Part shown: piece after piece, positions 1-64,000 of the stretch | Numbering within the stretch: the stretch's first letter is position 1 | Layout: every line of letters begins with the position of its first letter | Origin: an uncultured virus (IMG/VR IMGVR_UViG_3300042879_004886) | Lineage: Duplodnaviria > Heunggongvirae > Uroviricota > Caudoviricetes | Direction: 5' to 3' (one strand) | Virus record (IMG/VR): IMGVR_UViG_3300042879_004886 | Length of the DNA stretch: 64,000 nucleotides | The notes under the pieces: model-generated | Databases searched by the model: none | The model's input: only the letters and a program-made list of their open reading frames with translations | What the model was told of the DNA's origin: nothing | Position numbers and translations under genes: made by a program

Positions 1-1032
1 GGAACCACCAGTAGATCCGTTTTTTGGAACCGATGAACCAACTATTTCTATATTGTATCTGCTACCTTCATCCAAAAACTGGTATGCAAGATTGTAGTAA
101 GTATTCCCACCAGAAACACCCGCATCCAAAATTTTTGGAGTTTTTCTTACATAATAATAATCTTTAGTAATGAATTGAAGACCTTGATTGGTGGAGTAGT
201 TGTATATTTTTTTGTAAACAGTAGAACCAATTTTTGTTTCTGGCGTATCCCCGGCATAGATTGCATATTTAAAATTGTATAAATTTCTTCTGTTTTCCGA
301 AACAGGATCATCTGTACCAAGAACAGATGTCAGGCATTTGAAATTAATCTTGCTTTCCCAATCAGTCCACATAAAAAATCTAGGTCTATCGGCGTATCGT
401 GCAACTGGGGTAGAAGATGTTTTCAAAGGAACCGCAAGTGAACTTAGATAATTTAGATATTCAAGAACATTATCGGAAGACACTTCAGTTCCATCAAGCT
501 TTGGATTCAATGGTCTGTAACAAACATAATTTTCAGTTTCGTCTATAGTGCCACCGGGCAACGCTACTCCGGGCGACAGATTTTCCAAAATAGAGGAAAC
601 GTGTTTTATAAATTTATCAATTCTGAAAACTTTTGGCTTTGTGGTATTCAGTATTTTTGTTAATGTATGCTGTTGAGCATAATGATAAATGTAATTTGTA
701 AAATATATCGATAAAAATGTCGCTTCATTTTGAGATGCTGCATTGTTCGTGTGTGAAGCTGAGTGAAGTCTAAAATTTATTGTATCCCCATTTTCAAATT
801 TAAATACTACATAATCAATTGAATATGTGCTAAGTCTCGTAAGAAGATCATTTCTATCTTGTACAATAATTACTCCGCTGGGATAAGCGTCAAAAATACT
901 AGATTCCATTTCCAGTCTGTGAAAAACACATTCAGTGTTCTGCTTCAGAATATCAACTGATTGACTGGCATCAAAATTTTGTAAAAAAATTGATACTAAA
1001 GTTGAATGAAAAGGATTTGAATTTACACTCAT
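1..1032 (-). CDS. Baseplate hub-like protein (T4 gp27-like), runs off the left edge of the window
   Basis: Read manually: ATG at 1032 overlaps the TGA of the upstream gene (ATGA). N-terminus MSVNSNPFHSTLVSIFLQNF...LEMESSIFDAYPSGVIIVQDRNDLL resembles T4-like hub proteins. Follows the gp48 and gp53-like genes. Confidence 0.55.
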   Translation of the reverse strand, partial: MSVNSNPFHSTLVSIFLQNFDASQSVDILKQNTECVFHRLEMESSIFDAYPSGVIIVQDRNDLLTRLSTYSIDYVVFKFENGDTINFRLHSASHTNNAASQNEATFLSIYFTNYIYHYAQQHTLTKILNTTKPKVFRIDKFIKHVSSILENLSPGVALPGGTIDETENYVCYRPLNPKLDGTEVSSDNVLEYLNYLSSLAVPLKTSSTPVARYADRPRFFMWTDWESKINFKCLTSVLGTDDPVSENRRNLYNFKYAIYAGDTPETKIGSTVYKKIYNYSTNQGLQFITKDYYYVRKTPKILDAGVSGGNTYYNLAYQFLDEGSRYNIEIVGSSVPKNGSTGGS

Positions 1033-1877
1033 ATTATTGAATATTTAGGGACAACTAATCTAGAAAGAGCAGAAGAAAGGTCCGAGAGAACTATAAAACC
1101 AACTGTCTTGCTCTGAGACTTTATGTTTTGTTCAACAGTAAGATAGTCAGTCTGACTTTCCTGCATGAAGTTGAACTCTTTTGGATCGGTATTTTTTACT
1201 CCAGAATCAGTCAAAACTTCTTTTGATTTGTCTTTTGTAACTTCTTTTTCTATTGTCTTGGAATATTGCTGTGTATTTTTATTTGTTAGGTTATTATTTA
1301 ATTTATAATAAGTTTCACCTTTGTATATAAAACCAAATGTGCCACCGTCATCTATTCCAGGAACAACAATGTTTCCATTCGTATTATTTTTGCTTTCTTT
1401 AATAGTTACACTTAAAGAATAAGAGCTAGGTCTTTCTACCACGGCGAATGGACCATTTAAATCAAAATTTCCAACAGAAGAATATGACCAGGATGCTCCG
1501 CTGTTTTGTGCATAAGTTGTCAATACGCTGCCAGAAGGAACGGTAAAAGTTATTCCTGCACCATAAAAACCGGAATTTGTTGAGAGGGGATTGAATGAAA
1601 CTAGTCCAGAAGTATTGTTTAAGTAATTTGTAGGATTTTGTTTTGTTAACTTAAAAGGATTTATTTTATTGTTTGTAAAAACCAAAGCCCATAACATGTC
1701 CGGATTACCATAAACTTTTATTGAAGCTTCTACTAAAGTAGTTTTATTATCAACTTCAACTGTTGATGTTCTTTTATTTAAAAAATTTTTTCTGTAAAAA
1801 TTATAAAAGTTGGAGATGTTTACATCTCCAATTGGTGTGGAGTAGGCTTTTGTTTGTAAATTTTTAAATAGTTTCAT
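1029..1877 (-). CDS. gp53: Baseplate wedge subunit (T4 gp53-like)
   Basis: LysM-like motif SIKVYGNPDMLWALVFTNNKINPF; synteny with gp48. Confidence 0.75.
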   Translation of the reverse strand: MKLFKNLQTKAYSTPIGDVNISNFYNFYRKNFLNKRTSTVEVDNKTTLVEASIKVYGNPDMLWALVFTNNKINPFKLTKQNPTNYLNNTSGLVSFNPLSTNSGFYGAGITFTVPSGSVLTTYAQNSGASWSYSSVGNFDLNGPFAVVERPSSYSLSVTIKESKNNTNGNIVVPGIDDGGTFGFIYKGETYYKLNNNLTNKNTQQYSKTIEKEVTKDKSKEVLTDSGVKNTDPKEFNFMQESQTDYLTVEQNIKSQSKTVGFIVLSDLSSALSRLVVPKYSII

Positions 1878-1882
1878 TTTTA

Positions 1883-2692
1883 TTACAATATTGGGGCTGG
1901 ATTTTGTGATGCAGATACTTCAGATTTAGACCAAATATAATTTGCCGCAGGAACAAAAGTTCCTGTCTCAAACTCAGTAAATACCAAGCTCATTAGAGTA
2001 TAAGAAGATGTTCCACTAGGTAAAAATCTTATTACTGGATCTGCACCGCTATCATTCTTTTTTACAACTACTTGATTCAAAACACAAGGCAAAGGCTCTC
2101 CAAGCCATATTTCTGATAAATTTTCAAATATGCTTTGTTGACTTCCAGCGGTAACCTCAATTGACCACAAATTTTGTGGGTATGTCCTTTCAGGAAAGTT
2201 GGCTATCGATGGATATGAAAACTTTCTAAACGACGCAACAATATCTTCCACGGCCAGAGCTTCGGATTCATTGTGTGGTGTAAAAATATAATCAAACTGG
2301 TAAATTTTTCTTGCCTCACTTACCATAGACAATTCTGTTATATTTGAGAATCTTCTATAAGTAGATGTTGCAAATTGTTTTTCTGTATAAAATTTTGCAG
2401 GTTGAAGTGTTCTTTCAAATAGTTGATCAAAATTACCAAAACCACCAGCGTTCAGCACACCAGCCATGCTAAGCACAGGACCAACTGGATTATCCGCTTC
2501 TCCAAATTCGTGTCTTGCATCAAATCCTGGTTCTTTTGGTAGTGGCAATTTTATATGACCAAATCTTCTGTTTGCTATTCCCCATCTGGTTCTTTCCGTG
2601 TTTTTTAAGGAATAGGGCGCAACGTAAAAATTAACCCATAAAGGTTGTTCTGTGGCATAGGGGCCTAGAGGATATTGTGCAAAATATGACAT
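1883..2692 (-). CDS. gp48: Baseplate tail-tube cap (T4 gp48-like)
   Basis: Motifs IKLPLP and RKIYQFDYIFTPHNESEALAVEDIVASFRKFSYP typical of gp48. Confidence 0.75.
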   Translation of the reverse strand: MSYFAQYPLGPYATEQPLWVNFYVAPYSLKNTERTRWGIANRRFGHIKLPLPKEPGFDARHEFGEADNPVGPVLSMAGVLNAGGFGNFDQLFERTLQPAKFYTEKQFATSTYRRFSNITELSMVSEARKIYQFDYIFTPHNESEALAVEDIVASFRKFSYPSIANFPERTYPQNLWSIEVTAGSQQSIFENLSEIWLGEPLPCVLNQVVVKKNDSGADPVIRFLPSGTSSYTLMSLVFTEFETGTFVPAANYIWSKSEVSASQNPAPIL

Positions 2693-2726
2693 CTAGTAAT
2701 ATTTATCATTTTAATAAATATTTTTG

Positions 2727-2912
2727 ATGGCACAGTCAAATTCAAAAATAGACCATCTGTATGCAATTCTTTTCAGAGAATCAAAGATAATAATTTCAAA
2801 TTATGAAAAGTATCTTTTAGATAAGCTAACGTCCAAAGAATTGGCTCAAAAAATGCTAAGCCTTAAAGAAGCTATAACAAAAATAGAAGAAGAAAATAAG
2901 AAACTTGACTAA
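2727..2912 (+). CDS. Hypothetical protein
   Basis: ORF with ATG just after an ATAAATA late-promoter-like motif. Confidence 0.55.
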   Translation: MAQSNSKIDHLYAILFRESKIIISNYEKYLLDKLTSKELAQKMLSLKEAITKIEEENKKLD

Positions 2913-2938
2913 ACCAATATAAAGATTATATTGGTTGT

Positions 2939-3973
2939 ATGATTGTCAATTATGAGCCAAAACTAGATTATTCAGATGTTCTTATCATTCCCTCTATCTC
3001 TGAAATAAAGTCTAGAAAAGAAGTTTCATTAGAAGTGTCCACTACATTCAAGTGTGGTTCATCTTGGTCAGGTGTTCCTATAATGGTTGCAAACATGTCA
3101 ACAGTAGGAACCCATGAAATGGCTCACGCTCTGTCCGAATATAAAATAGTAACCTGTCTTAAAAAAGGAGGGGAATACTATGAAGATTTTGCCAACAAGT
3201 ACCAAGACAGAGAAAAATACGTATCACTCACACTGGGACTTGATCCCAATAGCAAACTTTACGTTGATTCAGCTACTATCAATGATCCAACTTTTGTTTG
3301 TGTTGATGTTGCAAATGGTTACATGAAGGAATTTCACAATTTTACAAGAAAGGTTAGAGAAAAATGGCCGAAGTCGATTTTGATTGCTGGAAATGTCGTG
3401 ACCCCAGAGGGGGTCGAGGAATTGTCCTTGGCTGGCGTAGACCTAGTAAAGGTGGGAATAGGATCGGGGTCGATGTGCTTGACCCGGCGTGTGGCAGGAG
3501 TGGGATATCCTCAGCTATCCGCAGTTCTAGAGTGTGCAGCAATAGCCGAAGCATTAGGTATTGGGATCGTTGCTGATGGTGGTATAATCCATCCAGGAGA
3601 CTTCTCAAAGGCATTTGTTGCTGGTGCTGCATTTGTGATGGCTGGTGGTATCTTTGCCGGTCACGATGAGTGTGGTGGTGAAATACGGCATGGGGAGCAC
3701 GGAGAACTAAAAATGCTTCATTATGGAATGAGCAGCAAAACTGCCAATGAAAAATACAATGGCGGTCTTTCTGATTACAGAGCCTCTGAAGGAAGAACGG
3801 TTGAGGTTCCCTATCACGGACCTGTTAAAAATACAGTTCAAGAAATTTTTGGAGGAATTCGCTCTGCTTGTTCATATGTTGGGGCATTTAACTTGCCAGA
3901 ACTGTATTCCCGTGGTAAACTGATTAAAGTAAATCGCACAATCAACAACATTTTTGAAAACCACGAAGTATGA
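2939..3973 (+). CDS. guaC: GMP reductase
   Basis: KLDYSDVLI, WSGVPIMVANM, CVDVANGY, VKVGIGSGSMCLTR (catalytic Cys loop), ADGG, YGMSS, YRASEG. Confidence 0.95.
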   Translation: MIVNYEPKLDYSDVLIIPSISEIKSRKEVSLEVSTTFKCGSSWSGVPIMVANMSTVGTHEMAHALSEYKIVTCLKKGGEYYEDFANKYQDREKYVSLTLGLDPNSKLYVDSATINDPTFVCVDVANGYMKEFHNFTRKVREKWPKSILIAGNVVTPEGVEELSLAGVDLVKVGIGSGSMCLTRRVAGVGYPQLSAVLECAAIAEALGIGIVADGGIIHPGDFSKAFVAGAAFVMAGGIFAGHDECGGEIRHGEHGELKMLHYGMSSKTANEKYNGGLSDYRASEGRTVEVPYHGPVKNTVQEIFGGIRSACSYVGAFNLPELYSRGKLIKVNRTINNIFENHEV

Positions 3974-4533
3974 ATATCTTTGTCCTTGATAATGACGCTG
4001 CGACCTCTGCTCGCATGATGTGTGACAAGCATGTGGTAAAAATGATTCTTGAATCTTGCCAGTTGCTTTCTACTGCCCATCATGTACTTGATGGGGATCC
4101 TCTTGAAGTGAATACAGGCAAGCGTAGGTATAAGACACACGTATGCACAAAGAAAAACATATGCAAGGCGACAATGATCAACCATCCCTGCACGATATGG
4201 ACTAGGGAAAATAGATCAAATTACCTTTGGCTTTGGCGTCATGCATATGCTCTTTGCAAGGAATACACTCGTAGATACAACAAAATTCATGCAATGGAAT
4301 CTATGTTGCAAAATGAATTGTTTGATCCTCCGGTAAATATTGCCAAAGGTAAATTGACTCCCTTTGTGCAAGCAATGCCAGACCAATATAAAGACAGCAA
4401 TGCCGTTGTTGCATATAGAAAATATTACATTGGCGAAAAAGTGCGATTTGCAAAATGGAAAGTTACTGAGGAGCCTGAGTGGTGGATTACGAAGACTGCT
4501 GAAGTTTCTTCTGACGCTCTTCTTCCGTTCTAA
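3970..4533 (+). CDS. Pyrimidine-dimer DNA glycosylase/endonuclease V-family protein
   Basis: MNIFVLD...CDKHVVKMILESCQLLSTAH, NHPCTIW, QAMPDQYK...AYRKYY signature. Confidence 0.85.
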   Translation: MNIFVLDNDAATSARMMCDKHVVKMILESCQLLSTAHHVLDGDPLEVNTGKRRYKTHVCTKKNICKATMINHPCTIWTRENRSNYLWLWRHAYALCKEYTRRYNKIHAMESMLQNELFDPPVNIAKGKLTPFVQAMPDQYKDSNAVVAYRKYYIGEKVRFAKWKVTEEPEWWITKTAEVSSDALLPF

Positions 4534-5107
4534 GAGCAGTTGCAAGACCCATCATTCTTTTGGCAATTCCTCGACTTTTAGCATTTGGTTCTATTGCATT
4601 TTTATAATCTTTAGCATTTAGATATTCATCAGCTGCTTTTGCATACTGTCCTGCATTTATGTATTTAACAGCTTTAGGTGATTTTTGGACCATTCCTCTA
4701 AAATGTTCAGATGCAATTTGTGCCTGTAGTTCAGATGACATTGAATTAAATTTTGGAACCATTTTTTGAATTTGAGGAATTCTGGTAGAAACGTCTCTCT
4801 TGAAAAGAGTTTCAACTTGATTTGATGTTAAAGAAGATTTTCCAGATAAAACTTTATTTCCAAATTCGGGATCTTTTTTATGTTCTTCTGGAAAAACTTC
4901 AGCAAAAATTTTAGGAGAATCTTTTGTTATTAGATGTCCATGCCCTATTGTTGGTAAATTTTTGCTGTCTAGATATCGGGTTCTAACTTTTTCTTCATTT
5001 CCAGCAGACTCATATTCTCTTATAACACGACATATTCCATCTATGTCACATTGCATTTTTTCTTCTGGTGGAGCCATTTCCGCTAAAAAAATTTTAAATG
5101 ATTTCAT
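4487..5107 (-). CDS. Phage lysozyme (GH24-like) with an MKSFKIFLAE N-terminal leader
   Basis: E...YLDSKNLPTIGHGHL catalytic E/D/T pattern; start placed at ATG 5107. Confidence 0.8.
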   Translation of the reverse strand: MKSFKIFLAEMAPPEEKMQCDIDGICRVIREYESAGNEEKVRTRYLDSKNLPTIGHGHLITKDSPKIFAEVFPEEHKKDPEFGNKVLSGKSSLTSNQVETLFKRDVSTRIPQIQKMVPKFNSMSSELQAQIASEHFRGMVQKSPKAVKYINAGQYAKAADEYLNAKDYKNAIEPNAKSRGIAKRMMGLATALRTEEERQKKLQQSS

Positions 5108-5172
5108 GGGATTAATTGTTGCTAAAAGTCCAAATGCTAGTATAATTCTTCTTCTCATTAAAAGGAAACACA

Positions 5173-5490
5173 ATGAACGTAAAAGTATTTAGACTAAATT
5201 CTGGTGAAGAAATTTTATCACGTTTTGAAGAACAAGAAACCGGTTATATGTTAAAAGATCCGGCCATCCTTGTTCCAATGAATAAAGGACAGATTGGTCT
5301 AATGCCTTGGATGATGTACACAAAGGCCGCAAAGGGTGTATTTATTCCCAAGTCATTTGTTGCTTTTACTGTTGAGGCTTTGGAAGAACTAAAAGAACAA
5401 TACGATTCTAGTCTAAACAGCGGTATAGTTACTCCCTCCAATAAACTGGATCCTTCGCCCGGAGGATCTAAGCTCAGGCTTACGCCCTAA
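5173..5490 (+). CDS. Conserved T4-like phage hypothetical protein (Sm-like fold)
   Basis: MNVKVFRLNSGEEILS...IGLMPWM...YDSSLNSGIVTP pattern common in aquatic T4-like phages. Confidence 0.7.
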   Translation: MNVKVFRLNSGEEILSRFEEQETGYMLKDPAILVPMNKGQIGLMPWMMYTKAAKGVFIPKSFVAFTVEALEELKEQYDSSLNSGIVTPSNKLDPSPGGSKLRLTP

Positions 5491-5864
5491 TGAACATAGA
5501 TACAGTAATTCAGACGTATCTCCCCATAGCAAAGCCTCTTTCTATGGCTATGGAGAGACAAAAAAAGCATATTTCTCTCATAATATATAAGCGTAAAATT
5601 GTCGCGGTGGGTCAAAATATTTTTAAGACTCACCCCGACACTTTTCGTTTGGGATACCGAACCGCCGATATGCATTCAGAATTGGATGCATATAGAAAAG
5701 TTCCAAAAAACCTGAGAGACAAAAAGCTTATTTTGTTGAATTTTAGGTTTAACAGGTTTGGAGATTTCAGAAATTCAAAGCCCTGCCCAGTTTGTTCAAA
5801 GTGGTGCAATGAGCTTTTTCATAAAATTTACTACACCATGGATGATGGTATAAATATTCTATAA
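5490..5864 (+). CDS. Zinc-dependent cytidine/dCMP deaminase-family protein
   Basis: HSELDA...SKPCPVC zinc motif. Confidence 0.8.
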   Translation: MNIDTVIQTYLPIAKPLSMAMERQKKHISLIIYKRKIVAVGQNIFKTHPDTFRLGYRTADMHSELDAYRKVPKNLRDKKLILLNFRFNRFGDFRNSKPCPVCSKWCNELFHKIYYTMDDGINIL

Positions 5865-5867
5865 ATA
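5860..5867 (+). promoter_or_regulatory. T4-type late promoter TATAAATA
   Basis: Exact T4 late consensus upstream of a virion-like gene cluster; gp33 is encoded in the window. Confidence 0.7.
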
Positions 5868-5885
5868 TAATTGAGGAAAAATAGC

Positions 5886-6578
5886 ATGGGTGTAGGAAAA
5901 TCAATGAAAATTTTTACGGAAGCAATGGAAAACTCCATGAGCAATTTTGGTTATGGATCAAAAGTTGTCACCACAATGATGGGACCATTTCAGTGGAACG
6001 ACACTCTTGAAATGTGGGTCAATGTAAACAATGGTTTTATGCTTCCAAATATATCCATGCAAGACATGCTGGCATTTGGATATGGAGATGATGCTGGAGC
6101 TGTTGATGGTGGTGTAGATAAACCTGCTGGTGTGCAAATTTGCTACGAAAATATAACTTCTACGACTGGGTTAATTCTCACCCTAAAACCTAATGATGGA
6201 TATCAATCTTTAATTCCTCTTTACACCCCGGCAAATCCAGTAGAAGGATGCTTTGGGCAATTCTATGTTTTTGCTGGATTTTCCGAAACACCTACCCAAT
6301 TGGGAGTTGATTTGGAAATCACGATTGATGGAACAAATTACACCACACTAAATTATACAACTACTTTGGCAGTGCCACCGGCACTGCCATCATCCACAGT
6401 TTATACCGTTCCACGGTCTAGCTGGGGAACCGCCATTCAATTAAGAGTCAGACCAAATTCTACCACAACCAGCAATGGAGTTTGGCCGGTTGGAACCACA
6501 GGAATTGCAAGAGGACTTAGACTGTATAATCTAGACAACACGCAAATAATGTTGACCAGATTCTCTACAACGAATTAA
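5886..6578 (+). CDS. Hypothetical protein, probably virion-associated
   Basis: Thr/Gly-rich ORF after a late promoter. Confidence 0.6.
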   Translation: MGVGKSMKIFTEAMENSMSNFGYGSKVVTTMMGPFQWNDTLEMWVNVNNGFMLPNISMQDMLAFGYGDDAGAVDGGVDKPAGVQICYENITSTTGLILTLKPNDGYQSLIPLYTPANPVEGCFGQFYVFAGFSETPTQLGVDLEITIDGTNYTTLNYTTTLAVPPALPSSTVYTVPRSSWGTAIQLRVRPNSTTTSNGVWPVGTTGIARGLRLYNLDNTQIMLTRFSTTN

Positions 6579-6591
6579 TTTGGAGATATAA

Positions 6592-7413
6592 ATGGCACCG
6601 ATCCCAATCACATACGATAATTATAGCGAATTTATTCCCACCAACTGGGCCAGCAATACTGGTTACATACAAAGATATAATGATTGCTATATTCTCCATC
6701 CTGCTTTGAGTGCAACCGTATATCCTACTGGAGCAGATGCCACGAATCAGTTTATAACAACCCCAGTCATCTATTTTGATACTGGTATTGCCACCGAAGA
6801 TCAATCAGCTGCAAGATCTTCCGGTGGTATGGGGTTTAGAATAAATATGTTGGCCAAAACTGATGGATATCCAACTACCATACCTCAGATGGCCGCTAGA
6901 GGAATGACTCTTCTTTTGAAGTATGGTGTTGATGGTGATGCAAATACTGCAGGTAATTTAAAGTATTCGACAACAGGAAATACCTATAGAGTTACAAATG
7001 GAGTTACAGGATACATAACTGCTGGATTTGGAATGGCGCTTGGAATTCCAGCAAAACTTCCTATAGGAACAACTGGTGCAACTGGAACCTATACATTTTT
7101 TATAACTAATAGTCCAAAAGGAAATTGCTATACTTATTTTGAAGAGGCTTATTATCTTTGGAGAGTTCAAATTTGCTTGGGTCACAGAGTTGGATCTGAT
7201 CCTCTGTACACTGGACCAGCGCTCATAATGGACGGAAACTGCGCTTGGTTTGACATAACAAGCAGAGGAAACTCTGGTGGGACATATTTCCACAATTTTG
7301 ATGGATATGCAATGCCATATGACTCAAACAGAGTTACCCATCCAACAACAGACTCTGGTGCGGGTGCCAATGACGCCGATCCAGGAAACTGGCCAATTGA
7401 ATATACTCCCTAA
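6592..7413 (+). CDS. Hypothetical virion protein
   Basis: Thr/Gly/Tyr-rich beta-type composition in a late cluster. Confidence 0.6.
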   Translation: MAPIPITYDNYSEFIPTNWASNTGYIQRYNDCYILHPALSATVYPTGADATNQFITTPVIYFDTGIATEDQSAARSSGGMGFRINMLAKTDGYPTTIPQMAARGMTLLLKYGVDGDANTAGNLKYSTTGNTYRVTNGVTGYITAGFGMALGIPAKLPIGTTGATGTYTFFITNSPKGNCYTYFEEAYYLWRVQICLGHRVGSDPLYTGPALIMDGNCAWFDITSRGNSGGTYFHNFDGYAMPYDSNRVTHPTTDSGAGANDADPGNWPIEYTP

Positions 7414-7431
7414 ATAAAGGGGAGATGTGAC

Positions 7432-9951
7432 ATGCCTAAAAAAGAATGTTGCTGTGGTGTTACAGGATCTTTTATTGCGATACCCTGTAGATATGCATCT
7501 GTAAAAAAGTTTTACGGACCAAATACAAATTCAGATTATTTTTATCCCCACAGAGAAGGTGGGGCGTTTAATGGTGTTGTAAATGGGCCATTCAGATTTT
7601 TTAATGGTGTGGTTCAATTTGATACTACACGAGATGTAGTTTATATGATACGGGGGGCTGGTGGCGGTGGAGCTGGACCGTATTTGCCTGAAATAGAAAA
7701 TGAAAAAAGATATGGCTTGGGTGGAAATGGGGCATACACGCAACACACAAAAAAAGCAGCTTTAGATGATGTTGTGCGCCCTGGAAGTGGAGGTTCTGGT
7801 GGTGCAAATTATACAAATTCTTATGCAGCACAAACATTCAGAAAGCGTGGGGGAGATGCAATTTCAATTTCTGGAGAGGGTGGTGATGCTGCACTGCTAG
7901 CAAAAGAAGCAGATATTCCTGGCGAATTTAGTCCAATGAATTCTATAGCGGTTTCTGGTGGCGGGGGTGGTGGATCTATAGTAACTGGTGTTTCTTCAGA
8001 ATTAAACGGTGGTAGAAAAGGGGGCCACGCGGGAATTACTTTAGGAGAAAACGGACAAAATGGCATTAGCTCTTTTGGTAGTACACCAATTGGTGGAGGA
8101 AATGGTGCCACTGAATTTGCTGGAGGAACAGCACTCAATGGTTCTTCTCCTGACCCAAATAATAGAAATGCAAAAGATGGAACTTTTTTGGGTGGTGGCA
8201 GAGGAGCAAGAAGAGTAGACACCGTAACAAATACAAGTGTTGGGTACGGTGGGGGAGGAGGTGGCGGACTGTATGGTGGCGGTGGTGGTGCGATTGATGG
8301 AGGGGGTGGTGGGGGATCTTCCAAGGGAAATACTTTATATTCATTTTCATCAAAAGATGACTATTCTGCAAATTATTGCAATCCATATTTGGATTACAAT
8401 TCCGGTGTAGGTGGAAGAAGAATACCATTAAATAATCAGCTAAAAGGAACTGATGGAGAAATAGCCCAGTATTACATCTATGGATTTTGTGAGTGCGATC
8501 CTTCAAAAAACATAGTACCAGATCCTCTTTTTATATGCTTGAATTCAGATCAAGCTCAATACATATTGAAACAAGCCGGAGACCCGCCCCCTCCAACTGA
8601 AAATGGAATACCGATTTATTATTCTTTGTTATTTGTATACGATGGTGAAACTTATGTACTAACAGGATCTTGTGTAAAAGACTGTGAAGATCCTTATAAA
8701 ATTTCAAGTTCTGCTGCTTTTTCAGATATAAGATATTCAAGATCAAATCAACCAGATATTTCAAATGCGTGGGACAATCCTCCTTGTTGCAGTCAAGTTT
8801 TATGCACACCTCTTTGTCCTTTAGAGGGCGTTAATTGCGCTCAATGTGGATGTCCAGAATTTAATGAACTTCTTGTCTGCTGTGAAACAGCAGATAAACC
8901 TGATTTGTATTATTCAATATACAACGGTTGGATTTACAGTTGCAAAAAATCAAATAACAACTGGATTGTTCCCGGGGAAATATCACAGAATGTAACCGTA
9001 CAGTGCCTTGATCCAATAAATCCAGCACCACAGTGCGAAAGAGAACAAGAGGATTGCAGTGATTCTATAGTAGAATATTACGATAAATGTAGTCCACTAG
9101 TTTGCTATGATAGATGTAATCAATACAATATTACCATATCAACAAATAATTTGATTTATCGTATTTATTGTTTCAATCCCCCAAACAATCCATGTGTAGA
9201 AAAATCATCGGCATTTAGTCATACATTTATCAATGCAACACCGGGACAAAATTTTTATAGTGAGCCTTTATTTTGTGATAATGGTAACCAAGGTGGCAGT
9301 GTTAGTTATTTTTTAAACTGGACTTTTTATCAAGATTTAAATTTATCAGAAGAAAAATTATTTTTAACAATTGAATTTGATTGCATACCCCCAACAGACT
9401 CTTTTAATCAATATCCATATTATATTCCCCCAAATAATGGAACTTGGACTATATGCGGAGCATCTTTGGCAGTAGGAAATTTGGATGGAAGTGGTGGAGC
9501 TTACTTAAGTAGTATAGTAACAAAATTAAACTCAAAATTAGCTGGAAGAGTAAGACTTAATACCAATTATCCTGATTTGTTTTGGGGCGAATGTTCTCAA
9601 CTAAATTCTTCAGGATTTAGAATAGAAGAAGATATAAGTACTGGCGTTTTAGTAATTAAATTATATGCTATTCAGTGGTTCTTAAGAGCTTGTGGTGATG
9701 CTTCTATTTCAGTCAGTTCCAAGCAATGTAGTGGAGGAGGAAAAGGTAGACTTTTTGAATCTGCTCCGTTGGATACATGGAACATGCCATCAAATTTAAA
9801 TTTATCTGCATGTGCTTGTGAAAATATTTTAGATGAATTCGGGAATCCAACAGGGTATTCCAATTATCCAAATTGTTGTGGTGGCGAGCTGCCACCGGGT
9901 GGCGGAGGAGTAATACTGTTTCCATGTGACGATTTAACAATAAGTGGATAA
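7432..9951 (+). CDS. Glycine-rich, cysteine-rich virion protein (tail fibre or receptor-binding-like)
   Basis: Poly-Gly GAGGGG repeats in the N-terminal half and many CC/CxxC motifs in the C-terminal half. Confidence 0.6.
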   Translation: MPKKECCCGVTGSFIAIPCRYASVKKFYGPNTNSDYFYPHREGGAFNGVVNGPFRFFNGVVQFDTTRDVVYMIRGAGGGGAGPYLPEIENEKRYGLGGNGAYTQHTKKAALDDVVRPGSGGSGGANYTNSYAAQTFRKRGGDAISISGEGGDAALLAKEADIPGEFSPMNSIAVSGGGGGGSIVTGVSSELNGGRKGGHAGITLGENGQNGISSFGSTPIGGGNGATEFAGGTALNGSSPDPNNRNAKDGTFLGGGRGARRVDTVTNTSVGYGGGGGGGLYGGGGGAIDGGGGGGSSKGNTLYSFSSKDDYSANYCNPYLDYNSGVGGRRIPLNNQLKGTDGEIAQYYIYGFCECDPSKNIVPDPLFICLNSDQAQYILKQAGDPPPPTENGIPIYYSLLFVYDGETYVLTGSCVKDCEDPYKISSSAAFSDIRYSRSNQPDISNAWDNPPCCSQVLCTPLCPLEGVNCAQCGCPEFNELLVCCETADKPDLYYSIYNGWIYSCKKSNNNWIVPGEISQNVTVQCLDPINPAPQCEREQEDCSDSIVEYYDKCSPLVCYDRCNQYNITISTNNLIYRIYCFNPPNNPCVEKSSAFSHTFINATPGQNFYSEPLFCDNGNQGGSVSYFLNWTFYQDLNLSEEKLFLTIEFDCIPPTDSFNQYPYYIPPNNGTWTICGASLAVGNLDGSGGAYLSSIVTKLNSKLAGRVRLNTNYPDLFWGECSQLNSSGFRIEEDISTGVLVIKLYAIQWFLRACGDASISVSSKQCSGGGKGRLFESAPLDTWNMPSNLNLSACACENILDEFGNPTGYSNYPNCCGGELPPGGGGVILFPCDDLTISG

Positions 9952-9953
9952 AA

Positions 9954-10550
9954 ATGCAAAAACCTTCATTTAGACAAAAAACATATACCTGTCAAGATCC
10001 AAAAATACATAAAAAAGAAGTAAATTGTATATATTGGTCTGTAAATAAAAATGATTGTATTAATTCTTGTTCCATAAATGTTGTGGAAAATCCTTCTCAC
10101 GTGTATTGCACAAAGTGTGAAAAGAGAGTTAGTTACCCACATGATGTTTTAGAAGAAGATAAAAAGAGTTATACATTTGCAAATGTGACAATTTCTTCCA
10201 AACCAATTTTAGAAAAGGCAAAATCTTATGTAAAAGCAGAATCTTCTCAATTTTGGAGTGGAAAGGTAGATGACATCATATACAATGAAAGAAAAGAAAA
10301 ATGCATGTCCTGCCCAAAAAGAATAAACCCAGTGGCAGATAAAGAAGATGAAATTGGATGGTGTAATAGCTGTGGGTGTGGAATGGGAACAGAAAGAGCA
10401 AGGCTTTCTGTTAAATTAAGAATGCCATCTTTATTTTGCCCTCTTGGAAAATTTTCAGCTGCTATTGGAAGTGGATTTAAAATAGAGGACGCCGTTGATG
10501 CACTAGGTGGAACTATAAAAACCATTACAAAACTTATTAAGCCCAGCTAA
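9954..10550 (+). CDS. Cys-rich zinc-binding hypothetical protein
   Basis: RKEKCMSCP...WCNSCGC...CPLGK motif. Confidence 0.6.
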   Translation: MQKPSFRQKTYTCQDPKIHKKEVNCIYWSVNKNDCINSCSINVVENPSHVYCTKCEKRVSYPHDVLEEDKKSYTFANVTISSKPILEKAKSYVKAESSQFWSGKVDDIIYNERKEKCMSCPKRINPVADKEDEIGWCNSCGCGMGTERARLSVKLRMPSLFCPLGKFSAAIGSGFKIEDAVDALGGTIKTITKLIKPS

Positions 10551-10568
10551 AGAGATAAATATTTAATA

Positions 10569-10778
10569 ATGGCCAAGCAAAGAATCAAAAACAAAAAAAG
10601 AAAGCCAAATGAAGACTTTAGCTATTATTTTGTAGGCCACGTGGATTCCTCTGGGGAGGTGACGCCTTTGCTTTTAACAGACATAGAATTCAAGAAAGCA
10701 AAACAAAGAGCATCAAAAAACAAAGAAGATGTTCCTGAAGACTTTATAGTTTTTTCTCAATCCCATAGACCTAAATAA
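10569..10778 (+). CDS. Hypothetical protein
   Basis: ORF preceded by ATAAATA. Confidence 0.6.
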   Translation: MAKQRIKNKKRKPNEDFSYYFVGHVDSSGEVTPLLLTDIEFKKAKQRASKNKEDVPEDFIVFSQSHRPK

Positions 10779-10784
10779 TTTACC

Positions 10785-11147
10785 ATGACATGCATTCAAA
10801 AAATATTAAATTTTCAAAATGAAGTTCGCCTACATCACTGGGGAACGCAATCTTACGCAGCCCATAAGGCTCTAGGAAATCTTTATACTGGACTAGATCC
10901 TCTTATCGACACCTTTGCAGAAACTTATATGGGCGTAAAAGGAAAGCAGGATTTAAAGGATTTTGATTCTCTTGAATTGAATGGCCCCTTTAAAATAGGA
11001 ATTAACTCTGTATTAGATTCGTTTGAAGATTACCTTAAGAATGAATTGCCAAAAGAAGTAAAACAAGACCAAACAGCATTGTTAAATATTAGAGACGAGA
11101 TGCTTGCTTTGGTACAACAAACCAAGTATCTCCTCACGTTAACGTAA
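10785..11147 (+). CDS. Ferritin/Dps-like protein (DUF5856-type)
   Basis: HWGTQSYAAHKALGNLY...DTFAETYMG...NIRDEML...KYLLTL. Confidence 0.85.
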   Translation: MTCIQKILNFQNEVRLHHWGTQSYAAHKALGNLYTGLDPLIDTFAETYMGVKGKQDLKDFDSLELNGPFKIGINSVLDSFEDYLKNELPKEVKQDQTALLNIRDEMLALVQQTKYLLTLT

Positions 11148-11157
11148 GGAGTTACAA

Positions 11158-11526
11158 ATGAAAATCCCTGAGCTAGTTTACGAAATAAGAAACTTGGCTC
11201 GCAAAGAAGAAGATCCTGTCAAAAAGGATCTTTTTTTTCAATGCGCCAAGTCACTTGAAGTCCTTGGAAATATCGCAAAAGTTTCTGATCTTGCTGTTGC
11301 AGAATACAAAAACTGCAAGGAGATAAATCCAATAGAGCTAGATGGAAATTTTAAACATTATATCGATCAAGTAACTCTTGATATGCTAGACGAGCATGTA
11401 GACGCATTGATACACTATGGATTCATGTCAAAGGATGATAGATGGCCATACGGAAACAATGAAATTGTAAAGTTTACACCAAAATATCTAAAATCTCAAA
11501 TCGTAAAAGACTCTAGCATAGAGTAA
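11158..11526 (+). CDS. Hypothetical protein
   Basis: ORF with AGGAG Shine-Dalgarno. Confidence 0.65.
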   Translation: MKIPELVYEIRNLARKEEDPVKKDLFFQCAKSLEVLGNIAKVSDLAVAEYKNCKEINPIELDGNFKHYIDQVTLDMLDEHVDALIHYGFMSKDDRWPYGNNEIVKFTPKYLKSQIVKDSSIE

Positions 11527-12095
11527 ATTTTTGGTGGAATAGATCTGTGACTTAAAACTGCCATATTTGATGGCATAATTTTGAGTACATACTTGCTAAA
11601 ATATGGACTTTTTCTATAAGTTCCATATTTTCTGGTTTTTTCCATCATAAAATGACTGTAAATATAGCAATGTGCTCGCTTTACATACAATTTTTTATCA
11701 ATTTTGAGATTAAATTGGTCAATTAATTTTACTGCTCTTTTTTCACAATCTCTTTCCATTGCACGAACAAGCAAAAATGCTCTTTTAAGGGTCTTTTTAT
11801 CATAATTTTTACCAGCAAACCAATTTTCTACAATAATTCCTGCTTTATCTGACTTGGTATAAACCTGTACTTTGTTTATATATTGCAAAAAATGTGCATA
11901 TTCGTGCACCAAAGTCTGAAAAAAGTGTTGATTGTTGCCCGCTATGCGAATAATTTTTTCATATTCGCTGAAATATCCCTCGCAGCGTGAATTTCCACAA
12001 TTGACAAATTTTCCACGCCCTATGACAAGTTTCATTCCATATTCTGCAAGATGTTTTTTCACAAATCTTACAAACTGATGATTGCTCTTTGCCAT
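11496..12095 (-). CDS. Putative zincin metallopeptidase (HExxH)
   Basis: TLVHEYAHFLQ plus downstream MERDCE; GAGG SD upstream. Confidence 0.65.
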   Translation of the reverse strand: MAKSNHQFVRFVKKHLAEYGMKLVIGRGKFVNCGNSRCEGYFSEYEKIIRIAGNNQHFFQTLVHEYAHFLQYINKVQVYTKSDKAGIIVENWFAGKNYDKKTLKRAFLLVRAMERDCEKRAVKLIDQFNLKIDKKLYVKRAHCYIYSHFMMEKTRKYGTYRKSPYFSKYVLKIMPSNMAVLSHRSIPPKIYSMLESFTI

Positions 12096-12189
12096 AAAGC
12101 CTCCTCAGTCAGTATTATTTAGGGAATTACTTGACAGTCAAGTATCAGGTGCTAATATATAGCAACTTCTTATAAGAAAGGAAAGTTAT

Positions 12190-12426
12190 ATGGAAATTAC
12201 TACTGTTGATCGTCCTACTAAGATTCAGAGAGTGTTTGATTACATGCGCAATGGTGCTGCATTGACCGCAGGAATGGCCAGGAAGCGTTTCCAGGTTCAG
12301 AACATCCGTGCAACCATGCACGACCTCCGCGAGGCTTTTGACCGATTTGAGATGAACTACACGGTGGTTCGTGAGACCCGTAATGGCCGAAGCTATTACA
12401 GAATGCAGCGCAATCGTTCTCGTTAA
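12190..12426 (+). CDS. Small helix-turn-helix protein
   Basis: LTAGMARKRFQVQNIRATMHDLR...YYRM winged-HTH-like pattern; TTGACA promoter at 12131. Confidence 0.6.
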   Translation: MEITTVDRPTKIQRVFDYMRNGAALTAGMARKRFQVQNIRATMHDLREAFDRFEMNYTVVRETRNGRSYYRMQRNRSR

Positions 12427-12444
12427 AAAGTTTTAAAACTTTTT

Positions 12445-12474
12445 AAAAACTCCACCGAAAGGTGGAGTTTTTTT
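12445..12474. terminator. Bidirectional intrinsic terminator
   Basis: AAAAACTCCACC-GAAA-GGTGGAGTTTTT between convergent genes. Confidence 0.85.
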
Positions 12475-13777
12475 ATTGAATTTTAATAACAACATTAAAT
12501 GTTGTTGGACCAGAAAATTCCAAATATATTATTTTTGGACTGGAACTTGTTTTTTGGTAAATAAGCCCAGATTGGTCGTACCCCGGGACTCCCATTTTAA
12601 ATATGTGCTGTGTCATTGGTACAGATTTTGATGAGTCCGAATATGCTTCAACACTGAATTGCTTTAGAGATGGGTGGCTTAAATCCAATTTAAAACCATA
12701 GTCAATATTAAAATTAATTTCTGGTGTTGGTGTTAAAGAATCATTTCCATTTGCGTTTGAAACAAGTGTATAGGAATATTCTATTTGATATTGAGCAGAA
12801 TTATTTAAAGTTACATAGGATTGCTCGGTCACGTAAAAGAATACAGATGCATCAAAGTGCAACGTTCTATCTGAAGTTGCTGCATTTATTGCGTTGTCCG
12901 ACAAACGAGAACAATCTAAACATGGAACCCAATATGATGAATAAGATTCATCTTCTGATTGTGCACGTAGGAAAGCTTGCAATCTATTTTGATTTTCAAA
13001 ACAATTTATCTGATTTCCAGAATCGTCATAAACAACATAGCAGCCAGATTCTTTTCTGCTATAGTTTAATACTATTGGATTTGAATTTCCTCTGATATAG
13101 ACAACACAATTTGAGTATGTAGTTCCCAAATTTTCGTTTGTTAGACTAGAATTTAAATATACAAGTTCCTTATTATCTTTTAATATTGTAGCAGAATTAA
13201 TTTTTATTTTACCTGTATTTGCTGCTGATTGTTCTATTTCAAGATATTCTTCTTTTCCAAAAAAACTGCCTATCAATCCAGCGTTTATGAATGATTTTTC
13301 TGGATTGGATGTTAGATTATTTAAAAGATAATTGGCAGCTGTTGCACCGCCTGTATATCCAGTAGTATACTGCGGAACTTTAACAAAGTTATTTCTATTA
13401 AAATAAGAATAGTTTGTATTGTACGTAAATCCAGAAACTATTCCACCAACAATCAATTTATCATCATTTAAACAAGAAACTTTTGAAAATACTCCAGAAA
13501 TATCTAATCTAACATCTTTTGATTCATCATAATAATCACCCTGGGCCAAATAAAATGTAGTACCAGTAGGAGAAATTCCAAAAAATCTTTTTAAAAATGT
13601 CAAATCTGATATGTTTGTAGTATTAGAGTAATCTATGTAGCAGCTTGTTCCTATTATTGAAACATTTGGGCTGCTACTTAAAAAACCTTTTGTAAAAATG
13701 GGATCATAGGTATTTCCATTTATTGAAATACCATAATTTTTTATTCTCTTTACTTCATTTAAAGTATATGAAAACAT
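12473..13777 (-). CDS. Hypothetical virion protein
   Basis: 434-aa ORF in a late-type unit. Confidence 0.65.
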   Translation of the reverse strand: MFSYTLNEVKRIKNYGISINGNTYDPIFTKGFLSSSPNVSIIGTSCYIDYSNTTNISDLTFLKRFFGISPTGTTFYLAQGDYYDESKDVRLDISGVFSKVSCLNDDKLIVGGIVSGFTYNTNYSYFNRNNFVKVPQYTTGYTGGATAANYLLNNLTSNPEKSFINAGLIGSFFGKEEYLEIEQSAANTGKIKINSATILKDNKELVYLNSSLTNENLGTTYSNCVVYIRGNSNPIVLNYSRKESGCYVVYDDSGNQINCFENQNRLQAFLRAQSEDESYSSYWVPCLDCSRLSDNAINAATSDRTLHFDASVFFYVTEQSYVTLNNSAQYQIEYSYTLVSNANGNDSLTPTPEINFNIDYGFKLDLSHPSLKQFSVEAYSDSSKSVPMTQHIFKMGVPGYDQSGLIYQKTSSSPKIIYLEFSGPTTFNVVIKIQ

Positions 13778-13778
13778 T

Positions 13779-14702
13779 TTATGTGGCTAGGTAAACCAAT
13801 ACTTGTGTTCCGGTGTTAGAAATTGCATATACCGTATTTGTGTTAATAACATTAAGGTCAACACTTTCTCCTGGATCCAGAGCATAACCAAAGGATGATC
13901 CTATTAAACCAGAGGTATTGCCTATATAAACAAAGTCAGTGTTTGTGGAAAGTGCTTTTACATTTATCGCTGATGTAGATGTATATCCTGCAGAATCCAT
14001 CTGAGACACAGATGCACTCGTTACAGTTACTTTTCCTGTCTTAAAGGTAGATGGTCTTCCAACACCAAGACTGGTAAAATCGTTGCGCAAACCAACGATT
14101 TGACCGTACATTGCTGTGATACCATTAAGTATATCAGTATCATCAATTGCTATTGGATATGCACCAGTAAATCCTTGAACCGACAACGTTGTGCCTACGG
14201 TAGCATTTATTGTTGCGCCCACCACTGAAACTTTTAATGAATCACCAGAAACACCCAAACCAGTTCCAGATGCAGTTACAAGATGCGCGTAAATATAAGT
14301 TAATCCATTGGGACCCCAGACTGAAACTGAATCTGTAGACTTTCCTATTGGTCTTCCACCCGTAATTTCAACTCTGGTTCCCGATTGTGTCGAGACAAAG
14401 ACTGGAGAACCACTTAGCCCAACAGCATTCACAGTCCCGCTTACAGCAACGGCACCTCCACCAGCACCCTGAACAGTCATTGTTCCTGTAAAACCGGATA
14501 CCGTGGCCGTCAAACCAGTTGCAATTGTGACGGGCAGTGGAGCCGCACTTGATACAACTGTGGCAGCTCCTGTCACACCATAAGCCAATTTTATCAATTG
14601 AAAATGGGCAGTGACTCCAGCAAATTGGGCTACATCGGTAGCAACCGAGGCTGTTAGTCCAGAAGTTTCAATAACAAGATTTTCATTGTTGTCTACGGCC
14701 AT
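13779..14702 (-). CDS. Hypothetical virion structural protein
   Basis: Ala/Gly/Thr/Val-rich; C-terminal VKALSTNTDFVYIG...LDPGESV phage structural motif. Confidence 0.65.
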   Translation of the reverse strand: MAVDNNENLVIETSGLTASVATDVAQFAGVTAHFQLIKLAYGVTGAATVVSSAAPLPVTIATGLTATVSGFTGTMTVQGAGGGAVAVSGTVNAVGLSGSPVFVSTQSGTRVEITGGRPIGKSTDSVSVWGPNGLTYIYAHLVTASGTGLGVSGDSLKVSVVGATINATVGTTLSVQGFTGAYPIAIDDTDILNGITAMYGQIVGLRNDFTSLGVGRPSTFKTGKVTVTSASVSQMDSAGYTSTSAINVKALSTNTDFVYIGNTSGLIGSSFGYALDPGESVDLNVINTNTVYAISNTGTQVLVYLAT

Positions 14703-14780
14703 ATTGTCCTCTAAATAGTTCTACAATATTTAGTTGTATTAAATTATTGATTTTTTCAATACAAAGGTTAAACTGTTATC

Positions 14781-15017
14781 ATGTACATAGACGACGCAGC
14801 AAAAGAAAAATTTTCAAATAAAGTTCTTGAAAGAGTAACAAAAACTCAATTATCATTCATGGACTGCATTTTGGAACTGGCAGATGAAATGAGCATAGAG
14901 CCATCTACAGCCGGAAAGCTTCTCTCAAAACCAATAATTGAAAAAATTGAGGAAGAAGCAAAACAATTAAATTTTATAAAAAATAAAACAAAAAAGGCAA
15001 AATTGCCTATTGACTGA
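14781..15017 (+). CDS. gp33: Late transcription coactivator (T4 gp33)
   Basis: FSNKV...SFMDCIL...IE...KLLSKPIIEKIEEEAKQLNFI...KLPI; adjacent to gp32. Confidence 0.9.
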   Translation: MYIDDAAKEKFSNKVLERVTKTQLSFMDCILELADEMSIEPSTAGKLLSKPIIEKIEEEAKQLNFIKNKTKKAKLPID

Positions 15018-15076
15018 CTGAATATTTACTGTATACTCTAACATGAAAGGCCGAGGTAGATCCTCGGGAATCAAAC

Positions 15077-15937
15077 ATGGCAAGTTTTTCAGATTTTAAG
15101 AAGAAGAGCAAAAACTCAATCGCAACCCTAACGGAGAAGATGGACAAGCTTACCACTAAGGAAAGCTACAAGGATGAGCGCATTTGGAAGCCTGGCATCG
15201 ATAAGTCTGGCAACGGATATGCGGTAATTCGTTTCCTTCCGGAAATCCAAGGAGAGGACAGTCCATTTGTAGCAGTCTATAGTCATACTTTTAAGGGAAA
15301 GGGTGGCTGGTTCTATGAAAACTGCCCAACTACAATTGGCGAAAAGTGCCCAGTTTGCGAAGCAAACAGCGAACTGTGGAATAGTGGTATTGAAGACGAC
15401 AAGAATATTGCAAGAAACCGAAAGCGTAAGCTTACGTACATTTCAAATATTCTCGTAATTGAAGATCCTGCCAACCCGGAAAACAAGGGAAAAAATTTCC
15501 TGTATCAGTATGGAACCAAGATCTTTCAAAAAATCCAGAGCCTTGCTCACCCGGAATATCAAGACGAGGTCGCAGTTGATCCCTTCAACTTCTGGACAGG
15601 TGCAGATTTTAAGATCAAAATTCGCAATGTAGGTGGTTACGTAAACTATGACAGAAGTGAGTTTGCAACCCCAGCAGCTTTGTTTGGTGGTGATGACAAG
15701 AAACTTGAAGAGCTTTGGAAGAAGCAATATCCGCTTAAGACTTTTGTTGATAAGAGTGAGTTCAAGAGTTACGATGAATTGAAGCAGAGGTTCAAGAAGT
15801 CCACTGGTGACGACATCAGAGCACAGTTCAATACAGCAAAGAGCATTGAAGATGATGTCGAGGATTCTCCAACTGTGACAGAGGATGTCGAGGAAAAAGA
15901 CCCTCTGAAATATTTTTCTGAAATGGAGAACGAATGA
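15077..15937 (+). CDS. gp32: Single-stranded DNA-binding protein (T4 gp32)
   Basis: DERIWKP..DKSGNGYAVIRFLP, WFYENCPTT..KCPVC, GADFKIKIR, acidic tail. Confidence 0.97.
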   Translation: MASFSDFKKKSKNSIATLTEKMDKLTTKESYKDERIWKPGIDKSGNGYAVIRFLPEIQGEDSPFVAVYSHTFKGKGGWFYENCPTTIGEKCPVCEANSELWNSGIEDDKNIARNRKRKLTYISNILVIEDPANPENKGKNFLYQYGTKIFQKIQSLAHPEYQDEVAVDPFNFWTGADFKIKIRNVGGYVNYDRSEFATPAALFGGDDKKLEELWKKQYPLKTFVDKSEFKSYDELKQRFKKSTGDDIRAQFNTAKSIEDDVEDSPTVTEDVEEKDPLKYFSEMENE

Positions 15938-15963
15938 AAAAAGCCCCGCAAGGGGCTTTTTTT
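15937..15963. terminator. Bidirectional intrinsic terminator
   Basis: AAAAAAGCCCC-GCAA-GGGGCTTTTTT. Confidence 0.85.
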
Positions 15964-16441
15964 ATGCCCAAGAGGGTCTTTGCATAGACCTTGAAAGTCT
16001 GTCCGCAAACATTAAATTTTTTGGAGTGTTGGTGGGTCTTTCCTCTGTTGCGGTTTTTTCATTACTCAGTATGTCTTGTTTGCCATTGAGTTTGTTGTTC
16101 ATGCTTTGAATTTGTTGACTCATTAAATTCATGGTTCTATGAAGCTGAGCATCTTGTCCGATATTTAATTGAGTTAAATCTCTTTGTGCACTTTCTGCCA
16201 TTGAGATAGGTTTACTTGAATAAGAATAAGTATTCACCACACCAGCCATTGGTCTCATTGGTTCTATTTGCTGTGGATTTCTTTCAAGTTCCTGTATCTG
16301 GCCCAAAGTTACTTTGTCAAAAGTTTTTGGTTCAAATATTACCTTATAGTCATTTTGAGTAGATATGTTTGCATTCAACATTTCAGAAAAAGCGGCTTTT
16401 TCTGAGTCCACATCAATTGAAAATGTATTGTTTTCATTCAT
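15962..16441 (-). CDS. Hypothetical protein downstream of gp26/gp51
   Basis: ATGA-coupled to the gp51-like frame. Confidence 0.6.
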   Translation of the reverse strand: MNENNTFSIDVDSEKAAFSEMLNANISTQNDYKVIFEPKTFDKVTLGQIQELERNPQQIEPMRPMAGVVNTYSYSSKPISMAESAQRDLTQLNIGQDAQLHRTMNLMSQQIQSMNNKLNGKQDILSNEKTATEERPTNTPKNLMFADRLSRSMQRPSWA

Positions 16442-16638
16442 AGACTAATTCCTTGGTAATTGGTTTGAAGATTTTTTATCTTTTCCTCTTCCATGTGTTC
16501 CAATAATATGTTTATGTATATTTCTCTTTCCCACACAAACATGTTTTCCAAATCGTGCAACGACCAAGAAAAACTGTTTATTAATTTAAAATTTGATCTA
16601 TAATAATCGGTAAGATCAAAATATCTTACCGCAAGATA
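16438..16638 (-). CDS. gp51: Baseplate hub assembly catalyst (T4 gp51-like), probably reached by a -1 frameshift from gp26
   Basis: Manual translation YLAVRYFDLTDYYRSNFKLINSFSWSLHDLENMFVWEREIYINILLEHMEEE. No ATG precedes the conserved part. Confidence 0.75.
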   Translation of the reverse strand, partial: YLAVRYFDLTDYYRSNFKLINSFSWSLHDLENMFVWEREIYINILLEHMEEEKIKNLQTNYQGISL

Positions 16639-17294
16639 AAAAAATCAAGAAGACCACTTACCTCCTTTTCGGTCCCGTCATTTAGTTTTATCTTATAAAA
16701 TAGTTTTGGCTGTTCATTTAAGAATTCATCAAATGATGTCATGCTATTGAGTGGCATGTTTTCTATGAATTCTCTTATTTCTTCCGGAACAAATACCCGA
16801 GCATCATAAACTTCATTTTTTATTATTATCTTTTTTATTATTGCCTTGTGCAGATCTGATTTTTCAAATGACGACAAGGAAAGTAGAGTTTTTATTGTTG
16901 GTGTTTCAAGCTCAACGCTGATGTTATTGTTTAAAAAAATTACTTTATTGTTAAACTTATTGTTGATGCAAGATACTTCACCTATGTTAAGTGAATATTT
17001 GTTGTTTTCATAAACTACGTTGATGATTTCATCGATGCTCTTGGAGCGAATCTGCAGAAAGAGATACTCTGCATCGGCCAAACAAAGAGAATCCACGTCA
17101 ATTCCCTTTGAATTGTTTATCAAAAGATCAACCATTGCAGAGAATGCAAGTTTTTTGTTATTCTCTTGCAGTACAATTCCAAGATTTTTTGCATCCTTTA
17201 CTTTAAATGGTGTAAAGGTTCCCGATTTCTTGCTAACAGGCAAAGTAAATTCATACGTTGGAAAATATGTTTTCAACTCATCTATTATTTTCAT
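16626..17294 (-). CDS. gp26: Baseplate hub subunit (T4 gp26-like)
   Basis: PTYEFTLPVS...FTPFKVKD...DAEYLFLQIRSKSI...GLLDFF. Confidence 0.85.
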   Translation of the reverse strand: MKIIDELKTYFPTYEFTLPVSKKSGTFTPFKVKDAKNLGIVLQENNKKLAFSAMVDLLINNSKGIDVDSLCLADAEYLFLQIRSKSIDEIINVVYENNKYSLNIGEVSCINNKFNNKVIFLNNNISVELETPTIKTLLSLSSFEKSDLHKAIIKKIIIKNEVYDARVFVPEEIREFIENMPLNSMTSFDEFLNEQPKLFYKIKLNDGTEKEVSGLLDFFILR

Positions 17295-17297
17295 AAA

Positions 17298-17867
17298 TTA
17301 TGCTCTTTCGTATCTAAATTCTCTGTAATTGAATACAGCGTTCACGCTCATGTATTTGTCTCTATCCAAGCTGCTCAGTTTTATTGGAAGTATTTCGGTG
17401 GGAAATATCTCACTAAAAATGAATCGAGTTTTCACTGTTCCATTCAAATCCAATAAGTTTACACTCATTTTGACCGGAGATACTATGTTGTCGTAATACT
17501 CCAAAGTAAATTTTGTAGTAGAAGGTCCAATAGCATACCCACCACTGTATATCGAGTTCATCCAATCATTCAGGAACAAAAGAATTCTATTGTCGCCAGC
17601 GACCGGAAATGAAAGGGCCATTCCATTTGAAAATCTCTGTCTTCTTGGTATCAGTCTTCCAACACCATAACCAGTTAAATTGTCTGCTACGTGATCAATA
17701 GCTCTCTGGTTTAACAAGAATTCGTCAGCCACGTATTCAACATCTTGATACCTATTGACTTGTTCAGGCAATCCAAAAAAGCTTATGGAAAATCTGTTTG
17801 CACGCTGAATGCCCTGATGCAGATTGAAATAATTTTTTAAACTGTTTATCGTGTTATCAAGAGGCAT
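17298..17867 (-). CDS. Tail-tube-fold protein (gp54/gp19-like)
   Basis: RANRFSI...DWMNSI...YYDNI...EIFPTEI...VNAVFNYR. Confidence 0.75.
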   Translation of the reverse strand: MPLDNTINSLKNYFNLHQGIQRANRFSISFFGLPEQVNRYQDVEYVADEFLLNQRAIDHVADNLTGYGVGRLIPRRQRFSNGMALSFPVAGDNRILLFLNDWMNSIYSGGYAIGPSTTKFTLEYYDNIVSPVKMSVNLLDLNGTVKTRFIFSEIFPTEILPIKLSSLDRDKYMSVNAVFNYREFRYERA

Positions 17868-18279
17868 TTGAAAATAGTTCTTTCTCTGTCAGTATTTTGA
17901 AGACAAATTTGTTTTTTTCACAATAACTTTGCGCAGCTTTCCATTTTGCATTATTTACTGCCCAGATCAGCCTGTCTCGCTTGCTTGCGTTTTCTTTCAA
18001 GTATGTTTGCTTTTTGGGCTTAACTTCAATCAGCCAAGATTCTATTCCGGATTCTGTTTTTATCTGAACTAAAAAATCGGGTATGTAATTTGCTATTTTG
18101 TTTTTTATTGGATGGTTGTATGGAATTGCTATTCCCTCCGAAGACCATTTCAATACGTTTTCGTTCAGATCGCAAAATTTGCAGACAGATCTCTCCCAAA
18201 GAGAACGGCATACGATCTTCGTGGGATCTCCTACATATTTTTCCTTATTTTCTGGAATATATTTTGTCTTGTATGCCAT
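17857..18279 (-). CDS. gp4: Head completion nuclease (T4 gp4, TnsA-like)
   Basis: YIPENKEKYVGDPTKIVCRSLWE, WSSE..IPY, YIPDF, LIEVKPKKQT, VNNAKWKAA. Confidence 0.92.
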   Translation of the reverse strand: MAYKTKYIPENKEKYVGDPTKIVCRSLWERSVCKFCDLNENVLKWSSEGIAIPYNHPIKNKIANYIPDFLVQIKTESGIESWLIEVKPKKQTYLKENASKRDRLIWAVNNAKWKAAQSYCEKNKFVFKILTEKELFSNAS

Positions 18280-18291
18280 CTAGAATATTTA

Positions 18292-18966
18292 TTATTCTAT
18301 TCCAGTAGAATCGTCTCGGACAAAGCGGATTACGCGACTCATGTAGAAAGAAGACCAATCTTGTTTTACCATGTTCCACAAGACTATTCTGTTTCCTCTC
18401 AAAGGAAAAAAGAAGTTTGTTCTTTCCTCTATGTTCGCTGGATTGATGTGTTTTTTATAAAGAGTTCCTATAATCTTGTCTGACTGACCATTTGTTTTTA
18501 CGTAATCTACAGTACATATTCCATATAAACTTTCCCTGATCAGTTCAAATGGAGATATGTGATCTGTCTTATAGTACTTGTTTTTTGTTATTATCGTGAC
18601 ATCAAATTTATAGTCTGTAAATGGATCAAATACGTTTTCTGTGTCACCGGCTCTTGTCAAAAGCTGAAAATTTTGATAAGATCCATATTTTTGAAGTAAA
18701 AATCTTTCGTAAACTTTATCCTTTATCTTGAACTCATCGTATATGTTTTTTTGGTATTCAGATCCCCAATAATTCTCCGATTCTGCACCCATCGTTTCAG
18801 ATGGATCCATGACTTGTTTTTGAAAGTATTCATCAACACTGTCTATTAATATGTTTTCGTTTACCAACGGAATGTTGGCATTTATGTCTTCATATCCCTG
18901 TAAAGCAGAACCCTCAGCAGGATACTTGTTCTGCTGAGGGAGCGGAGCTCTTTTTGGAAGCCTCAT
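18292..18966 (-). CDS. Hypothetical protein with a C-terminal SH3/WYL_2 (DUF2693)-like domain
   Basis: CTVDYVKTNG..DKIIGTL...VLWNMVKQDWSSF. Confidence 0.6.
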   Translation of the reverse strand: MRLPKRAPLPQQNKYPAEGSALQGYEDINANIPLVNENILIDSVDEYFQKQVMDPSETMGAESENYWGSEYQKNIYDEFKIKDKVYERFLLQKYGSYQNFQLLTRAGDTENVFDPFTDYKFDVTIITKNKYYKTDHISPFELIRESLYGICTVDYVKTNGQSDKIIGTLYKKHINPANIEERTNFFFPLRGNRIVLWNMVKQDWSSFYMSRVIRFVRDDSTGIE

Positions 18967-19142
18967 CTGAATCCTGTGTTAGATGGCTTAAAATTTCCTA
19001 TTAAGTAATCTCTTGGATCTTCTTTTTTCTGCGGTACAAAATTTACATTTGAATTTGTTCTTTGATATTGCTCAGATAAAACAGATGGTCTGTTTTTGTG
19101 TTTTTTTGCAAGATCACGAATTGTATCTTCTAATGATTTCAT
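18963..19142 (-). CDS. Small hypothetical protein (MKSLEDTIRDL...)
   Basis: Read manually: 59 aa, ATGA-coupled to the next gene. Confidence 0.5.
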   Translation of the reverse strand: MKSLEDTIRDLAKKHKNRPSVLSEQYQRTNSNVNFVPQKKEDPRDYLIGNFKPSNTGFR

Positions 19143-19144
19143 AA

Positions 19145-19714
19145 TTATGATTGATAAACTCCTGGATAATACGGACTCCCTGGAACTTGTCCGGGCAACC
19201 CCGGATATGGACTATTTGATTGACCTTCGGGTATATCCATCCACCAATTTGGATAATAACCATTTGGTAAATAATACCATATGCCGCTGTCCTGTGGCCA
19301 CTCATAATGATAATTTGGATTATAATCCGGTGGTCTATCTTGTCCAGGTGCTGGTATCATTGGTCCTTGGGGCGTGTTAGCTGGATTAAAGGGGTCTCTT
19401 TCTGCGGGACTTGCACCACCTTCTGACGGCCATTGCGGAATTGGACTTCCTGCAGGTTTTTCATATCCGAACCACGGTGAAGTTGGATCAGGTATATTTG
19501 TTATAATTTCCCAAGTAGCATCTCCAATTTGCCCCCAACCAGAAGGTCTGGGAGCAACCCCATCATCTAAGCTTGCGCTTCTTTTGTTGTTACTTGCTCC
19601 AACATTCGTTGAAGATGTTGTGTTATCTTCATTTAATTTTTGTAACTTTAATAAATTAAAAACATTATCGTAAATATTGTTTGAAAAAATTAAATGGTCA
19701 TTGAACTGATTCAT
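19145..19714 (-). CDS. Pro/Gly-rich hypothetical protein
   Basis: ORF; L-x-E motif followed by a low-complexity tail. Confidence 0.6.
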   Translation of the reverse strand: MNQFNDHLIFSNNIYDNVFNLLKLQKLNEDNTTSSTNVGASNNKRSASLDDGVAPRPSGWGQIGDATWEIITNIPDPTSPWFGYEKPAGSPIPQWPSEGGASPAERDPFNPANTPQGPMIPAPGQDRPPDYNPNYHYEWPQDSGIWYYLPNGYYPNWWMDIPEGQSNSPYPGLPGQVPGSPYYPGVYQS

Positions 19715-19725
19715 TTAATTTGTCC

Positions 19726-20250
19726 TTACTGCCAGGGATGAACTGCCGGATTTGAGGGAACCCAAACACCCTGAGAAGGACTCCAGACAAAAACTGTTCC
19801 GTCAGCATCTCTCCAAAAGTATGTATTTCCAATAGAAAAAACTCCACCGCCCTCGCGGCCTATTACTTCTCCATTTGGATGAATTAATGGTGGATTATCT
19901 GAATATTGTGGTCCACTTGGTGCGTGTGATGGTATTTTTCCTGGTCTTGGTTCATTGAATCCGTGTGGATATCTGTAGCGTTGGCCGGGAATTGGTTGAA
20001 TGTCATCCGCCCCGGGTCTGGGTCTTCTGGGCCCATGAGGAGTAACATTCGGATCTCTTGGTCTAAACAAATCGTCCAACCATTTACCAAGTCCAAGCAT
20101 TTCAGCTTGATTTATTATATTAGATTGATTTGTTGTAGTATCACCACTATCTGTTTGTGCAACAACTTCATTTAATAAATTTTGATAATAATTTAACTCT
20201 TGCTCTAAGAGCATTGATTTATTTTTATAATATTGCGTCAAATAGTTCAT
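19726..20250 (-). CDS. MNYLTxYYKN-leader family protein
   Basis: Starts MNYLTQYYKNKSMLLEQELNYYQNLLNE. Confidence 0.75.
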   Translation of the reverse strand: MNYLTQYYKNKSMLLEQELNYYQNLLNEVVAQTDSGDTTTNQSNIINQAEMLGLGKWLDDLFRPRDPNVTPHGPRRPRPGADDIQPIPGQRYRYPHGFNEPRPGKIPSHAPSGPQYSDNPPLIHPNGEVIGREGGGVFSIGNTYFWRDADGTVFVWSPSQGVWVPSNPAVHPWQ

Positions 20251-20255
20251 GGAAA

Positions 20256-20269
20256 TATTTATATAAATA
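20256..20269. promoter_or_regulatory. Palindromic bidirectional late promoter TATTTATATAAATA
   Basis: Perfect 14-bp palindrome holding TATAAATA on both strands, 5 nt from each of two divergent ATGs. Confidence 0.75.
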
Positions 20270-20274
20270 AATTT

Positions 20275-20760
20275 ATGAATTACTTGACAAATTACTACAA
20301 AAATTTATGTGAGCAACTTCAAGAAAAAATTAACATCCTTGAGGCTGGTTACGCTAAAGCTATACTTTCTGGCAACAAAGAAAAAATGGAAAAAGAATTG
20401 GCAAGACAAAGGTATTTGGAAAAGTTTAAAGAAGAACTTTTAAATAAAGGTGTTGAAATAGGAACTGAAAACTTTGACACATTAGACCCAGAAGTAAAAA
20501 GACTGAGTAACCCTTCAGACGCAACAAGAATGGCACGTGTTATTGCCAGAATTGGTGTTGACAAAAAAAATAAAGAAAAAACACATCCTACAGGCATACA
20601 AGGACACAGAAAGAACATAGAAGACCTTGCAATGCAGCTAGACTCAGAACATCCCCTTCCCGGAAGAAGAAGAAGAATTACCGTAGCAGAACTTCCTGCA
20701 GAAAGTCCATTTGGCACCGATATTGGTGGACCAATGCATATTACTCCTTCTCAATATTAA
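20275..20760 (+). CDS. MNYLTNYYKN-leader family protein
   Basis: Starts MNYLTNYYKNLCEQLQEKINILEA. Confidence 0.8.
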   Translation: MNYLTNYYKNLCEQLQEKINILEAGYAKAILSGNKEKMEKELARQRYLEKFKEELLNKGVEIGTENFDTLDPEVKRLSNPSDATRMARVIARIGVDKKNKEKTHPTGIQGHRKNIEDLAMQLDSEHPLPGRRRRITVAELPAESPFGTDIGGPMHITPSQY

Positions 20761-20768
20761 ATAATATT

Positions 20769-21377
20769 ATGCATTACCTAACAAACTACTACAAAAATCT
20801 CTCAGAACAGCTTCAAGAGAAAATTTTTGAATTGGAAAAATCTTTAAATGAAGTAGTTCGACCAACTTTTATTCCCTTGACCACCGCATATGATGACAGC
20901 GGTGAACAACCACCACAGGTAGCAACATTGACCGATGCCGAAGAAGAAGAATTGCTTAAAGTGGACAGTTACGGTGGCAGATATCCAAACAAAGAATACG
21001 CACAACATGACAGGGCATGGAGAGCATATGACAAGGGAATAAGCGACATCAACACCTCATTGTTTCTCAACAAGCACAGAGCAAAACAAGATCTTTTGGC
21101 AAGAAATACATACCGTGGAAGACCACTTAGCAGCATGCCGGGATCCAAAACAGCACAAAATCTTTTAACTAATTTCGAAAGATCCTACCAAGATTCACCG
21201 GATTTAATGTCCCAAAAAGCGGGAAGAGAAATTCTTAAAAACTTGAGCATGCGCATACTCGACAAATCCGCTGGCGACAAAGAATTCCTTAATGCCGAAA
21301 AAGAAAGAATAGACCGCATTGCAGGTAGAAGACAGTCAAACAACAACTGGCCATATGGCACATACACTGGAGACTAA
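20769..21377 (+). CDS. MNYLTNYYKN-leader family protein
   Basis: Starts MHYLTNYYKNLSEQLQEKIFELEKSLNE. Confidence 0.8.
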   Translation: MHYLTNYYKNLSEQLQEKIFELEKSLNEVVRPTFIPLTTAYDDSGEQPPQVATLTDAEEEELLKVDSYGGRYPNKEYAQHDRAWRAYDKGISDINTSLFLNKHRAKQDLLARNTYRGRPLSSMPGSKTAQNLLTNFERSYQDSPDLMSQKAGREILKNLSMRILDKSAGDKEFLNAEKERIDRIAGRRQSNNNWPYGTYTGD

Positions 21378-21385
21378 ATAATTTT

Positions 21386-22126
21386 ATGAATTACCTAACA
21401 AACTACTACAAAAATTTATCGGAACAACTTCAAGAGAAAGTCAATTTTCTTGAAAGACAATTAGACGAAGCCTATGTTCTAAGCCCCTATCAAAAACTTG
21501 CAGGCAGTAAGACTAGTTACGATGCCGGTGTCCGACAAACACGCATGGATCAAGGACGAAAGAGAGCCAATATTTTGGGACAGATGATGGCTGCTCATAC
21601 GTATGACGCGGTCAATGATCATGAAAGAGCGGCAATAGCAAACATTATTGCAGATACTCATTCTTCAGTTCCACAAAGATCTAATTGGGCTCATGCAGGT
21701 TTTCATGCATTCGCTCCATCAGAAGGAAGAGCTGGAACACAAGCATCTGGTCAAGATTTACGAGTTGCCTTGGGAGCAATTAAGCGTTTGGGCAAAGATG
21801 CAAAATTTGCACAACATGTTACAGACACAGTTGCTGCAGAACTTCCAGGTACCATGGTAGATCGTGGATATATGGAAGACATGATGGCAGACAAAGATTA
21901 TCCCCAATTTGGTGCCAGAGATGCAAATCGCCTCGGAAATGTATCAAGAAGTCTTGCCGCAAATCTTCCAGCATCCACTAGTCCTTCAGCAGCAACAACA
22001 GAATTTGGCGCAAGAATGAATGCCATATACCCGGGAGACGAACGAGATTACGGCCCAAACGAATACAGCCACTATGTTCCAATGGATGTAGTTACACGTA
22101 TGTCTAAGCGTATGAAAGGAAAGTAA
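21386..22126 (+). CDS. MNYLTNYYKN-leader family protein
   Basis: Starts MNYLTNYYKNLSEQLQEKVNFLERQLDE. Confidence 0.8.
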   Translation: MNYLTNYYKNLSEQLQEKVNFLERQLDEAYVLSPYQKLAGSKTSYDAGVRQTRMDQGRKRANILGQMMAAHTYDAVNDHERAAIANIIADTHSSVPQRSNWAHAGFHAFAPSEGRAGTQASGQDLRVALGAIKRLGKDAKFAQHVTDTVAAELPGTMVDRGYMEDMMADKDYPQFGARDANRLGNVSRSLAANLPASTSPSAATTEFGARMNAIYPGDERDYGPNEYSHYVPMDVVTRMSKRMKGK

Positions 22127-22148
22127 AAATAATCTAAAAAACGGAAAT

Positions 22149-22182
22149 ATAACGGAGTCCAGAAAAGGCTCCGTTATTTTTT
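22149..22182 (+). terminator. Intrinsic terminator
   Basis: ATAACGGAG-N11-CTCCGTTAT followed by a T run. Confidence 0.7.
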
Positions 22183-22230
22183 CGCCGGAAACCTTTTTTA
22201 ACAAAATTTTTATATCCGCTAAATAATATT

Positions 22231-22758
22231 ATGAACTATTTAACAAACTACTACAAAAATTTATCGGAACAACTTCAAGAGAAAGTAAATCATCTCACCA
22301 AATTGCTTGAAGCATCTGCTGTCACGTCCAGGGAGATGCAAAGAAGAAGGGAACTGGAGCAAGCTGCAATGAACCCATCCAATGCACTGACGCCAATTCC
22401 CCAAAACATGAAACAAAGGGAAGCTGAAGAGGATTCAATGATAAAAACTTCCCGGGCAAACCGAGAAGAAGAAAGAGCAAGCTTTAAACGCAACACGAAT
22501 GCGCTTGCGGGTCTTGCGGTTCCACTAGCGATAACAGCAGCACCGAGTCCAGCAGCTGCCCTCGTAGCAGGAGTAGGATTTGGCGCAGCACAACTTGGGC
22601 AACACATCGGAAAAGAGATGGGATTGGATACAGCAGAAGACGATCTTGAACTTGAAAAAATAAGAAAAACTGCAGGAGCACTTCCATCGGATTATGAAAA
22701 AGCAGCAAGAGAAGCCGCTGCAAAAAGAAAAGAACGCGGAATCAAAACATACGACTAA
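22231..22758 (+). CDS. MNYLTNYYKN-leader family protein with an Ala/Gly hydrophobic hairpin
   Basis: Starts MNYLTNYYKNLSEQLQEKVNHLTKLLE; hydrophobic segment ALAGLAVPLAI...ALVAGVGFGAA. Confidence 0.8.
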   Translation: MNYLTNYYKNLSEQLQEKVNHLTKLLEASAVTSREMQRRRELEQAAMNPSNALTPIPQNMKQREAEEDSMIKTSRANREEERASFKRNTNALAGLAVPLAITAAPSPAAALVAGVGFGAAQLGQHIGKEMGLDTAEDDLELEKIRKTAGALPSDYEKAAREAAAKRKERGIKTYD

Positions 22759-22785
22759 ACAAAATCTAAAATTTTTAAATGAACC

Positions 22786-22817
22786 TTTTGGGCTCCTTCG
22801 GGGGCCCAAAATTTTTT
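22786..22817. terminator. Intrinsic terminator at the AT/GC boundary
   Basis: TTTTGGGCTCC-TTCG-GGGGCCCAAAA-TTTTTT. Confidence 0.8.
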
Positions 22818-22890
22818 ATGGCATATGGTGTAATTTGAGAAGAGGGGTCATGGGGTGGGGGTCTTTTAGTGGCTTGGATATTCTTCAAGG

Positions 22891-22925
22891 TTTTTTGAGA
22901 ATATTTGAGAAAATTTGAGAGACCC
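22891..22925 (+). repeat. Left arm of the imperfect inverted repeat flanking the early island (TTTGAGA x3, 10-bp period)
   Basis: TTTTTTGAGAATATTTGAGAAAATTTGAGAGACCC. Confidence 0.6.
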
Positions 22926-23090
22926 GGGGAGCTTAGCCGGTCCGATAAGGGTGGTGGAGATGGGACCCAAATCACTACTCGGACACGTGTTTCCCGAGAA
23001 CTTTCAAATTTATTTGAAAGTATAATTTCTTCAATAAACAACGATGGCCGGCGCTTCGCGCCGGCCATCGGAGGGCTGGGAGGACTGGGG

Positions 23091-23348
23091 TTACCAGTCC
23101 GGGTATTCCTCCTCGGGAACGTCCCATCCGTAGGGCCGCTCATCGTCGGCCTCGTACCCGGTGGGGTGGTCCCCATCGATGCCGGGGTCTTCCGGGGCCC
23201 ATTCGTCATCGGCCTCGTACCCGGCATCCATTTCCTCCACGCAAGTTTCGCAGAGGTCGTGGCTGTTGGGCGCGTCATCGCTGCAGCCGCAGCGGGGGCA
23301 CACGGGCTCGGGGCGGGGGGTTTCTTCGTTGTTGCAGGTGGTGCTCAT
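23091..23348 (-). CDS. Small acidic Cys-containing early protein
   Basis: TTGACA-N17-TATCAT-N6-ATG; CPRCGC...CETC followed by a very acidic tail. Confidence 0.75.
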   Translation of the reverse strand: MSTTCNNEETPRPEPVCPRCGCSDDAPNSHDLCETCVEEMDAGYEADDEWAPEDPGIDGDHPTGYEADDERPYGWDVPEEEYPDW

Positions 23349-23462
23349 GCCCCTATGATAAGGGCAGGTGGGAAGTTTGTCAACCATTCCCCATTATATT
23401 TCTTCGAATGACCATGCCGGCCCCTACGGGGCCGGCATGGGGCTGGGTGGTAGGCGGTGGGC

Positions 23463-23720
23463 TTACATCTCGCCCCATCCCGCACTCGCTAGCCAGTCGT
23501 TATCGGCATCCCAGTCCTCCCGGCTCATGTTCCCGCAGGCATCCGCGAACGCCTGCTGATCCGCCTCATCGCAGCGCCTCTCCTGCTCCATGCGCTTCTC
23601 GCGCTCGCGCACCCGCTCCTCCTCGCACATCGGGCACAGGCTGTCCGTGTAGGCGTACTCGGGGCGGTGGCAGTCGCAGGGGAAGTGTTCGTGCTCGTGG
23701 TTGTCGGTAGGGGTGCTCAT
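23463..23720 (-). CDS. Small acidic Cys/His-containing early protein
   Basis: TTGACA-N17-TATCAT-N6-ATG; CDCH...CPMC followed by an acidic tail. Confidence 0.75.
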   Translation of the reverse strand: MSTPTDNHEHEHFPCDCHRPEYAYTDSLCPMCEEERVREREKRMEQERRCDEADQQAFADACGNMSREDWDADNDWLASAGWGEM

Positions 23721-23791
23721 GCCCCCATGATACGGCCTACCTGCGGTTGTGTCAACCCATTCAGAAAGAAATATTTCTTTCTCTAGGTCGC

Positions 23792-23820
23792 TTGACATAC
23801 CACCGGCCATCGATTACAAT
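23792..23820 (+). promoter_or_regulatory. sigma70-like early promoter producing a leaderless mRNA (representative of about 20 in the window)
   Basis: TTGACA(23792)-N17-TACAAT-N6-ATG(23827). Same geometry (N16/17 spacer) at 24190, 24910, 26031, 26613, 27245, 27901, 30181, 30647, 32440, 36142, 36530, 39346, 45257 and 47351. Confidence 0.85.
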
Positions 23821-23826
23821 GGGTGC

Positions 23827-24174
23827 ATGAGCACCATCGACACGCGCCCCATCATCCTTCCCCTCGTCTTCAACGCCTCGCACCCGCGCTACGCCGACAA
23901 CCGGGCCATGCTGTACACCGCGCTCAACGCGGGCTGGGTCTGCCTCCAGTACCGGAAGACCGATGGCGTGATCGCCACGCGCATGGCCACGCGCAACCCC
24001 TCCATTGTCAAGGCCTTTGGCACGGACGATGACATCGAGAACCTCGCCACGGACAACGCCTACCCCGCGTCCATCCTGTACTTCGACCACTCGGCGGGCG
24101 GGCTGCGTTCCTTCCGCGTGGATAGCATCCACGAAGCGTTCATCCCCTCCGCGCCCCCGGAGATCAACCACTAA
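23827..24174 (+). CDS. SH3/WYL_2 (DUF2693)-like protein
   Basis: WVCLQYRKTDG..TRMATRN...YFDHSAGGLRSFRVDSI. Confidence 0.75.
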   Translation: MSTIDTRPIILPLVFNASHPRYADNRAMLYTALNAGWVCLQYRKTDGVIATRMATRNPSIVKAFGTDDDIENLATDNAYPASILYFDHSAGGLRSFRVDSIHEAFIPSAPPEINH

Positions 24175-24224
24175 ATCTTTCCGGGTCGCTTGACAACTCG
24201 CACCACCTACGGTACAATAGAACC

Positions 24225-24470
24225 ATGAAGCGCACCACCATCAAGCAAGTCAACGAAGCCCTCGCCTGCCTCAACATCCACCTCGGCGTGAAGTCTGGCG
24301 AGAAGGGTTCCTTCTGCCTCCAGGGAGCCTACGGCGGGTGGCAACTCCAGCGCCACTCCGAAGCCGGGATCGTGGGCATCGGCGGGTTCAAGTCGAAGCG
24401 TGAGGTGTACGAGATGATCCACAACATCGCCTACGGCGTCCTCATCGCGCCCCGGAGGGACATGATCTAA
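24225..24470 (+). CDS. Hypothetical early protein
   Basis: Leaderless promoter; LQGAYGGWQL..GFKSKREVY motif common in phage early genes. Confidence 0.75.
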   Translation: MKRTTIKQVNEALACLNIHLGVKSGEKGSFCLQGAYGGWQLQRHSEAGIVGIGGFKSKREVYEMIHNIAYGVLIAPRRDMI

Positions 24471-24545
24471 CGAGGTGGTGCTCGTAACAGCCGAAAAGGA
24501 TTCGCTCCCTGCCCCGATTCGTTCGGGGCTAGGCTGTTTATGGGG

Positions 24546-24615
24546 CTACTATCAGGCCGGCGCGCAGCGCCGGCCTGAGTCCGTTCACCGGCTCGCTTCG
24601 CTCGCCGGATAGTAG
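24546..24615. repeat. CTACTATC...GATAGTAG palindromic element, copy 1
   Basis: CTACTATCAGGCCGGCGC-GCA-GCGCCGGCCTGA...CCGGATAGTAGTCC. Confidence 0.85.
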
Positions 24616-24621
24616 TCCGCG

Positions 24622-24828
24622 CTAGCGGACGCCGTCTCTCCGTTCAAGGTACGCGATCTTGCTCCGAATGTACGCCAGTTCGCGCTCCATTTCTTCTTCA
24701 ATGATGCTCGGTCCTTCCGGAAACCACGCCCACGCCTTCTTCGGGAAACAATCCGCGTCTCCCACCGGGCATCCCCGATCCGGGTCGTAGTCGCAGTCGC
24801 GTCCGCAAATGTGTTCGGGCTGGCGCAT
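24622..24828 (-). CDS. Small Cys-containing early protein
   Basis: TTGACA-N17-TATCAT-N6-ATG on the minus strand. Confidence 0.7.
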   Translation of the reverse strand: MRQPEHICGRDCDYDPDRGCPVGDADCFPKKAWAWFPEGPSIIEEEMERELAYIRSKIAYLERRDGVR

Positions 24829-24944
24829 GCCCCCATGATACCACGCTCCGCGCCATTTGTCAATCCCAAACGGCAGAACGATTTATTACATTTATTCTTC
24901 GCGCATCGGTTGACAGATTCCCGCGCCCATGATATCATAGGGGC

Positions 24945-25514
24945 ATGTCGCGCACCACCACCACCGCCCGCTACGAAACCGTTCGCACCCGCGCCACCGA
25001 GTCGTTCATCGCGCTCCTGTCCCGCGCCACCGTGGCCGATTACCACGCGGCCCGCGCATGGTACACCGAGGCCAACGCGTTCGCTGAGTCGCTGACCATC
25101 CTGCGCCCGGAGTGGAGCATGGAAGTCGCGGCCAGCGTTGTCTCCGCGTTCTCGCCCCGCGTGACTTGGGCGCACAATAAGGCCAAGGCGCTCCAGTACG
25201 CGCAGGGCATCACGCCGAAGGGACTGCGCTCCCATGTGGCCGCTGCGGATCGGTGCTGCACGGAGGGCTTCAACGGCCTGAAGGGGCCGAAGACGAACGC
25301 GTTTGCCCGCGCCATCGCGGGGGATTCGGGCGCGGTCGTGGTCGATGTGTGGATGTGTCGCGCTGCCGACCTTGGCAAGGACGCGCCCACGGCCACCGAG
25401 TACCGGGCCATCGCGGACGCTATCCGCAGCATCGCGGCCACGCCGACCGTGTGCATGGCCCCGGCCACGCTGCAGGCTCTGCTTTGGATCATCGTCCGGG
25501 GAAAGGCCGACTAA
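24945..25514 (+). CDS. Conserved phage early protein (DUF7178-like, possibly glycosylase-related)
   Basis: ARAWY..., SAFSPRVTW..N, GPKTNAF, AVVVDVWM, LQALLW. Confidence 0.7.
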   Translation: MSRTTTTARYETVRTRATESFIALLSRATVADYHAARAWYTEANAFAESLTILRPEWSMEVAASVVSAFSPRVTWAHNKAKALQYAQGITPKGLRSHVAAADRCCTEGFNGLKGPKTNAFARAIAGDSGAVVVDVWMCRAADLGKDAPTATEYRAIADAIRSIAATPTVCMAPATLQALLWIIVRGKAD

Positions 25515-25762
25515 TGACTACACTCGCTCCCATTCGCAAGCGTACCACGCGGGTCGAGTTCTCCGCCCGTGAACTGGCCCTAATCGACGCGGCAATGTTC
25601 GACGCGTTGGTTAGACTCCTCAAGGATTCAAAGGCGTTCGACATTACCGACACGCAGGACGATGATGCGCTGATGGAGTGTCGCATGGATGCGAACGCGA
25701 TCAAGGGAATCCAGAGCAAACTGGATTTCGCCAGAAAGCAAATCGAACTGGAGGCCAAGTAA
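25514..25762 (+). CDS. Hypothetical protein
   Basis: TAATG coupling; MTTLAPIRK... Confidence 0.65.
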   Translation: MTTLAPIRKRTTRVEFSARELALIDAAMFDALVRLLKDSKAFDITDTQDDDALMECRMDANAIKGIQSKLDFARKQIELEAK

Positions 25763-25902
25763 TGAACAACCGACCCGGACGATTCGTGCACGATGCCTTC
25801 CGCCAAGGGATAAGGCTACGCCCCAAGACCTGGGGAAAGAAGAGCCGCGATCCTCGGGCTTTGAGGAGGGACGGAAAGCGGGAACTGGCCCGGGAGGGCT
25901 AG
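25762..25902 (+). CDS. Small basic protein
   Basis: TAATG coupling; MNNRPGRF... Confidence 0.55.
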   Translation: MNNRPGRFVHDAFRQGIRLRPKTWGKKSRDPRALRRDGKRELAREG

Positions 25903-25905
25903 GGA

Positions 25906-25971
25906 CTACTATCCGGGCCGGCCAAGGGCCGGCCCGGAGCTCCCCCGTTATCGGACGCCCCCTGATAGTAG
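25906..25971. repeat. CTACTATC...GATAGTAG element, copy 2
   Basis: CTACTATCCGGGCCGGCC-AAG-GGCCGGCCCGGA...GTTATCGGAC...CTGATAGTAG. Confidence 0.85.
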
Positions 25972-26065
25972 CCCAGGACGCGCCGGCGCAGGACGCGTTA
26001 TCGGCCCCCGAAATAATTTCTCCAAATCGCTAGACAGAATGCCCGCCATCGGTTACAATGGGTGC

Positions 26066-26449
26066 ATGAGCACCGCCTCCAACATCCCCGCCGCCTTCAT
26101 CCCCGCCTCCCTGACGCAGCCGATCACGGTCGTGCAGATCACCCGCGAACTGCGCTCCATGTACCCGATCATCGGCTGCGAGATCGTGGAGCGCGTGTCC
26201 CTCAACAAGAACTACCGCGCGGCCCTGTGGGTCGATGAGATGGGCCTCCTCCGGGACGCGCCCCTCAACCTGCGCGCCTCCTGCATCGCGGGCCGTCACA
26301 TCTACGGTGACGCGATCATGGCCGGGGAGTGCGCGGACACCTTCGACATCGTTCCCCTCTCCATCGCCTGCCCGAAGGTGTTCTTCGATGCGGTGGAGCA
26401 GGAGGCCCGCACCATCCTCAAGAACCTCAGCGAGCAGGAGGCGACCTGA
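26066..26449 (+). CDS. DUF3846-like phage protein
   Basis: IIGCEIVERV...LWVDEMGLL...LNLRAS...IYGDAIM; leaderless promoter. Confidence 0.75.
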   Translation: MSTASNIPAAFIPASLTQPITVVQITRELRSMYPIIGCEIVERVSLNKNYRAALWVDEMGLLRDAPLNLRASCIAGRHIYGDAIMAGECADTFDIVPLSIACPKVFFDAVEQEARTILKNLSEQEAT

Positions 26450-26647
26450 CCCCCGGATGGGGGAGGGGTTGAGAGAAATCTCCCCCTCCCCTTTAAAACC
26501 TACTGAAGGGGCATTCTAGACTTCCCCTTCCAAAGTCTGCTCCGAAGGGTAGGCAGACCACGAGAGGTTCTAGGTGATCCTCTCAATGATTAAAAAAAAT
26601 CGTTCGACCCGCTTGACAAACGCACCTCGACCCGATACAATAGGGAC

Positions 26648-26884
26648 ATGACGAACAGCACCACCCAACTCCCGGAAATCGAAATCCCGCCCGCCAACGA
26701 CTTCGGCATGGCCTTCGCCTACGGACTGGTCAACGGCTTCACCTTGGGCCTCGAAAACTCGCTCCGCAACGGTCGCTCCGACAAGTGTGTGCGGGAGGAG
26801 GCCGAGCGGTTCATCCGCTATGTCCGCGCGGTCGAGGTGGCCGTCACCCGGTGGCAGGATGCCCGCCGAAACAACCCCGCCTAA
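26648..26884 (+). CDS. Hypothetical early protein
   Basis: Leaderless promoter at 26613. Confidence 0.7.
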   Translation: MTNSTTQLPEIEIPPANDFGMAFAYGLVNGFTLGLENSLRNGRSDKCVREEAERFIRYVRAVEVAVTRWQDARRNNPA

Positions 26885-26955
26885 AGGGTGGTGCTAGGGG
26901 GGTGGAGGCTTGTTGCCCCGCCCCCCACCCGACCCCTCCAAGAAAGAAAAAGAAA

Positions 26956-27243
26956 ATGAACCCGACTCAAGAAATCGCCCGTGTCGTTCGCACCGCCCTC
27001 TCCAACGGAGAGATCATCAGCGTCACCTTCCGAAAGGTGGACGGAACCACAACCCACGACCGCAAGATCACGCGGAACCTGATCGTGATTCCGAAGGACA
27101 AGCATCCCAAGTTTGTGCGCGGTGAGAACCCGCACTACATCACCGCGTTCGACACCAAGAAAGGCGACTGGATTCGCTTCCACGAGGATTCCATTGTTGG
27201 TGTGATGGACTTCAGCCGTGAAGCAGAAATAGTTACTGCGTGA
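26956..27243 (+). CDS. SH3/WYL_2 (DUF2693)-like protein
   Basis: ISVTFRKVDGT..DRKITRN...AFDTKKGDWIRF. Confidence 0.75.
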   Translation: MNPTQEIARVVRTALSNGEIISVTFRKVDGTTTHDRKITRNLIVIPKDKHPKFVRGENPHYITAFDTKKGDWIRFHEDSIVGVMDFSREAEIVTA

Positions 27244-27279
27244 CTTGACATTCGCACCACCAACAGGTAAAATAGCACC

Positions 27280-27654
27280 ATGAACAAGCCCACCCGAATC
27301 CCGGCAATCGACGCCCTCGCCCTCAACCTCGCCCTCTGCCTCGCTATGGTCAAGGACACGAAGAAGGACGCGGAGGAGACGAACGCCGCCCTCGCCTTCT
27401 GCGAACTCGCCGTCAGCCTGCCCCCGGCATGGTTCACCGCAACGGAGCGTGAGATCGTGGTCGCTCTCATCAAGGAACTCTACGGCAACCCCCACGACTT
27501 CATCAACGCTCTCTCCGATGGCAGCGTGTCCTACTACAACCACATGATCGCCAAGATGCGCGCCAAGGGCGAGGAGATGGCGGTGGACTTGGACGAGGCG
27601 GTGGGAAAACTCGTGGACATGCACCTCGCGCAGTACGGTGCGCCCGTGATCTGA
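27280..27654 (+). CDS. Hypothetical early protein
   Basis: Leaderless promoter at 27245. Confidence 0.7.
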   Translation: MNKPTRIPAIDALALNLALCLAMVKDTKKDAEETNAALAFCELAVSLPPAWFTATEREIVVALIKELYGNPHDFINALSDGSVSYYNHMIAKMRAKGEEMAVDLDEAVGKLVDMHLAQYGAPVI

Positions 27655-27784
27655 ACCAATAACACCAGGCGCCTCGCGCAGCGCAAACCCGAAGAGATTT
27701 GCAAGTTTCTTTGGGCACAGGGAGTACGGTGCTTCCTTCAAGACCTCTGGCCCGCCCTCTTTAGAGCGGGCCATGTCCTTTGGG

Positions 27785-27852
27785 CTACTATCAGCGGCCC
27801 CTAAGGCCGCTGATTTTATTGGACGGCTCGGATGCCCCTCGCCTGATAGTAG
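27785..27852. repeat. CTACTATC...GATAGTAG element, copy 3
   Basis: CTACTATCAGCGGCC-CCTAA-GGCCGCTGA...CTGATAGTAG. Confidence 0.85.
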
Positions 27853-27935
27853 CCGGCCCGGACCCCTTGGACCGATAATAAAAAATATTCCCCGGTTTGC
27901 TTGACGGGACACCTTTTATGCCTTATCATGGGGGC

Positions 27936-28163
27936 ATGACCAACCCCGACCACATTCCGTATGACGAGTCCGATCTCTACGACACCAACGATGCCATCGT
28001 TGAACTGATGAACGAGGGCTACAGCCGTGATGAGGCCACCCGCATGGTGGGCGACTACGACCCGGAGGAGTACGAGGGCAGCGAGGTCGATCTTGACCGG
28101 GATGTTCCCGACATGGATGACTTCGATGCCGATGAGTTCGTTGACGAGGAGGACTTCGATTGA
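27936..28163 (+). CDS. Highly acidic small early protein
   Basis: Leaderless promoter at 27901; D/E-rich. Confidence 0.75.
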   Translation: MTNPDHIPYDESDLYDTNDAIVELMNEGYSRDEATRMVGDYDPEEYEGSEVDLDRDVPDMDDFDADEFVDEEDFD

Positions 28164-28540
28164 TCTCCTTCAGGGTCACGCTCCACCACAAGCCCTCCTT
28201 CTCCCACGCTTGGGTGAAGCGCAGGTTCGGCAAGATGATGAACGACATCATGTTCGCCCACATGACGGCCCTGATCGGCAAGGCTGACTTTTCCCCGCTG
28301 CACAAGACCACCATGTTCGCGGAGATGCCGGATTACGAGACCTACATCCTTCGCGTCGAGATTCATTCGGACGACATGAAGGACTTCTACGCGATCAAGA
28401 ACTACCTGTCGAAAAGCAAGAAAAACTACACCGTCCTGCTTGACAAGGTTGAACCTTCCCTTATAATGGAGGCACCATGCGAAAGCCACCCCGACACTTC
28501 CCCGACAAGCCCACCACCTGTGATGTCAGCGACCTGCTGA
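28160..28540 (+). CDS. Hypothetical protein
   Basis: TTGA overlap with the upstream stop; GC-rich codon usage. Confidence 0.55.
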   Translation: MISFRVTLHHKPSFSHAWVKRRFGKMMNDIMFAHMTALIGKADFSPLHKTTMFAEMPDYETYILRVEIHSDDMKDFYAIKNYLSKSKKNYTVLLDKVEPSLIMEAPCESHPDTSPTSPPPVMSATC

Positions 28541-28719
28541 ACGAGATGTTCGCCTTCGTGCAGGAGAACCCGCTGTGGCACGAGGATGTGGACAGCGTTG
28601 CAAAGATGGCGATTGCCTACGGCATCCTCACCAACATGAGCGACCCGTCCATGTGCAGCGAGGATGAGTGTGAGTTCGTGGTGGACATTTTCTCCAAGAT
28701 TCAGGAGGTCAGCAAGTGA
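28477..28719 (+). CDS. Hypothetical protein
   Basis: Promoter at 28440 and GGAGG SD. Confidence 0.7.
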   Translation: MRKPPRHFPDKPTTCDVSDLLNEMFAFVQENPLWHEDVDSVAKMAIAYGILTNMSDPSMCSEDECEFVVDIFSKIQEVSK

Positions 28720-29063
28720 GCGCACCCAACAAGTTCAACAACTTCTTCAACGACCCGTCCAAGGTGGCACCGAACTTCAAGCCGCCCCCGCCCATGATCG
28801 CAGCCATGCTCCTCGCGCTGACCTGCGAGAACAAGACTTGGTACAAGGACGACAAGTTGCGCCTCATAGTTTCCGCCGCGACTGCCGACATGGGCATGAC
28901 GCTCATGCGGATGAAGGAGAACGACGAGGAGTGTCCCCTCGACCAGATGACGATGGGCTTCATCATGCTCCTCGTTGACCTCCTTACCATGACCCGTGAC
29001 AAGTACGGGAGCGCGGAAGAGAAGCGCATGTGGAGCGAGGACGAGGACATGGATCAGGTTTGA
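28716..29063 (+). CDS. Hypothetical protein
   Basis: GTGA overlap; GGAGG SD. Confidence 0.7.
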   Translation: MSAPNKFNNFFNDPSKVAPNFKPPPPMIAAMLLALTCENKTWYKDDKLRLIVSAATADMGMTLMRMKENDEECPLDQMTMGFIMLLVDLLTMTRDKYGSAEEKRMWSEDEDMDQV

Positions 29064-29220
29064 CAAACCCGCGCCCATCGGGTACAATGGGCAAGTCTCA
29101 ACAGCCTCCCGTAAATCGGCTGAAACCGTAGGTGGGCAACCGTAGCAGCCAAAGACCCGGCTAGCCGTATGACAAAAGGTAAGCGGGTGGGAACCCGGCT
29201 TCAACAGGGTTCCCAGTTTC

Positions 29221-29293
29221 GCCTCTGTGGCGCAGTTGGTAGCGCAGTAGACTTTTAATCTATTGGTCGTGGGTTCGAACCCCACCGGAGGCA
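29221..29293 (+). tRNA. tRNA-Lys(UUU)
   Basis: Cloverleaf; GTAGA-CT-TTT-AA-TCTAT; GGTTCGAAC. Confidence 0.95.
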
Positions 29294-29295
29294 TT

Positions 29296-29595
29296 ATGAC
29301 GAACGGCATCCCAACCCCCGAAGAGTCCAAGGTTCTAGCACTCCAAGCCTACGACCGCGTAGTGATCGTGGCAGACCTGATCATGGAGCATTGGCTTGAA
29401 GGCAATGCGAATCCTCCCAAGGAACTGATCGATGCCTACTACGATGCCGTGGAAGAGGCGACCTTCTTCATCAACGGCAATCGTCTTCATGAATCGGTTG
29501 TTCGCCCGAACTCCGACTTCTACGAGGAGATCCACGGAAAGTTTGGGCTAGAAAACTTCAAGAAAAAACTTGACAACACTCCCGACCTGTTCTAG
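29296..29595 (+). CDS. Hypothetical protein
   Basis: ATG directly after the tRNA; the tRNA 3' end supplies GGAGG. Confidence 0.65.
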   Translation: MTNGIPTPEESKVLALQAYDRVVIVADLIMEHWLEGNANPPKELIDAYYDAVEEATFFINGNRLHESVVRPNSDFYEEIHGKFGLENFKKKLDNTPDLF

Positions 29596-29606
29596 AATGG
29601 GAGCAT

Positions 29607-29679
29607 GGCGCGGTAGACCAACGGCAGAGTCAGTTGACTCAAAATCAACAAAGTGTGGGTTCGAATCCCACTCGCGCTA
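29607..29679 (+). tRNA. tRNA-Leu(CAA) with a short variable loop
   Basis: GTTGA-CT-CAA-AA-TCAAC; GGTTCGAATCC; no long variable arm. Confidence 0.9.
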
Positions 29680-29689
29680 CTAAAAGAGA

Positions 29690-29867
29690 GGCGGTGCTTC
29701 TTCAAGCCCGTCCAAGTTGAGATGAGGCATGGGCTGTATAGAGAAGTCGCTAGGATTCCCCGCCGTGCGCAAACCTTCCACGGCTAGGTGTGGTAAAGCC
29801 CTTATGTTGGCTACACCCGACCCGAAAGTACGATCCTAGAGATGCAGGTATGGGAGTCCTGCTGCCG
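29690..29867 (+). ncRNA. Unclassified multi-helix structured RNA in the tRNA operon
   Basis: Nested helices CTAGGAT/ATCCTAG, GCCGTG/CACGGC, GGTGTGG/CTACACC, AGCCC/GGGCT and GCAGG/CCTGC; no credible ORF. Confidence 0.55.
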
Positions 29868-29876
29868 AATCGACCT

Positions 29877-29950
29877 GTTCCCGTAGCCCAGTTGGATAGA
29901 GCAGCCGCCTTCTAAGCGGCAGGTCGCTGGTTCGAATCCAGCCGGGAACG
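29877..29950 (+). tRNA. tRNA-Arg(UCU)
   Basis: GCCGC-CT-TCT-AA-GCGGC; canonical D and T arms. Confidence 0.95.
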
Positions 29951-30089
29951 CTTGACAAACCTGAAAGGAGTGATACAATGTATCACAACATGACGAATAA
30001 TATATTTTGAGTTTGGCGGTGTTCGACAAACCGCATAGAGGCAACCTACGGTTGCACAGACACGGAGCATCTGTAAAAAGGCTTCCCAC

Positions 30090-30165
30090 GGAAGGGTGGC
30101 TGAATCGTAGTTAGAGCGCATGCCTTATAAGCGTGAATATGTGGGTGCAACTCCCGCCCCTTCCA
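30090..30165 (+). tRNA. tRNA-Ile(UAU)
   Basis: GGAAGGG/CCCTTCC acceptor; CATGC-CT-TAT-AA-GCGTG; variant T loop TGCAACT. Confidence 0.85.
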
Positions 30166-30214
30166 CTTCCGACTTTTTGCTTGACAACCCCAAACCAAGA
30201 GGTATAATAGAACC

Positions 30215-30457
30215 ATGACCATCGAACCCACGACTCTCATCTACCTGTCCCTCACCGGCCTCGCACTCTTTTGCGCCATCGGCTACACCCGTGCGCTGCT
30301 TCGTGAGCGCAGCGCAGCCGTGAACCACCGCATCAACGAGTTGGAGACTGATTACTGGCGCGAGCATGAGAAGATTTACGCCCGCATCAACAGCCTTGAG
30401 CGTTGCTGCAAGCCGCAGGAGAAGTGCGACAAGAACTTCTACAACACGGGAGCCTAA
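30215..30457 (+). CDS. Small membrane-anchored protein
   Basis: N-terminal hydrophobic helix and coiled coil; leaderless promoter. Confidence 0.7.
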   Translation: MTIEPTTLIYLSLTGLALFCAIGYTRALLRERSAAVNHRINELETDYWREHEKIYARINSLERCCKPQEKCDKNFYNTGA

Positions 30458-30481
30458 TCCGCTTCGGCTCCCTTTCATAGT

Positions 30482-30514
30482 CATGCCGGCCCGCAAGGGC
30501 CGGCATGTTGTTTT
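30482..30514 (+). terminator. Intrinsic terminator
   Basis: CATGCCGGCCC-GCAA-GGGCCGGCATG-TTGTTTT. Confidence 0.75.
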
Positions 30515-30517
30515 GAG

Positions 30518-30589
30518 CTACTATCAGAAACCGGCCTTATGCCGGTTTCTGAGGATTGGACGGTATTATTATTTCTTTCCGGATAGTAG
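30518..30589. repeat. CTACTATC...GATAGTAG element, copy 4
   Basis: CTACTATCAGAAACCGGC-CTTAT-GCCGGTTTCTGA...CCGGATAGTAGTCC, then GTTATCGGAC at about 30614. Confidence 0.85.
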
Positions 30590-30681
30590 TCCAGGACCAG
30601 GCGGAGCCGGCAGGTTATCGGACTCAAAAAAAACTTTGAAGATTGCTTGACGACAAGAAGATTGTGCCTTACAATGTTTGT

Positions 30682-31992
30682 ATGAACAGCATCGACAACC
30701 GCAAGGCAAAGTTCCTCAAGGCTCTCACCGACCTGTACGGCTCCCCCTCGTCCATCGGTGAGGCACGGTACACGCGTGAGCAGTGCATCAACGCATTCCA
30801 CCGCACCTACCATATGTCCCCCAACGACAACTACAGCACCCTTCCGGCTTGGCTCGTCCAAGACAAGTCCCGGCGCGTTGGCCGTGGAATGTACAGCATC
30901 CCGGAGATGGTCGTCGTCACCGATGCAATCGGTGAGGAAAATGAGAATCTTTCTTCAGAGGAGTTGACCGACTCCGAAACTTCGGTTACAATGGAACCCA
31001 TGAGCAGCAGCAACTACAACCTCGTCGCCCCGTCCTCCGATGTTTCGCTCGTCCCCGTCAAGAACGACACTTTCGTTCCTTGGGGCCACCACGATGACAT
31101 CAGCACCATCCTCAAGTCCAAGCAGTTCGCGCCCGTCTACATCACGGGCATGAGCGGCAACGGCAAGACCACGATGGTCGAGCAGATTTGCGCGGCCTCC
31201 GGTCGTGAGTGCATCCGCGTCAACATCACCGCCGAGACTGACGAGGATGACCTCATCGGTGGCTTCCGCCTCATCAACGGCGAAACCAAGTTTGTGTTCG
31301 GCGGGGTCGTTCAGGCCATGCAGCGTGGCGCGATCCTCCTGTTGGACGAGATCGACCTTGGGACGGAGCGCATGATGTGCCTTCAGCCCGTCCTTGAGGG
31401 CAAGGGCATCTACATCAAGAAGATCGGCGCGTTCATCAAGCCCGCCGTTGGCTTCAATGTGGTCGCCACCGCCAACACCAAGGGCAAGGGCGAGTCTGAC
31501 CGCTTCGTTGGCACTCGCTGCATGAACGAGGCGTTCCTTGACCGCTTCTCCTATTGGTTTGAGCAGGACTACGCTGACCGCACCGTGGAGGCGCGTATCA
31601 TCATCCGCAAGATGAAGGCATACGGCAAGGAGGACAAGGAGTTCGCGCAGTACCTCGTCAAGTGGGCGGAAACGATCCGCTTGGGCTTCAAGGAGGGCGG
31701 CTTGGACGATATCATCACCACCCGCCGCTTGGAGGAGGTCTGCAAGGCGTTCGCCATCTTCGGTGACAAGCAGAAGGCGATCAAGTTGACGCTGACGCGC
31801 TTCGATCCCGCCACGCAGGATGCGTTCTTCAACCTCTACACCAAGATCGACCCGACCATCCTCCCTCCCCCGGAGGGGATGAAGGATCACCCCGTCAAGA
31901 AGGATTGGGCGGGAACCCCGGTGCAGGATGCCATCGACATCACCGATCCCCACCTGAAGGGCGGGGACACGCAGTACGCAGTCAACGCCTAA
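30682..31992 (+). CDS. cobS: CobS-like (MoxR/CbbQ family) AAA+ ATPase with an N-terminal winged-helix-like domain
   Basis: Walker A GMSGNGKT, ETDEDDLIGGFRL, Walker B LLLDEID, ATANTKGKG, NEAFLDRF, ITTRRL. Confidence 0.9.
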   Translation: MNSIDNRKAKFLKALTDLYGSPSSIGEARYTREQCINAFHRTYHMSPNDNYSTLPAWLVQDKSRRVGRGMYSIPEMVVVTDAIGEENENLSSEELTDSETSVTMEPMSSSNYNLVAPSSDVSLVPVKNDTFVPWGHHDDISTILKSKQFAPVYITGMSGNGKTTMVEQICAASGRECIRVNITAETDEDDLIGGFRLINGETKFVFGGVVQAMQRGAILLLDEIDLGTERMMCLQPVLEGKGIYIKKIGAFIKPAVGFNVVATANTKGKGESDRFVGTRCMNEAFLDRFSYWFEQDYADRTVEARIIIRKMKAYGKEDKEFAQYLVKWAETIRLGFKEGGLDDIITTRRLEEVCKAFAIFGDKQKAIKLTLTRFDPATQDAFFNLYTKIDPTILPPPEGMKDHPVKKDWAGTPVQDAIDITDPHLKGGDTQYAVNA

Positions 31993-32011
31993 CCAAGAAA
32001 GAGAAAAGAAA

Positions 32012-32254
32012 ATGCCATACCTCAACAAGCGCAATCGTTTCGTCCAAGCCGCAAAGCAGTTCGCAGACACCGCACAGGCGGCTAGTGGAGGAGGACAGGC
32101 TGACTACAGCCAGTTCACCAAGACGGAACTCCTGACCATTGCCCAGTCCATCAACATGAAGGGTGTCCCGACTTGGGTGCTGAAGGACTACATGAGCGCG
32201 GTGAGCAAGGGGGTCTACGACCTGACTTCGCTCATCACCCCGGTCACCGTCTGA
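32012..32254 (+). CDS. Stand-alone paralog of the CobS N-terminal domain
   Basis: VPTWVLKDYMSAVSKGVYDL aligns with LPAWLVQDKSRRVGRGMYSI. Confidence 0.65.
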   Translation: MPYLNKRNRFVQAAKQFADTAQAASGGGQADYSQFTKTELLTIAQSINMKGVPTWVLKDYMSAVSKGVYDLTSLITPVTV

Positions 32255-32304
32255 TGCTGTTCATGCCCCGGCCCCCACAGGGGGCCGGGGCAGCGGGAGG
32301 GGGA

Positions 32305-32378
32305 CTACTATCCGAGGCCCCTTAAGGGCCGAGGACTCGCAGAACTTTATTATTTCTTAGGACGGTGCCGGATAGTAG
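32305..32378. repeat. CTACTATC...GATAGTAG element, copy 5
   Basis: GGGACTACTATCCG...GGCCC-CTTAA-GGGCC...CGGATAGTAGTCCC, then GTTATCGGAC at about 32407. Confidence 0.85.
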
Positions 32379-32474
32379 TCCCAGACCCGTACCTGCAGCT
32401 GGCCGAGTTATCGGACGCAAAAAAATCTTTCTGTTTCGCTTGACGCACCCACGACCATCCCTTATACTGTAGGC

Positions 32475-34649
32475 ATGAACACCTCTCTCTCCATCTTCGC
32501 CCGCGCACTCGCCACCGAGAACCTGTCATTTGCCTTCGACCCGGAGGCGGAAACCGCGTCCTTCGATGTCAAGCAGCGTCACCTCACCCTCCCGGTGTGG
32601 AAGGTTTCGGAAACCGTGCAAACCATGCTGATCGCGCACGAGATCAGCCACGCGCTGTGGACTCCTGCGGAGGAGAGTGATGCCATCCTCAAGGCTGCGG
32701 AGGCGGAGGGCTACAACCCGGTCATCCTTCAGCGGATCGCCAATGTGGTCGAGGATGTCCGCATCGAGAAGATGATGAAGGAGAAGTTCCCCGGCACTCG
32801 CCGCGACTTCTTCCTTGGCTACAAGGAGATCGTGGACACCGACCTGTTCGGCTTCTCCAAGATGGACTTCGACCGGGCTACCCTCGTCAACCGCATCAAC
32901 CTCCACTTCAAGTGGGGCGTTCAGGGCTTCCTGCCGATCAACCTCACCGATGAGGAGCAGAAGATCGCGGACGAGGTTGATGCCGTGACCACCTTTGCGG
33001 AGGTCTACGATATCGCCAAGCGTCTGTACGATCACCCCTCTATGGAGAGCGTGGTGGAGCAGATGGAGGAGCAGCAGAAAGCGGGAGGACGGCGGGACGG
33101 CAGCAACCTCATGGACGAGGCCATCAAGGAGTTCACCCCCGGTCAAGGGGACAAGAAGGACGGCGAGCAGTTCACCGCCTCCTGCGTCACCATCTCCCCG
33201 GTGAAGGACTTGTCCACGGTCATCATCCCCTCGTCCAATCTGCTCAAGCAGTTTGAGGAGCGCAACAACGGTTTCGTCAACATGGACGGCTACCGCGAGT
33301 TCGTTCGCCACTCCGATGCGTTCGTTCGCCAGTTGGCCGCGCAGTTTGACCGCCGCAAGGCTGCGGACGAGATTCGGCGTGAGCGTCCCAAGCAGACCGG
33401 GATGCTGAACCTCGACCGCCTCCACCAGTACCGCACCCACGACGATATCTTCATCAGCAAGATCGTCAAGCAGGACGGCAAGAACCACGGCATGGTGTTC
33501 ATGCTCGACTTCTCCGGCAGCATGAGCGTCCGTTTGAGCGACTGCATCCTCCAGTTGTTCCAGTTGGTGTGGTTCTGCGAGAAGGCCAAGATTCCGTTTG
33601 AGGTGTTCGCCTTCACCGACTGCGGCCCTGCCTACATTGACGGCAAGAAGTACGATGCCGCCTTCAACGAGTTCAGGCGCAAGGGCGGTCAGGGCGACTT
33701 CATCTACACGCCCCTGCTCACGCAGATCAACAACCCCAAGCCCACCTCCGTTGAGTACGGCATGGTGCGCCTGTTCAACCTCCTCTCGTCCTCCGATTCG
33801 GCTGCTGATCGTGAGCGCATGATGGCCTACCTGTACGGTGCGTTCGTGGACGAGGCCAAGGAGAAGGCCGCGAACTACAATGATCGGGTTCAGGCTCCCT
33901 GCTGCCTCTCGCTGCACGGCACTCCCACGGTGGAGGCTATCGCTGCGGTCAGCCAGTTCATGCTCAAGTGGGTGGCCGACAAGAAGATTCAGATTCCGAC
34001 CCTCATGGTTGTCACCGATGGTCAGCCCAACGGCATCTACACCCGGAACGATTTGGTTTCAAAGACGGCGTACTACCACCATGCGGAGAACGGCACGATG
34101 ACCGTGATGAACGAGGTCTGCGGGACGGCTCACCGCATGAACCTGTACGACTACCGTGGCACGAACCTCGCCAATGTCCTGATCGGCTCCATGCTCGACT
34201 CGCTCCGCAAGACGATCAACGCTAGGCTTGTCGGGATGTTCGTGGGCAGCAACACGCTGCACGAAACGGAGTACCTCGCGTTCTGTATGTCCACCAAGGA
34301 GCGGGAGGCGTACTTCAACCTCCCCTACCACCTCCGCAACACGGGCATCTCGCCCCGCTTCACCGCCATGCGCGAGGCGTACAAGGACGGGGCCATCGTC
34401 TGCCACCCGGAGATGGCTCCCGGCTACGACTCGTTCTTCCTGATCCGCACCCCCAAGATCGTCAAGGACGCGGATGCCATTGCGGAGAGCGGAACCTTCA
34501 CCAAGATCAAGAACACCTTTGTCAAGACGATGGGCAAGCGGGCGGGTAGCCGCGTGTTCCTCACCCGGTATGTGGATATCGTGGCGGGGCAGGCCATCAA
34601 GCCCGGACTCCCCCCGGAGTATCAGCAGGCCATTTCCCCTGCAAAGTAA
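32475..34649 (+). CDS. CobT-like VWA/metallopeptidase protein (partner of the AAA+ ATPase)
   Basis: TASFDVKQRHLTLP, AHEISHALWT, NVVEDVRIE; MIDAS LDFSGSM, GTP, TDG. Confidence 0.88.
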   Translation: MNTSLSIFARALATENLSFAFDPEAETASFDVKQRHLTLPVWKVSETVQTMLIAHEISHALWTPAEESDAILKAAEAEGYNPVILQRIANVVEDVRIEKMMKEKFPGTRRDFFLGYKEIVDTDLFGFSKMDFDRATLVNRINLHFKWGVQGFLPINLTDEEQKIADEVDAVTTFAEVYDIAKRLYDHPSMESVVEQMEEQQKAGGRRDGSNLMDEAIKEFTPGQGDKKDGEQFTASCVTISPVKDLSTVIIPSSNLLKQFEERNNGFVNMDGYREFVRHSDAFVRQLAAQFDRRKAADEIRRERPKQTGMLNLDRLHQYRTHDDIFISKIVKQDGKNHGMVFMLDFSGSMSVRLSDCILQLFQLVWFCEKAKIPFEVFAFTDCGPAYIDGKKYDAAFNEFRRKGGQGDFIYTPLLTQINNPKPTSVEYGMVRLFNLLSSSDSAADRERMMAYLYGAFVDEAKEKAANYNDRVQAPCCLSLHGTPTVEAIAAVSQFMLKWVADKKIQIPTLMVVTDGQPNGIYTRNDLVSKTAYYHHAENGTMTVMNEVCGTAHRMNLYDYRGTNLANVLIGSMLDSLRKTINARLVGMFVGSNTLHETEYLAFCMSTKEREAYFNLPYHLRNTGISPRFTAMREAYKDGAIVCHPEMAPGYDSFFLIRTPKIVKDADAIAESGTFTKIKNTFVKTMGKRAGSRVFLTRYVDIVAGQAIKPGLPPEYQQAISPAK

Positions 34650-34706
34650 ATAAAAAGTTCTGCATGGCCCTGGATGGGAAGGAGAGAGCCCATCCAGGGC
34701 GGGCAG

Positions 34707-34771
34707 CTACTATCAGCGGACCTCGGAGGTCCGCTGATTTTTTGCATATATTTGCGCCCACCTGATAGTAG
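34707..34771. repeat. CTACTATC...GATAGTAG element, copy 6
   Basis: CTACTATCAGCGGACCT-CGG-AGGTCCGCTGA...CTGATAGTAG. Confidence 0.85.
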
Positions 34772-35595
34772 TGGACGGCATGGACGGGATGGGGACGGGA
34801 TGTTTCCGAGCTCTCCATCCAGGTATGCAATCTTCTGGACGCCTCAAATAATAATTAATTTACTCTGGAGAAGACAACGTTTCTCCAGGAAGCCGGCTGG
34901 GCTGAGTTATCGGACTTGTGCTCCATTGCTTGACATACCCCCATATATGGTGTATAGTTATCGGACTGTTCATGCGACCGGTAACCTCCCAGACCCCTGT
35001 GTCCGATAATCGTAGTGTCGGGGCTGGGAGTTATCGGTTGTTTATGCTCTGGGCCATACTTATCGGTCTTCTGGTGCACGGACTGCTTACCGGACTCATA
35101 TTGTATTATGGGACGGGACAGAACCTGGACGTTATCGATCCCGGACAGAATTCAAAAATTTCTGAAAATTTTCAAAACCCTGACTACTATCGGGGTGACT
35201 ACTATCCGGGGGTTCTGGGACAGCTTAGACTGGCTCGGACAGGGTCCCCCTTGGTCCCTGGACGGGATATAGAATAAATTATATTCCTTGGACGGGATTT
35301 GTCATCCAGAAGAGCTCTGGAGGTCCTGGATTGCCTGGACGGCATGCAGGGTTGTCAAAAATTTCTTAAATTTGTCAAAATTTTTAATAATTTGTCAAGT
35401 ATTTCCTTGACTGCCTAGGATGGCTTATACGAAGGAGGCGTTATGGACGCCTCGGAGGGCCTTAAAAGGCTAGGACGGGCTATAAAGGCGTTTAAAGTGG
35501 CTTGGAGAGGGTTTGAGGGGGGTGGGTTCTAACTCAAACTTCTCAAAATATTCTTAAAAATTCTTTACCCTCTTCACTCTCTTTCCAACCCCTCT
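34772..35595. repeat. Non-coding repeat cluster (GTTATCGGAC-like, GACTACTATC, GGACG, and TTGTCAA at a 20-bp period); candidate origin or other DNA signal
   Basis: Repeats at about 34906, 34957, 35001(rc), 35030, 35060, 35087, 35131, 35184 and 35199; TTGTCAA at 35352, 35372 and 35392. Confidence 0.7.
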
Positions 35596-36000
35596 TTACC
35601 CCTTACCTACGGGCTTTATTTTTTCCATATCAGCCTTATCAATGACATAGGCTGGTATGGTTTTCTTTCCTTCCATTGAGTGTGCTTTCTTTATTCTGTT
35701 TAGCCCGTCTGTAATCGAAATAGTACCGTCTTCCTGCCTTATGCCCAATACTGGTACGCTGGTATCTGCCTTTTCCATTCTTTTCTTATGATCTTTGTTG
35801 TCCATGTCATACTGTTTGTCCCACCATTCCAAAGCGTCTGTTTCTTTGATGGGCAAATCTTTTACGAAAAATTCTTTCTTTGATTTGGCAAAATCGTAGA
35901 TATCCTTAACACGGTACTTCTTGCCAGTCTCATCATTTGTGGCAATCTGGTCTTTCCAATCTTCAACTTTTTCCTTTAAGAAAATTTTGAAACTTTTCAT
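35596..36000 (-). CDS. ParB/Srx-like N-terminal-domain protein with an MKSFKIFLKE leader
   Basis: PVLGIRQEDGTISITDGLNRIKKA...IPAYVI. Confidence 0.65.
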   Translation of the reverse strand: MKSFKIFLKEKVEDWKDQIATNDETGKKYRVKDIYDFAKSKKEFFVKDLPIKETDALEWWDKQYDMDNKDHKKRMEKADTSVPVLGIRQEDGTISITDGLNRIKKAHSMEGKKTIPAYVIDKADMEKIKPVGKG

Positions 36001-36128
36001 TCTTCTTCCCCCTCTTTACCCTCATTCTCTGTCTCATCAATCTCTTCTTCTTCAGTTTGTCTAAACCCCATTGGCATATCAATATAAACATCATAATTTT
36101 CTTCTATAAATTTCTTAAAACTTTTCAT
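35997..36128 (-). CDS. Small acidic protein with an MKSFKKFIEE leader
   Basis: CTAAATA late motif upstream; ATGA coupling to the next gene. Confidence 0.6.
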   Translation of the reverse strand: MKSFKKFIEENYDVYIDMPMGFRQTEEEEIDETENEGKEGEEE

Positions 36129-36176
36129 GTATCTATTTAGTTTGACTAATCCACCCCCAGAGAGTATACTATGACC

Positions 36177-36533
36177 ATGCAAAGCAATGATGTTGAACGA
36201 CTTAAGCGCGAGGTACAGTACCTTCGCAATTGCCTTCTGGAAGCCTACAATGCCCTGCCAAGCCTTCCCTGTACTTCGTTGGAGTCTTGGTTCGTCGTAG
36301 ACCCCATCATGCGGGGTATGCGATCCTACGAGACTTCCTTCGATGTGGAGTTTGAGCCTGTCGTGGTGAAGCGCAAGCGCAAGAGAGTGTCCATGCACCT
36401 GTCCCGGCCTGTTGAGGCCGAGGAGATCGTGGCCGGTCGCCCGAGTGCCATGACGGATGTTGAAGTAAAAATTGATAAAAATTTGCAGCCAAAGTACTCA
36501 AACGTTGCCAAGTCTCTTGGCATGATTGATTGA
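36177..36533 (+). CDS. Hypothetical protein
   Basis: TTGACT-N17-TATACT-N6-ATG. Confidence 0.7.
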   Translation: MQSNDVERLKREVQYLRNCLLEAYNALPSLPCTSLESWFVVDPIMRGMRSYETSFDVEFEPVVVKRKRKRVSMHLSRPVEAEEIVAGRPSAMTDVEVKIDKNLQPKYSNVAKSLGMID

Positions 36534-36563
36534 CTTCCCTATTCCACGGAGTATACTAGGAAC

Positions 36564-36977
36564 ATGAACAAGACAATCGCAATGAAATGGGTCAAGGCTC
36601 TTCGCTCCGGTAAGTACAAGCAGGGCGAGGCATATCTGTGTCAGATCACCAGCAAGGGCAAGAAGCACTGCTGCTTGGGTGTCCTGACCGAGATGTATCA
36701 GGCCGAGCAGAAGGCCAAGAAGAAGAAGGTTCTACCTACCAAAGTCTCTAAAGCGTATGTTGATGACTCTACTGCTGTCGTGAAGTACGGCAGTGGTGAG
36801 TGTGCTGCCGAAGAACTTCCCCTTGCCGTCAAGCGTTGGGCTGGCATGGAGGGCAGGCTTGGAGAGTTTGATGTTATGGACAAGGGTCACTATGGAAGCC
36901 TGTCTCACATGAACGATGACGGCCACTCGTTCAAGAAGATTGCCAACTTCATCGAAAAAAATTACGAGAATCTTTGA
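36564..36977 (+). CDS. Conserved phage hypothetical protein
   Basis: WVKALRSGKYKQG...CCLGVL...MNDDGHSFKKIANFIE. Confidence 0.8.
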   Translation: MNKTIAMKWVKALRSGKYKQGEAYLCQITSKGKKHCCLGVLTEMYQAEQKAKKKKVLPTKVSKAYVDDSTAVVKYGSGECAAEELPLAVKRWAGMEGRLGEFDVMDKGHYGSLSHMNDDGHSFKKIANFIEKNYENL

Positions 36978-36979
36978 TT

Positions 36980-37147
36980 ATGAAAAACAAAGAACTCCTG
37001 TTGGATGCAATGGCTACCGTATTCTCTAAGGAATGGGAAAAGGATAATCCTTACAAAGATCCCGAAGACTACCCGATGATCTACATGACCTTCTGCGAGA
37101 ATCGCATCAAGGCTCTGTTGGAATCCATCAAGGACAAGGTTGACTGA
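36980..37147 (+). CDS. Small hypothetical protein
   Basis: Read manually: MKNKELLLDAM..., 55 aa. Confidence 0.55.
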   Translation: MKNKELLLDAMATVFSKEWEKDNPYKDPEDYPMIYMTFCENRIKALLESIKDKVD

Positions 37148-37190
37148 TTCATTTAGTGTGGTATAATATAACCAACACAGGAGAACACCA

Positions 37191-37445
37191 ATGTCAAAGT
37201 TGCAAGACAAAAACACCCGTGAGTATCGGCTTTACCACAACATCACCACTCCCGAACAGGAGATGCAGGGCTTGGAGGCAATCATTCGCAACCTGAAGCG
37301 AGAGCGCGACGAGGCGAGGCGGATCGCTTGCGAGATGGAGGAGAGGCTTGGCTGCGACGAGAGCGGCTATCCGAAGAACGGCACTGCCCGCGAGAAGGCA
37401 AAGGGTCGTGGGTGGGACTGCTTCAAGGAGGACATCAATGACTGA
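37191..37445 (+). CDS. ERDEARR...GWDCF module protein 1
   Basis: Shared C-terminal module. Confidence 0.75.
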   Translation: MSKLQDKNTREYRLYHNITTPEQEMQGLEAIIRNLKRERDEARRIACEMEERLGCDESGYPKNGTAREKAKGRGWDCFKEDIND

Positions 37446-37764
37446 CTACCAGCCCATAGATTACCGCCTACGCTGCCATACCAAGCGCACCGATCTCCCT
37501 GCGGATGTTCTGCGGGATATTGGTGAGGCGTATGCAGAGATTGAACGGCTGCGTAAGGAACTGGATACCCGCATTAGTATGTGCGATATGCGTTCCGAAA
37601 AGATTATTGAACTCACCAATGAGCGCGACGAGGCAAGGCGAATGGTTTGCGAGAAAGAGGAAACGCTTGGCTGCGACGAAAGAGGCGTTCCTAGGAACGG
37701 CTCTGCCCGTGACCATGCCAAGCAGCGTGGATGGGACTGCTTCAAGGAGAACATCGATGACTGA
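37438..37764 (+). CDS. ERDEARR...GWDCF module protein 2
   Basis: Shared C-terminal module; GGAGG SD. Confidence 0.75.
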   Translation: MTDYQPIDYRLRCHTKRTDLPADVLRDIGEAYAEIERLRKELDTRISMCDMRSEKIIELTNERDEARRMVCEKEETLGCDERGVPRNGSARDHAKQRGWDCFKENIDD

Positions 37765-38110
37765 CGCAACACCAAATCCACTTTACAATCTTGAGTGTGC
37801 TCCCAATACTGGAAGCAATCGATATCCTGCGATGTCGGAGCGGTTTAGGCTCTCCGGGGAACTGGAGAATGCGCGGTATCAAAACAATCTTCTGACCGAA
37901 AAGTGCCGTGAACTTGAGAAAGAGCGCGACGAGGCGAGGCGGGAGATTTTGGAATCCCTGCATCCCGATCTGCGGGAGAGTTATGCCGCTGCAAGGGAAT
38001 GGGATTGTTTCAATACTCCCGAAGGCAAACTTGACAAGACGGTGAATGGTGTTATAGTTGATGGTGGCAAGGCAGTACCTCCCAAGTATGAGGATCTAGG
38101 CGATGAGTGA
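37757..38110 (+). CDS. ERDEARR...EWDCF module protein 3
   Basis: Shared module; GGAG SD. Confidence 0.7.
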   Translation: MTDATPNPLYNLECAPNTGSNRYPAMSERFRLSGELENARYQNNLLTEKCRELEKERDEARREILESLHPDLRESYAAAREWDCFNTPEGKLDKTVNGVIVDGGKAVPPKYEDLGDE

Positions 38111-38306
38111 CACAGATATCGTTACATGGCTCCGCAGCATTCTGCACAACGACCGTTCCGTTGAACTGCGCTGTCAGGAAGCAGCCAATGAGATTGAACG
38201 ACTCCGCGAAGAACTGCGTGAGTGCGAAAACTTGCTTGACGAATATCGAAGGGTTGAAATGGACAGAGACAGATGGGACTCCTTGAGAGAGGACACCGAT
38301 GAGTAA
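38103..38306 (+). CDS. Hypothetical coiled-coil protein
   Basis: MSDTDIVTWLR...EAANEIERLR, a common phage motif. Confidence 0.7.
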   Translation: MSDTDIVTWLRSILHNDRSVELRCQEAANEIERLREELRECENLLDEYRRVEMDRDRWDSLREDTDE

Positions 38307-38685
38307 GAAGATGACCAAAGAGCGTTGGCTTGAACTCATGCAGCCCTATGCAGAAAACGATGGCATCAATCTGACTCCCGAAGAGATTGAGGATGGATGG
38401 CATTGGTGCGAGGAATGGGATGGACTGCTCATTCATGTCGATGACGATGAGTTTGATTGCTGCACTTGTTCTTGGATGGACAAGTTCCGCACTCCCGAAC
38501 GCATGAAGATGTTTGAGGAGCGAATGAAGCAGCGATATTCCTCTCAAGAGGCATTGGAGAGCATTGCCAAGTTGGACGAGGAGTTGGGATTGAATCCGGG
38601 ACAGGATGCCTTGGACTACTTTGCTAATCTGAAGTCCGAAGGTGACGACAATAATAGTCAGTTTCGCAAGAGTGACATGGAGTAA
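38299..38685 (+). CDS. Hypothetical protein
   Basis: ORF; WHWC.EWDGLL...CCTC. Confidence 0.7.
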   Translation: MSKKMTKERWLELMQPYAENDGINLTPEEIEDGWHWCEEWDGLLIHVDDDEFDCCTCSWMDKFRTPERMKMFEERMKQRYSSQEALESIAKLDEELGLNPGQDALDYFANLKSEGDDNNSQFRKSDME

Positions 38686-38687
38686 AC

Positions 38688-39137
38688 ATGGGATACGCAA
38701 TTTCTACAATTTACGGTGAAGGTCAGAAGTTTTCAAAGTCAGTTGACCAAGGTTCCACATATCTTGGGGTTTCATACGCACAGCCGCTTATGTTCAATCC
38801 CAATTTTGATGTGACGACGCCAATACGGGCATCGTTGTATCGTCCAACCGTAAGCAATTATCCCCAGGTTGACAAGTCTTTCTTCATGGGATCGTTTGAT
38901 GGCTTTTGGGTTCACAAGGTATTCAACGATGGACACTTGGTGATGACCGTTCAGGGAGTCAACCAACAGATGTTCATTCCCGTGCAGCATGACCGCGTGG
39001 AAAGTGTCTCGATGTCATTTGGTGCGGAGACTATTCCTTATGATGGTCCTGTTCGTCCTCCCGTTCCCTCTCCCGGTGTCAGTGCAATGCTTGGGCTGGC
39101 TGCTCTTTTTGCATGGGGCAGAAAGCGGTTTAAATAA
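38688..39137 (+). CDS. Protein with a PEP-CTERM-like (VPSPG) C-terminal sorting tail
   Basis: C-terminus VPSPGVSAMLGLAALFAWGRKRFK. Confidence 0.75.
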   Translation: MGYAISTIYGEGQKFSKSVDQGSTYLGVSYAQPLMFNPNFDVTTPIRASLYRPTVSNYPQVDKSFFMGSFDGFWVHKVFNDGHLVMTVQGVNQQMFIPVQHDRVESVSMSFGAETIPYDGPVRPPVPSPGVSAMLGLAALFAWGRKRFK

Positions 39138-39268
39138 TAGGTGAATCAACAAGGCATTCCGTATGTTATACCTCTTTGGGCTTTTATACTGGCTGTTTGT
39201 TTGCCAGCAATTGGATTGTTTTTTGCGGAAGTATTGATATGGTTTAAGGAACGAAATAAATATTAATA

Positions 39269-39342
39269 CGGGCATTAGCTCAGCTTGGTAGAGCGCTTGC
39301 TTTGGGAGCAAGATGTCGTTGGTTCAAATCCAGCATGCCCGA
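39269..39342 (+). tRNA. tRNA-Pro(UGG)
   Basis: CTTGC-TT-TGG-GA-GCAAG; CGGGCAT/ATGCCCG acceptor. Confidence 0.95.
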
Positions 39343-39379
39343 TTCTTGACAAGTGTGATATAAAGGATATAATAACCAT

Positions 39380-39544
39380 ATGAAAACCCTAATGAACAAA
39401 CTAGCAATTCCTTTTCTCGTCCTTCTGTTCATCAACATGATTGGTTACGCATATCACTTCAACTACGAAGGCTGCGTGGTTGGTAGTGTTGTTGGAATGA
39501 TCGTAGGCTTCCTCGCCAGCGAAGTGCGCGCCAAGTTTGATTGA
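39380..39544 (+). CDS. Small membrane protein
   Basis: Read manually; leaderless promoter at 39346; two hydrophobic segments. Confidence 0.6.
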   Translation: MKTLMNKLAIPFLVLLFINMIGYAYHFNYEGCVVGSVVGMIVGFLASEVRAKFD

Positions 39545-39546
39545 TT

Positions 39547-39620
39547 GGTCCTGTCGTCTAGTCGGTCCAGGACACGGCCCTTTCAAGGCCATAACACGGG
39601 TTCGAATCCCGTCAGGATCA
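39547..39620 (+). tRNA. tRNA-Glu(UUC)
   Basis: GGCC-CT-TTC-AA-GGCC; GGTTCGAATCC. Confidence 0.93.
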
Positions 39621-39622
39621 TT

Positions 39623-39823
39623 ATGAGTACTAAACACGAAAAATTGTTTTGGTTTGCGTTGATGATTGGAAGTTATGCCTTGGCTGCATGGGTAATGACC
39701 GAATGGTTGATATTCCACAATCCAAGCGCAAACATAATTCATGTTCTTGGCATAGGTTTGATATGTTATTTTACCACAGCTTGTTTCAGAAGCATTTTGT
39801 ATTTGGACAGCAAAGATGAATAA
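39623..39823 (+). CDS. Small membrane protein
   Basis: Two hydrophobic helices. Confidence 0.6.
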   Translation: MSTKHEKLFWFALMIGSYALAAWVMTEWLIFHNPSANIIHVLGIGLICYFTTACFRSILYLDSKDE

Positions 39824-40043
39824 TATTGAAAACAGGCTGAGAGAAATACACAATAAATGGAAACACGCAAATGAGGAAGTTTCCGACGTTTGTCGTGATG
39901 GTGCTGAAGAACTGCGCGTCATGCGCATTCAACTCGACGCTACAAATAGAGAACTTGAAATCTACCGAGAACTGAACAAGCCAAAATTTATTCCAAACAC
40001 TGTTAATTTGCCTGTTGGATGGGGCAAAGGCAAAGACGAATAA
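39816..40043 (+). CDS. Hypothetical protein
   Basis: Coupled ORF. Confidence 0.6.
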   Translation: MNNIENRLREIHNKWKHANEEVSDVCRDGAEELRVMRIQLDATNRELEIYRELNKPKFIPNTVNLPVGWGKGKDE

Positions 40044-40609
40044 TGGATACGAGAAACCTGATTGACCACTACAAGTATTGGAGAGACGACGCAATTCGTG
40101 CAGACTTGGACGACAAGCGTTTTAATTATTCAGTTGTGTGTTGCAATATTGGGAATGATTTTAATATTGCAACCATTATTCGCAATGCTAATGCGTTCTT
40201 GGCGAAAGAAGTCGTAATTTATGGAAAGAAAAAATACGATAGGCGTGGCACTGTGGGAACGCATCACTACACCAATTTCCATCATGTACGCGATATTGAT
40301 TCTCTATCCAATTTTTTTGTCAATGTCACTAATGAGTGTGTTGCTGGGGGACAAAGAATCAGAATCATCGGAATAGACAATGTTTCAGAATCTAAGGATG
40401 TGAATGCATATGAGTTTGATCCCGGTACACATTACATAATGGTATTCGGTCAGGAGCAGATTGGCATTCCTTCGGACGTGCTAAGTATGTGTGATGATGT
40501 TCTTTATATTCCCCAGTATGGATCGGTTCGCAGCATCAATGTTGGAACTGCCTCTGGAATCATAATGAACAATTATTGTAGTAAAGTACATTTTACGGTA
40601 TCACAATAA
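40043..40609 (+). CDS. SpoU/TrmH-family RNA methyltransferase (SPOUT)
   Basis: NIGNDFNIATIIRNANAF, VFGQEQIGIP, IPQYGSVRSINVGTASGI. Confidence 0.9.
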   Translation: MDTRNLIDHYKYWRDDAIRADLDDKRFNYSVVCCNIGNDFNIATIIRNANAFLAKEVVIYGKKKYDRRGTVGTHHYTNFHHVRDIDSLSNFFVNVTNECVAGGQRIRIIGIDNVSESKDVNAYEFDPGTHYIMVFGQEQIGIPSDVLSMCDDVLYIPQYGSVRSINVGTASGIIMNNYCSKVHFTVSQ

Positions 40610-40641
40610 ATTTAAAAATATTTGTGATACTAAATAATAAT

Positions 40642-41133
40642 GTGAGAAAAAAACGATCCCCTATTTGGAAAATATCTAAAAAAGATTTAGTTAATATTGT
40701 TTCTTCATGTGATACATTTTCTTGTATATTGTCTAAATTTAATCTATTGAATAAAGGTGGTAATGTTAAAACTTTAAAGAATAGATTGTTGGAAGAAAAA
40801 ATTGACTATTCTCATATCCCGGAAGGAAGGGGTTCAAATAAAAATAGAGCGAAAGGTTCAAGGCCACCAATAGACTTAAAAAAAGTTTTGATTAAAAATT
40901 CGACATATAACAACAGAAGAGTATTAAAAAATAGATTAGTAAAAGAAAAATATTTAAATTATGAATGTGGTGAATGTGGTCTAAAAAATATTTGGAATAA
41001 AAAATCCATCGTACTTCAGTTAGACCATAAAAATGGAATTAATAATGACAATAGAATAGAAAATTTAAGATTATTGTGTCCCAATTGTCATTCACAAACA
41101 GACACATTTGCAGGAAGAAATTGTGGAGGTTAG
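40642..41133 (+). CDS. HNH endonuclease
   Basis: CGECG...LQLDHKNGINNDNRIENLRLLCPNCHSQT; stop codon lies inside tRNA-Gln. Confidence 0.9.
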   Translation: MRKKRSPIWKISKKDLVNIVSSCDTFSCILSKFNLLNKGGNVKTLKNRLLEEKIDYSHIPEGRGSNKNRAKGSRPPIDLKKVLIKNSTYNNRRVLKNRLVKEKYLNYECGECGLKNIWNKKSIVLQLDHKNGINNDNRIENLRLLCPNCHSQTDTFAGRNCGG

Positions 41134-41196
41134 TTCAGTTGGTAGAACGCGGGGCTTTGGTCCCCGATGTCGGGAGTTCAAATCTCTCACCTCCAG
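41124..41196 (+). tRNA. tRNA-Gln(UUG)
   Basis: CGGGG-CT-TTG-GT-CCCCG; TGGAGGT/ACCTCCA acceptor. Confidence 0.92.
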
Positions 41197-41312
41197 TTAA
41201 ATATTATGACAGAAAAAATAATTGGTTGGAGTATCATAGGAACAATATTTGTCATAGGTATAGGAATACTTGTCTACGGCATTTACTGCATTATAGAAGA
41301 TTGGAACGAAAA

Positions 41313-41564
41313 ATGAAACCTATTGGAAAATGGATTGTTGCTAAGGCAAAGATTGGTGGAGAAAAAACCAGCGAAGCGGGAATTATCTACCAAGAAAAAT
41401 CAAATTCAAAAATTATTCCTGCTGAAGTAATTTCAGTAGGTGATAAACTTACAGAAGACATCAAGGTTGGTGATATTATTTGGTGGGATGTTAGTAAAAT
41501 AAAAGATGGTTTCCAAGGAAACCACCTAGTCCACCAAGACTGGGTTTCATTCGTAGAAAGATAA
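41313..41564 (+). CDS. groES: Co-chaperonin GroES-like
   Basis: MKPIGKWIV...KTSEAGII...AEVISVG...IKVGD. Confidence 0.8.
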   Translation: MKPIGKWIVAKAKIGGEKTSEAGIIYQEKSNSKIIPAEVISVGDKLTEDIKVGDIIWWDVSKIKDGFQGNHLVHQDWVSFVER

Positions 41565-41570
41565 AAAGAA

Positions 41571-41595
41571 ACAACCCCGAAATTCGCGGGGTTGT
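41571..41595. terminator. Hairpin/terminator between convergent units
   Basis: ACAACCCCG-AAATTCG-CGGGGTTGT. Confidence 0.6.
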
Positions 41596-41628
41596 CGGCC
41601 TTGAGATGCTATCTCAGGGGTAGGTTAA

Positions 41629-42444
41629 TTATTTTTGCCCATAACGATAGGCATCCAGGTAACGATCTCTTAGTGTATCTATCATTACTGCTGCTGGATG
41701 TTTGCCATGCCCACTCTTATCCAACATGGAAACAGCAGTTTCCAGTTGCTTGAGGCTCTTAGAAAGTCCTGGCTTGGTAGATGTAATTTCAGAAGTTTCT
41801 GTGCGTTCAAACTCTGAAACTTCATCACCAACAAGACCTACAAGTTGATTGTGCAAATCTTTTGGAAGCAAAGGGTATGTTTCAGGAGTAAAGTCAGTTC
41901 CTTCATGAGAGTTTCTAATAAACAGATCTGCAATTTGGCCATGGTCCATTTTACCATCACGGCTTTCATTTAGTTTCTTCAGTGTCATTGCAAGGCGAGC
42001 TCTTTTGCCCGTCTTTCCACCCTTCTTGGCAGCTGCCTCTAGTTTCTTTTCTGGAATCTTTTCGCCCTTCTTGACCTTAAGAGTCTTGCGAAGAGAGCCT
42101 TCCTTCTTAATTGCTTTTTGAATCCACTTCTTCTTTTCGGCAGCTTCTATGATAAGATCAAGTTCATTTTCATCAAAGAGTTCTTCCAGAAGTTCTTCTA
42201 CAACTTCAAAATCTGTTGCATCAAAACTTTCTTCTACTTTTTTGCCCATATTTGCTTTTATGGCTTTATCTCTTGAACCAAAATACTCTTTTTTAGGGCT
42301 TTCTAATTTTCCATCACCATCATAATCTTTTTTGGCCAACTTTTTGGCTTCATTTAGAGCTCTTGGAAAACCACCGTATGTTATATTGCCGTCGGTGATG
42401 TTGCGACCTTCGTTTAAGTTTATTTTTTTGTTTGGTTGAAACAT
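41629..42444 (-). CDS. Late hypothetical protein (probable head-internal protein)
   Basis: KDYDGDGKLESPKKEYFGSRDKAIK and WIQKAIKKEGSLRKTL...ARLAMTL conserved modules separated by LNE motifs. Confidence 0.75.
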   Translation of the reverse strand: MFQPNKKINLNEGRNITDGNITYGGFPRALNEAKKLAKKDYDGDGKLESPKKEYFGSRDKAIKANMGKKVEESFDATDFEVVEELLEELFDENELDLIIEAAEKKKWIQKAIKKEGSLRKTLKVKKGEKIPEKKLEAAAKKGGKTGKRARLAMTLKKLNESRDGKMDHGQIADLFIRNSHEGTDFTPETYPLLPKDLHNQLVGLVGDEVSEFERTETSEITSTKPGLSKSLKQLETAVSMLDKSGHGKHPAAVMIDTLRDRYLDAYRYGQK

Positions 42445-42454
42445 TTTGGTATCC

Positions 42455-42814
42455 TTATCTCATCATTCCTTGTTGGAGTTGTTGTTGCATTCTTTGTTTC
42501 TTTATTTCATTGAATGCTGCTGCATTTACGTCTTGCCAGCTGGTAGTTTTTTGTGGTTCTATTTCTTGTGTTTCGGGGTCATCTGATCCATATTTCACTA
42601 GCTGCTTAATTTGCTCGCCGTGTTCTGAAGAAGGAGACAGTCCATGGAAAGGTTGTGGTTCGTTTTGTTTTCTTTCTTGTTCCTTGGCTTTTCTTTTCTT
42701 TACATATGGTGGTTCGTATTCCTCGGAACCAGTATCTGCAGAAAGAGAAAATACATCACTTTCGTTCAAAATTGAAATAAGCAGGGATTTTGTAAAATTG
42801 TCAAATGCCATCAA
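42455..42814 (-). CDS. Hypothetical protein
   Basis: ORF; ILNE motif. Confidence 0.6.
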   Translation of the reverse strand: MMAFDNFTKSLLISILNESDVFSLSADTGSEEYEPPYVKKRKAKEQERKQNEPQPFHGLSPSSEHGEQIKQLVKYGSDDPETQEIEPQKTTSWQDVNAAAFNEIKKQRMQQQLQQGMMR

Positions 42815-42857
42815 TATATTTATTATTTTTTGTAATTAATGAAAATAAGGATATAAT

Positions 42858-43040
42858 ATGAACATGAAAGACATTGAAGAAAAAATTTATGAATTTGGAA
42901 ATGTTTTGTATAGAATCGGAAGAATGGAGACCGATGATAAAATATCTTCAAAAGACTACAATTCAATGGTAAAGAAAAAGGAAGAACTCACCAAATTTTT
43001 TGATGAGTTCTTCGGTAACAAGTCTAAAAAAATGAATTAA
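42858..43040 (+). CDS. Hypothetical protein
   Basis: ORF with AAGGA SD. Confidence 0.6.
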   Translation: MNMKDIEEKIYEFGNVLYRIGRMETDDKISSKDYNSMVKKKEELTKFFDEFFGNKSKKMN

Positions 43041-43390
43041 AGGCCGAGTCTGCGTCTTTGTGGAGTTTGTACCGCAACTGGCTTGTTTTGTTGGTACATA
43101 CCGAGAATAGTGCCTAGATACTCACCAGCGCTGCCATATCCCTTCCAGTAATCTGGGTTGTTCCAGTTGTCGGGCATCAAAAGTTCTCTAACCATTCTAT
43201 CTAGTTGATCGTTGCTGTAAGACTGGCTTTGAACTCCAGATGGTGTAAAAGTCGTTGCAGTTGTCATATCTTCATTCAAAATGGCATTTGCCTTTTGGTA
43301 ATATGTATTGGCAAGTTGCAACTTAAGTTGATTTACTTGTTCTGTTAATACTTCGCACTTGTGTTTGTAATGTTTGGTGATGTTATCCAT
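43037..43390 (-). CDS. Divergent member of the MNYLTNYYKN-leader family
   Basis: Starts MDNITKHYKHKCEVLTEQVNQLK...ILNE. Confidence 0.65.
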   Translation of the reverse strand: MDNITKHYKHKCEVLTEQVNQLKLQLANTYYQKANAILNEDMTTATTFTPSGVQSQSYSNDQLDRMVRELLMPDNWNNPDYWKGYGSAGEYLGTILGMYQQNKPVAVQTPQRRRLGL

Positions 43391-43413
43391 TATTAAATCC
43401 TTGTTTTTAATAT

Positions 43414-44091
43414 TTATGCATTTTCTCCCTTGAACCTACCCAAACGATATACCTGTCTTGAATAAGGATCGTAGTGGTAGGTGTTTGGAGGAGAATTTTG
43501 ATTTTGTTGGTATTGTTCGTCAGAAAGAAGGGCTCCAAATCGCTGAAGTGTCTGTTTTAAATTTTGAGAGACATAATTTGATACAGCACCATTTGCCTTT
43601 TGCCATGTCAGGCCAGTATCTTCTTCTGGATTTTCTTCGTTGGCCTTTCTTTCCATTTCATATTTTTCGCTTTCAAGTTCATCGTTGCCCATTCCATGAT
43701 AAAAATTTACAAACTGCTGTAAATTTGGTATTATTGTTGTAGGAAGCGAAAACCCCATTCCAAGGCTCGCTTCTGGCTTTTGAAATGCTTCACCTTTTGG
43801 ATTGGTTACAATTACTACTCCAGCTCCAGTTGGATTAGTTAAGGAATCAAACGAAGGAATGAGGTTTCCATCTGTTACTTTTCCTCCTGTATCGACTTTA
43901 GTTTCAAGAAGATCACCAAAGGTTTTTTTTATAACTTCTTCAGAATTTTGAATATTGTTTCTTTTCAAGTAATCAAATAACTGAGACTTCAGTTGGGTCT
44001 TAAAATTTTTAAGACCAAGTTTTTCTGGGTTCAAATGAGCTCCCATCAACTCTTCAACGTTGTATATATTTCCTTCTTTTATTTCTTGCAT
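43414..44091 (-). CDS. Hypothetical late protein
   Basis: CTAAATA upstream. Confidence 0.65.
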   Translation of the reverse strand: MQEIKEGNIYNVEELMGAHLNPEKLGLKNFKTQLKSQLFDYLKRNNIQNSEEVIKKTFGDLLETKVDTGGKVTDGNLIPSFDSLTNPTGAGVVIVTNPKGEAFQKPEASLGMGFSLPTTIIPNLQQFVNFYHGMGNDELESEKYEMERKANEENPEEDTGLTWQKANGAVSNYVSQNLKQTLQRFGALLSDEQYQQNQNSPPNTYHYDPYSRQVYRLGRFKGENA

Positions 44092-44122
44092 TTAAAATAT
44101 TTAGTTATATACTTATTTTGTT

Positions 44123-44194
44123 GCGGCTGTCGTATAACGGCCATTACGCGGGTTTTCCAAACCCGTCATGAGGGTTCGATTCCCTCCAGCCGCA
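44123..44194 (+). tRNA. tRNA-Gly(UCC)
   Basis: CGGGT-TT-TCC-AA-ACCCG; GCGGCTG/CAGCCGC acceptor. Confidence 0.95.
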
Positions 44195-44434
44195 TTAATT
44201 CAAATAAAATGCAGTTAAACCAGATCCCAGAGTAATTCTTTGTACTTGGATTGGATAAATTTCAGAAGTATTTGCTGCAAAAGTTAAACCGAATGATATT
44301 AAACTTCCATTTGCCTGAAACGCGGAAAAAGTAGCGCCAGCAGCGGCTGCTCCAGTAGAAAATAAAATTCCTTTATGCTTTGGAAGAACTGATCCTTGGG
44401 TAAATGAATTGATTTTGGAATATTTATCGTACAT
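44195..44434 (-). CDS. Small virion-type protein
   Basis: TATAAATA upstream; KGILF...IYPIQVQRI. Confidence 0.65.
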   Translation of the reverse strand: MYDKYSKINSFTQGSVLPKHKGILFSTGAAAAGATFSAFQANGSLISFGLTFAANTSEIYPIQVQRITLGSGLTAFYLN

Positions 44435-44455
44435 GGTAAATATATTTATAAGTGA

Positions 44456-45244
44456 TTATATATTGTTTCTAAGGCTTTCCTGAATAAGCTTTGTTATTTT
44501 GTTTGAAACAGTCTTTCTGTCTTCCTTGACTGTTTTCCATTTTGCAGAAGGAGTTGACAGTCTGTAAAGCTCATCTTCATCGGATGGTTCTCTTTCCGCA
44601 ATCTCTTCATCTGTCATTGGATTTTCTTGGGCAAACTTCATGGCATTGTGTGCCTTTACAAACGCTTCAGCTTCTGCTGCAGATTTGAATTGAGGTTCTG
44701 GGTGAATTCTTTCTGGAGGCGCTACAAACTCCGGATCGGCCATTTCCCCGTCTTTTGCGTCCATGGCAACTGCATTTGCATTGCCGGTTGGTTTTGCATT
44801 TACTGGGCCCTGGGCTCTTGCAGCATTTGCAGCAGCTGTTGCTGCTTTCATCTTTGCTACAGAAGCATTTGCTATTTCTTGCTTTAATTGTGTTGTTGAA
44901 AGTGGCCCTACATCTCCAACATCAGAGCTTGCATCACTGGGTGCGACGGATCCTGGTCTTTCTACTGCCATTCTTCCAACAGACAGAATATCCGGTACGC
45001 TACGGATAATTTCTTCTTTTGGATCACCAATGTCAGACATTAATTTTCCAATTCCCGCAGCAGCAGTTTCTGATCTAGATGGTTCAGAAGAGGGTCTTTC
45101 TATTTGACCACGCAAGTAGTTTTTAACTGGTTTAGATGGACCTTTGCCAGCCTCATTTAACATTTCAAATCCCTTAATTTGAGATTTTACTGCAGCTTCA
45201 TTTAATGAATGAATCCAACTATAATAGCCTTTATTGTTCTTCAT
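44456..45244 (-). CDS. Hypothetical late protein
   Basis: CTAAATA upstream; SLNE and MLNE motifs. Confidence 0.7.
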   Translation of the reverse strand: MKNNKGYYSWIHSLNEAAVKSQIKGFEMLNEAGKGPSKPVKNYLRGQIERPSSEPSRSETAAAGIGKLMSDIGDPKEEIIRSVPDILSVGRMAVERPGSVAPSDASSDVGDVGPLSTTQLKQEIANASVAKMKAATAAANAARAQGPVNAKPTGNANAVAMDAKDGEMADPEFVAPPERIHPEPQFKSAAEAEAFVKAHNAMKFAQENPMTDEEIAEREPSDEDELYRLSTPSAKWKTVKEDRKTVSNKITKLIQESLRNNI

Positions 45245-45290
45245 ATGAATATTTAGTTGACAGCCCTTTTCTACAATATATACTGTGGTC

Positions 45291-45425
45291 ATGGATTATG
45301 GATCTCACGGTGCAGGCAAAGGAAGTTCTCCGAGAGCTGTAAATATGGAAACTTACGGTAAAAATTACGAAGCAATTTTTGGTAAGAAAAAAGTAAAGAA
45401 AAATTCAAAGAAAAAGACTAAATAA
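45291..45425 (+). CDS. Small conserved basic phage protein
   Basis: Read manually: MDYGSHGAGKGSSPRAVNMETYGKNYEAIFGKK...; leaderless promoter at 45257. Confidence 0.65.
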   Translation: MDYGSHGAGKGSSPRAVNMETYGKNYEAIFGKKKVKKNSKKKTK

Positions 45426-45430
45426 GTCGT

Positions 45431-45502
45431 GCCACTTTAGCTCAACGGCAGAGCAGTGCTTTTGTAAAGCACAGGTTGCGGGTTCGAATCCCACAAGTGG
45501 CT
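45431..45502 (+). tRNA. tRNA-Thr(UGU)
   Basis: GTGCT-TT-TGT-AA-AGCAC. Confidence 0.95.
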
Positions 45503-45505
45503 TTT

Positions 45506-45588
45506 GCGAGTTTACTCAAGTGGTCAACGAGGGCAGACTGTAAATCTGCTGGCTTATGCCTACGAAGGTTCGAATCCTTCAGCTCGCA
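45506..45588 (+). tRNA. tRNA-Tyr(GUA)
   Basis: GCAGA-CT-GTA-AA-TCTGC; long variable arm. Confidence 0.95.
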
Positions 45589-45590
45589 TT

Positions 45591-45706
45591 GGGTGATCGG
45601 CGTGGTGAGAACACGCAGTCTTGAGAAGAGTCTTGCCAGCGTAAAACGGTCTACGGTTAATCGACCGACAAAGCTGGACAAATGGGTTTAAATCCCATAT
45701 CACCTT
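45591..45706 (+). ncRNA. Non-canonical tRNA-like RNA with a giant variable arm
   Basis: GGGTGAT/ATCACCT acceptor, CGTG/CACG D arm, ATGGG-TTTAAAT-CCCAT T arm, about 42-nt extra arm. Confidence 0.7.
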
Positions 45707-45709
45707 TTT

Positions 45710-46324
45710 ATGTACAATTTAAATATCCCACATTTTTATTGTTTATTGAGAAAAGAACATCTTTATCAAGATAAAAATTATATTGGTGAATATGAAAAAG
45801 TAGCAGTTTTTGGTGCCCAATCATCATCTGCTAAAGCTTTATTATTTACAGTTATGCTTGATAACGGAACAATACGCAGTAGAGTTCCAATACATAAACT
45901 TTGCACCAAAGCATGCAAACAAGAATCTTTAGATCATTTGCAACTATGGGATTGTTTTTCAAATAATGTAACTGTCATTACATATGATTATTTGAAGGGG
46001 GCTAGAGCAAAAGTAATTTTTAAAGATAAATCTCAATGTTGGGGTGATTATATGATGACATTTGATTGGTATGAAAATCCATATAGCGACGAACCATCTC
46101 AATATAAATGTTTACATATGATAAAATTGGATAATGGAAACTTTGCTCTGCAACCCAACAATAGAATTTTTTGGAAAGAAATGTCTTTTACTACAAAACC
46201 CTTTCCAGAAAAACCAGACTATAAAGTTGATACTAAAGTTTATAGATGTGAAGATAAGAGTGATAGATGGATTCTCGGTGGCGACGATGACCAATACTAT
46301 TACGATATAGTTGAAGATAAATAA
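45710..46324 (+). CDS. Conserved phage hypothetical protein
   Basis: NIPHFYCLLRKEHLY...LQLWDCFS...LDNGNFALQPNNRI. Confidence 0.8.
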   Translation: MYNLNIPHFYCLLRKEHLYQDKNYIGEYEKVAVFGAQSSSAKALLFTVMLDNGTIRSRVPIHKLCTKACKQESLDHLQLWDCFSNNVTVITYDYLKGARAKVIFKDKSQCWGDYMMTFDWYENPYSDEPSQYKCLHMIKLDNGNFALQPNNRIFWKEMSFTTKPFPEKPDYKVDTKVYRCEDKSDRWILGGDDDQYYYDIVEDK

Positions 46325-46331
46325 TAAGTAT

Positions 46332-46427
46332 GCGTAGTCAAGCGACTGAGGATAAACGGTCAGGCTTATATGGACCTAGGTTTCTAGAACCGAGGGTTGA
46401 GAATGGGTGCAAGTCCCTCGCTACGCT
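46332..46427 (+). ncRNA. Degenerate or non-canonical tRNA-like RNA
   Basis: GCGTAGT/GCTACGC acceptor-like stem, GGG-TGCAAGT-CCC T-like arm and three internal hairpins; ATAAATA just upstream. Confidence 0.45.
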
Positions 46428-46966
46428 TTATTTTTACAGATAGAAATAAATTCACCGAGCAAATCATCAGTGAATTTATTTTTTGCATAGTTAACAGTTA
46501 AACATACAAATCTAATGTTACTTTTTATGTATCCTTTTTTGCTATCAATACGATCAATACTAGCCAAATAATTTGGATTATTGTTTTTTATATTCCAAAC
46601 AGGTAAAATTAATTTATGATTTAAAACGGCACAACACCCTTTTTGATCTTCCCAAATATCTTTTAAATCATGTAATGTGAGGTTTAATTCTTTTCCCTCT
46701 TTTGATCGAGTTTTTAGGGTACGGTATATATATCTAAAATCAGAATATTCATCTCGTTTGTTTCCACTAATGGATTTTAAATGTTTATGATTATTTTTAC
46801 TTTGTTGCCATTTTTGTATTTGTTTATTTTTTATAATTGATAATTTTCCAGAACATTGTAAACTACAGTAAAAAGGAGTTTGTTTTTTTATTTTTCTGTT
46901 ATATTCAGAAATAGATTTTTCAAAGTATTTACTACACAATTCACATTTACATGCTATTGTCTTCAT
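46421..46966 (-). CDS. HNH-like homing endonuclease
   Basis: CELC...YCSLQC N-terminus; QKGCCAV...ASIDRIDSKKGYIKSNIRFVC..VNYAK; TATAAATA upstream. Confidence 0.85.
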   Translation of the reverse strand: MKTIACKCELCSKYFEKSISEYNRKIKKQTPFYCSLQCSGKLSIIKNKQIQKWQQSKNNHKHLKSISGNKRDEYSDFRYIYRTLKTRSKEGKELNLTLHDLKDIWEDQKGCCAVLNHKLILPVWNIKNNNPNYLASIDRIDSKKGYIKSNIRFVCLTVNYAKNKFTDDLLGEFISICKNKA

Positions 46967-47018
46967 AGAATTATTTATAAATCCCGTGGTCTCCATGTTA
47001 AAGATATATAAATATATT

Positions 47019-47306
47019 TGGTATTGTTGATTTTGAATAAAAATATGTCAGACACTCGGATTCGATTTCCGATAGGTCCATTCGCCTAACCGAAGGATTC
47101 TGCAATTCCTTAGAGATGGCAATCCAAGTCCTCGTAGCAGCGGGGCAACGCTCAAAGTCCTAGGCTTTGAGCATTACGGGCCTAAAGATGGTTTCGATCT
47201 GCATAGAGTATTGAAGAAGGAGATACCCGTTACTGGCAACGAGGAACGTGAAACAACAGTTGCAAATTTAATTGCCAACGAAATGGCAATGGCTGCTTAA
47301 AGCAGT
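47019..47306 (+). ncRNA. ssrA: Circularly permuted (two-piece) tmRNA gene
   Basis: Acceptor piece ends TCGGA-TTCGATT-TCCGA-TAGGTCC-A (47080). Coding piece starts GGGCCTA at 47178 (G3-U70 pair). Tag ANEMAMAA at 47274-47300. Confidence 0.88.
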
Positions 47307-47313
47307 GGGGTTT

Positions 47314-47352
47314 CCCGGTTTTTCCCGCATCTGAAAAACCGGGTTTTTGTTT
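47314..47352 (+). terminator. Intrinsic terminator after tmRNA
   Basis: CCCGGTTTTTC-N8-GAAAAACCGGG-TTTTTGTTT. Confidence 0.8.
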
Positions 47353-47384
47353 GACATTAAATATTATCAGAGTATACTATTTGC

Positions 47385-47558
47385 ATGCCAAATTCTAAGC
47401 AACGTATTACTGCTCGTCGTCACAAGAAGCGCAAGGATCGGATTGCCCGAAACCGCGCTGCAAGCCTCATGGAGGCAAAAGTTGGTACACTTCGTGCGCT
47501 TGACGCGATTGGCCAACTCCCCAAGTCTGTCAAGCAAAAGAGACTGCCTAATGGCTAA
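47385..47558 (+). CDS. Small very basic protein
   Basis: Read manually: MPNSKQRITARRHKKRKDRIARNRAAS...; leaderless promoter at 47351. Confidence 0.65.
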   Translation: MPNSKQRITARRHKKRKDRIARNRAASLMEAKVGTLRALDAIGQLPKSVKQKRLPNG

Positions 47559-47850
47559 AACTGATACCCAGATGAGTCTTGCGGATGTTCGCAAGAAGTA
47601 TGATTCTATTGATTGCTTTTTTACCTATTATGATGGTGACAAATCTACATTTGATTTTTATGGAACTGATGCCTCTGGTTCAGAGGTTCGCATTTCCCTT
47701 GGTGGATGCCCCGCTTGGATCAAGCATATGGCTTTTGGTCCCCAAGATCCCCTAAATATTTCTGACGCAATTGAGCGCCATGTTCGATACATCTCGGTTA
47801 CCGATCATCGTGGCAAGGTAGTATACGAACAAATTTTTGACACAAACTAA
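47551..47850 (+). CDS. Hypothetical protein
   Basis: MAKTDTQ..., overlaps the upstream stop. Confidence 0.65.
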   Translation: MAKTDTQMSLADVRKKYDSIDCFFTYYDGDKSTFDFYGTDASGSEVRISLGGCPAWIKHMAFGPQDPLNISDAIERHVRYISVTDHRGKVVYEQIFDTN

Positions 47851-47858
47851 GGAATTTC

Positions 47859-48284
47859 ATGAATAACTCAGATTATAACGATTTCAACAACTGGCAAAAT
47901 GGCGACGATAATGAGATGAACAATCCAAACAACTGGAATCATGGATTTTTTTACTATGGACCAAATAACCCTGCATTCAAAAAGATGTGGGAAAACATGA
48001 ATTCCAATGGCAAGGATAATGACTTCATTGAAAACATGAAGGACTACATGAACATGAATGATATTTTGAATGCTTGGTCGAAAGAAATTTCAAAGCCTTC
48101 GAACAAGCAGCCACAAAAGAAGTATCCCAAGCCCAAGAACAAAACTACAATTTTTTCTCAAGAAGACTACTTGAAGTTGATTGAGATTCGCGGATATCTT
48201 GCCATCACGGAACAATTTGCTCATGTTAAAGCTTTAGACAAGCTTTTGAATCAAATTACTATTATTCCCAAGGATTCAAAATGA
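47859..48284 (+). CDS. Asn-rich hypothetical protein
   Basis: ORF with AAGGA SD. Confidence 0.7.
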   Translation: MNNSDYNDFNNWQNGDDNEMNNPNNWNHGFFYYGPNNPAFKKMWENMNSNGKDNDFIENMKDYMNMNDILNAWSKEISKPSNKQPQKKYPKPKNKTTIFSQEDYLKLIEIRGYLAITEQFAHVKALDKLLNQITIIPKDSK

Positions 48285-48487
48285 CAGACTACATTCCTGG
48301 TTCGGCTTATAGCGAAGGGTTTAAAGCAAGAATGAAAGGTGTTCCCAAAAACAGCGTAAACAATGAGCAACCAGTCTATTTACAGGAATGGATTGCTGGT
48401 TGGGAAGATGCTCACAAAAAAATTATTGAAGATGCTAGATCCACTGTTGGTATTGAAAAACATCCAGGATTGTTTATCCAGGATTAA
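48281..48487 (+). CDS. Small hypothetical protein (RMF-like AYxEG...WxxGW pattern)
   Basis: AYSEGFKARMKG...QEWIAGWEDA. Confidence 0.6.
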   Translation: MTDYIPGSAYSEGFKARMKGVPKNSVNNEQPVYLQEWIAGWEDAHKKIIEDARSTVGIEKHPGLFIQD

Positions 48488-50180
48488 TCATTCTTCTGAT
48501 AAAATCTTTAAAGTTTTGATTAACTTGTCCGCCAGTTAATCTTCCAAGACCTCTTTCTTCCTCTGGAGTTGGAGGTCTTACTTTTTCTGGTGTTATCAGT
48601 CTACCCACTCCATATCTTGTCTGTGCTAATGGATAATAAGTTTCATCCGAACTTGCTAATCGGTATCTGAGTCCTCTGCCAGCCATATTTGCAAGTTGAC
48701 CTGGAGTAACCAGTGCAATTTCTTTTGAAGGATCTGGGAACACTCCAAATGATGTTCCGGTAGTTCTTAATTTTTCAGCATGTTTTTCGGTCCATATTGG
48801 CGCAAGCTCATCTTGAGTGGTTTGACTATTGAACCAAGGATTTATAATGGTATCTTGTATCTTCTTGGCTTCCACTGTTCTGCCTTGTTTCATAAGATCT
48901 GCCTGTTCCTCCCATGCAGCTCTTCCATTTATTTTTGGCATTTTATCCAATACAGATTGGAAACGTTTCAAGCCAACGGGACCCGTTCCTTTAGGATTTT
49001 TTATATCTAATTTTTCTATTGATGTTTCACCCGTATCAGGTGAGAATCCAAATCCAGCGACATCAAAAGGCATTTTTGAACTTGTAGATCTTGGTAAAAG
49101 ACTTCTCACCAATCCATGATATTGTGCAATTTCTGGTTCTTTTCCTGCCTGTAATGCAGACAACAAATCTGGAATTGATCTAAAAAGTTTTCTTCCCTGT
49201 GCTTGTAATTCTGCTGTCGGAGCATCAAAAGTTACTTTTTTTTCTACCTTTTCTGCTTCAATTTTTTGTCCTTTTTCAGACATTCTTTTTTTAATTCGTT
49301 CTATTTGAGATTGTTTTGTGGCTTCTAGCTCTCCACGTAAAATATCGACAGTGTCTTTAAATGTTTGTCCAGTAAATTCAACTGGTGTAACTTCAATACC
49401 TTCTTCACTATTTTTTCTTGTAGCTACATTTTCTTGATCATCTAAAACAGAATCTTTATAAGCGGAGACCACGGCATTTTGTTCTTGAAGTATTGGTAAG
49501 TTAGTCAAATTAAATTCTTCCATGAAACTAATAGGTTTCATCTTGACCCAGTGTACTTCATGTTTGCCATTCTCTGGATTTAAAGCTCTTATTGCTATTT
49601 TTGAATCCTTGTTCCTTCTTTGAAATCTTTGAAGATATTTCTTGGTTTCACTGTCAGGGATGTGTTTCCATGCTTTGTGAGTCTTGAAGTTTTCAAGATC
49701 TTCCTTTGACACATCAAACATATGAATACCACCCATAAAAGGCGCAGGAGGAGCCCCCAAGACCTTTTCATATCCCATGACACCACCTTCACTGGTGGCC
49801 TGTGCTGGGGTTCCTAGAGTTCCTGGTGCGGTCCCCGTGGTCATGTCTTCTGTCAGGAGCGTGGTAAGATAACCCTCCACAAAGAACATGAATTCATAGG
49901 GCTTCATTCCATGTTTTTCGGCATCTTCGGTGAACATCTTGAAAGTGGTCGCATAGCTGTCCAGTGCCGATCTTGTGTAAGACATTGGAACTTGATCAAA
50001 TATTTTTTTCAATTTTATAATGAAATACTCAAAGTCATCTATGCTGCTTTCAGGCTTCAGTAGATTTCCCCGCTCATCTATGGCCCCAGATCGATAAGCA
50101 TTTAGGCTCGTATATGGAGATGACACGGCTTGTGCAAAAGAAGACAAAGAAAATGAAGGTATATATTGTGATCCGCCCAT
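48474..50180 (-). CDS. Conserved T4-like late protein with an extended C-terminus
   Basis: PYTSLNAYRSGAIDERGNLL N-terminal module; LLTE and LQE motifs. Confidence 0.75.
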   Translation of the reverse strand: MGGSQYIPSFSLSSFAQAVSSPYTSLNAYRSGAIDERGNLLKPESSIDDFEYFIIKLKKIFDQVPMSYTRSALDSYATTFKMFTEDAEKHGMKPYEFMFFVEGYLTTLLTEDMTTGTAPGTLGTPAQATSEGGVMGYEKVLGAPPAPFMGGIHMFDVSKEDLENFKTHKAWKHIPDSETKKYLQRFQRRNKDSKIAIRALNPENGKHEVHWVKMKPISFMEEFNLTNLPILQEQNAVVSAYKDSVLDDQENVATRKNSEEGIEVTPVEFTGQTFKDTVDILRGELEATKQSQIERIKKRMSEKGQKIEAEKVEKKVTFDAPTAELQAQGRKLFRSIPDLLSALQAGKEPEIAQYHGLVRSLLPRSTSSKMPFDVAGFGFSPDTGETSIEKLDIKNPKGTGPVGLKRFQSVLDKMPKINGRAAWEEQADLMKQGRTVEAKKIQDTIINPWFNSQTTQDELAPIWTEKHAEKLRTTGTSFGVFPDPSKEIALVTPGQLANMAGRGLRYRLASSDETYYPLAQTRYGVGRLITPEKVRPPTPEEERGLGRLTGGQVNQNFKDFIRRMINPG

Positions 50181-50188
50181 AAAATTAT

Positions 50189-50587
50189 TTAGTTTTCGGC
50201 ATTTAAGAGTTTTCTGTCAACTCTTGGATCTGTGTTTAGTTTTCTATAATCGACTTCTGGAATCGACTTTACATCAAATTCTAAAAAAACTAGAAAAGAT
50301 TTTAAGTAAGAATGAAGTTTTGGTTCCACCTTAAAAAATAAAATTCGGGAAGCATTTTGCTCCCCAAATACATTTCTTAATATTATTATGTGATTTATTA
50401 TTAATCTTTCACGAATTGATTTTAGTGTCTTGTACTTATGAATCTTTTGAAGCAATCTTTTTACGTATTTTATTCTTTTTAAATCGTCTATAAAATCGCT
50501 TCTCCCAAGACATTCTGGATTAAAATAGTTATCTTGACAGAAAAGAACAAAATTTTCTTCTGTCAAAACTTCTATTTTATTTTTCAT
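50189..50587 (-). CDS. Conserved T4-like hypothetical protein
   Basis: LTEENF..F..NYFNPEC..DFIDDLKRIKYVKRL...ERLIINHIIILRNVFG. Confidence 0.85.
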   Translation of the reverse strand: MKNKIEVLTEENFVLFCQDNYFNPECLGRSDFIDDLKRIKYVKRLLQKIHKYKTLKSIRERLIINHIIILRNVFGEQNASRILFFKVEPKLHSYLKSFLVFLEFDVKSIPEVDYRKLNTDPRVDRKLLNAEN

Positions 50588-50594
50588 TTTTATT

Positions 50595-51140
50595 TCAGTG
50601 TTGGCAACCACAACCAGCACCACTCTCTAATGAAGAATCAGCACTGGGTGCTATAACCATGGTTACTTTCTTTAAGAAGTTTGGTTGTCTTGTGACAGTG
50701 ACAACCAATGACAAGGAGTGGCCAAGCTTTTCCTTAATGCCATCTCCTTGAGAAAATCCTGTCTTATTAACGTCATCATAAGGATTCTGTCCATAAACCC
50801 CGATGTGAGGACTTCCATATTGAACCAGTTCAAATACATTTGGTCCCTCTTGGAGACTGCTCTTGTATGAAAAATCAAAACCAAAATGGTTTAGCTTTTG
50901 CTTTACTACAGCCAAAATGCCATCTGGATCAATGTATTCCCTTGTAGAAAAGCCATACAGCATGGCATTTATTGCATCCAAGGAATGCGGAAGCTTAATA
51001 TTGAACGTTCCCTTGTCGGTTAGGGCGCTTCCCTTTGTTTGGTTCTGTGGATCTCCGATGAACAATCCACCTCCATAGGTGTGTTCAGGGGCATTTTCTT
51101 TTAAAACAGCAATTTTGTTTAGTAATTGTTTAAATTTCAT
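50595..51140 (-). CDS. Late protein with an MKFKQLL leader
   Basis: CTAAATA upstream. Confidence 0.7.
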   Translation of the reverse strand: MKFKQLLNKIAVLKENAPEHTYGGGLFIGDPQNQTKGSALTDKGTFNIKLPHSLDAINAMLYGFSTREYIDPDGILAVVKQKLNHFGFDFSYKSSLQEGPNVFELVQYGSPHIGVYGQNPYDDVNKTGFSQGDGIKEKLGHSLSLVVTVTRQPNFLKKVTMVIAPSADSSLESGAGCGCQH

Positions 51141-52308
51141 GGTTGTCCTTATTATTTAGAACTGAAGAATTGCCTTTTAAGTGGCCCCACAAATTTGGGT
51201 TATACGTATTTTCATTTAAAGTTTTTAAAGTGTTGTTCGCAATGTCTTCCGTAACCTTTTTCCAAGATCCACCCTTGCTTTTGTAACACTTAGATGCCCA
51301 TGCATTGGCATATGCTGAAGGATAGACATCAAACTTTGCTTTAGCTTGTGCAATGCAAGAAGCCCATTTTTTTGGATCTTTTGGCTTGTTTTTCTTTGCC
51401 TCATCCAATGTCTCGGCTTCTTCTTTGAGCATTGCACTGACCGGTTTTGCGCTCCAGGTTTTGCAAGCCCAGTATCTGGCCTTCCAACGTGGTCCTGGAT
51501 TATCGCAATTATGTCTTGCACGGAAATTTTTCCGACGAGCAGGGTCGTCACGCTTTATTTCCATGTTTGGATCACCAAAGTTTACCTTAACTACATTTCC
51601 TTTGTCATTTCTTACGTAAACCTTGTATTTCTTTACGTCGCCTCTCATTATTTTGTTGAGCTTTACTTTCTTTTCACTCTCTTCATAGACCATTATCTTG
51701 TCACCAAAATCGTTGTATGCGGTTTCTTCAAGATTATCAACAAAACCCATCATTGTTTCTGCATCAAATTGCTCTGTTAGTTCACAACCATTTTCATCTG
51801 TAAACAATACAGAATAATTGTTTTCATTTATTTCGATGTGTTCTACTTCCAGAAGCTGACCAGACTCATTTATGATGACATCGCATGGAAGAAGATCCTT
51901 TGCTTGAATTGGATCAAAATTCATTTGGAATACTCCTCCACGGCTTTCTACAAGAAAGTTTTCAAATGATTCCTTAACCTCGGTCACGCCAGTTTTTACA
52001 AAAATTGGCTTCTTTCCTTTTGATTCCCCTGTTCCCTTTTTTCCTCTTCCAGCTTTCTTTTGGGCTGCTCGTTTTCTTCGAACAAATGCGCCAATCTTTT
52101 CCTTGCCAAGTTTCTTTGCCTTTTGCTTGCTGAGGCAGGCCGCATATGCATCTCCCTCTTCGGCATCTCCGCATTTTCCGACACGTTCACCTTTGGTGTT
52201 GTATCTGTCCCAGCCAGGCCCCCCGCCAGCAGATTCTTTGTTGAACCATTTTCCTAAGCCGGAATTTGCATAGACTTTTTCAAGCAAAAGTTTAACGTTC
52301 ATTTCCAA
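51130..52308 (-). CDS. Multi-module basic late protein (cyanophage-type conserved modules)
   Basis: LGKWFN...GKCG, KVNFGDPNMEIKRDDPARRKNFRARHNCD and FDVYPSAYANAW modules separated by L-x-E motifs. Confidence 0.8.
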   Translation of the reverse strand: MEMNVKLLLEKVYANSGLGKWFNKESAGGGPGWDRYNTKGERVGKCGDAEEGDAYAACLSKQKAKKLGKEKIGAFVRRKRAAQKKAGRGKKGTGESKGKKPIFVKTGVTEVKESFENFLVESRGGVFQMNFDPIQAKDLLPCDVIINESGQLLEVEHIEINENNYSVLFTDENGCELTEQFDAETMMGFVDNLEETAYNDFGDKIMVYEESEKKVKLNKIMRGDVKKYKVYVRNDKGNVVKVNFGDPNMEIKRDDPARRKNFRARHNCDNPGPRWKARYWACKTWSAKPVSAMLKEEAETLDEAKKNKPKDPKKWASCIAQAKAKFDVYPSAYANAWASKCYKSKGGSWKKVTEDIANNTLKTLNENTYNPNLWGHLKGNSSVLNNKDNHEI

Positions 52309-54680
52309 TCCTTGTTTTGTTTTTCGCCTTTTCTGTGGCCGTTGTCAGCTCTATTGTGAGACTTTTTTCTCTTACGTAGATTATTTATGCCGTTTGAACC
52401 ACCAGAGCGAAGGGGCTTTTTATGATCTATGTCTATTCCATCGCCCTTCTTTACCAATCCCTTCTTCATCATCAATTCTCTGGCTTTTGTTCTTGCTGCA
52501 CGTTCTTTTCTTTGCTTTGGCTTTCCGTGGTAGTTTCTGTATTCTTTTTTATAATCTCTCTTTGATTCTTCAGAAATAGTATTCAATATTTCTTCAAAAA
52601 TTGGAATGAGAAATTCAGGATCTTCGCTTGTTCTTTCGTATATCTTGTTTAGAATTGGAACAAGACATCCAGATTTTAGATCTTCTTCTTGAAGAAGTTG
52701 AGAACCATATTTTGTTATTACGTAAGCTTCGGAATCATTTACAATATTCATTCTTGTGAGTTGGTTCAACAAGAAATTATTTGTAAGGGTCTCGATCAAC
52801 ATATCATTGATAACACAATAGTTCTCTCCCAGAAGCCTAGATGCAACTTTTTCGTTTCTTACGACTGGTATCTTTGTCGTCTTTCCATCAACGGTTACGT
52901 AATTGTATTCTATTGCATTTACGTCTTCTGGCTTAAATCCAGGCAATAGGCTCGCGTTTATGTCAAAAGTAAAGTTATTCAAAGCATTTTGAATAAAAAT
53001 GTTCATTGGATCTAACTTTTTGCGATCAACAAACATCTTTTTAAGATCAATTTTTTCCTTTGGCTCTTCTTTTTCCTCTACTACTTTTCTCCACTTTGTT
53101 AGATTTTCGGCAGACTTTCCCTTGTATGTGGAAAGATTAGATCCATCTATTATTTCCTTGTTCTTTTTTACTTCTATTTTTGCAGTCTTGGAAATTTCAT
53201 CAATGTAATCATCAGATAATTGGAAGACACCGTTTACCGTTACTACGTGGTTTGCAGAGGTCTTTGGATCTCTGATGTCGTCTCCCCTCAAAGATGATTT
53301 GAGTACGTTTGCAGCAAAAGATCTGAAGAATTGGCTGTTTCTTTGTTTGAAGAGATCCTTTCCAGCATCATTAATGGATTTTTGATAAGAAGTAAGAGAA
53401 ATGGCGGGGTTTACATTTCCATCTTTGTCCACTGCGGTTCCAAGACTTCTACCACTTGGAGAAGTGATGTTTAGCGACTGGAGCTGCTGTACCATATCAG
53501 GATCTTTCAAAAGCATGGAAAGAGCTTGGTCCGGTAGCAATTGTGTAGCGAAAAGTTCACTTTGTTGCTCAAGATTATTAACAAATCCTTGTACACCAGG
53601 ATCTCTAGTAATATTGTCGGGATTGAGGAGAGCCTTTCCTAGGGCATTTCCGATTATTCCCTTAACTATTTTTCCACTTTGATTCAAGTTGTTGGTGGAA
53701 ATGCTCATTTCACCGCCGGCTGAAATTTTGAATTTATATTCACCACATTCAAGCTCAGGGGCTCCTTCAGAATACATCGAAGAATTTCCTGCTTCAATGC
53801 TTGAAACAAGATTCTTTATGCATTCATCTCCTATCTGAGACAGGATTTTGCTGGCTTGAAGAAACGCTCCCTTGGTGAAATCCAAAGAAGCAGCAGAAGT
53901 AGCAAGCAAAGTCTGCATTTCTTGATCACTGGCTCCGGCTTTTATCTTGGCAACAAACAAAAGCGCATTTAGGACTTGTTGATTGTACGGAACGCTTGAA
54001 AGCGTGTTGATTCCAAACTTGTTGCTTAGAGATTCGAAGGAAATGTTATCAAAATCTTTTGCTGCCATGGGAGAACGAAGTCTCTCAAAGAAGTCTTTTT
54101 GAACTTCCGGTGGCATTTCGGCCAGTTGATCTGGAGTCATCTGCAACATGGCCTTCATTATCTCGTCTTTGGAGAGTTTTTTGGCCTTTGGCTTTTCCTC
54201 TGTTTTCTTCTCTTCAGCTTCTTCTTTTTTGCCACCCTCTTTTTTGGACGGTTCTTCTTTTTTCTTTGTTTCTTCCTTCTTTTCCTCTTTTTCCTTTACT
54301 TCACCGAAAAGAAGCTTTGATGCTCTGGTTTGCTCAAACTTTGGATCTGATGTATATTGCTTGGCCTCAGCCTCAGTCATTACATCGCTTTTATTTATTT
54401 TTGTGTGTAGATTTTTGTTGAAAGAATCCTTAAAAATCAACTGAACTCTTCCCGATGCTGTCTTTACAGCAATAACGTCTTTTACAAGCTCCGCTTTGGC
54501 CTTTCTTTCACGGGGCACCTGCTTTGCTCTTTCGGCGCGCTTGCGTGCTGCGTCCTTGGCCTTGTCAGTCGTGGCCTTGGACTTTTCTCGATCCTTTCGC
54601 ATTGCTTCACCAGTTGTTCTAAAAGAGTCTGCAGCAGCTCGGGAAGCCTCGGTAAGTTTTAAAAGGTCCTTGAATTTCAT
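52299..54680 (-). CDS. Large late protein with an MKFKDLL leader and a C-terminal HNH domain
   Basis: RDYKKEY...GDGIDIDHKKPLRSGGSNGINNLR...NR. Confidence 0.75.
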   Translation of the reverse strand: MKFKDLLKLTEASRAAADSFRTTGEAMRKDREKSKATTDKAKDAARKRAERAKQVPRERKAKAELVKDVIAVKTASGRVQLIFKDSFNKNLHTKINKSDVMTEAEAKQYTSDPKFEQTRASKLLFGEVKEKEEKKEETKKKEEPSKKEGGKKEEAEEKKTEEKPKAKKLSKDEIMKAMLQMTPDQLAEMPPEVQKDFFERLRSPMAAKDFDNISFESLSNKFGINTLSSVPYNQQVLNALLFVAKIKAGASDQEMQTLLATSAASLDFTKGAFLQASKILSQIGDECIKNLVSSIEAGNSSMYSEGAPELECGEYKFKISAGGEMSISTNNLNQSGKIVKGIIGNALGKALLNPDNITRDPGVQGFVNNLEQQSELFATQLLPDQALSMLLKDPDMVQQLQSLNITSPSGRSLGTAVDKDGNVNPAISLTSYQKSINDAGKDLFKQRNSQFFRSFAANVLKSSLRGDDIRDPKTSANHVVTVNGVFQLSDDYIDEISKTAKIEVKKNKEIIDGSNLSTYKGKSAENLTKWRKVVEEKEEPKEKIDLKKMFVDRKKLDPMNIFIQNALNNFTFDINASLLPGFKPEDVNAIEYNYVTVDGKTTKIPVVRNEKVASRLLGENYCVINDMLIETLTNNFLLNQLTRMNIVNDSEAYVITKYGSQLLQEEDLKSGCLVPILNKIYERTSEDPEFLIPIFEEILNTISEESKRDYKKEYRNYHGKPKQRKERAARTKARELMMKKGLVKKGDGIDIDHKKPLRSGGSNGINNLRKRKKSHNRADNGHRKGEKQNKDWK

Positions 54681-54686
54681 CTTAAA

Positions 54687-55289
54687 TTATTTATCACTAT
54701 TAGAATCCTCTACTATTTCTAATGGATTATATAATTTGTAATTTTTATGACTTTTTTCTATGCCATTAGCCACTTTATAGAGAGATTTTTTATCTAGTCC
54801 CCTGGCTTCAGCAAATTCAGGTATATTTTCAACAAAGCAAATTTCATTTGTCTTTGTATTCTTGAAAGTCGCAGATTTCATTATTGCAACTTTTTCAGGC
54901 GTTTTCTTTTTTACTTTTACATGGGAACCAGTTGTTTCCTTAACTTCGCGCTGTTCAACAGCGGTCCAGCCTTTGTATGTCTTTCGCTTGCCATTAAGAA
55001 GTTCACAGACCTTTACAGCTGTCATTCCATGTTCTTCCGCCCATTTGCTCATGTTTGAGAAGAATTCTTTCTGGTTTGTGTGGATGTTTATAAGCCAATA
55101 GCCATTTTGCTCATCTTCCGGACAAACCCAAAGCCAGTACCGGCCATCTTGCTTAAAAAATCCCCCATTTTGTTGAACAAAAATTTGTCTTTGTTTTGCG
55201 GCCTTTGAATCATCATTCATCTTTGTCCAAAGACGAGATCCCCTTGTATTTACCGCCTGTTCAAGTGTTCTGAGTTCTCTGTATTCCAT
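54687..55289 (-). CDS. Protein with two NUMOD1/IENR-like DNA-binding repeats
   Basis: SNMSKWAEEHGM..VKVCELLNGKRKTYKGW and ENIPEFAEARGLDKKSLYKVANGIEKSHKNY. Confidence 0.65.
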   Translation of the reverse strand: MEYRELRTLEQAVNTRGSRLWTKMNDDSKAAKQRQIFVQQNGGFFKQDGRYWLWVCPEDEQNGYWLINIHTNQKEFFSNMSKWAEEHGMTAVKVCELLNGKRKTYKGWTAVEQREVKETTGSHVKVKKKTPEKVAIMKSATFKNTKTNEICFVENIPEFAEARGLDKKSLYKVANGIEKSHKNYKLYNPLEIVEDSNSDK

Positions 55290-55929
55290 GGCTTTCCTTG
55301 TACCTATCTATTGTTTTTTTCAATTTTTTTACATAATTTATTGGTCTATCTTGAAATACTTGCTTTATTCCATCTTCACATGCTATTAATATAGCAAAAT
55401 TTTCAACAATTATTCCAGTTCTTTCCTGAAACATCAAGGCATACGCGGAAGCTTGAAGAAAATAATTTTCAATGTCTTCTTTTCTTTTTTCTTTGCTGCT
55501 GGCCTTAAAATCTATGATGGTGGCTTTTCCGTCATACTCTGCTATGCAATCTGTTCTTCCTGCCAATCCCAATGTCTCTGACCATAGTGGAGTTTCTATT
55601 GCAAGAATGTTGTCGATTTTATCCAGCTCTGGCTTCAATAAATTGAAAAGATACTTGTAATTGGGTAGCATATTGTCGATATCGATATCTTCATTGTTTA
55701 GATATGATTCTATTATGCCATGGAACTTTGTTCCTCTTGATGTGACTCGTCTGCTTTCTTCTGGATTTTTTCTTCTCCAGTCAGCAAAAAACTTTTGTTT
55801 TTCCCATCCCATCACAGTTGTTACACTGGGAAAAATTCCACCGGGAGTCTCATAATGACGTGAGCCATCTATAGAAACTTCTTTAAGTTGGTTTTCCAAT
55901 AATATAGTTTTGTGTGTAAACTTCTTCAT
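55261..55929 (-). CDS. PD-(D/E)XK (Cas4/RecB-like) exonuclease
   Basis: RHYETPGG.FPSVTTV, RGTKFH, LAGRTDCIAEYDG..IIDFK, YFLQASAY. Confidence 0.9.
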   Translation of the reverse strand: MKKFTHKTILLENQLKEVSIDGSRHYETPGGIFPSVTTVMGWEKQKFFADWRRKNPEESRRVTSRGTKFHGIIESYLNNEDIDIDNMLPNYKYLFNLLKPELDKIDNILAIETPLWSETLGLAGRTDCIAEYDGKATIIDFKASSKEKRKEDIENYFLQASAYALMFQERTGIIVENFAILIACEDGIKQVFQDRPINYVKKLKKTIDRYKESHGIQRTQNT

Positions 55930-55975
55930 GTGTACAAATCACCTTATTATACCACAATTTAAATAATAATCAAAA

Positions 55976-57946
55976 TTATTGCAGTCTTATTGTTTGCGCT
56001 GTTCCGAAAAATTTATCCAAGTAAGCATTGATGTCTGCTTGAGTTTTTATATTTCTCAAGTAATTGTCCAGGGGTGTCCCTTGACCATCTCCTACCATAC
56101 CGAATGATGGGAAACCTCCGCCAGCCGCTTTTTCTTTTGTGGTAGTTTCTTTCGTGTTTTTTGTTGTTGATTGGGTAGATGTCCTTATTGTTGTTGTCCC
56201 GCCACCACCAGTTTGTTGCGCTGGTGCTTGGGCTGGTGTCTGTGCAGGAACTTGGGCTGGTGTCTGTGCAGGAACTTGAGCTGGTGCTTGGGCTGGTGCC
56301 TGTGACGGAGCTTGAGCTGGTGCCTCTGCCGGAGCTTGAGCTGGTGCCTGAACTGTAATATTACGTGTAGTTTTAGCTCTACCTGTCACTGGTTTAGTTT
56401 CTCCAGAAACCGTTGACTTTCCTCCAGGAACTTCTGTTCTCGTAGGTTTAGTTTCTGATGGTCTAGAAACTTCTCCTCTAACAACAGTTGGTTTTTGACC
56501 AGTTTCAGCTGGCATAACCTCAACAATTCCTGCTGGTCTTGGTGGAACATTTGAAGTTGGTGCTCTTGCTGGCTCCGCTGCTCCGATTGCCAAAGCTGCC
56601 GTAGTCGCTACTCCAAATTTTTTGGCTAAAGATGGTTGAGCTTCTGGTGCAACTGTGGAAGGAGATTGTCCGGGTTCAAAATAAGGTTCAAATGGTTGAC
56701 CTGGTGACCAAGAACCTTCCCCTCTTCTCCATGCCGCCATTTGTTCTTGGGGAGATAAATTTTGCCACGATGATGGTTGAGTTCTAGATCTTATTGTTAT
56801 TTCTGGTCGAAGCATTTGTTTCAACCAGCCTGGTAGTTGTTTTGCTTGACCTACAAAACCTTGTGGGCTTCTTTGTGTTGCAACAAAATCCGTTGCAATA
56901 TCTGCCAGTGTTTCAGCTCCTTTTGCCACTTTTCCTGGAACTGATTTTCCAGTTTCTATTGCTGTTTCAGCAACTTTTGCTGCAGCTTTGCCTGTAGCCT
57001 TCAATCCTTCTTTGCCGGCCTCCCCCGCAGCTTTTGCTCCCTGAACCGCAAGCTTGCCACCCTCAACTCCCGCAACCTTTGCTCCTCTACCAACAATTCC
57101 CGCTCCAGCTTCCCCCGCTCTAAAGCCAGGTATTCCACCTAAAACTTCACCAGCAAATCTAGATCCTTTTCCTGCTGCAACAGATGTTCCTGCTCCATAG
57201 CCAAGCAAACCAATCCCTCCAGCAGCCACAATTGCTTTTGCAGCTTTAGGGCCATACAGACCACTCAATCTTCCGAAACCGCCAAGAAGGGCTCCAGCTC
57301 CTTTAAACGCAGCTCCACCAGCTGCTGTCATTGCCAATCCTTCTGGAGTTGTCAGAGAGTCCTGCGCACCCCTCAAGAAATCATATGCCATGGCACTATT
57401 GGGATCTATTCCTGCCCAAGTTTGTATTGATTTTCCTGCAGAAGGCATCGAATATTCTCTTCCTTCAGCACCTTTTTTCATAGGAATTACTTCAAGGGGA
57501 TTGGTTATATCGCCTGCCAAACTTATATATTCATCTCTAGTTAAAACATCTGCAAGATCTGGATTTCTTGATAACGCAGTTTGAAGAATTTCTGTTTCAT
57601 CTGGATTTCTGTCGCCCTCATCAAATTTTTCTTTTCTTGCCAATACAATTTCCTTGGCAAGCTGGCTTCTCAATTCTTCATATTTTTTCTTATCTTCTTT
57701 AGCTAGAGGAACTTCTCCTTGTGCCATACCTTTAACAAAAGGCATGTTTTCATATGCAAACTCAGTGTAACCAGATTTATCGGAAATATCCATTAAACCC
57801 TGGCCGAGTTTTTCTCTAACATTTGATGGGGCTTTTCTTGTTTTGCTATACTCAATTACACCCAACTCTTCTTTTTCCAGAAGAATCTTATTTTGGTATC
57901 TTTGTTCTAAAATAAACTCTACGTTTGGGTGTAATTTTCTGGCCAT
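55976..57946 (-). CDS. Large Ala/Gly-rich protein with Q(A/V/T)PA repeats (possible ejected or membrane-active protein)
   Basis: Gly-zipper-like hydrophobic segments and a tandem tetrapeptide repeat. Confidence 0.7.
   Translation of the reverse strand: MARKLHPNVEFILEQRYQNKILLEKEELGVIEYSKTRKAPSNVREKLGQGLMDISDKSGYTEFAYENMPFVKGMAQGEVPLAKEDKKKYEELRSQLAKEIVLARKEKFDEGDRNPDETEILQTALSRNPDLADVLTRDEYISLAGDITNPLEVIPMKKGAEGREYSMPSAGKSIQTWAGIDPNSAMAYDFLRGAQDSLTTPEGLAMTAAGGAAFKGAGALLGGFGRLSGLYGPKAAKAIVAAGGIGLLGYGAGTSVAAGKGSRFAGEVLGGIPGFRAGEAGAGIVGRGAKVAGVEGGKLAVQGAKAAGEAGKEGLKATGKAAAKVAETAIETGKSVPGKVAKGAETLADIATDFVATQRSPQGFVGQAKQLPGWLKQMLRPEITIRSRTQPSSWQNLSPQEQMAAWRRGEGSWSPGQPFEPYFEPGQSPSTVAPEAQPSLAKKFGVATTAALAIGAAEPARAPTSNVPPRPAGIVEVMPAETGQKPTVVRGEVSRPSETKPTRTEVPGGKSTVSGETKPVTGRAKTTRNITVQAPAQAPAEAPAQAPSQAPAQAPAQVPAQTPAQVPAQTPAQAPAQQTGGGGTTTIRTSTQSTTKNTKETTTKEKAAGGGFPSFGMVGDGQGTPLDNYLRNIKTQADINAYLDKFFGTAQTIRLQ
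56218..56350 (-). repeat. In-frame 12-bp tandem repeat (about 11 copies encoding QAPA/QVPA/QTPA)
   Basis: GCTGGTGCTTGG / GCTGGTGTCTGT / GCAGGAACTTGG units. Confidence 0.85.
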
Positions 57947-57957
57947 TGTATTTTTAT

Positions 57958-59049
57958 TTATCTAGGTACTTGATTCTTCATTTGTGCCAATGTTGGGCGA
58001 ACTGGTTTTTTCCCAACTGCGGGGCCAGCAAGAATTTCAGCCTCAGTTTCCAATCTGTGAGGTACAATGAATGGGGGGGGTTGGTAAAGCCTTTTAAAAG
58101 TCTCATCGTATTCCACTGCTGTTACTGGAGGCCGCGGATCGGAATATCTTGAACCTATTGCGGCTTGTGATGATGATCCCATTTGTGGTGTTCCTGGGTT
58201 CATTTCATCGTTCATTTTTCTTACTGTAAGAGTCAATTCCCTTACTGCATTCGCATCGCCTCTCTCCCTTGCCTTTCTTAGTTCCGCTTTTGTTCTATCT
58301 AACTCACCTCTTATTGCTATATTTGCAGTAGCAATTTTTTCATTTCTTTGTTGTCTGGCTGATCTCACGGCTTCCAATGATCCTGGATCTCTTGGATTGT
58401 ATGATGGAACCTGTTGTGCTCTTGCAGTTCTCAAATCCTTCATCATTTCTCCCTGCTCATAACTCAACTCTGCAGCAGGCATTGATGACTGTGGCCCAAT
58501 GAAATTGACTTCAGCTGGTGTTAGATCCGCTGGTGGAGGAGTCAATGCATAGGATGGCAAACTTTGAAATCTGTTCATTGATGGGGAGAATTGCATTGAA
58601 GATGCATATAATCCCATTTCTCTGTTAAGATTTTGGTCTTGGGTTCTGGGGCTCAGAATATTATTTTTTCTGCCGGGCTTTGTTGAAATTTCAGGATTCA
58701 GTAAAGCCTCATTGAGGTTTTTTTTTAAATTGAACATGTTGTCAACTATATTTGGAGTAAATGCCTTGCATTCAGGTGTTCCGTTCTTGACTGCTTCTTC
58801 ATTCATGGAAAGCAAAGAATTTACATTCTTGATAAGATCTTCTGAAAAACAAGACAGTTCATTTGCCATTTGTTTGTTGGAATCCTCTGTCAACACTTGT
58901 GGTGTATGCAGTTTATTTTGTGAAACCAACATTTTTTGAATGCTTTCCTTCAAGGATTCTGGCTTGGCCTTCTTTTGGGTGGTTGAAGGCTTTTTGTTCA
59001 AGAAATCCTTGACTTCCCAATAAAATTGTTTATCTTGTTTATTATCCAT
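57958..59049 (-). CDS. Hypothetical late protein
   Basis: CTAAATA upstream; LKE, LTE and LNE motifs. Confidence 0.7.
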   Translation of the reverse strand: MDNKQDKQFYWEVKDFLNKKPSTTQKKAKPESLKESIQKMLVSQNKLHTPQVLTEDSNKQMANELSCFSEDLIKNVNSLLSMNEEAVKNGTPECKAFTPNIVDNMFNLKKNLNEALLNPEISTKPGRKNNILSPRTQDQNLNREMGLYASSMQFSPSMNRFQSLPSYALTPPPADLTPAEVNFIGPQSSMPAAELSYEQGEMMKDLRTARAQQVPSYNPRDPGSLEAVRSARQQRNEKIATANIAIRGELDRTKAELRKARERGDANAVRELTLTVRKMNDEMNPGTPQMGSSSQAAIGSRYSDPRPPVTAVEYDETFKRLYQPPPFIVPHRLETEAEILAGPAVGKKPVRPTLAQMKNQVPR

Positions 59050-59089
59050 GGCTGTAAAATATTTAGATTTTCATAAATACTTAAAAGGT

Positions 59090-59587
59090 ATGAAGAAGCA
59101 GGTTCTCTTGCTAAATCAGGATAATACACCCTTAAATATTATTACAATTGGAAAAGCCTTCAAACTTTTAAGTAAAGACAAGGTTTATGCAGACTTTGAA
59201 AGTAGTGAATTTTATGAAGTTGCTTCGGTCTCAAAGATCGTAAAAATACCCAAAATTTTAATACTCAAGTATTACGTAAAATTGCCATATAAACGGGTTG
59301 CTCCGTCAAGAGCCAATATTCTCCGAAGAGATCAATACTGCTGTCAATACTGTGGAATTGAATTGTGTGATAAGACGGCCACCGTTGATCATATTGTTCC
59401 TAGATGCAAGGGAGGAGGCTCTACTTGGGTGAATCTCGTAGCAGCCTGCAAGGATTGCAATCTACATAAAGGAAACAGGACTCTAAAAGAAGCCAAGATG
59501 GATTTAAAATCAAAGCCAAAAGAACCATCTTATGGATTCTTGTTTGACCATATATTGGTGACATTCAGAAAGACAAAAAATGCCTAA
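59090..59587 (+). CDS. HNH endonuclease (McrA/HNH_5-like)
   Basis: VLLLNQDNTPL...SRANILRRDQYCCQYCG...TVDHIVPR.KGG.STWVNLVAACKDCN..KG. Confidence 0.9.
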   Translation: MKKQVLLLNQDNTPLNIITIGKAFKLLSKDKVYADFESSEFYEVASVSKIVKIPKILILKYYVKLPYKRVAPSRANILRRDQYCCQYCGIELCDKTATVDHIVPRCKGGGSTWVNLVAACKDCNLHKGNRTLKEAKMDLKSKPKEPSYGFLFDHILVTFRKTKNA

Positions 59588-59882
59588 CTATTCATTTAAC
59601 TGCGAAGCATGTGATCATAAATTTGAATTATTTCTAAAGATGAGTGAATGTGGAAATCCACTCAAGGAAAAATGCCCAAAATGCAAAAAAAAGAAAGTTG
59701 TGCGTGATTGGGCAGACCAAACAAATTCAATTGCCATGGATACAACCCTAACCCCTTCGAAGGTTAATGGAAGTGCCTGGAAGGAAGTAATAGATAAGAT
59801 TAAAAATTCAGGCCATGTTCCAAAGAGATACCATGACAAGCTTGAAAATTCTGGAAGACATGCTGGTAGATATGTCCGTTAA
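59580..59882 (+). CDS. FmdB-family zinc-ribbon protein
   Basis: MPNYSFNCEACDHKFE...CPKC. Confidence 0.85.
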   Translation: MPNYSFNCEACDHKFELFLKMSECGNPLKEKCPKCKKKKVVRDWADQTNSIAMDTTLTPSKVNGSAWKEVIDKIKNSGHVPKRYHDKLENSGRHAGRYVR

Positions 59883-60418
59883 ATTTTTGAGTTTACAAGA
59901 GACTTAAGAATATAATAACTGTCTATAATATCCGTTACAGGATTAGTCAGAGATTTTTGCTCAAAGACCGAAATTAAATCGGTCTTTGTCTCTTTTAGGA
60001 AGGCTTCATACATTGCCTGTTTATCGGCGTTACCTTTACCTGTGGCGAGTTTCTTGACACGGGATGGCTCTACGACGGTTACGGGGACGGCGAGCTTATG
60101 GAGTTTGTATTTCAATATTCCACAGTTCTCTGCCAGATTAAAAACTCTACCGTGTGAGCCGTATGAATATCCTTCTATGCCAACATCTGCAGCCCCAATA
60201 CATAAATTTGTTGCCCATTCTGAAATGGTATCAAATCTTTCTGTATCGTGGGCGTATTCCTCAAAACCTTCACCATTAATATTTGGTGCAATTTTTGTAG
60301 CAAACTTTTTTGTGTTGGTCAAAAAATAAAATGAGCAATTTTGAAAGCAGAATTCCCGCTTTTCATCAAAAAGGCAGATGGCTGGGCTGGTTATAGAATA
60401 GTCAATCCCTACGAGCAT
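59879..60418 (-). CDS. RuvC-like Holliday junction resolvase/endonuclease
   Basis: GIDYSITSP, IEGYSYGS, LAENCGILK, KKLATGKGNADK, DIIDSY. Confidence 0.88.
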   Translation of the reverse strand: MLVGIDYSITSPAICLFDEKREFCFQNCSFYFLTNTKKFATKIAPNINGEGFEEYAHDTERFDTISEWATNLCIGAADVGIEGYSYGSHGRVFNLAENCGILKYKLHKLAVPVTVVEPSRVKKLATGKGNADKQAMYEAFLKETKTDLISVFEQKSLTNPVTDIIDSYYILKSLVNSKI

Positions 60419-60443
60419 ATAGAACATATATATTTATACCTTG

Positions 60444-60532
60444 GCCAGCAGCGGTGGTTCCTTAGCATTACGATGGGTTAATACTTAGAACGGCCCAAAA
60501 GGAATGCGTGGAAACATCCCACCGCCGCTGAC
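60444..60532 (-). ncRNA. Unclassified small structured RNA
   Basis: 14-bp closing stem (two G-U pairs only on the minus strand) directly after a CATAAATA late-like motif. Confidence 0.55.
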
Positions 60533-60545
60533 AGAAATATTTATG

Positions 60546-60577
60546 AAAAATCCTTTCCTTGTGGGGAGGATTTTTTT
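60546..60577. terminator. Intrinsic terminator
   Basis: AAAAATCCTTTCC-TTGT-GGGGAGGATTTTTTT. Confidence 0.7.
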
Positions 60578-61853
60578 AATCAGGTCTTTGTATTGTTTGC
60601 AAAGGTCCAGACAAAGGGCCAGCTTTACGCTTTTTCTCTTCTTCTCTGTTTTTTGCTCGCTGGTTAGCAACTTGTAAAAACGTCGGGTCTACTGCATAAC
60701 CTTCGCCGCCACCACGCAAGAAAGCATCACCCATCATTTGCTCGCTGTCGGAATACATTGGATTGTACAATGATGATGCAGCTTTTTTCATTGTCTGATC
60801 TCTTGTTGTTACGTCTCCCATTGCACCAGCGACATCATAAGCAAAGTTTGAAGTAGAAATAGGATCTGACATGAAAACTCCAGAATTAAATCCCATTGGT
60901 CTTGTTGCATCAAAATCATTTTTCATTTGTGCAACACGTGTCTGACGCTCTCGTTGAGGTTTAATCACTTTGTCGCTATAGGCATCTTGGGCCACCTGCT
61001 GGGCATAATCGACATTTGATTGCAGACCTCTTGCTACATCTGAAGCGATTGATTTTTTTGCAGTTTTAATGTCTTTTGCTGCTCTTGTTGCATCACCTTT
61101 TTTTACGTCCTGTAACACATCTGAAAGAAAGTCTAAACCTTCATTTTCTTTTCCCATATGGGTCTGGAAGGCCAATTCTGCCTGTGATCTTCCTATGTTT
61201 GGATCTAATTCGGGAGCTTTTGCCCTGCCTAGAGATTTTTCAAGTTCAAATTCATAATCGGCAAATCTCGGATCACTTGTAATTTTTGATCTTGCCAATT
61301 CATTATGATGTTCGATTGCATCACCTGCTCTTTCAATTCCTCTTGCATTTACTTCCTGTGGATCAAGTCTATATGAAAATTCTTTTTTAATGTCATTTTT
61401 TATATTATCTGGCATCAAAGCCTCTATACTTGATGTCATGCGTAATTGGTTATATTTGTTTGATTTTTTTCTATTAAGTGCGTAATGTGGATTGTCTTGT
61501 AGTTGCCTTGATTTTTGAAATAGATGCTGTAATTCGTGTCTTAATGCGGAATTTTCTTGAGAAGTTGGAATTCTAATTTGTGCGGGAGAATCTGTATATA
61601 TGTTGATTTTATGTGCATCGTGTGATAATTTGACTCCACCGGAATATTCTTTTTCTTTGGACAAAAATCGATAATCACCTAAAGTTCTACTGTCTTTTGG
61701 TTCAACAAATACATAGGTACCTATTCCACCGAGCGCATAGTTTGTCGATTTGCCGGTCTTTGCTAAATTTTTTCCTAAAAGATCTGCTCTTGTTCTGGAG
61801 GCTTGTATTTGGTCTACAACGCCTTCTACCAAAAATTGTTTAAATCTCAGCAT
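60576..61853 (-). CDS. Zincin-like metallopeptidase-domain protein with an MLRFKQFLVE leader
   Basis: ALRHELQHLFQ and YRLDPQEVNAR; TATAAATA upstream. Confidence 0.7.
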   Translation of the reverse strand: MLRFKQFLVEGVVDQIQASRTRADLLGKNLAKTGKSTNYALGGIGTYVFVEPKDSRTLGDYRFLSKEKEYSGGVKLSHDAHKINIYTDSPAQIRIPTSQENSALRHELQHLFQKSRQLQDNPHYALNRKKSNKYNQLRMTSSIEALMPDNIKNDIKKEFSYRLDPQEVNARGIERAGDAIEHHNELARSKITSDPRFADYEFELEKSLGRAKAPELDPNIGRSQAELAFQTHMGKENEGLDFLSDVLQDVKKGDATRAAKDIKTAKKSIASDVARGLQSNVDYAQQVAQDAYSDKVIKPQRERQTRVAQMKNDFDATRPMGFNSGVFMSDPISTSNFAYDVAGAMGDVTTRDQTMKKAASSLYNPMYSDSEQMMGDAFLRGGGEGYAVDPTFLQVANQRAKNREEEKKRKAGPLSGPLQTIQRPD

Positions 61854-61864
61854 ACCAATATTTA

Positions 61865-61898
61865 TAAACCCCCAGGCTTTTTGCCTAGGGGTTTATTT
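61865..61898. terminator. Intrinsic terminator-like hairpin
   Basis: AAACCCCCAGGC-TTTTT-GCCTAGGGGTTT. Confidence 0.6.
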
Positions 61899-61921
61899 AT
61901 ACTCCTCCGACTATATTATTC

Positions 61922-62257
61922 TTATTTTGGTTGTGGGTGATGTATTTCACAGTGGCAATTTGCACACAATAGATCACACTTATCCAATTCTTTTTTGGTT
62001 TTTTCCCATGAGTAAGGCATTCCTTTATGGGATAGTCCAAAATTTTTTTTATTTGGATCTCTGTGATGAAACTGCAACGCTGCTACGCAAGTTTTGTAGC
62101 CACATGATTGGCACTTTCCACCTTTATAATCTATACATTTTTGTTTTCTTCTTTGTCGGTAAATAGTAACTGCACACCCATTACATAAAGATTTTCTGTG
62201 TCCGTTTTTACGATTGTAGATAAATGATCTATTACATCTAGTACATATTGTATTCAT
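61922..62257 (-). CDS. HNH endonuclease
   Basis: YKGGKCQSCGY..CVAALQFHHRDP...ELDKCDLLCANCH.E.H. Confidence 0.9.
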   Translation of the reverse strand: MNTICTRCNRSFIYNRKNGHRKSLCNGCAVTIYRQRRKQKCIDYKGGKCQSCGYKTCVAALQFHHRDPNKKNFGLSHKGMPYSWEKTKKELDKCDLLCANCHCEIHHPQPK

Positions 62258-62300
62258 ACTATTATTTAGTATTAGCACCCTTTGTACTGCCACACTTAAA

Positions 62301-62372
62301 CTGGAGCGACAGGATTCGAACCTGTAACCAATCCGTTAACAGCGGATTGCACCACCGTTGTGCTACGCTCCA
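62301..62372 (-). tRNA. tRNA-Asn(GUU)
   Basis: ATCCG-CT-GTT-AA-CGGAT; TGGAGCG/CGCTCCA acceptor. Confidence 0.93.
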
Positions 62373-62380
62373 TAGAAGAA

Positions 62381-64000
62381 TCACACTATTTGACAACCAC
62401 CTGCACCGCATGCATATTCTTTTGCGGATTCTGTATTGTCTTCTGCTTCGTATTTAGACAGATCCTTAAAGTTAACTTTAACCTTTGGATGTGCCGAATA
62501 AGTAGCAGAATCAATTTGCTCAAATGGAGCCTGAGCGTATGTATGACTATCTCCACCAGGAAGGAACGAAATTCCTGTTGCCACATCAAAGTTTTCCCAG
62601 AGCCACTGACCGACCTCAAGGAACTCAGAGTCCCTGTAGTTAACGGTGATTGATGGCTTGTGGTGGCAATAGTGTTCCTGATATGTCTTCCACAGATCCA
62701 AGTGATCCAGTGCACGGAGATCTTCCGTGGTGATTGTTCCCTTGGGGGCCTTCATCGCAAAGGTGAAGACCGCTGTGTTTCCTGGGTTGATAACATCATC
62801 TTCACAAGGAACGCCTTGATCCTTCATGAGATTGTAGATTGGATCTTTCTTGTCGATGCGAATTCTACGATAATAATAATCCGCATATCGTGGGTGTAGC
62901 CCTGATGCAGAATCCACCAAGCAAGAAGTTGTTCCCTCTGGCTTGACGCAAGTGATTGACTTGCTTGGGTTGATACCAAGTTTCTCTGCCCACTTGAGAT
63001 TGGTTGCGGTTGCGTGATCACGAAGGGTTTCAAGTAGACGGATCAACTTTGGCTTGCCTTCAAGACCACTGGTAAGTTTGTTGTCATAGATGCCAGTCAT
63101 GCTGACACCCAGCAATCTTTCATCTTCACAGTTCTTCTTCCACTCTGGACGAAGATATGGGAAGTTCGTGAAGGTGGATTGAACGGTTCCTATGATCGTG
63201 GCAATCTCAATCTTCTTCTTCAGAGTTGCTGCAGTATCATCGGGACGAACAACAACAGTTGAAAGATTGCAGAACTCAAACGGCTTGAGAATAATCTCTG
63301 AGCACGGGTTTGTTCCATATTCACAGTTTTCATCGCGGCCCCACTTGGCTGCTTGCTCTTGCAAGGCTCTACGATTAATCATTCCACGCTCACCGCTGTG
63401 GCTGTTGTAGAGTGATGTCCACTCCTCAAGGAATTGACCCATCGGTGGGCGACCACGATACACAGCAGAGTTGTTTGCGTATGAACGGAAACCAGCCTGC
63501 TCCCACCATGCACCACTCTTGCAGTGAGCCATCTCACGATCAGACAAATCGCTGAGAGAAATCATAGCAGAGCGACGAACACCACCAACGATCACAGCAT
63601 TGGCAATGGCACAGCAAATATCATGGCACTCAAGAGCAGTCAACTTGCGTCCTTGTGCGTTGTAGAAAACCTTGACAAGGAATTTAAACAAATTGTCAAG
63701 AGGTGCTGGACCACTGGCGCGGCCACCAAATGTCTTGAGTCTTGCGCCAGCAGGACGAATCTTGCTCAAGTCCCACTTGATGTGGCGACCTGCATATAGA
63801 TGATCCATCAAGAACTTGACGGCATTGCCCCAGCCCTCCTTTGAATCTTCAACAACGTAAGTGACGTTGAAGTGCTTCTCAATCTTGCTTGCAACTGTTG
63901 GAAGTTTGTCTGTGTATTGACGCTCGACAGAATAACCAACGCCAGTACCGTTCATGAGAACAACAAACAACTCAGCAAATGATTCAAGAGAATCAATCGG
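62381..64000 (-). CDS. nrdJ: Class II (adenosylcobalamin-dependent) ribonucleotide reductase; 5' end outside the window
   Basis: GTGVGYSVE, GGVRRSAMIS, GTNPCSEI, FCNLS, TCVKPEGT, C-terminal CGAGGC. Confidence 0.95.
   Translation of the reverse strand, partial: PIDSLESFAELFVVLMNGTGVGYSVERQYTDKLPTVASKIEKHFNVTYVVEDSKEGWGNAVKFLMDHLYAGRHIKWDLSKIRPAGARLKTFGGRASGPAPLDNLFKFLVKVFYNAQGRKLTALECHDICCAIANAVIVGGVRRSAMISLSDLSDREMAHCKSGAWWEQAGFRSYANNSAVYRGRPPMGQFLEEWTSLYNSHSGERGMINRRALQEQAAKWGRDENCEYGTNPCSEIILKPFEFCNLSTVVVRPDDTAATLKKKIEIATIIGTVQSTFTNFPYLRPEWKKNCEDERLLGVSMTGIYDNKLTSGLEGKPKLIRLLETLRDHATATNLKWAEKLGINPSKSITCVKPEGTTSCLVDSASGLHPRYADYYYRRIRIDKKDPIYNLMKDQGVPCEDDVINPGNTAVFTFAMKAPKGTITTEDLRALDHLDLWKTYQEHYCHHKPSITVNYRDSEFLEVGQWLWENFDVATGISFLPGGDSHTYAQAPFEQIDSATYSAHPKVKVNFKDLSKYEAEDNTESAKEYACGAGGCQIV

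Follow-up and report, generated by a model that had tools for sequence, protein, structure and literature searches.

A small DNA landmark made of paired boxes and an adjoining dyad was found in six copies (E1 to E6) between the earliest genes of an uncultured freshwater T4-like phage. These elements may be landing sites for a DNA-binding factor, with a cruciform-prone dyad, that would insulate or control the pre-early units; this reading of the sequence is held tentatively, as somewhat short of probable. Coordinates refer to the window, i.e. the whole 64,000-nt stretch of DNA analysed (Table 1).

Table 1. Features of the island and its joints in the window.
Feature	Position	Strand	Basis or remark
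E1, box-dyad-spacer-box, dyad 24552-24578	24546..24615	+	sequence, shuffles
E2, dyad 25912-25938	25906..25971	+	sequence, shuffles
E3, dyad 27790-27814	27785..27852	+	sequence, shuffles
E4, dyad 30524-30552, upstream of AAA+ gene	30518..30589	+	sequence, shuffles
E5, imperfect dyad, between 80-aa gene and vWA/peptidase gene	32305..32378	+	sequence, shuffles
E6, dyad 34712-34738, after last large island gene	34707..34771	+	sequence, shuffles
Upstream RNA-type terminator hairpin, example	30482..30507	+	G·T bias, GNRA/UUCG loops of class
Further upstream terminator hairpins	about 24511-24529, 27748-27773, 32264-32292, 34667-34700	+	same hairpin class
Second motif TTAYNGGAC, example, phased to promoter	30613..30623	+	also 25948, 32408, 34907, 34958
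Downstream sigma70-type promoter, example	30647..30675	+	also 24910, 26031, 27901, 32440
CobS/MoxR-like AAA+ ATPase, N-terminal winged-helix-like domain (30682-~30930)	30682..31992	+	protein and fold matches
80-aa protein, weakly similar to ATPase N-domain	32012..32254	+	E 2e-6 pairwise; profile probability 4%
724-aa peptidase-like/CobT-like partner gene, flanked by E5 and E6	32475..34649	+	phrog_459, phrog_5298
Ordered right-end region	34880..35565	+	same order in 12 sequences
Two lone forward boxes, conserved non-coding right-end region	35184..35208	+	ACTATC core invariant, 12/12 aligned sequences
GC-rich pre-early island, probable long direct terminal repeat (~12.7 kb)	22884..35565	.	GC, promoters, depth
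Left end motif, phased TTTGAGAA-type repeats, at GC step	22887..22919	+	fuzzy search of relatives
Right end motif, inverted copy of left end motif	35533..35565	-	76% complementary

Architecture and conservation of the six elements

The six elements reported in the preliminary description were recovered with spans of 70, 66, 68, 72, 74 and 65 bp, and 0 of 100 dinucleotide shuffles gave any match. As it had claimed, all six were intergenic and co-oriented, with the dyad adjoining the left box, start-to-start distances were 1360-2733 nt (described as 1.4-2.7 kb), and no element occurred elsewhere in the window. The box consensus was RCTACTATCMR, and the dyad beside the left box was a perfect one of approximately 12 bp and of free sequence, although the inner stem of E5 had two mismatches. 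Boxes in the island numbered 8 in forward and 6 in reverse orientation, and two lone forward ones, at 35184 and 35199, had been missed previously.

A total of 151 distinct element copies were found, and the six elements occupied fixed syntenic joints in 6/6 fully covered islands, which supports the earlier view of a dedicated, conserved cis-acting element. Paired boxes were confined to the island in relatives G002-G005. When loci were chosen by a protein and not by the motif, exact boxes were present in 21 of 27 loci and a dyad of at least 10 bp in 43 of 48 box pairs. Element length was continuous from 44 to 84 nt and showed no helical phase (R=0.11). Relatives also carried altered forms: G005 had 2-3 tandem direct boxes with no dyad between them, the remnants being still able to form tiny CTACT/AGTAG hairpins, collapsed forms mostly kept one exact box plus a CAAC variant, and one outgroup clade kept only the inverted CTATCRG core. 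The elements were dispensable in some relatives, with none in G007 and none at E5 in G005, and several G009 joints had tandem promoters in their place. The box most likely acts alone and is recognised one at a time, given the lack of phase in box spacing, the retention of single, tandem-direct or collapsed boxes in relatives, and the invariant core of a lone box at the right end (12/12 aligned sequences). Box position 9 co-varied between the arms (79/95 match, p=5e-8), which could reflect arm pairing, but it follows lineage; position -1 showed no co-variation (p=0.82).

The inner dyad and the joints around it

The inner stems and the hairpins upstream of the elements differed clearly. Among 1,553 inner-stem pairs, 1544 were Watson-Crick, 0 G·T, 2 A·C and 7 other, compared to 970, 23, 2 and 11, respectively, in the upstream hairpins (p=4e-10), and GNRA/UUCG tetraloops numbered 0/36 for the inner stems versus 15/38 for the upstream hairpins (p=1e-5). 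Judged by this signature, the inner hairpin behaves as a DNA dyad and not as RNA. It appears very unlikely that the element is an additional terminator or a site of RNase III-type processing that separates early units, of the kind present in the terminal redundancy of SPO1 with its host-takeover module (PMC3896407), even though it sits directly past gene ends, a terminator-like T-rich tail (at least 5 T in 8 nt) followed the dyad in 64/151 copies, E3 and E6 scored as terminator-like and one E5 lineage kept a strand-asymmetric tandem G·A mismatch. Besides the pairing and loop differences from the hairpin just upstream, 48 of 134 dyads had a centre of 0-1 nt, many copies already have an RNA-type hairpin before them (91 distinct ones upstream of 150 copies), only tRNAs passed the gathering score in the Rfam scan, and an RNA signal leaves the invariant boxes outside the stem unexplained. 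The RNA signals proposed earlier were thus disfavoured for the inner hairpin, the T-rich tails notwithstanding.

In 36 copies, the motif TTAYNGGAC, which lies inside an element or downstream of it, was 22-27 or 30-35 nt away from the -35 box, with a phase of R=0.70 at 10.5 nt. The setting resembles the PeSL (promoter-early stem-loop) cassettes of the T4-type phages RB49/phi1, T4/PST and KVP40/nt-1 (PMC2839356, PMC4122927), in which an intergenic terminator, an AT-rich tract and a sigma70 early promoter precede variable small ORFs, and here too an intergenic sigma70-type early promoter with an AT-rich upstream tract was found; the likeness to T4-type promoter/stem-loop cassettes that had been noted earlier was borne out in this respect. 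In PeSLs the stems contain G-T pairs and function as terminators (PMC2839356, PMC4122927); in sequence, that RNA signature belongs here to the upstream hairpin and not to the inner dyad. The joints differ from PeSLs by an additional module, in which invariant boxes of 8-10 nt are combined with a DNA dyad of strict Watson-Crick pairing, by six fixed sites versus about 50 per genome, by confinement to the probable terminal repeat and by leaderless starts, the ATG lying 6 nt after the -10 box in 13/16 island promoters, which leaves no space for a leader with the Shine-Dalgarno sequence of PeSLs.

The elements were also compared with recombination sites, among them the attC/REP-like ones suggested in the preliminary description. 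Integrons have an associated integrase and one attC site per mobile cassette, in variable number and order, while in REP/REPIN sequences GTAG forms the 5' foot of the hairpin and a TnpA-REP nuclease is present. The elements share inverted ends and a variable interior foldable as a single strand, and their outer arms can pair on a single strand. In contrast to attC, no one-site-per-gene pattern was seen, and in contrast to REP/REPIN, the sequence on the 5' side of the hairpin is CTAC, GTAG being found at the far 3' end. Neither the 29 proteins scanned from the island and flanks of the window nor the 104 ORFs that the near-complete relative G002 carries outside its island (ORFs ≥110 aa, G002 1-106.5 kb, E≤1e-6) gave an integrase or HUH nuclease match, though a host enzyme might still serve. 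Gene content between elements varies among relatives, but element number and position are fixed, E4-E6 flank invariant genes, and direct-repeat forms exist without an attC-like fold. Indel ends fell within 15 nt of a box in 4/48 cases, which was not significant (p=0.11), and near promoters in 8/48, as for PeSLs, a modest enrichment (p=0.02); the pairs are non-independent and the ends imprecise. No box-to-box joint, as the mini-circles formed between PeSL cassettes would give, occurred among the 15 joints listed of 141, contigs showing presence and not absence. Exchangeable early-gene cassettes, whether as PeSL-type exchange points or single-strand recombination sites, were accordingly judged quite improbable.

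Programmed cleavage was considered unlikely, though less so. Here the box would be a nickase site, as in the localised single-strand interruptions of Pseudomonas phage tf/LUZ24-like, T5 and phiKMV-like phages (PMC3517423), or an extruded cruciform would be cut at the box by the phage RuvC-like resolvase. Such cutting would initiate duplication of the terminal repeat, circularisation or recombination-dependent replication. Both systems combine a short invariant site with a probable terminal-repeat phage. The tf nick consensus TACT/RTGMC (PMC3517423) matches the box at 7/9 positions, with a similar TACT/A register, and the tf cut point coincides with the dyad start in 104/151 copies, where the first base pair is at box position 6 (position 7 in 44/151). 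RuvC-like and HNH genes are present, and RuvC-family enzymes cut solely at set sequences at the exchange point (PMC10956419). In addition, loop inversions separate close relatives, including 1 of only 2 differences over 11.5 kb, and one indel ends 2 nt after E1. However, both mismatches fall at positions fixed in tf, and unlike the one-strand tf/T5-type interruptions the boxes occur on both strands, paired with a dyad and confined to intergenic joints. Loop flips were equally common in upstream terminator hairpins (3/11 groups vs 4/18; p=1.0), and some relatives lack the elements.

The two exclusive folds claimed earlier were supported in silico, with the inner-hairpin-only and outer-boxes-paired forms within 0-2.8 kcal/mol (DNA parameters). 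Hairpin/DnaA-box priming sites, which load a primosome, provide an analogue: during strand-displacement copying of the terminal repeat, pairing of the two boxes might give a single double-stranded box that stacks on the hairpin and loads a primosome at intervals of about 2 kb. Such single-strand priming or anchoring agrees with the element spacing, confinement to the island, the near-isoenergetic outer fold, the position-9 co-variation and the flipping of loops at several island hairpins, but position 9 is mismatched in 16/95 copies, lineages with direct repeats or without elements exist, and priming does not require tight linkage to promoters; it was regarded as highly doubtful.

The island as a probable terminal repeat

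The GC content of the island was 58%, against mostly 30-47% per kb elsewhere in the window, and 16 consensus promoters were found in it versus 1 in the remaining 51 kb. Exact-match contig depth inside the island was 34-54 (X2) and 14-18.5 (X3), compared to 12.8 and 5.2 in the right flank. The GC-corrected island/right-flank ratios were 2.14 and 2.69 in these two runs from two studies, each based on one outside contig, one border contig and a GC fit on six points, and Logan contig depth is not equal to copy number. A 2-fold depth step best fitted the contig spanning the left border. Inverted end motifs were conserved at the GC step: the left one was present in 18/19 relatives whose fetched DNA should reach that far and the right one in 14/18 (fuzzy search with at most 6 edits in 27 nt, which also gave some chance matches elsewhere). 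Because of the approximately twofold GC-corrected depth in two studies and the conserved inverted end motifs, the island is probably a T5/SPO1-like long terminal repeat in a T4-like phage, and the early gene block appears to be carried twice, once at each chromosome end. Strain mixtures could also produce the depth step, and the ordinary T4-type gp17 terminase (48-51% to cyanophage terminases) counts against a terminal repeat, the group being described as circularly permuted (PMC4122927). The probable long-terminal-repeat nature, missed in the preliminary description, is new here.

Evidence of the same kind, a doubled read depth, revealed the 22-kb terminal repeat of the Rak2-like jumbo phage CBB (PMC5259590), which likewise has T4-related genes. 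The first-step-transfer DNA of T5 (repeat regions 1-3, iss with DnaA boxes; bioRxiv 10.1101/866236) and the SPO1 host-takeover module (PMC3896407) are alike in a 10-13 kb early-gene block driven by strong host promoters, in non-coding repeats and palindromes that are conserved, and in a repeat-rich non-coding right end. They differ in that the present phage has the full T4 core and T4-type terminase, none of the 29 scanned proteins matched A1/A2, with which T5 transfers its DNA in two steps, the boxes do not have the canonical DnaA-box sequence, and the repeat ends are placed from depth only.

The right-end region was ordered as promoter (34930-34958), hairpin, TTATCGG-type array, GGAC repeats and A-tracts, and had no match among 50,697 phage records. 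It is a candidate origin, injection-stop or packaging region.

A possible reader of the boxes and its meaning

The N-domain of the ATPase was present in 18 box-bearing loci and absent from all 6 loci without exact boxes, which represent only two outgroup lineages; locus L403 had boxes but no N-domain in the fetched DNA. Its top fold matches were winged-helix domains (Z up to 5.2, rmsd 3.4, 65 aligned), below the trust level of the tool, so that the domain is a weak candidate for the box reader and the winged-helix protein of the preliminary description can be kept only provisionally. An internal promoter-like site at 30964 would yield a short form of the ATPase. The WYL_2 proteins described earlier were confirmed, whereas the ParB-like one (35596-36000) had no ParB match in Pfam or NCBIfam and lies outside the right end motif.

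Overall, the earlier suggestion of protein-binding sites in an early or entry region fits best. The island would be the first-expressed block, duplicated as a sequence-defined ~12.7-kb terminal repeat, with boxes at six fixed joints, each flanked by an RNA terminator and a strong, leaderless sigma70 promoter (in the window, a 277-nt insert that is absent from two close relatives separates E1 from its promoter). A site-specific factor would read single boxes on double-stranded DNA, and drift of the 5' box half from lineage to lineage makes a phage-encoded factor more likely. Negative supercoiling behind the adjacent promoter could extrude the dyad as a cruciform whose branch point splits the left box, and bound factor and dyad together would serve as an insulator or a roadblock and, in addition, as a switch responding to supercoiling; they would first partition the pre-early units and then tether or silence them. 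The conserved right-end region is marked by the same box, and gene swaps at the joints would be a side effect of the promoter sequence shared between them, as in PeSLs. A bolder and rather improbable extension is that a T4-core lineage swapped random headful ends for a sequence-defined, first-entering 12-kb terminal repeat, in which the box-cruciform joints would be stations read by the repeat-encoded winged-helix-AAA+ (CobS/MoxR-like) motor. These stations would meter entry or shut-off of the pre-early DNA one unit at a time, and the lone box at the right end would be a stop of the T5 kind.

If the terminal repeat is true, a T4-like lineage common in freshwater packages DNA with fixed ends and has a host-takeover repeat in the style of T5/SPO1, while circular permutation is what has been described for T4-type phages. 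The lineage also provides six cis sites that are short, exactly defined and naturally varied (extended, collapsed, direct-repeat and absent). How long terminal repeats are copied and what their repeats and palindromes do, which is unsolved for the iss of T5 (bioRxiv 10.1101/866236), would become testable on defined DNA, as would, in T4-like phages, the target of the CobS-like AAA+/vWA pair. Should the element alone prove real, it would be a well-defined new form of PeSL-type joint.

Element family and its place in the island

The six intergenic elements of the preliminary description (E1-E6, from left to right), each composed of an invariant box of the RCTACTATCMR type, an inner dyad, a spacer and an inverted box, were confirmed in the window and were matched in 0 of 100 shuffles. 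By motif scanning, the element was detected in 28 IMG/VR contigs, while two more contigs with box pairs lacking a dyad were set aside as chance. It was also present in 43 of 80 metagenome loci among the matches listed, and 151 distinct scanned copies passed a hairpin filter. Loci selected by protein were included as well, which avoided the circularity of a motif-based choice; 21 of these 27 loci had exact boxes and in 43 of their 48 box pairs the enclosed dyad measured 10 bp or more. Complete coverage was available for six islands, that of the window and those of five relatives, with lengths of 11.6-13.1 kb; every one had its six elements at matching joints, three of which surround the invariant AAA+ (CobS/MoxR-like ATPase), 80-aa and vWA genes. 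The proposed confinement to the island held in the related genomes G002-G005, where paired boxes were found in the island only. A scan of GTDB genomes produced 15 bacterial or archaeal matches, none with a dyad abutting the box, and these were read as chance. No Rfam family matched the element, and it was described in none of the literature listings considered, which for the motif were the best 15 of 188.

The phage to which the window belongs is T4-like, has approximately 37% GC and carries a GC-rich island at about 22.9-35.5 kb. A near-complete relative of 126 kb (G002), whose two ends share 134 nt at E1, codes for gp16/17/20/23/43, UvsX/Y, a UvsW-like helicase, gp46/47 and a RuvC-like resolvase. 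Consensus sigma70 promoters numbered 16 in the island versus 1 across the remaining 51 kb, with an ATG 6 nt past the -10 box in 13 of the 16. GC3 was 0.86-0.87 in three island genes versus 0.23-0.64 in seven genes outside. Promoter concentration and GC3 contrast therefore suggest that the island is a host-adapted block that would be expressed first. Eight of the 11 tRNA genes read A-ending codons, fitting an AT-rich late genome, and set against the island GC3 of about 0.87 the early genes appear tuned to host tRNAs.

Coordinates of features in the window
Feature	Position	Remark
Five tandem genes	19726-22758	Common N-terminal MNYLTNYYKNL-type leader, unrelated C-termini; copy number differs between relatives
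Inverted phased end motifs at island borders	22887-22919 and 35533-35565	Conserved across relatives
Two perfect GC-rich 13-bp dyads without boxes	23042-23070 and 23412-23440	In the left part of the island; loop of 23042-23070 flipped in one relative
DUF7178 gene	24945-25514	Most relatives retain it behind E1; over 1,000 homologues
A-variant box (example)	25962-25971	Three consecutive stop codons on one strand, probably incidental
Eleven tRNA genes	29221-62372
AAA+ gene	30682-31992
Promoter-like site in AAA+ gene linker	30964-30997	Kept in relatives; would yield a short ATPase without N-domain, the sole form encoded in outgroups
80-aa gene	32012-32254
Identical 9-nt word CTGTTCATG ahead of a hairpin	32258 and 34965	Almost invariant at right end (12 sequences)
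vWA/peptidase gene	32475-34649
Ordered non-coding right-end region	34930-35565	Conserved, 12 sequences
101-aa ORF	34972-35277	Overlaps right-end region; may be spurious
Two further lone boxes	35184 and 35199
Gene with PEP-CTERM-like sorting tail	38688-39137	161 homologues

Joint anatomy, inner dyad and boxes

The order of each joint was RNA-type hairpin, box, dyad, spacer, inverted box, GGAC repeats, TTAYNGGAC, A/T tract and promoter. Among the pairs of the inner dyads (134 distinct hairpins), 1544 were Watson-Crick, none was G·T, 2 were A·C and 7 were other mismatches; the stem mode was 12 bp, no loop was GNRA or UUCG (0/36) and the centre was 0-1 nt in 48 of 134. Under identical scoring, the upstream hairpins showed 23 G·T versus 2 A·C pairs and GNRA or UUCG loops in 15 of 38. 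Because of these pair and loop counts and the 0-1 nt centres, the symmetry of the dyad is, as judged from sequence, maintained at the DNA level. An RNA signal would thus be quite improbable as the role of the element, although T-rich tails in 64 of 151 copies count against a purely DNA role. Of the 151 copies, 148 had their first dyad pair at box base 6 or 7. Loop inversions between relatives do occur, making up one of the two differences in a pair that is 99.9% identical, but they were rejected as a special signature of the dyad, with flips in 4/18 dyad groups versus 3/11 upstream-hairpin groups and 3/41 others.

Element length was continuous, with no helical phasing between boxes (R=0.11), and the distance from box to promoter was likewise unphased (R=0.29; promoter detected in 40 of 98 copies). 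By contrast, TTAYNGGAC kept phase with the -35 box (R=0.70). G005 had two to three tandem direct boxes enclosing no dyad and no box at E5, collapsed hairpin forms mostly retained one exact box, only an inverted CTATCRG core was left in one outgroup clade, and no box was found in G007. Box position 9 co-varied between arms (79/95) along lineages, and position -1 showed no co-variation. At the sequence level, the boxes thus behave independently of one another. In locus L414 (genome G009, 880-9306), many joints had two tandem promoters with a conserved short motif between them in place of the box element.

The preliminary description had offered attC/REP-like recombination sites making early genes exchangeable, with breakpoints expected at the elements. 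Features of attC, REP and priming sites were used for comparison, and the elements did not qualify as attC/REP-like; single-strand priming sites would be as improbable as the RNA signal. Comparison of 14 pairs yielded 24 indel events and hence 48 ends, which are approximate and come from pairs sharing lineages. Boxes had 4 of the 48 ends no more than 15 nt away (p=0.11 against a background of 3.8%), and promoters had 8 of the 48 nearby (p=0.02 against a background of 7.3%, with the same shared lineages and approximate ends). No integrase or HUH family matched among the proteins searched. Recombination cassettes are accordingly rather improbable, and shuffling at promoters, as in the promoter-early stem-loop cassettes (PeSLs) of T4-type phages, is plausible.

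Island borders and the putative terminal repeat

Depth was compared in contigs of four runs, which came from four studies; the best-matching run was left out as the possible source. The depth fit used runs X2 and X3, and X4 and X5, being mixed strains, were left unfitted. Near-exact contigs had a depth of 34-54 in the island versus 12.8 just right of it in X2, and 14.4-18.5 versus 5.17 in X3, although contig depth is not copy number by the tool's own warning. Depth tracked GC within the island (r=0.91 and 0.83), and the GC-corrected ratio of island to right flank was 2.14 in X2 and 2.69 in X3, with one outside contig per run. At the left border, unbroken contigs had depths of 29.4 in X2 (29.2 predicted by a 2-fold step, 35.3 by no step) and 11.9 in X3 (11.9 and 15.1, respectively), so that the 2-fold step gave the best fit in both runs.

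The phased motif at the left GC step was found in 18 of 19 relatives, and 14 of 18 carried it inverted at the right border, both counts coming from a fuzzy search that includes some chance matches. Even with 8 substitutions allowed, the motif was not found in the stretches of G006-G008, which may stop short of the left end. These motifs are candidate packaging-end signals. Within the 700 nt ahead of the right motif, a promoter, a hairpin with compensatory changes, a TTATCGG array, GGAC repeats and a lone box followed a fixed order in 12 sequences; this region, a candidate origin- or iss-like site, had no match among cultured phages. The terminase was nearest to gp17 of T4-like cyanophages (48-51%). 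Overall, the island is probably a sequence-defined terminal repeat; the alternatives for the depth and border pattern are a short headful series started at pac and a strain mixture.

One X2 contig (depth 41.6) joins window 22817 to 22220 and probably stems from a second strain whose paralogue array differs at the left border. In contig 44971_002605 (loci L051/L098), where the left end motif was not found, the E4-E5 region is joined leftward to unrelated genes at the tRNA cluster, by either rearrangement or chimeric assembly.

Candidate box readers and possible mechanism

The N-terminal domain of the AAA+ protein, encoded at about 30682-30930, had invariant basic residues, and its model best matched winged-helix domains at a low Z (5.2). 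It was present in 18 box-bearing loci and missing from all 6 loci without exact boxes; locus L403 has boxes and lacks the domain, and in L401 the region is lost to the contig end. No Pfam family or cultured-phage protein matched it, and a viral-fold search returned only similar uncultured proteins (E≥0.016). As a possible box reader, the domain is no more than a lead. The 80-aa protein (no Foldseek match at E≤0.001, best Z 5.8) was rejected as reader, being retained in 6/6 loci without exact boxes. Also rejected was the DUF7178 protein, missing from the box-bearing G009 stretch; it had no PDB match by sequence, and its motif may resemble that of HhH DNA glycosylases. A host factor is possible. 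No DnaA gene was found in 5 phage records. The PEP-CTERM-like tail suggests a Gram-negative host; Phycisphaerales would be one guess, and two MAG labels give Bacteroidota.

Beyond the established anatomy, conservation, DNA-type symmetry, box independence and fixed positions, the tentative mechanism is that the island would be carried as a terminal repeat, a protein would bind the boxes, the dyad would be extruded as a cruciform, and the element may serve as insulator or switch for the pre-early units; taken together, this is the favoured reading, at slightly less than even odds. Programmed nick sites or resolvase sites are unlikely. The box may fit the cut preference of Cce1-type enzymes. The consensus TACT/RTGMC of phage tf (PMC3517423) agrees with the box at 7 of 9 positions, with its register set to where the dyad begins; the nick sites known so far, however, lie on one strand only.

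Among the systems compared, the closest are PeSLs (PMC2839356, PMC4122927), the T5 repeat and iss (bioRxiv 10.1101/866236, an in-silico preprint), SPO1 terminal redundancy (PMC3896407), tf nicks, the 22-kb repeat of CBB (PMC5259590) and resolvase specificity (PMC10956419). The element is a real, conserved DNA-level module and a novel form of already known early-region joints. What makes it interesting beyond that is mainly its location, which is probably within a long terminal repeat of a phage with a T4 core.
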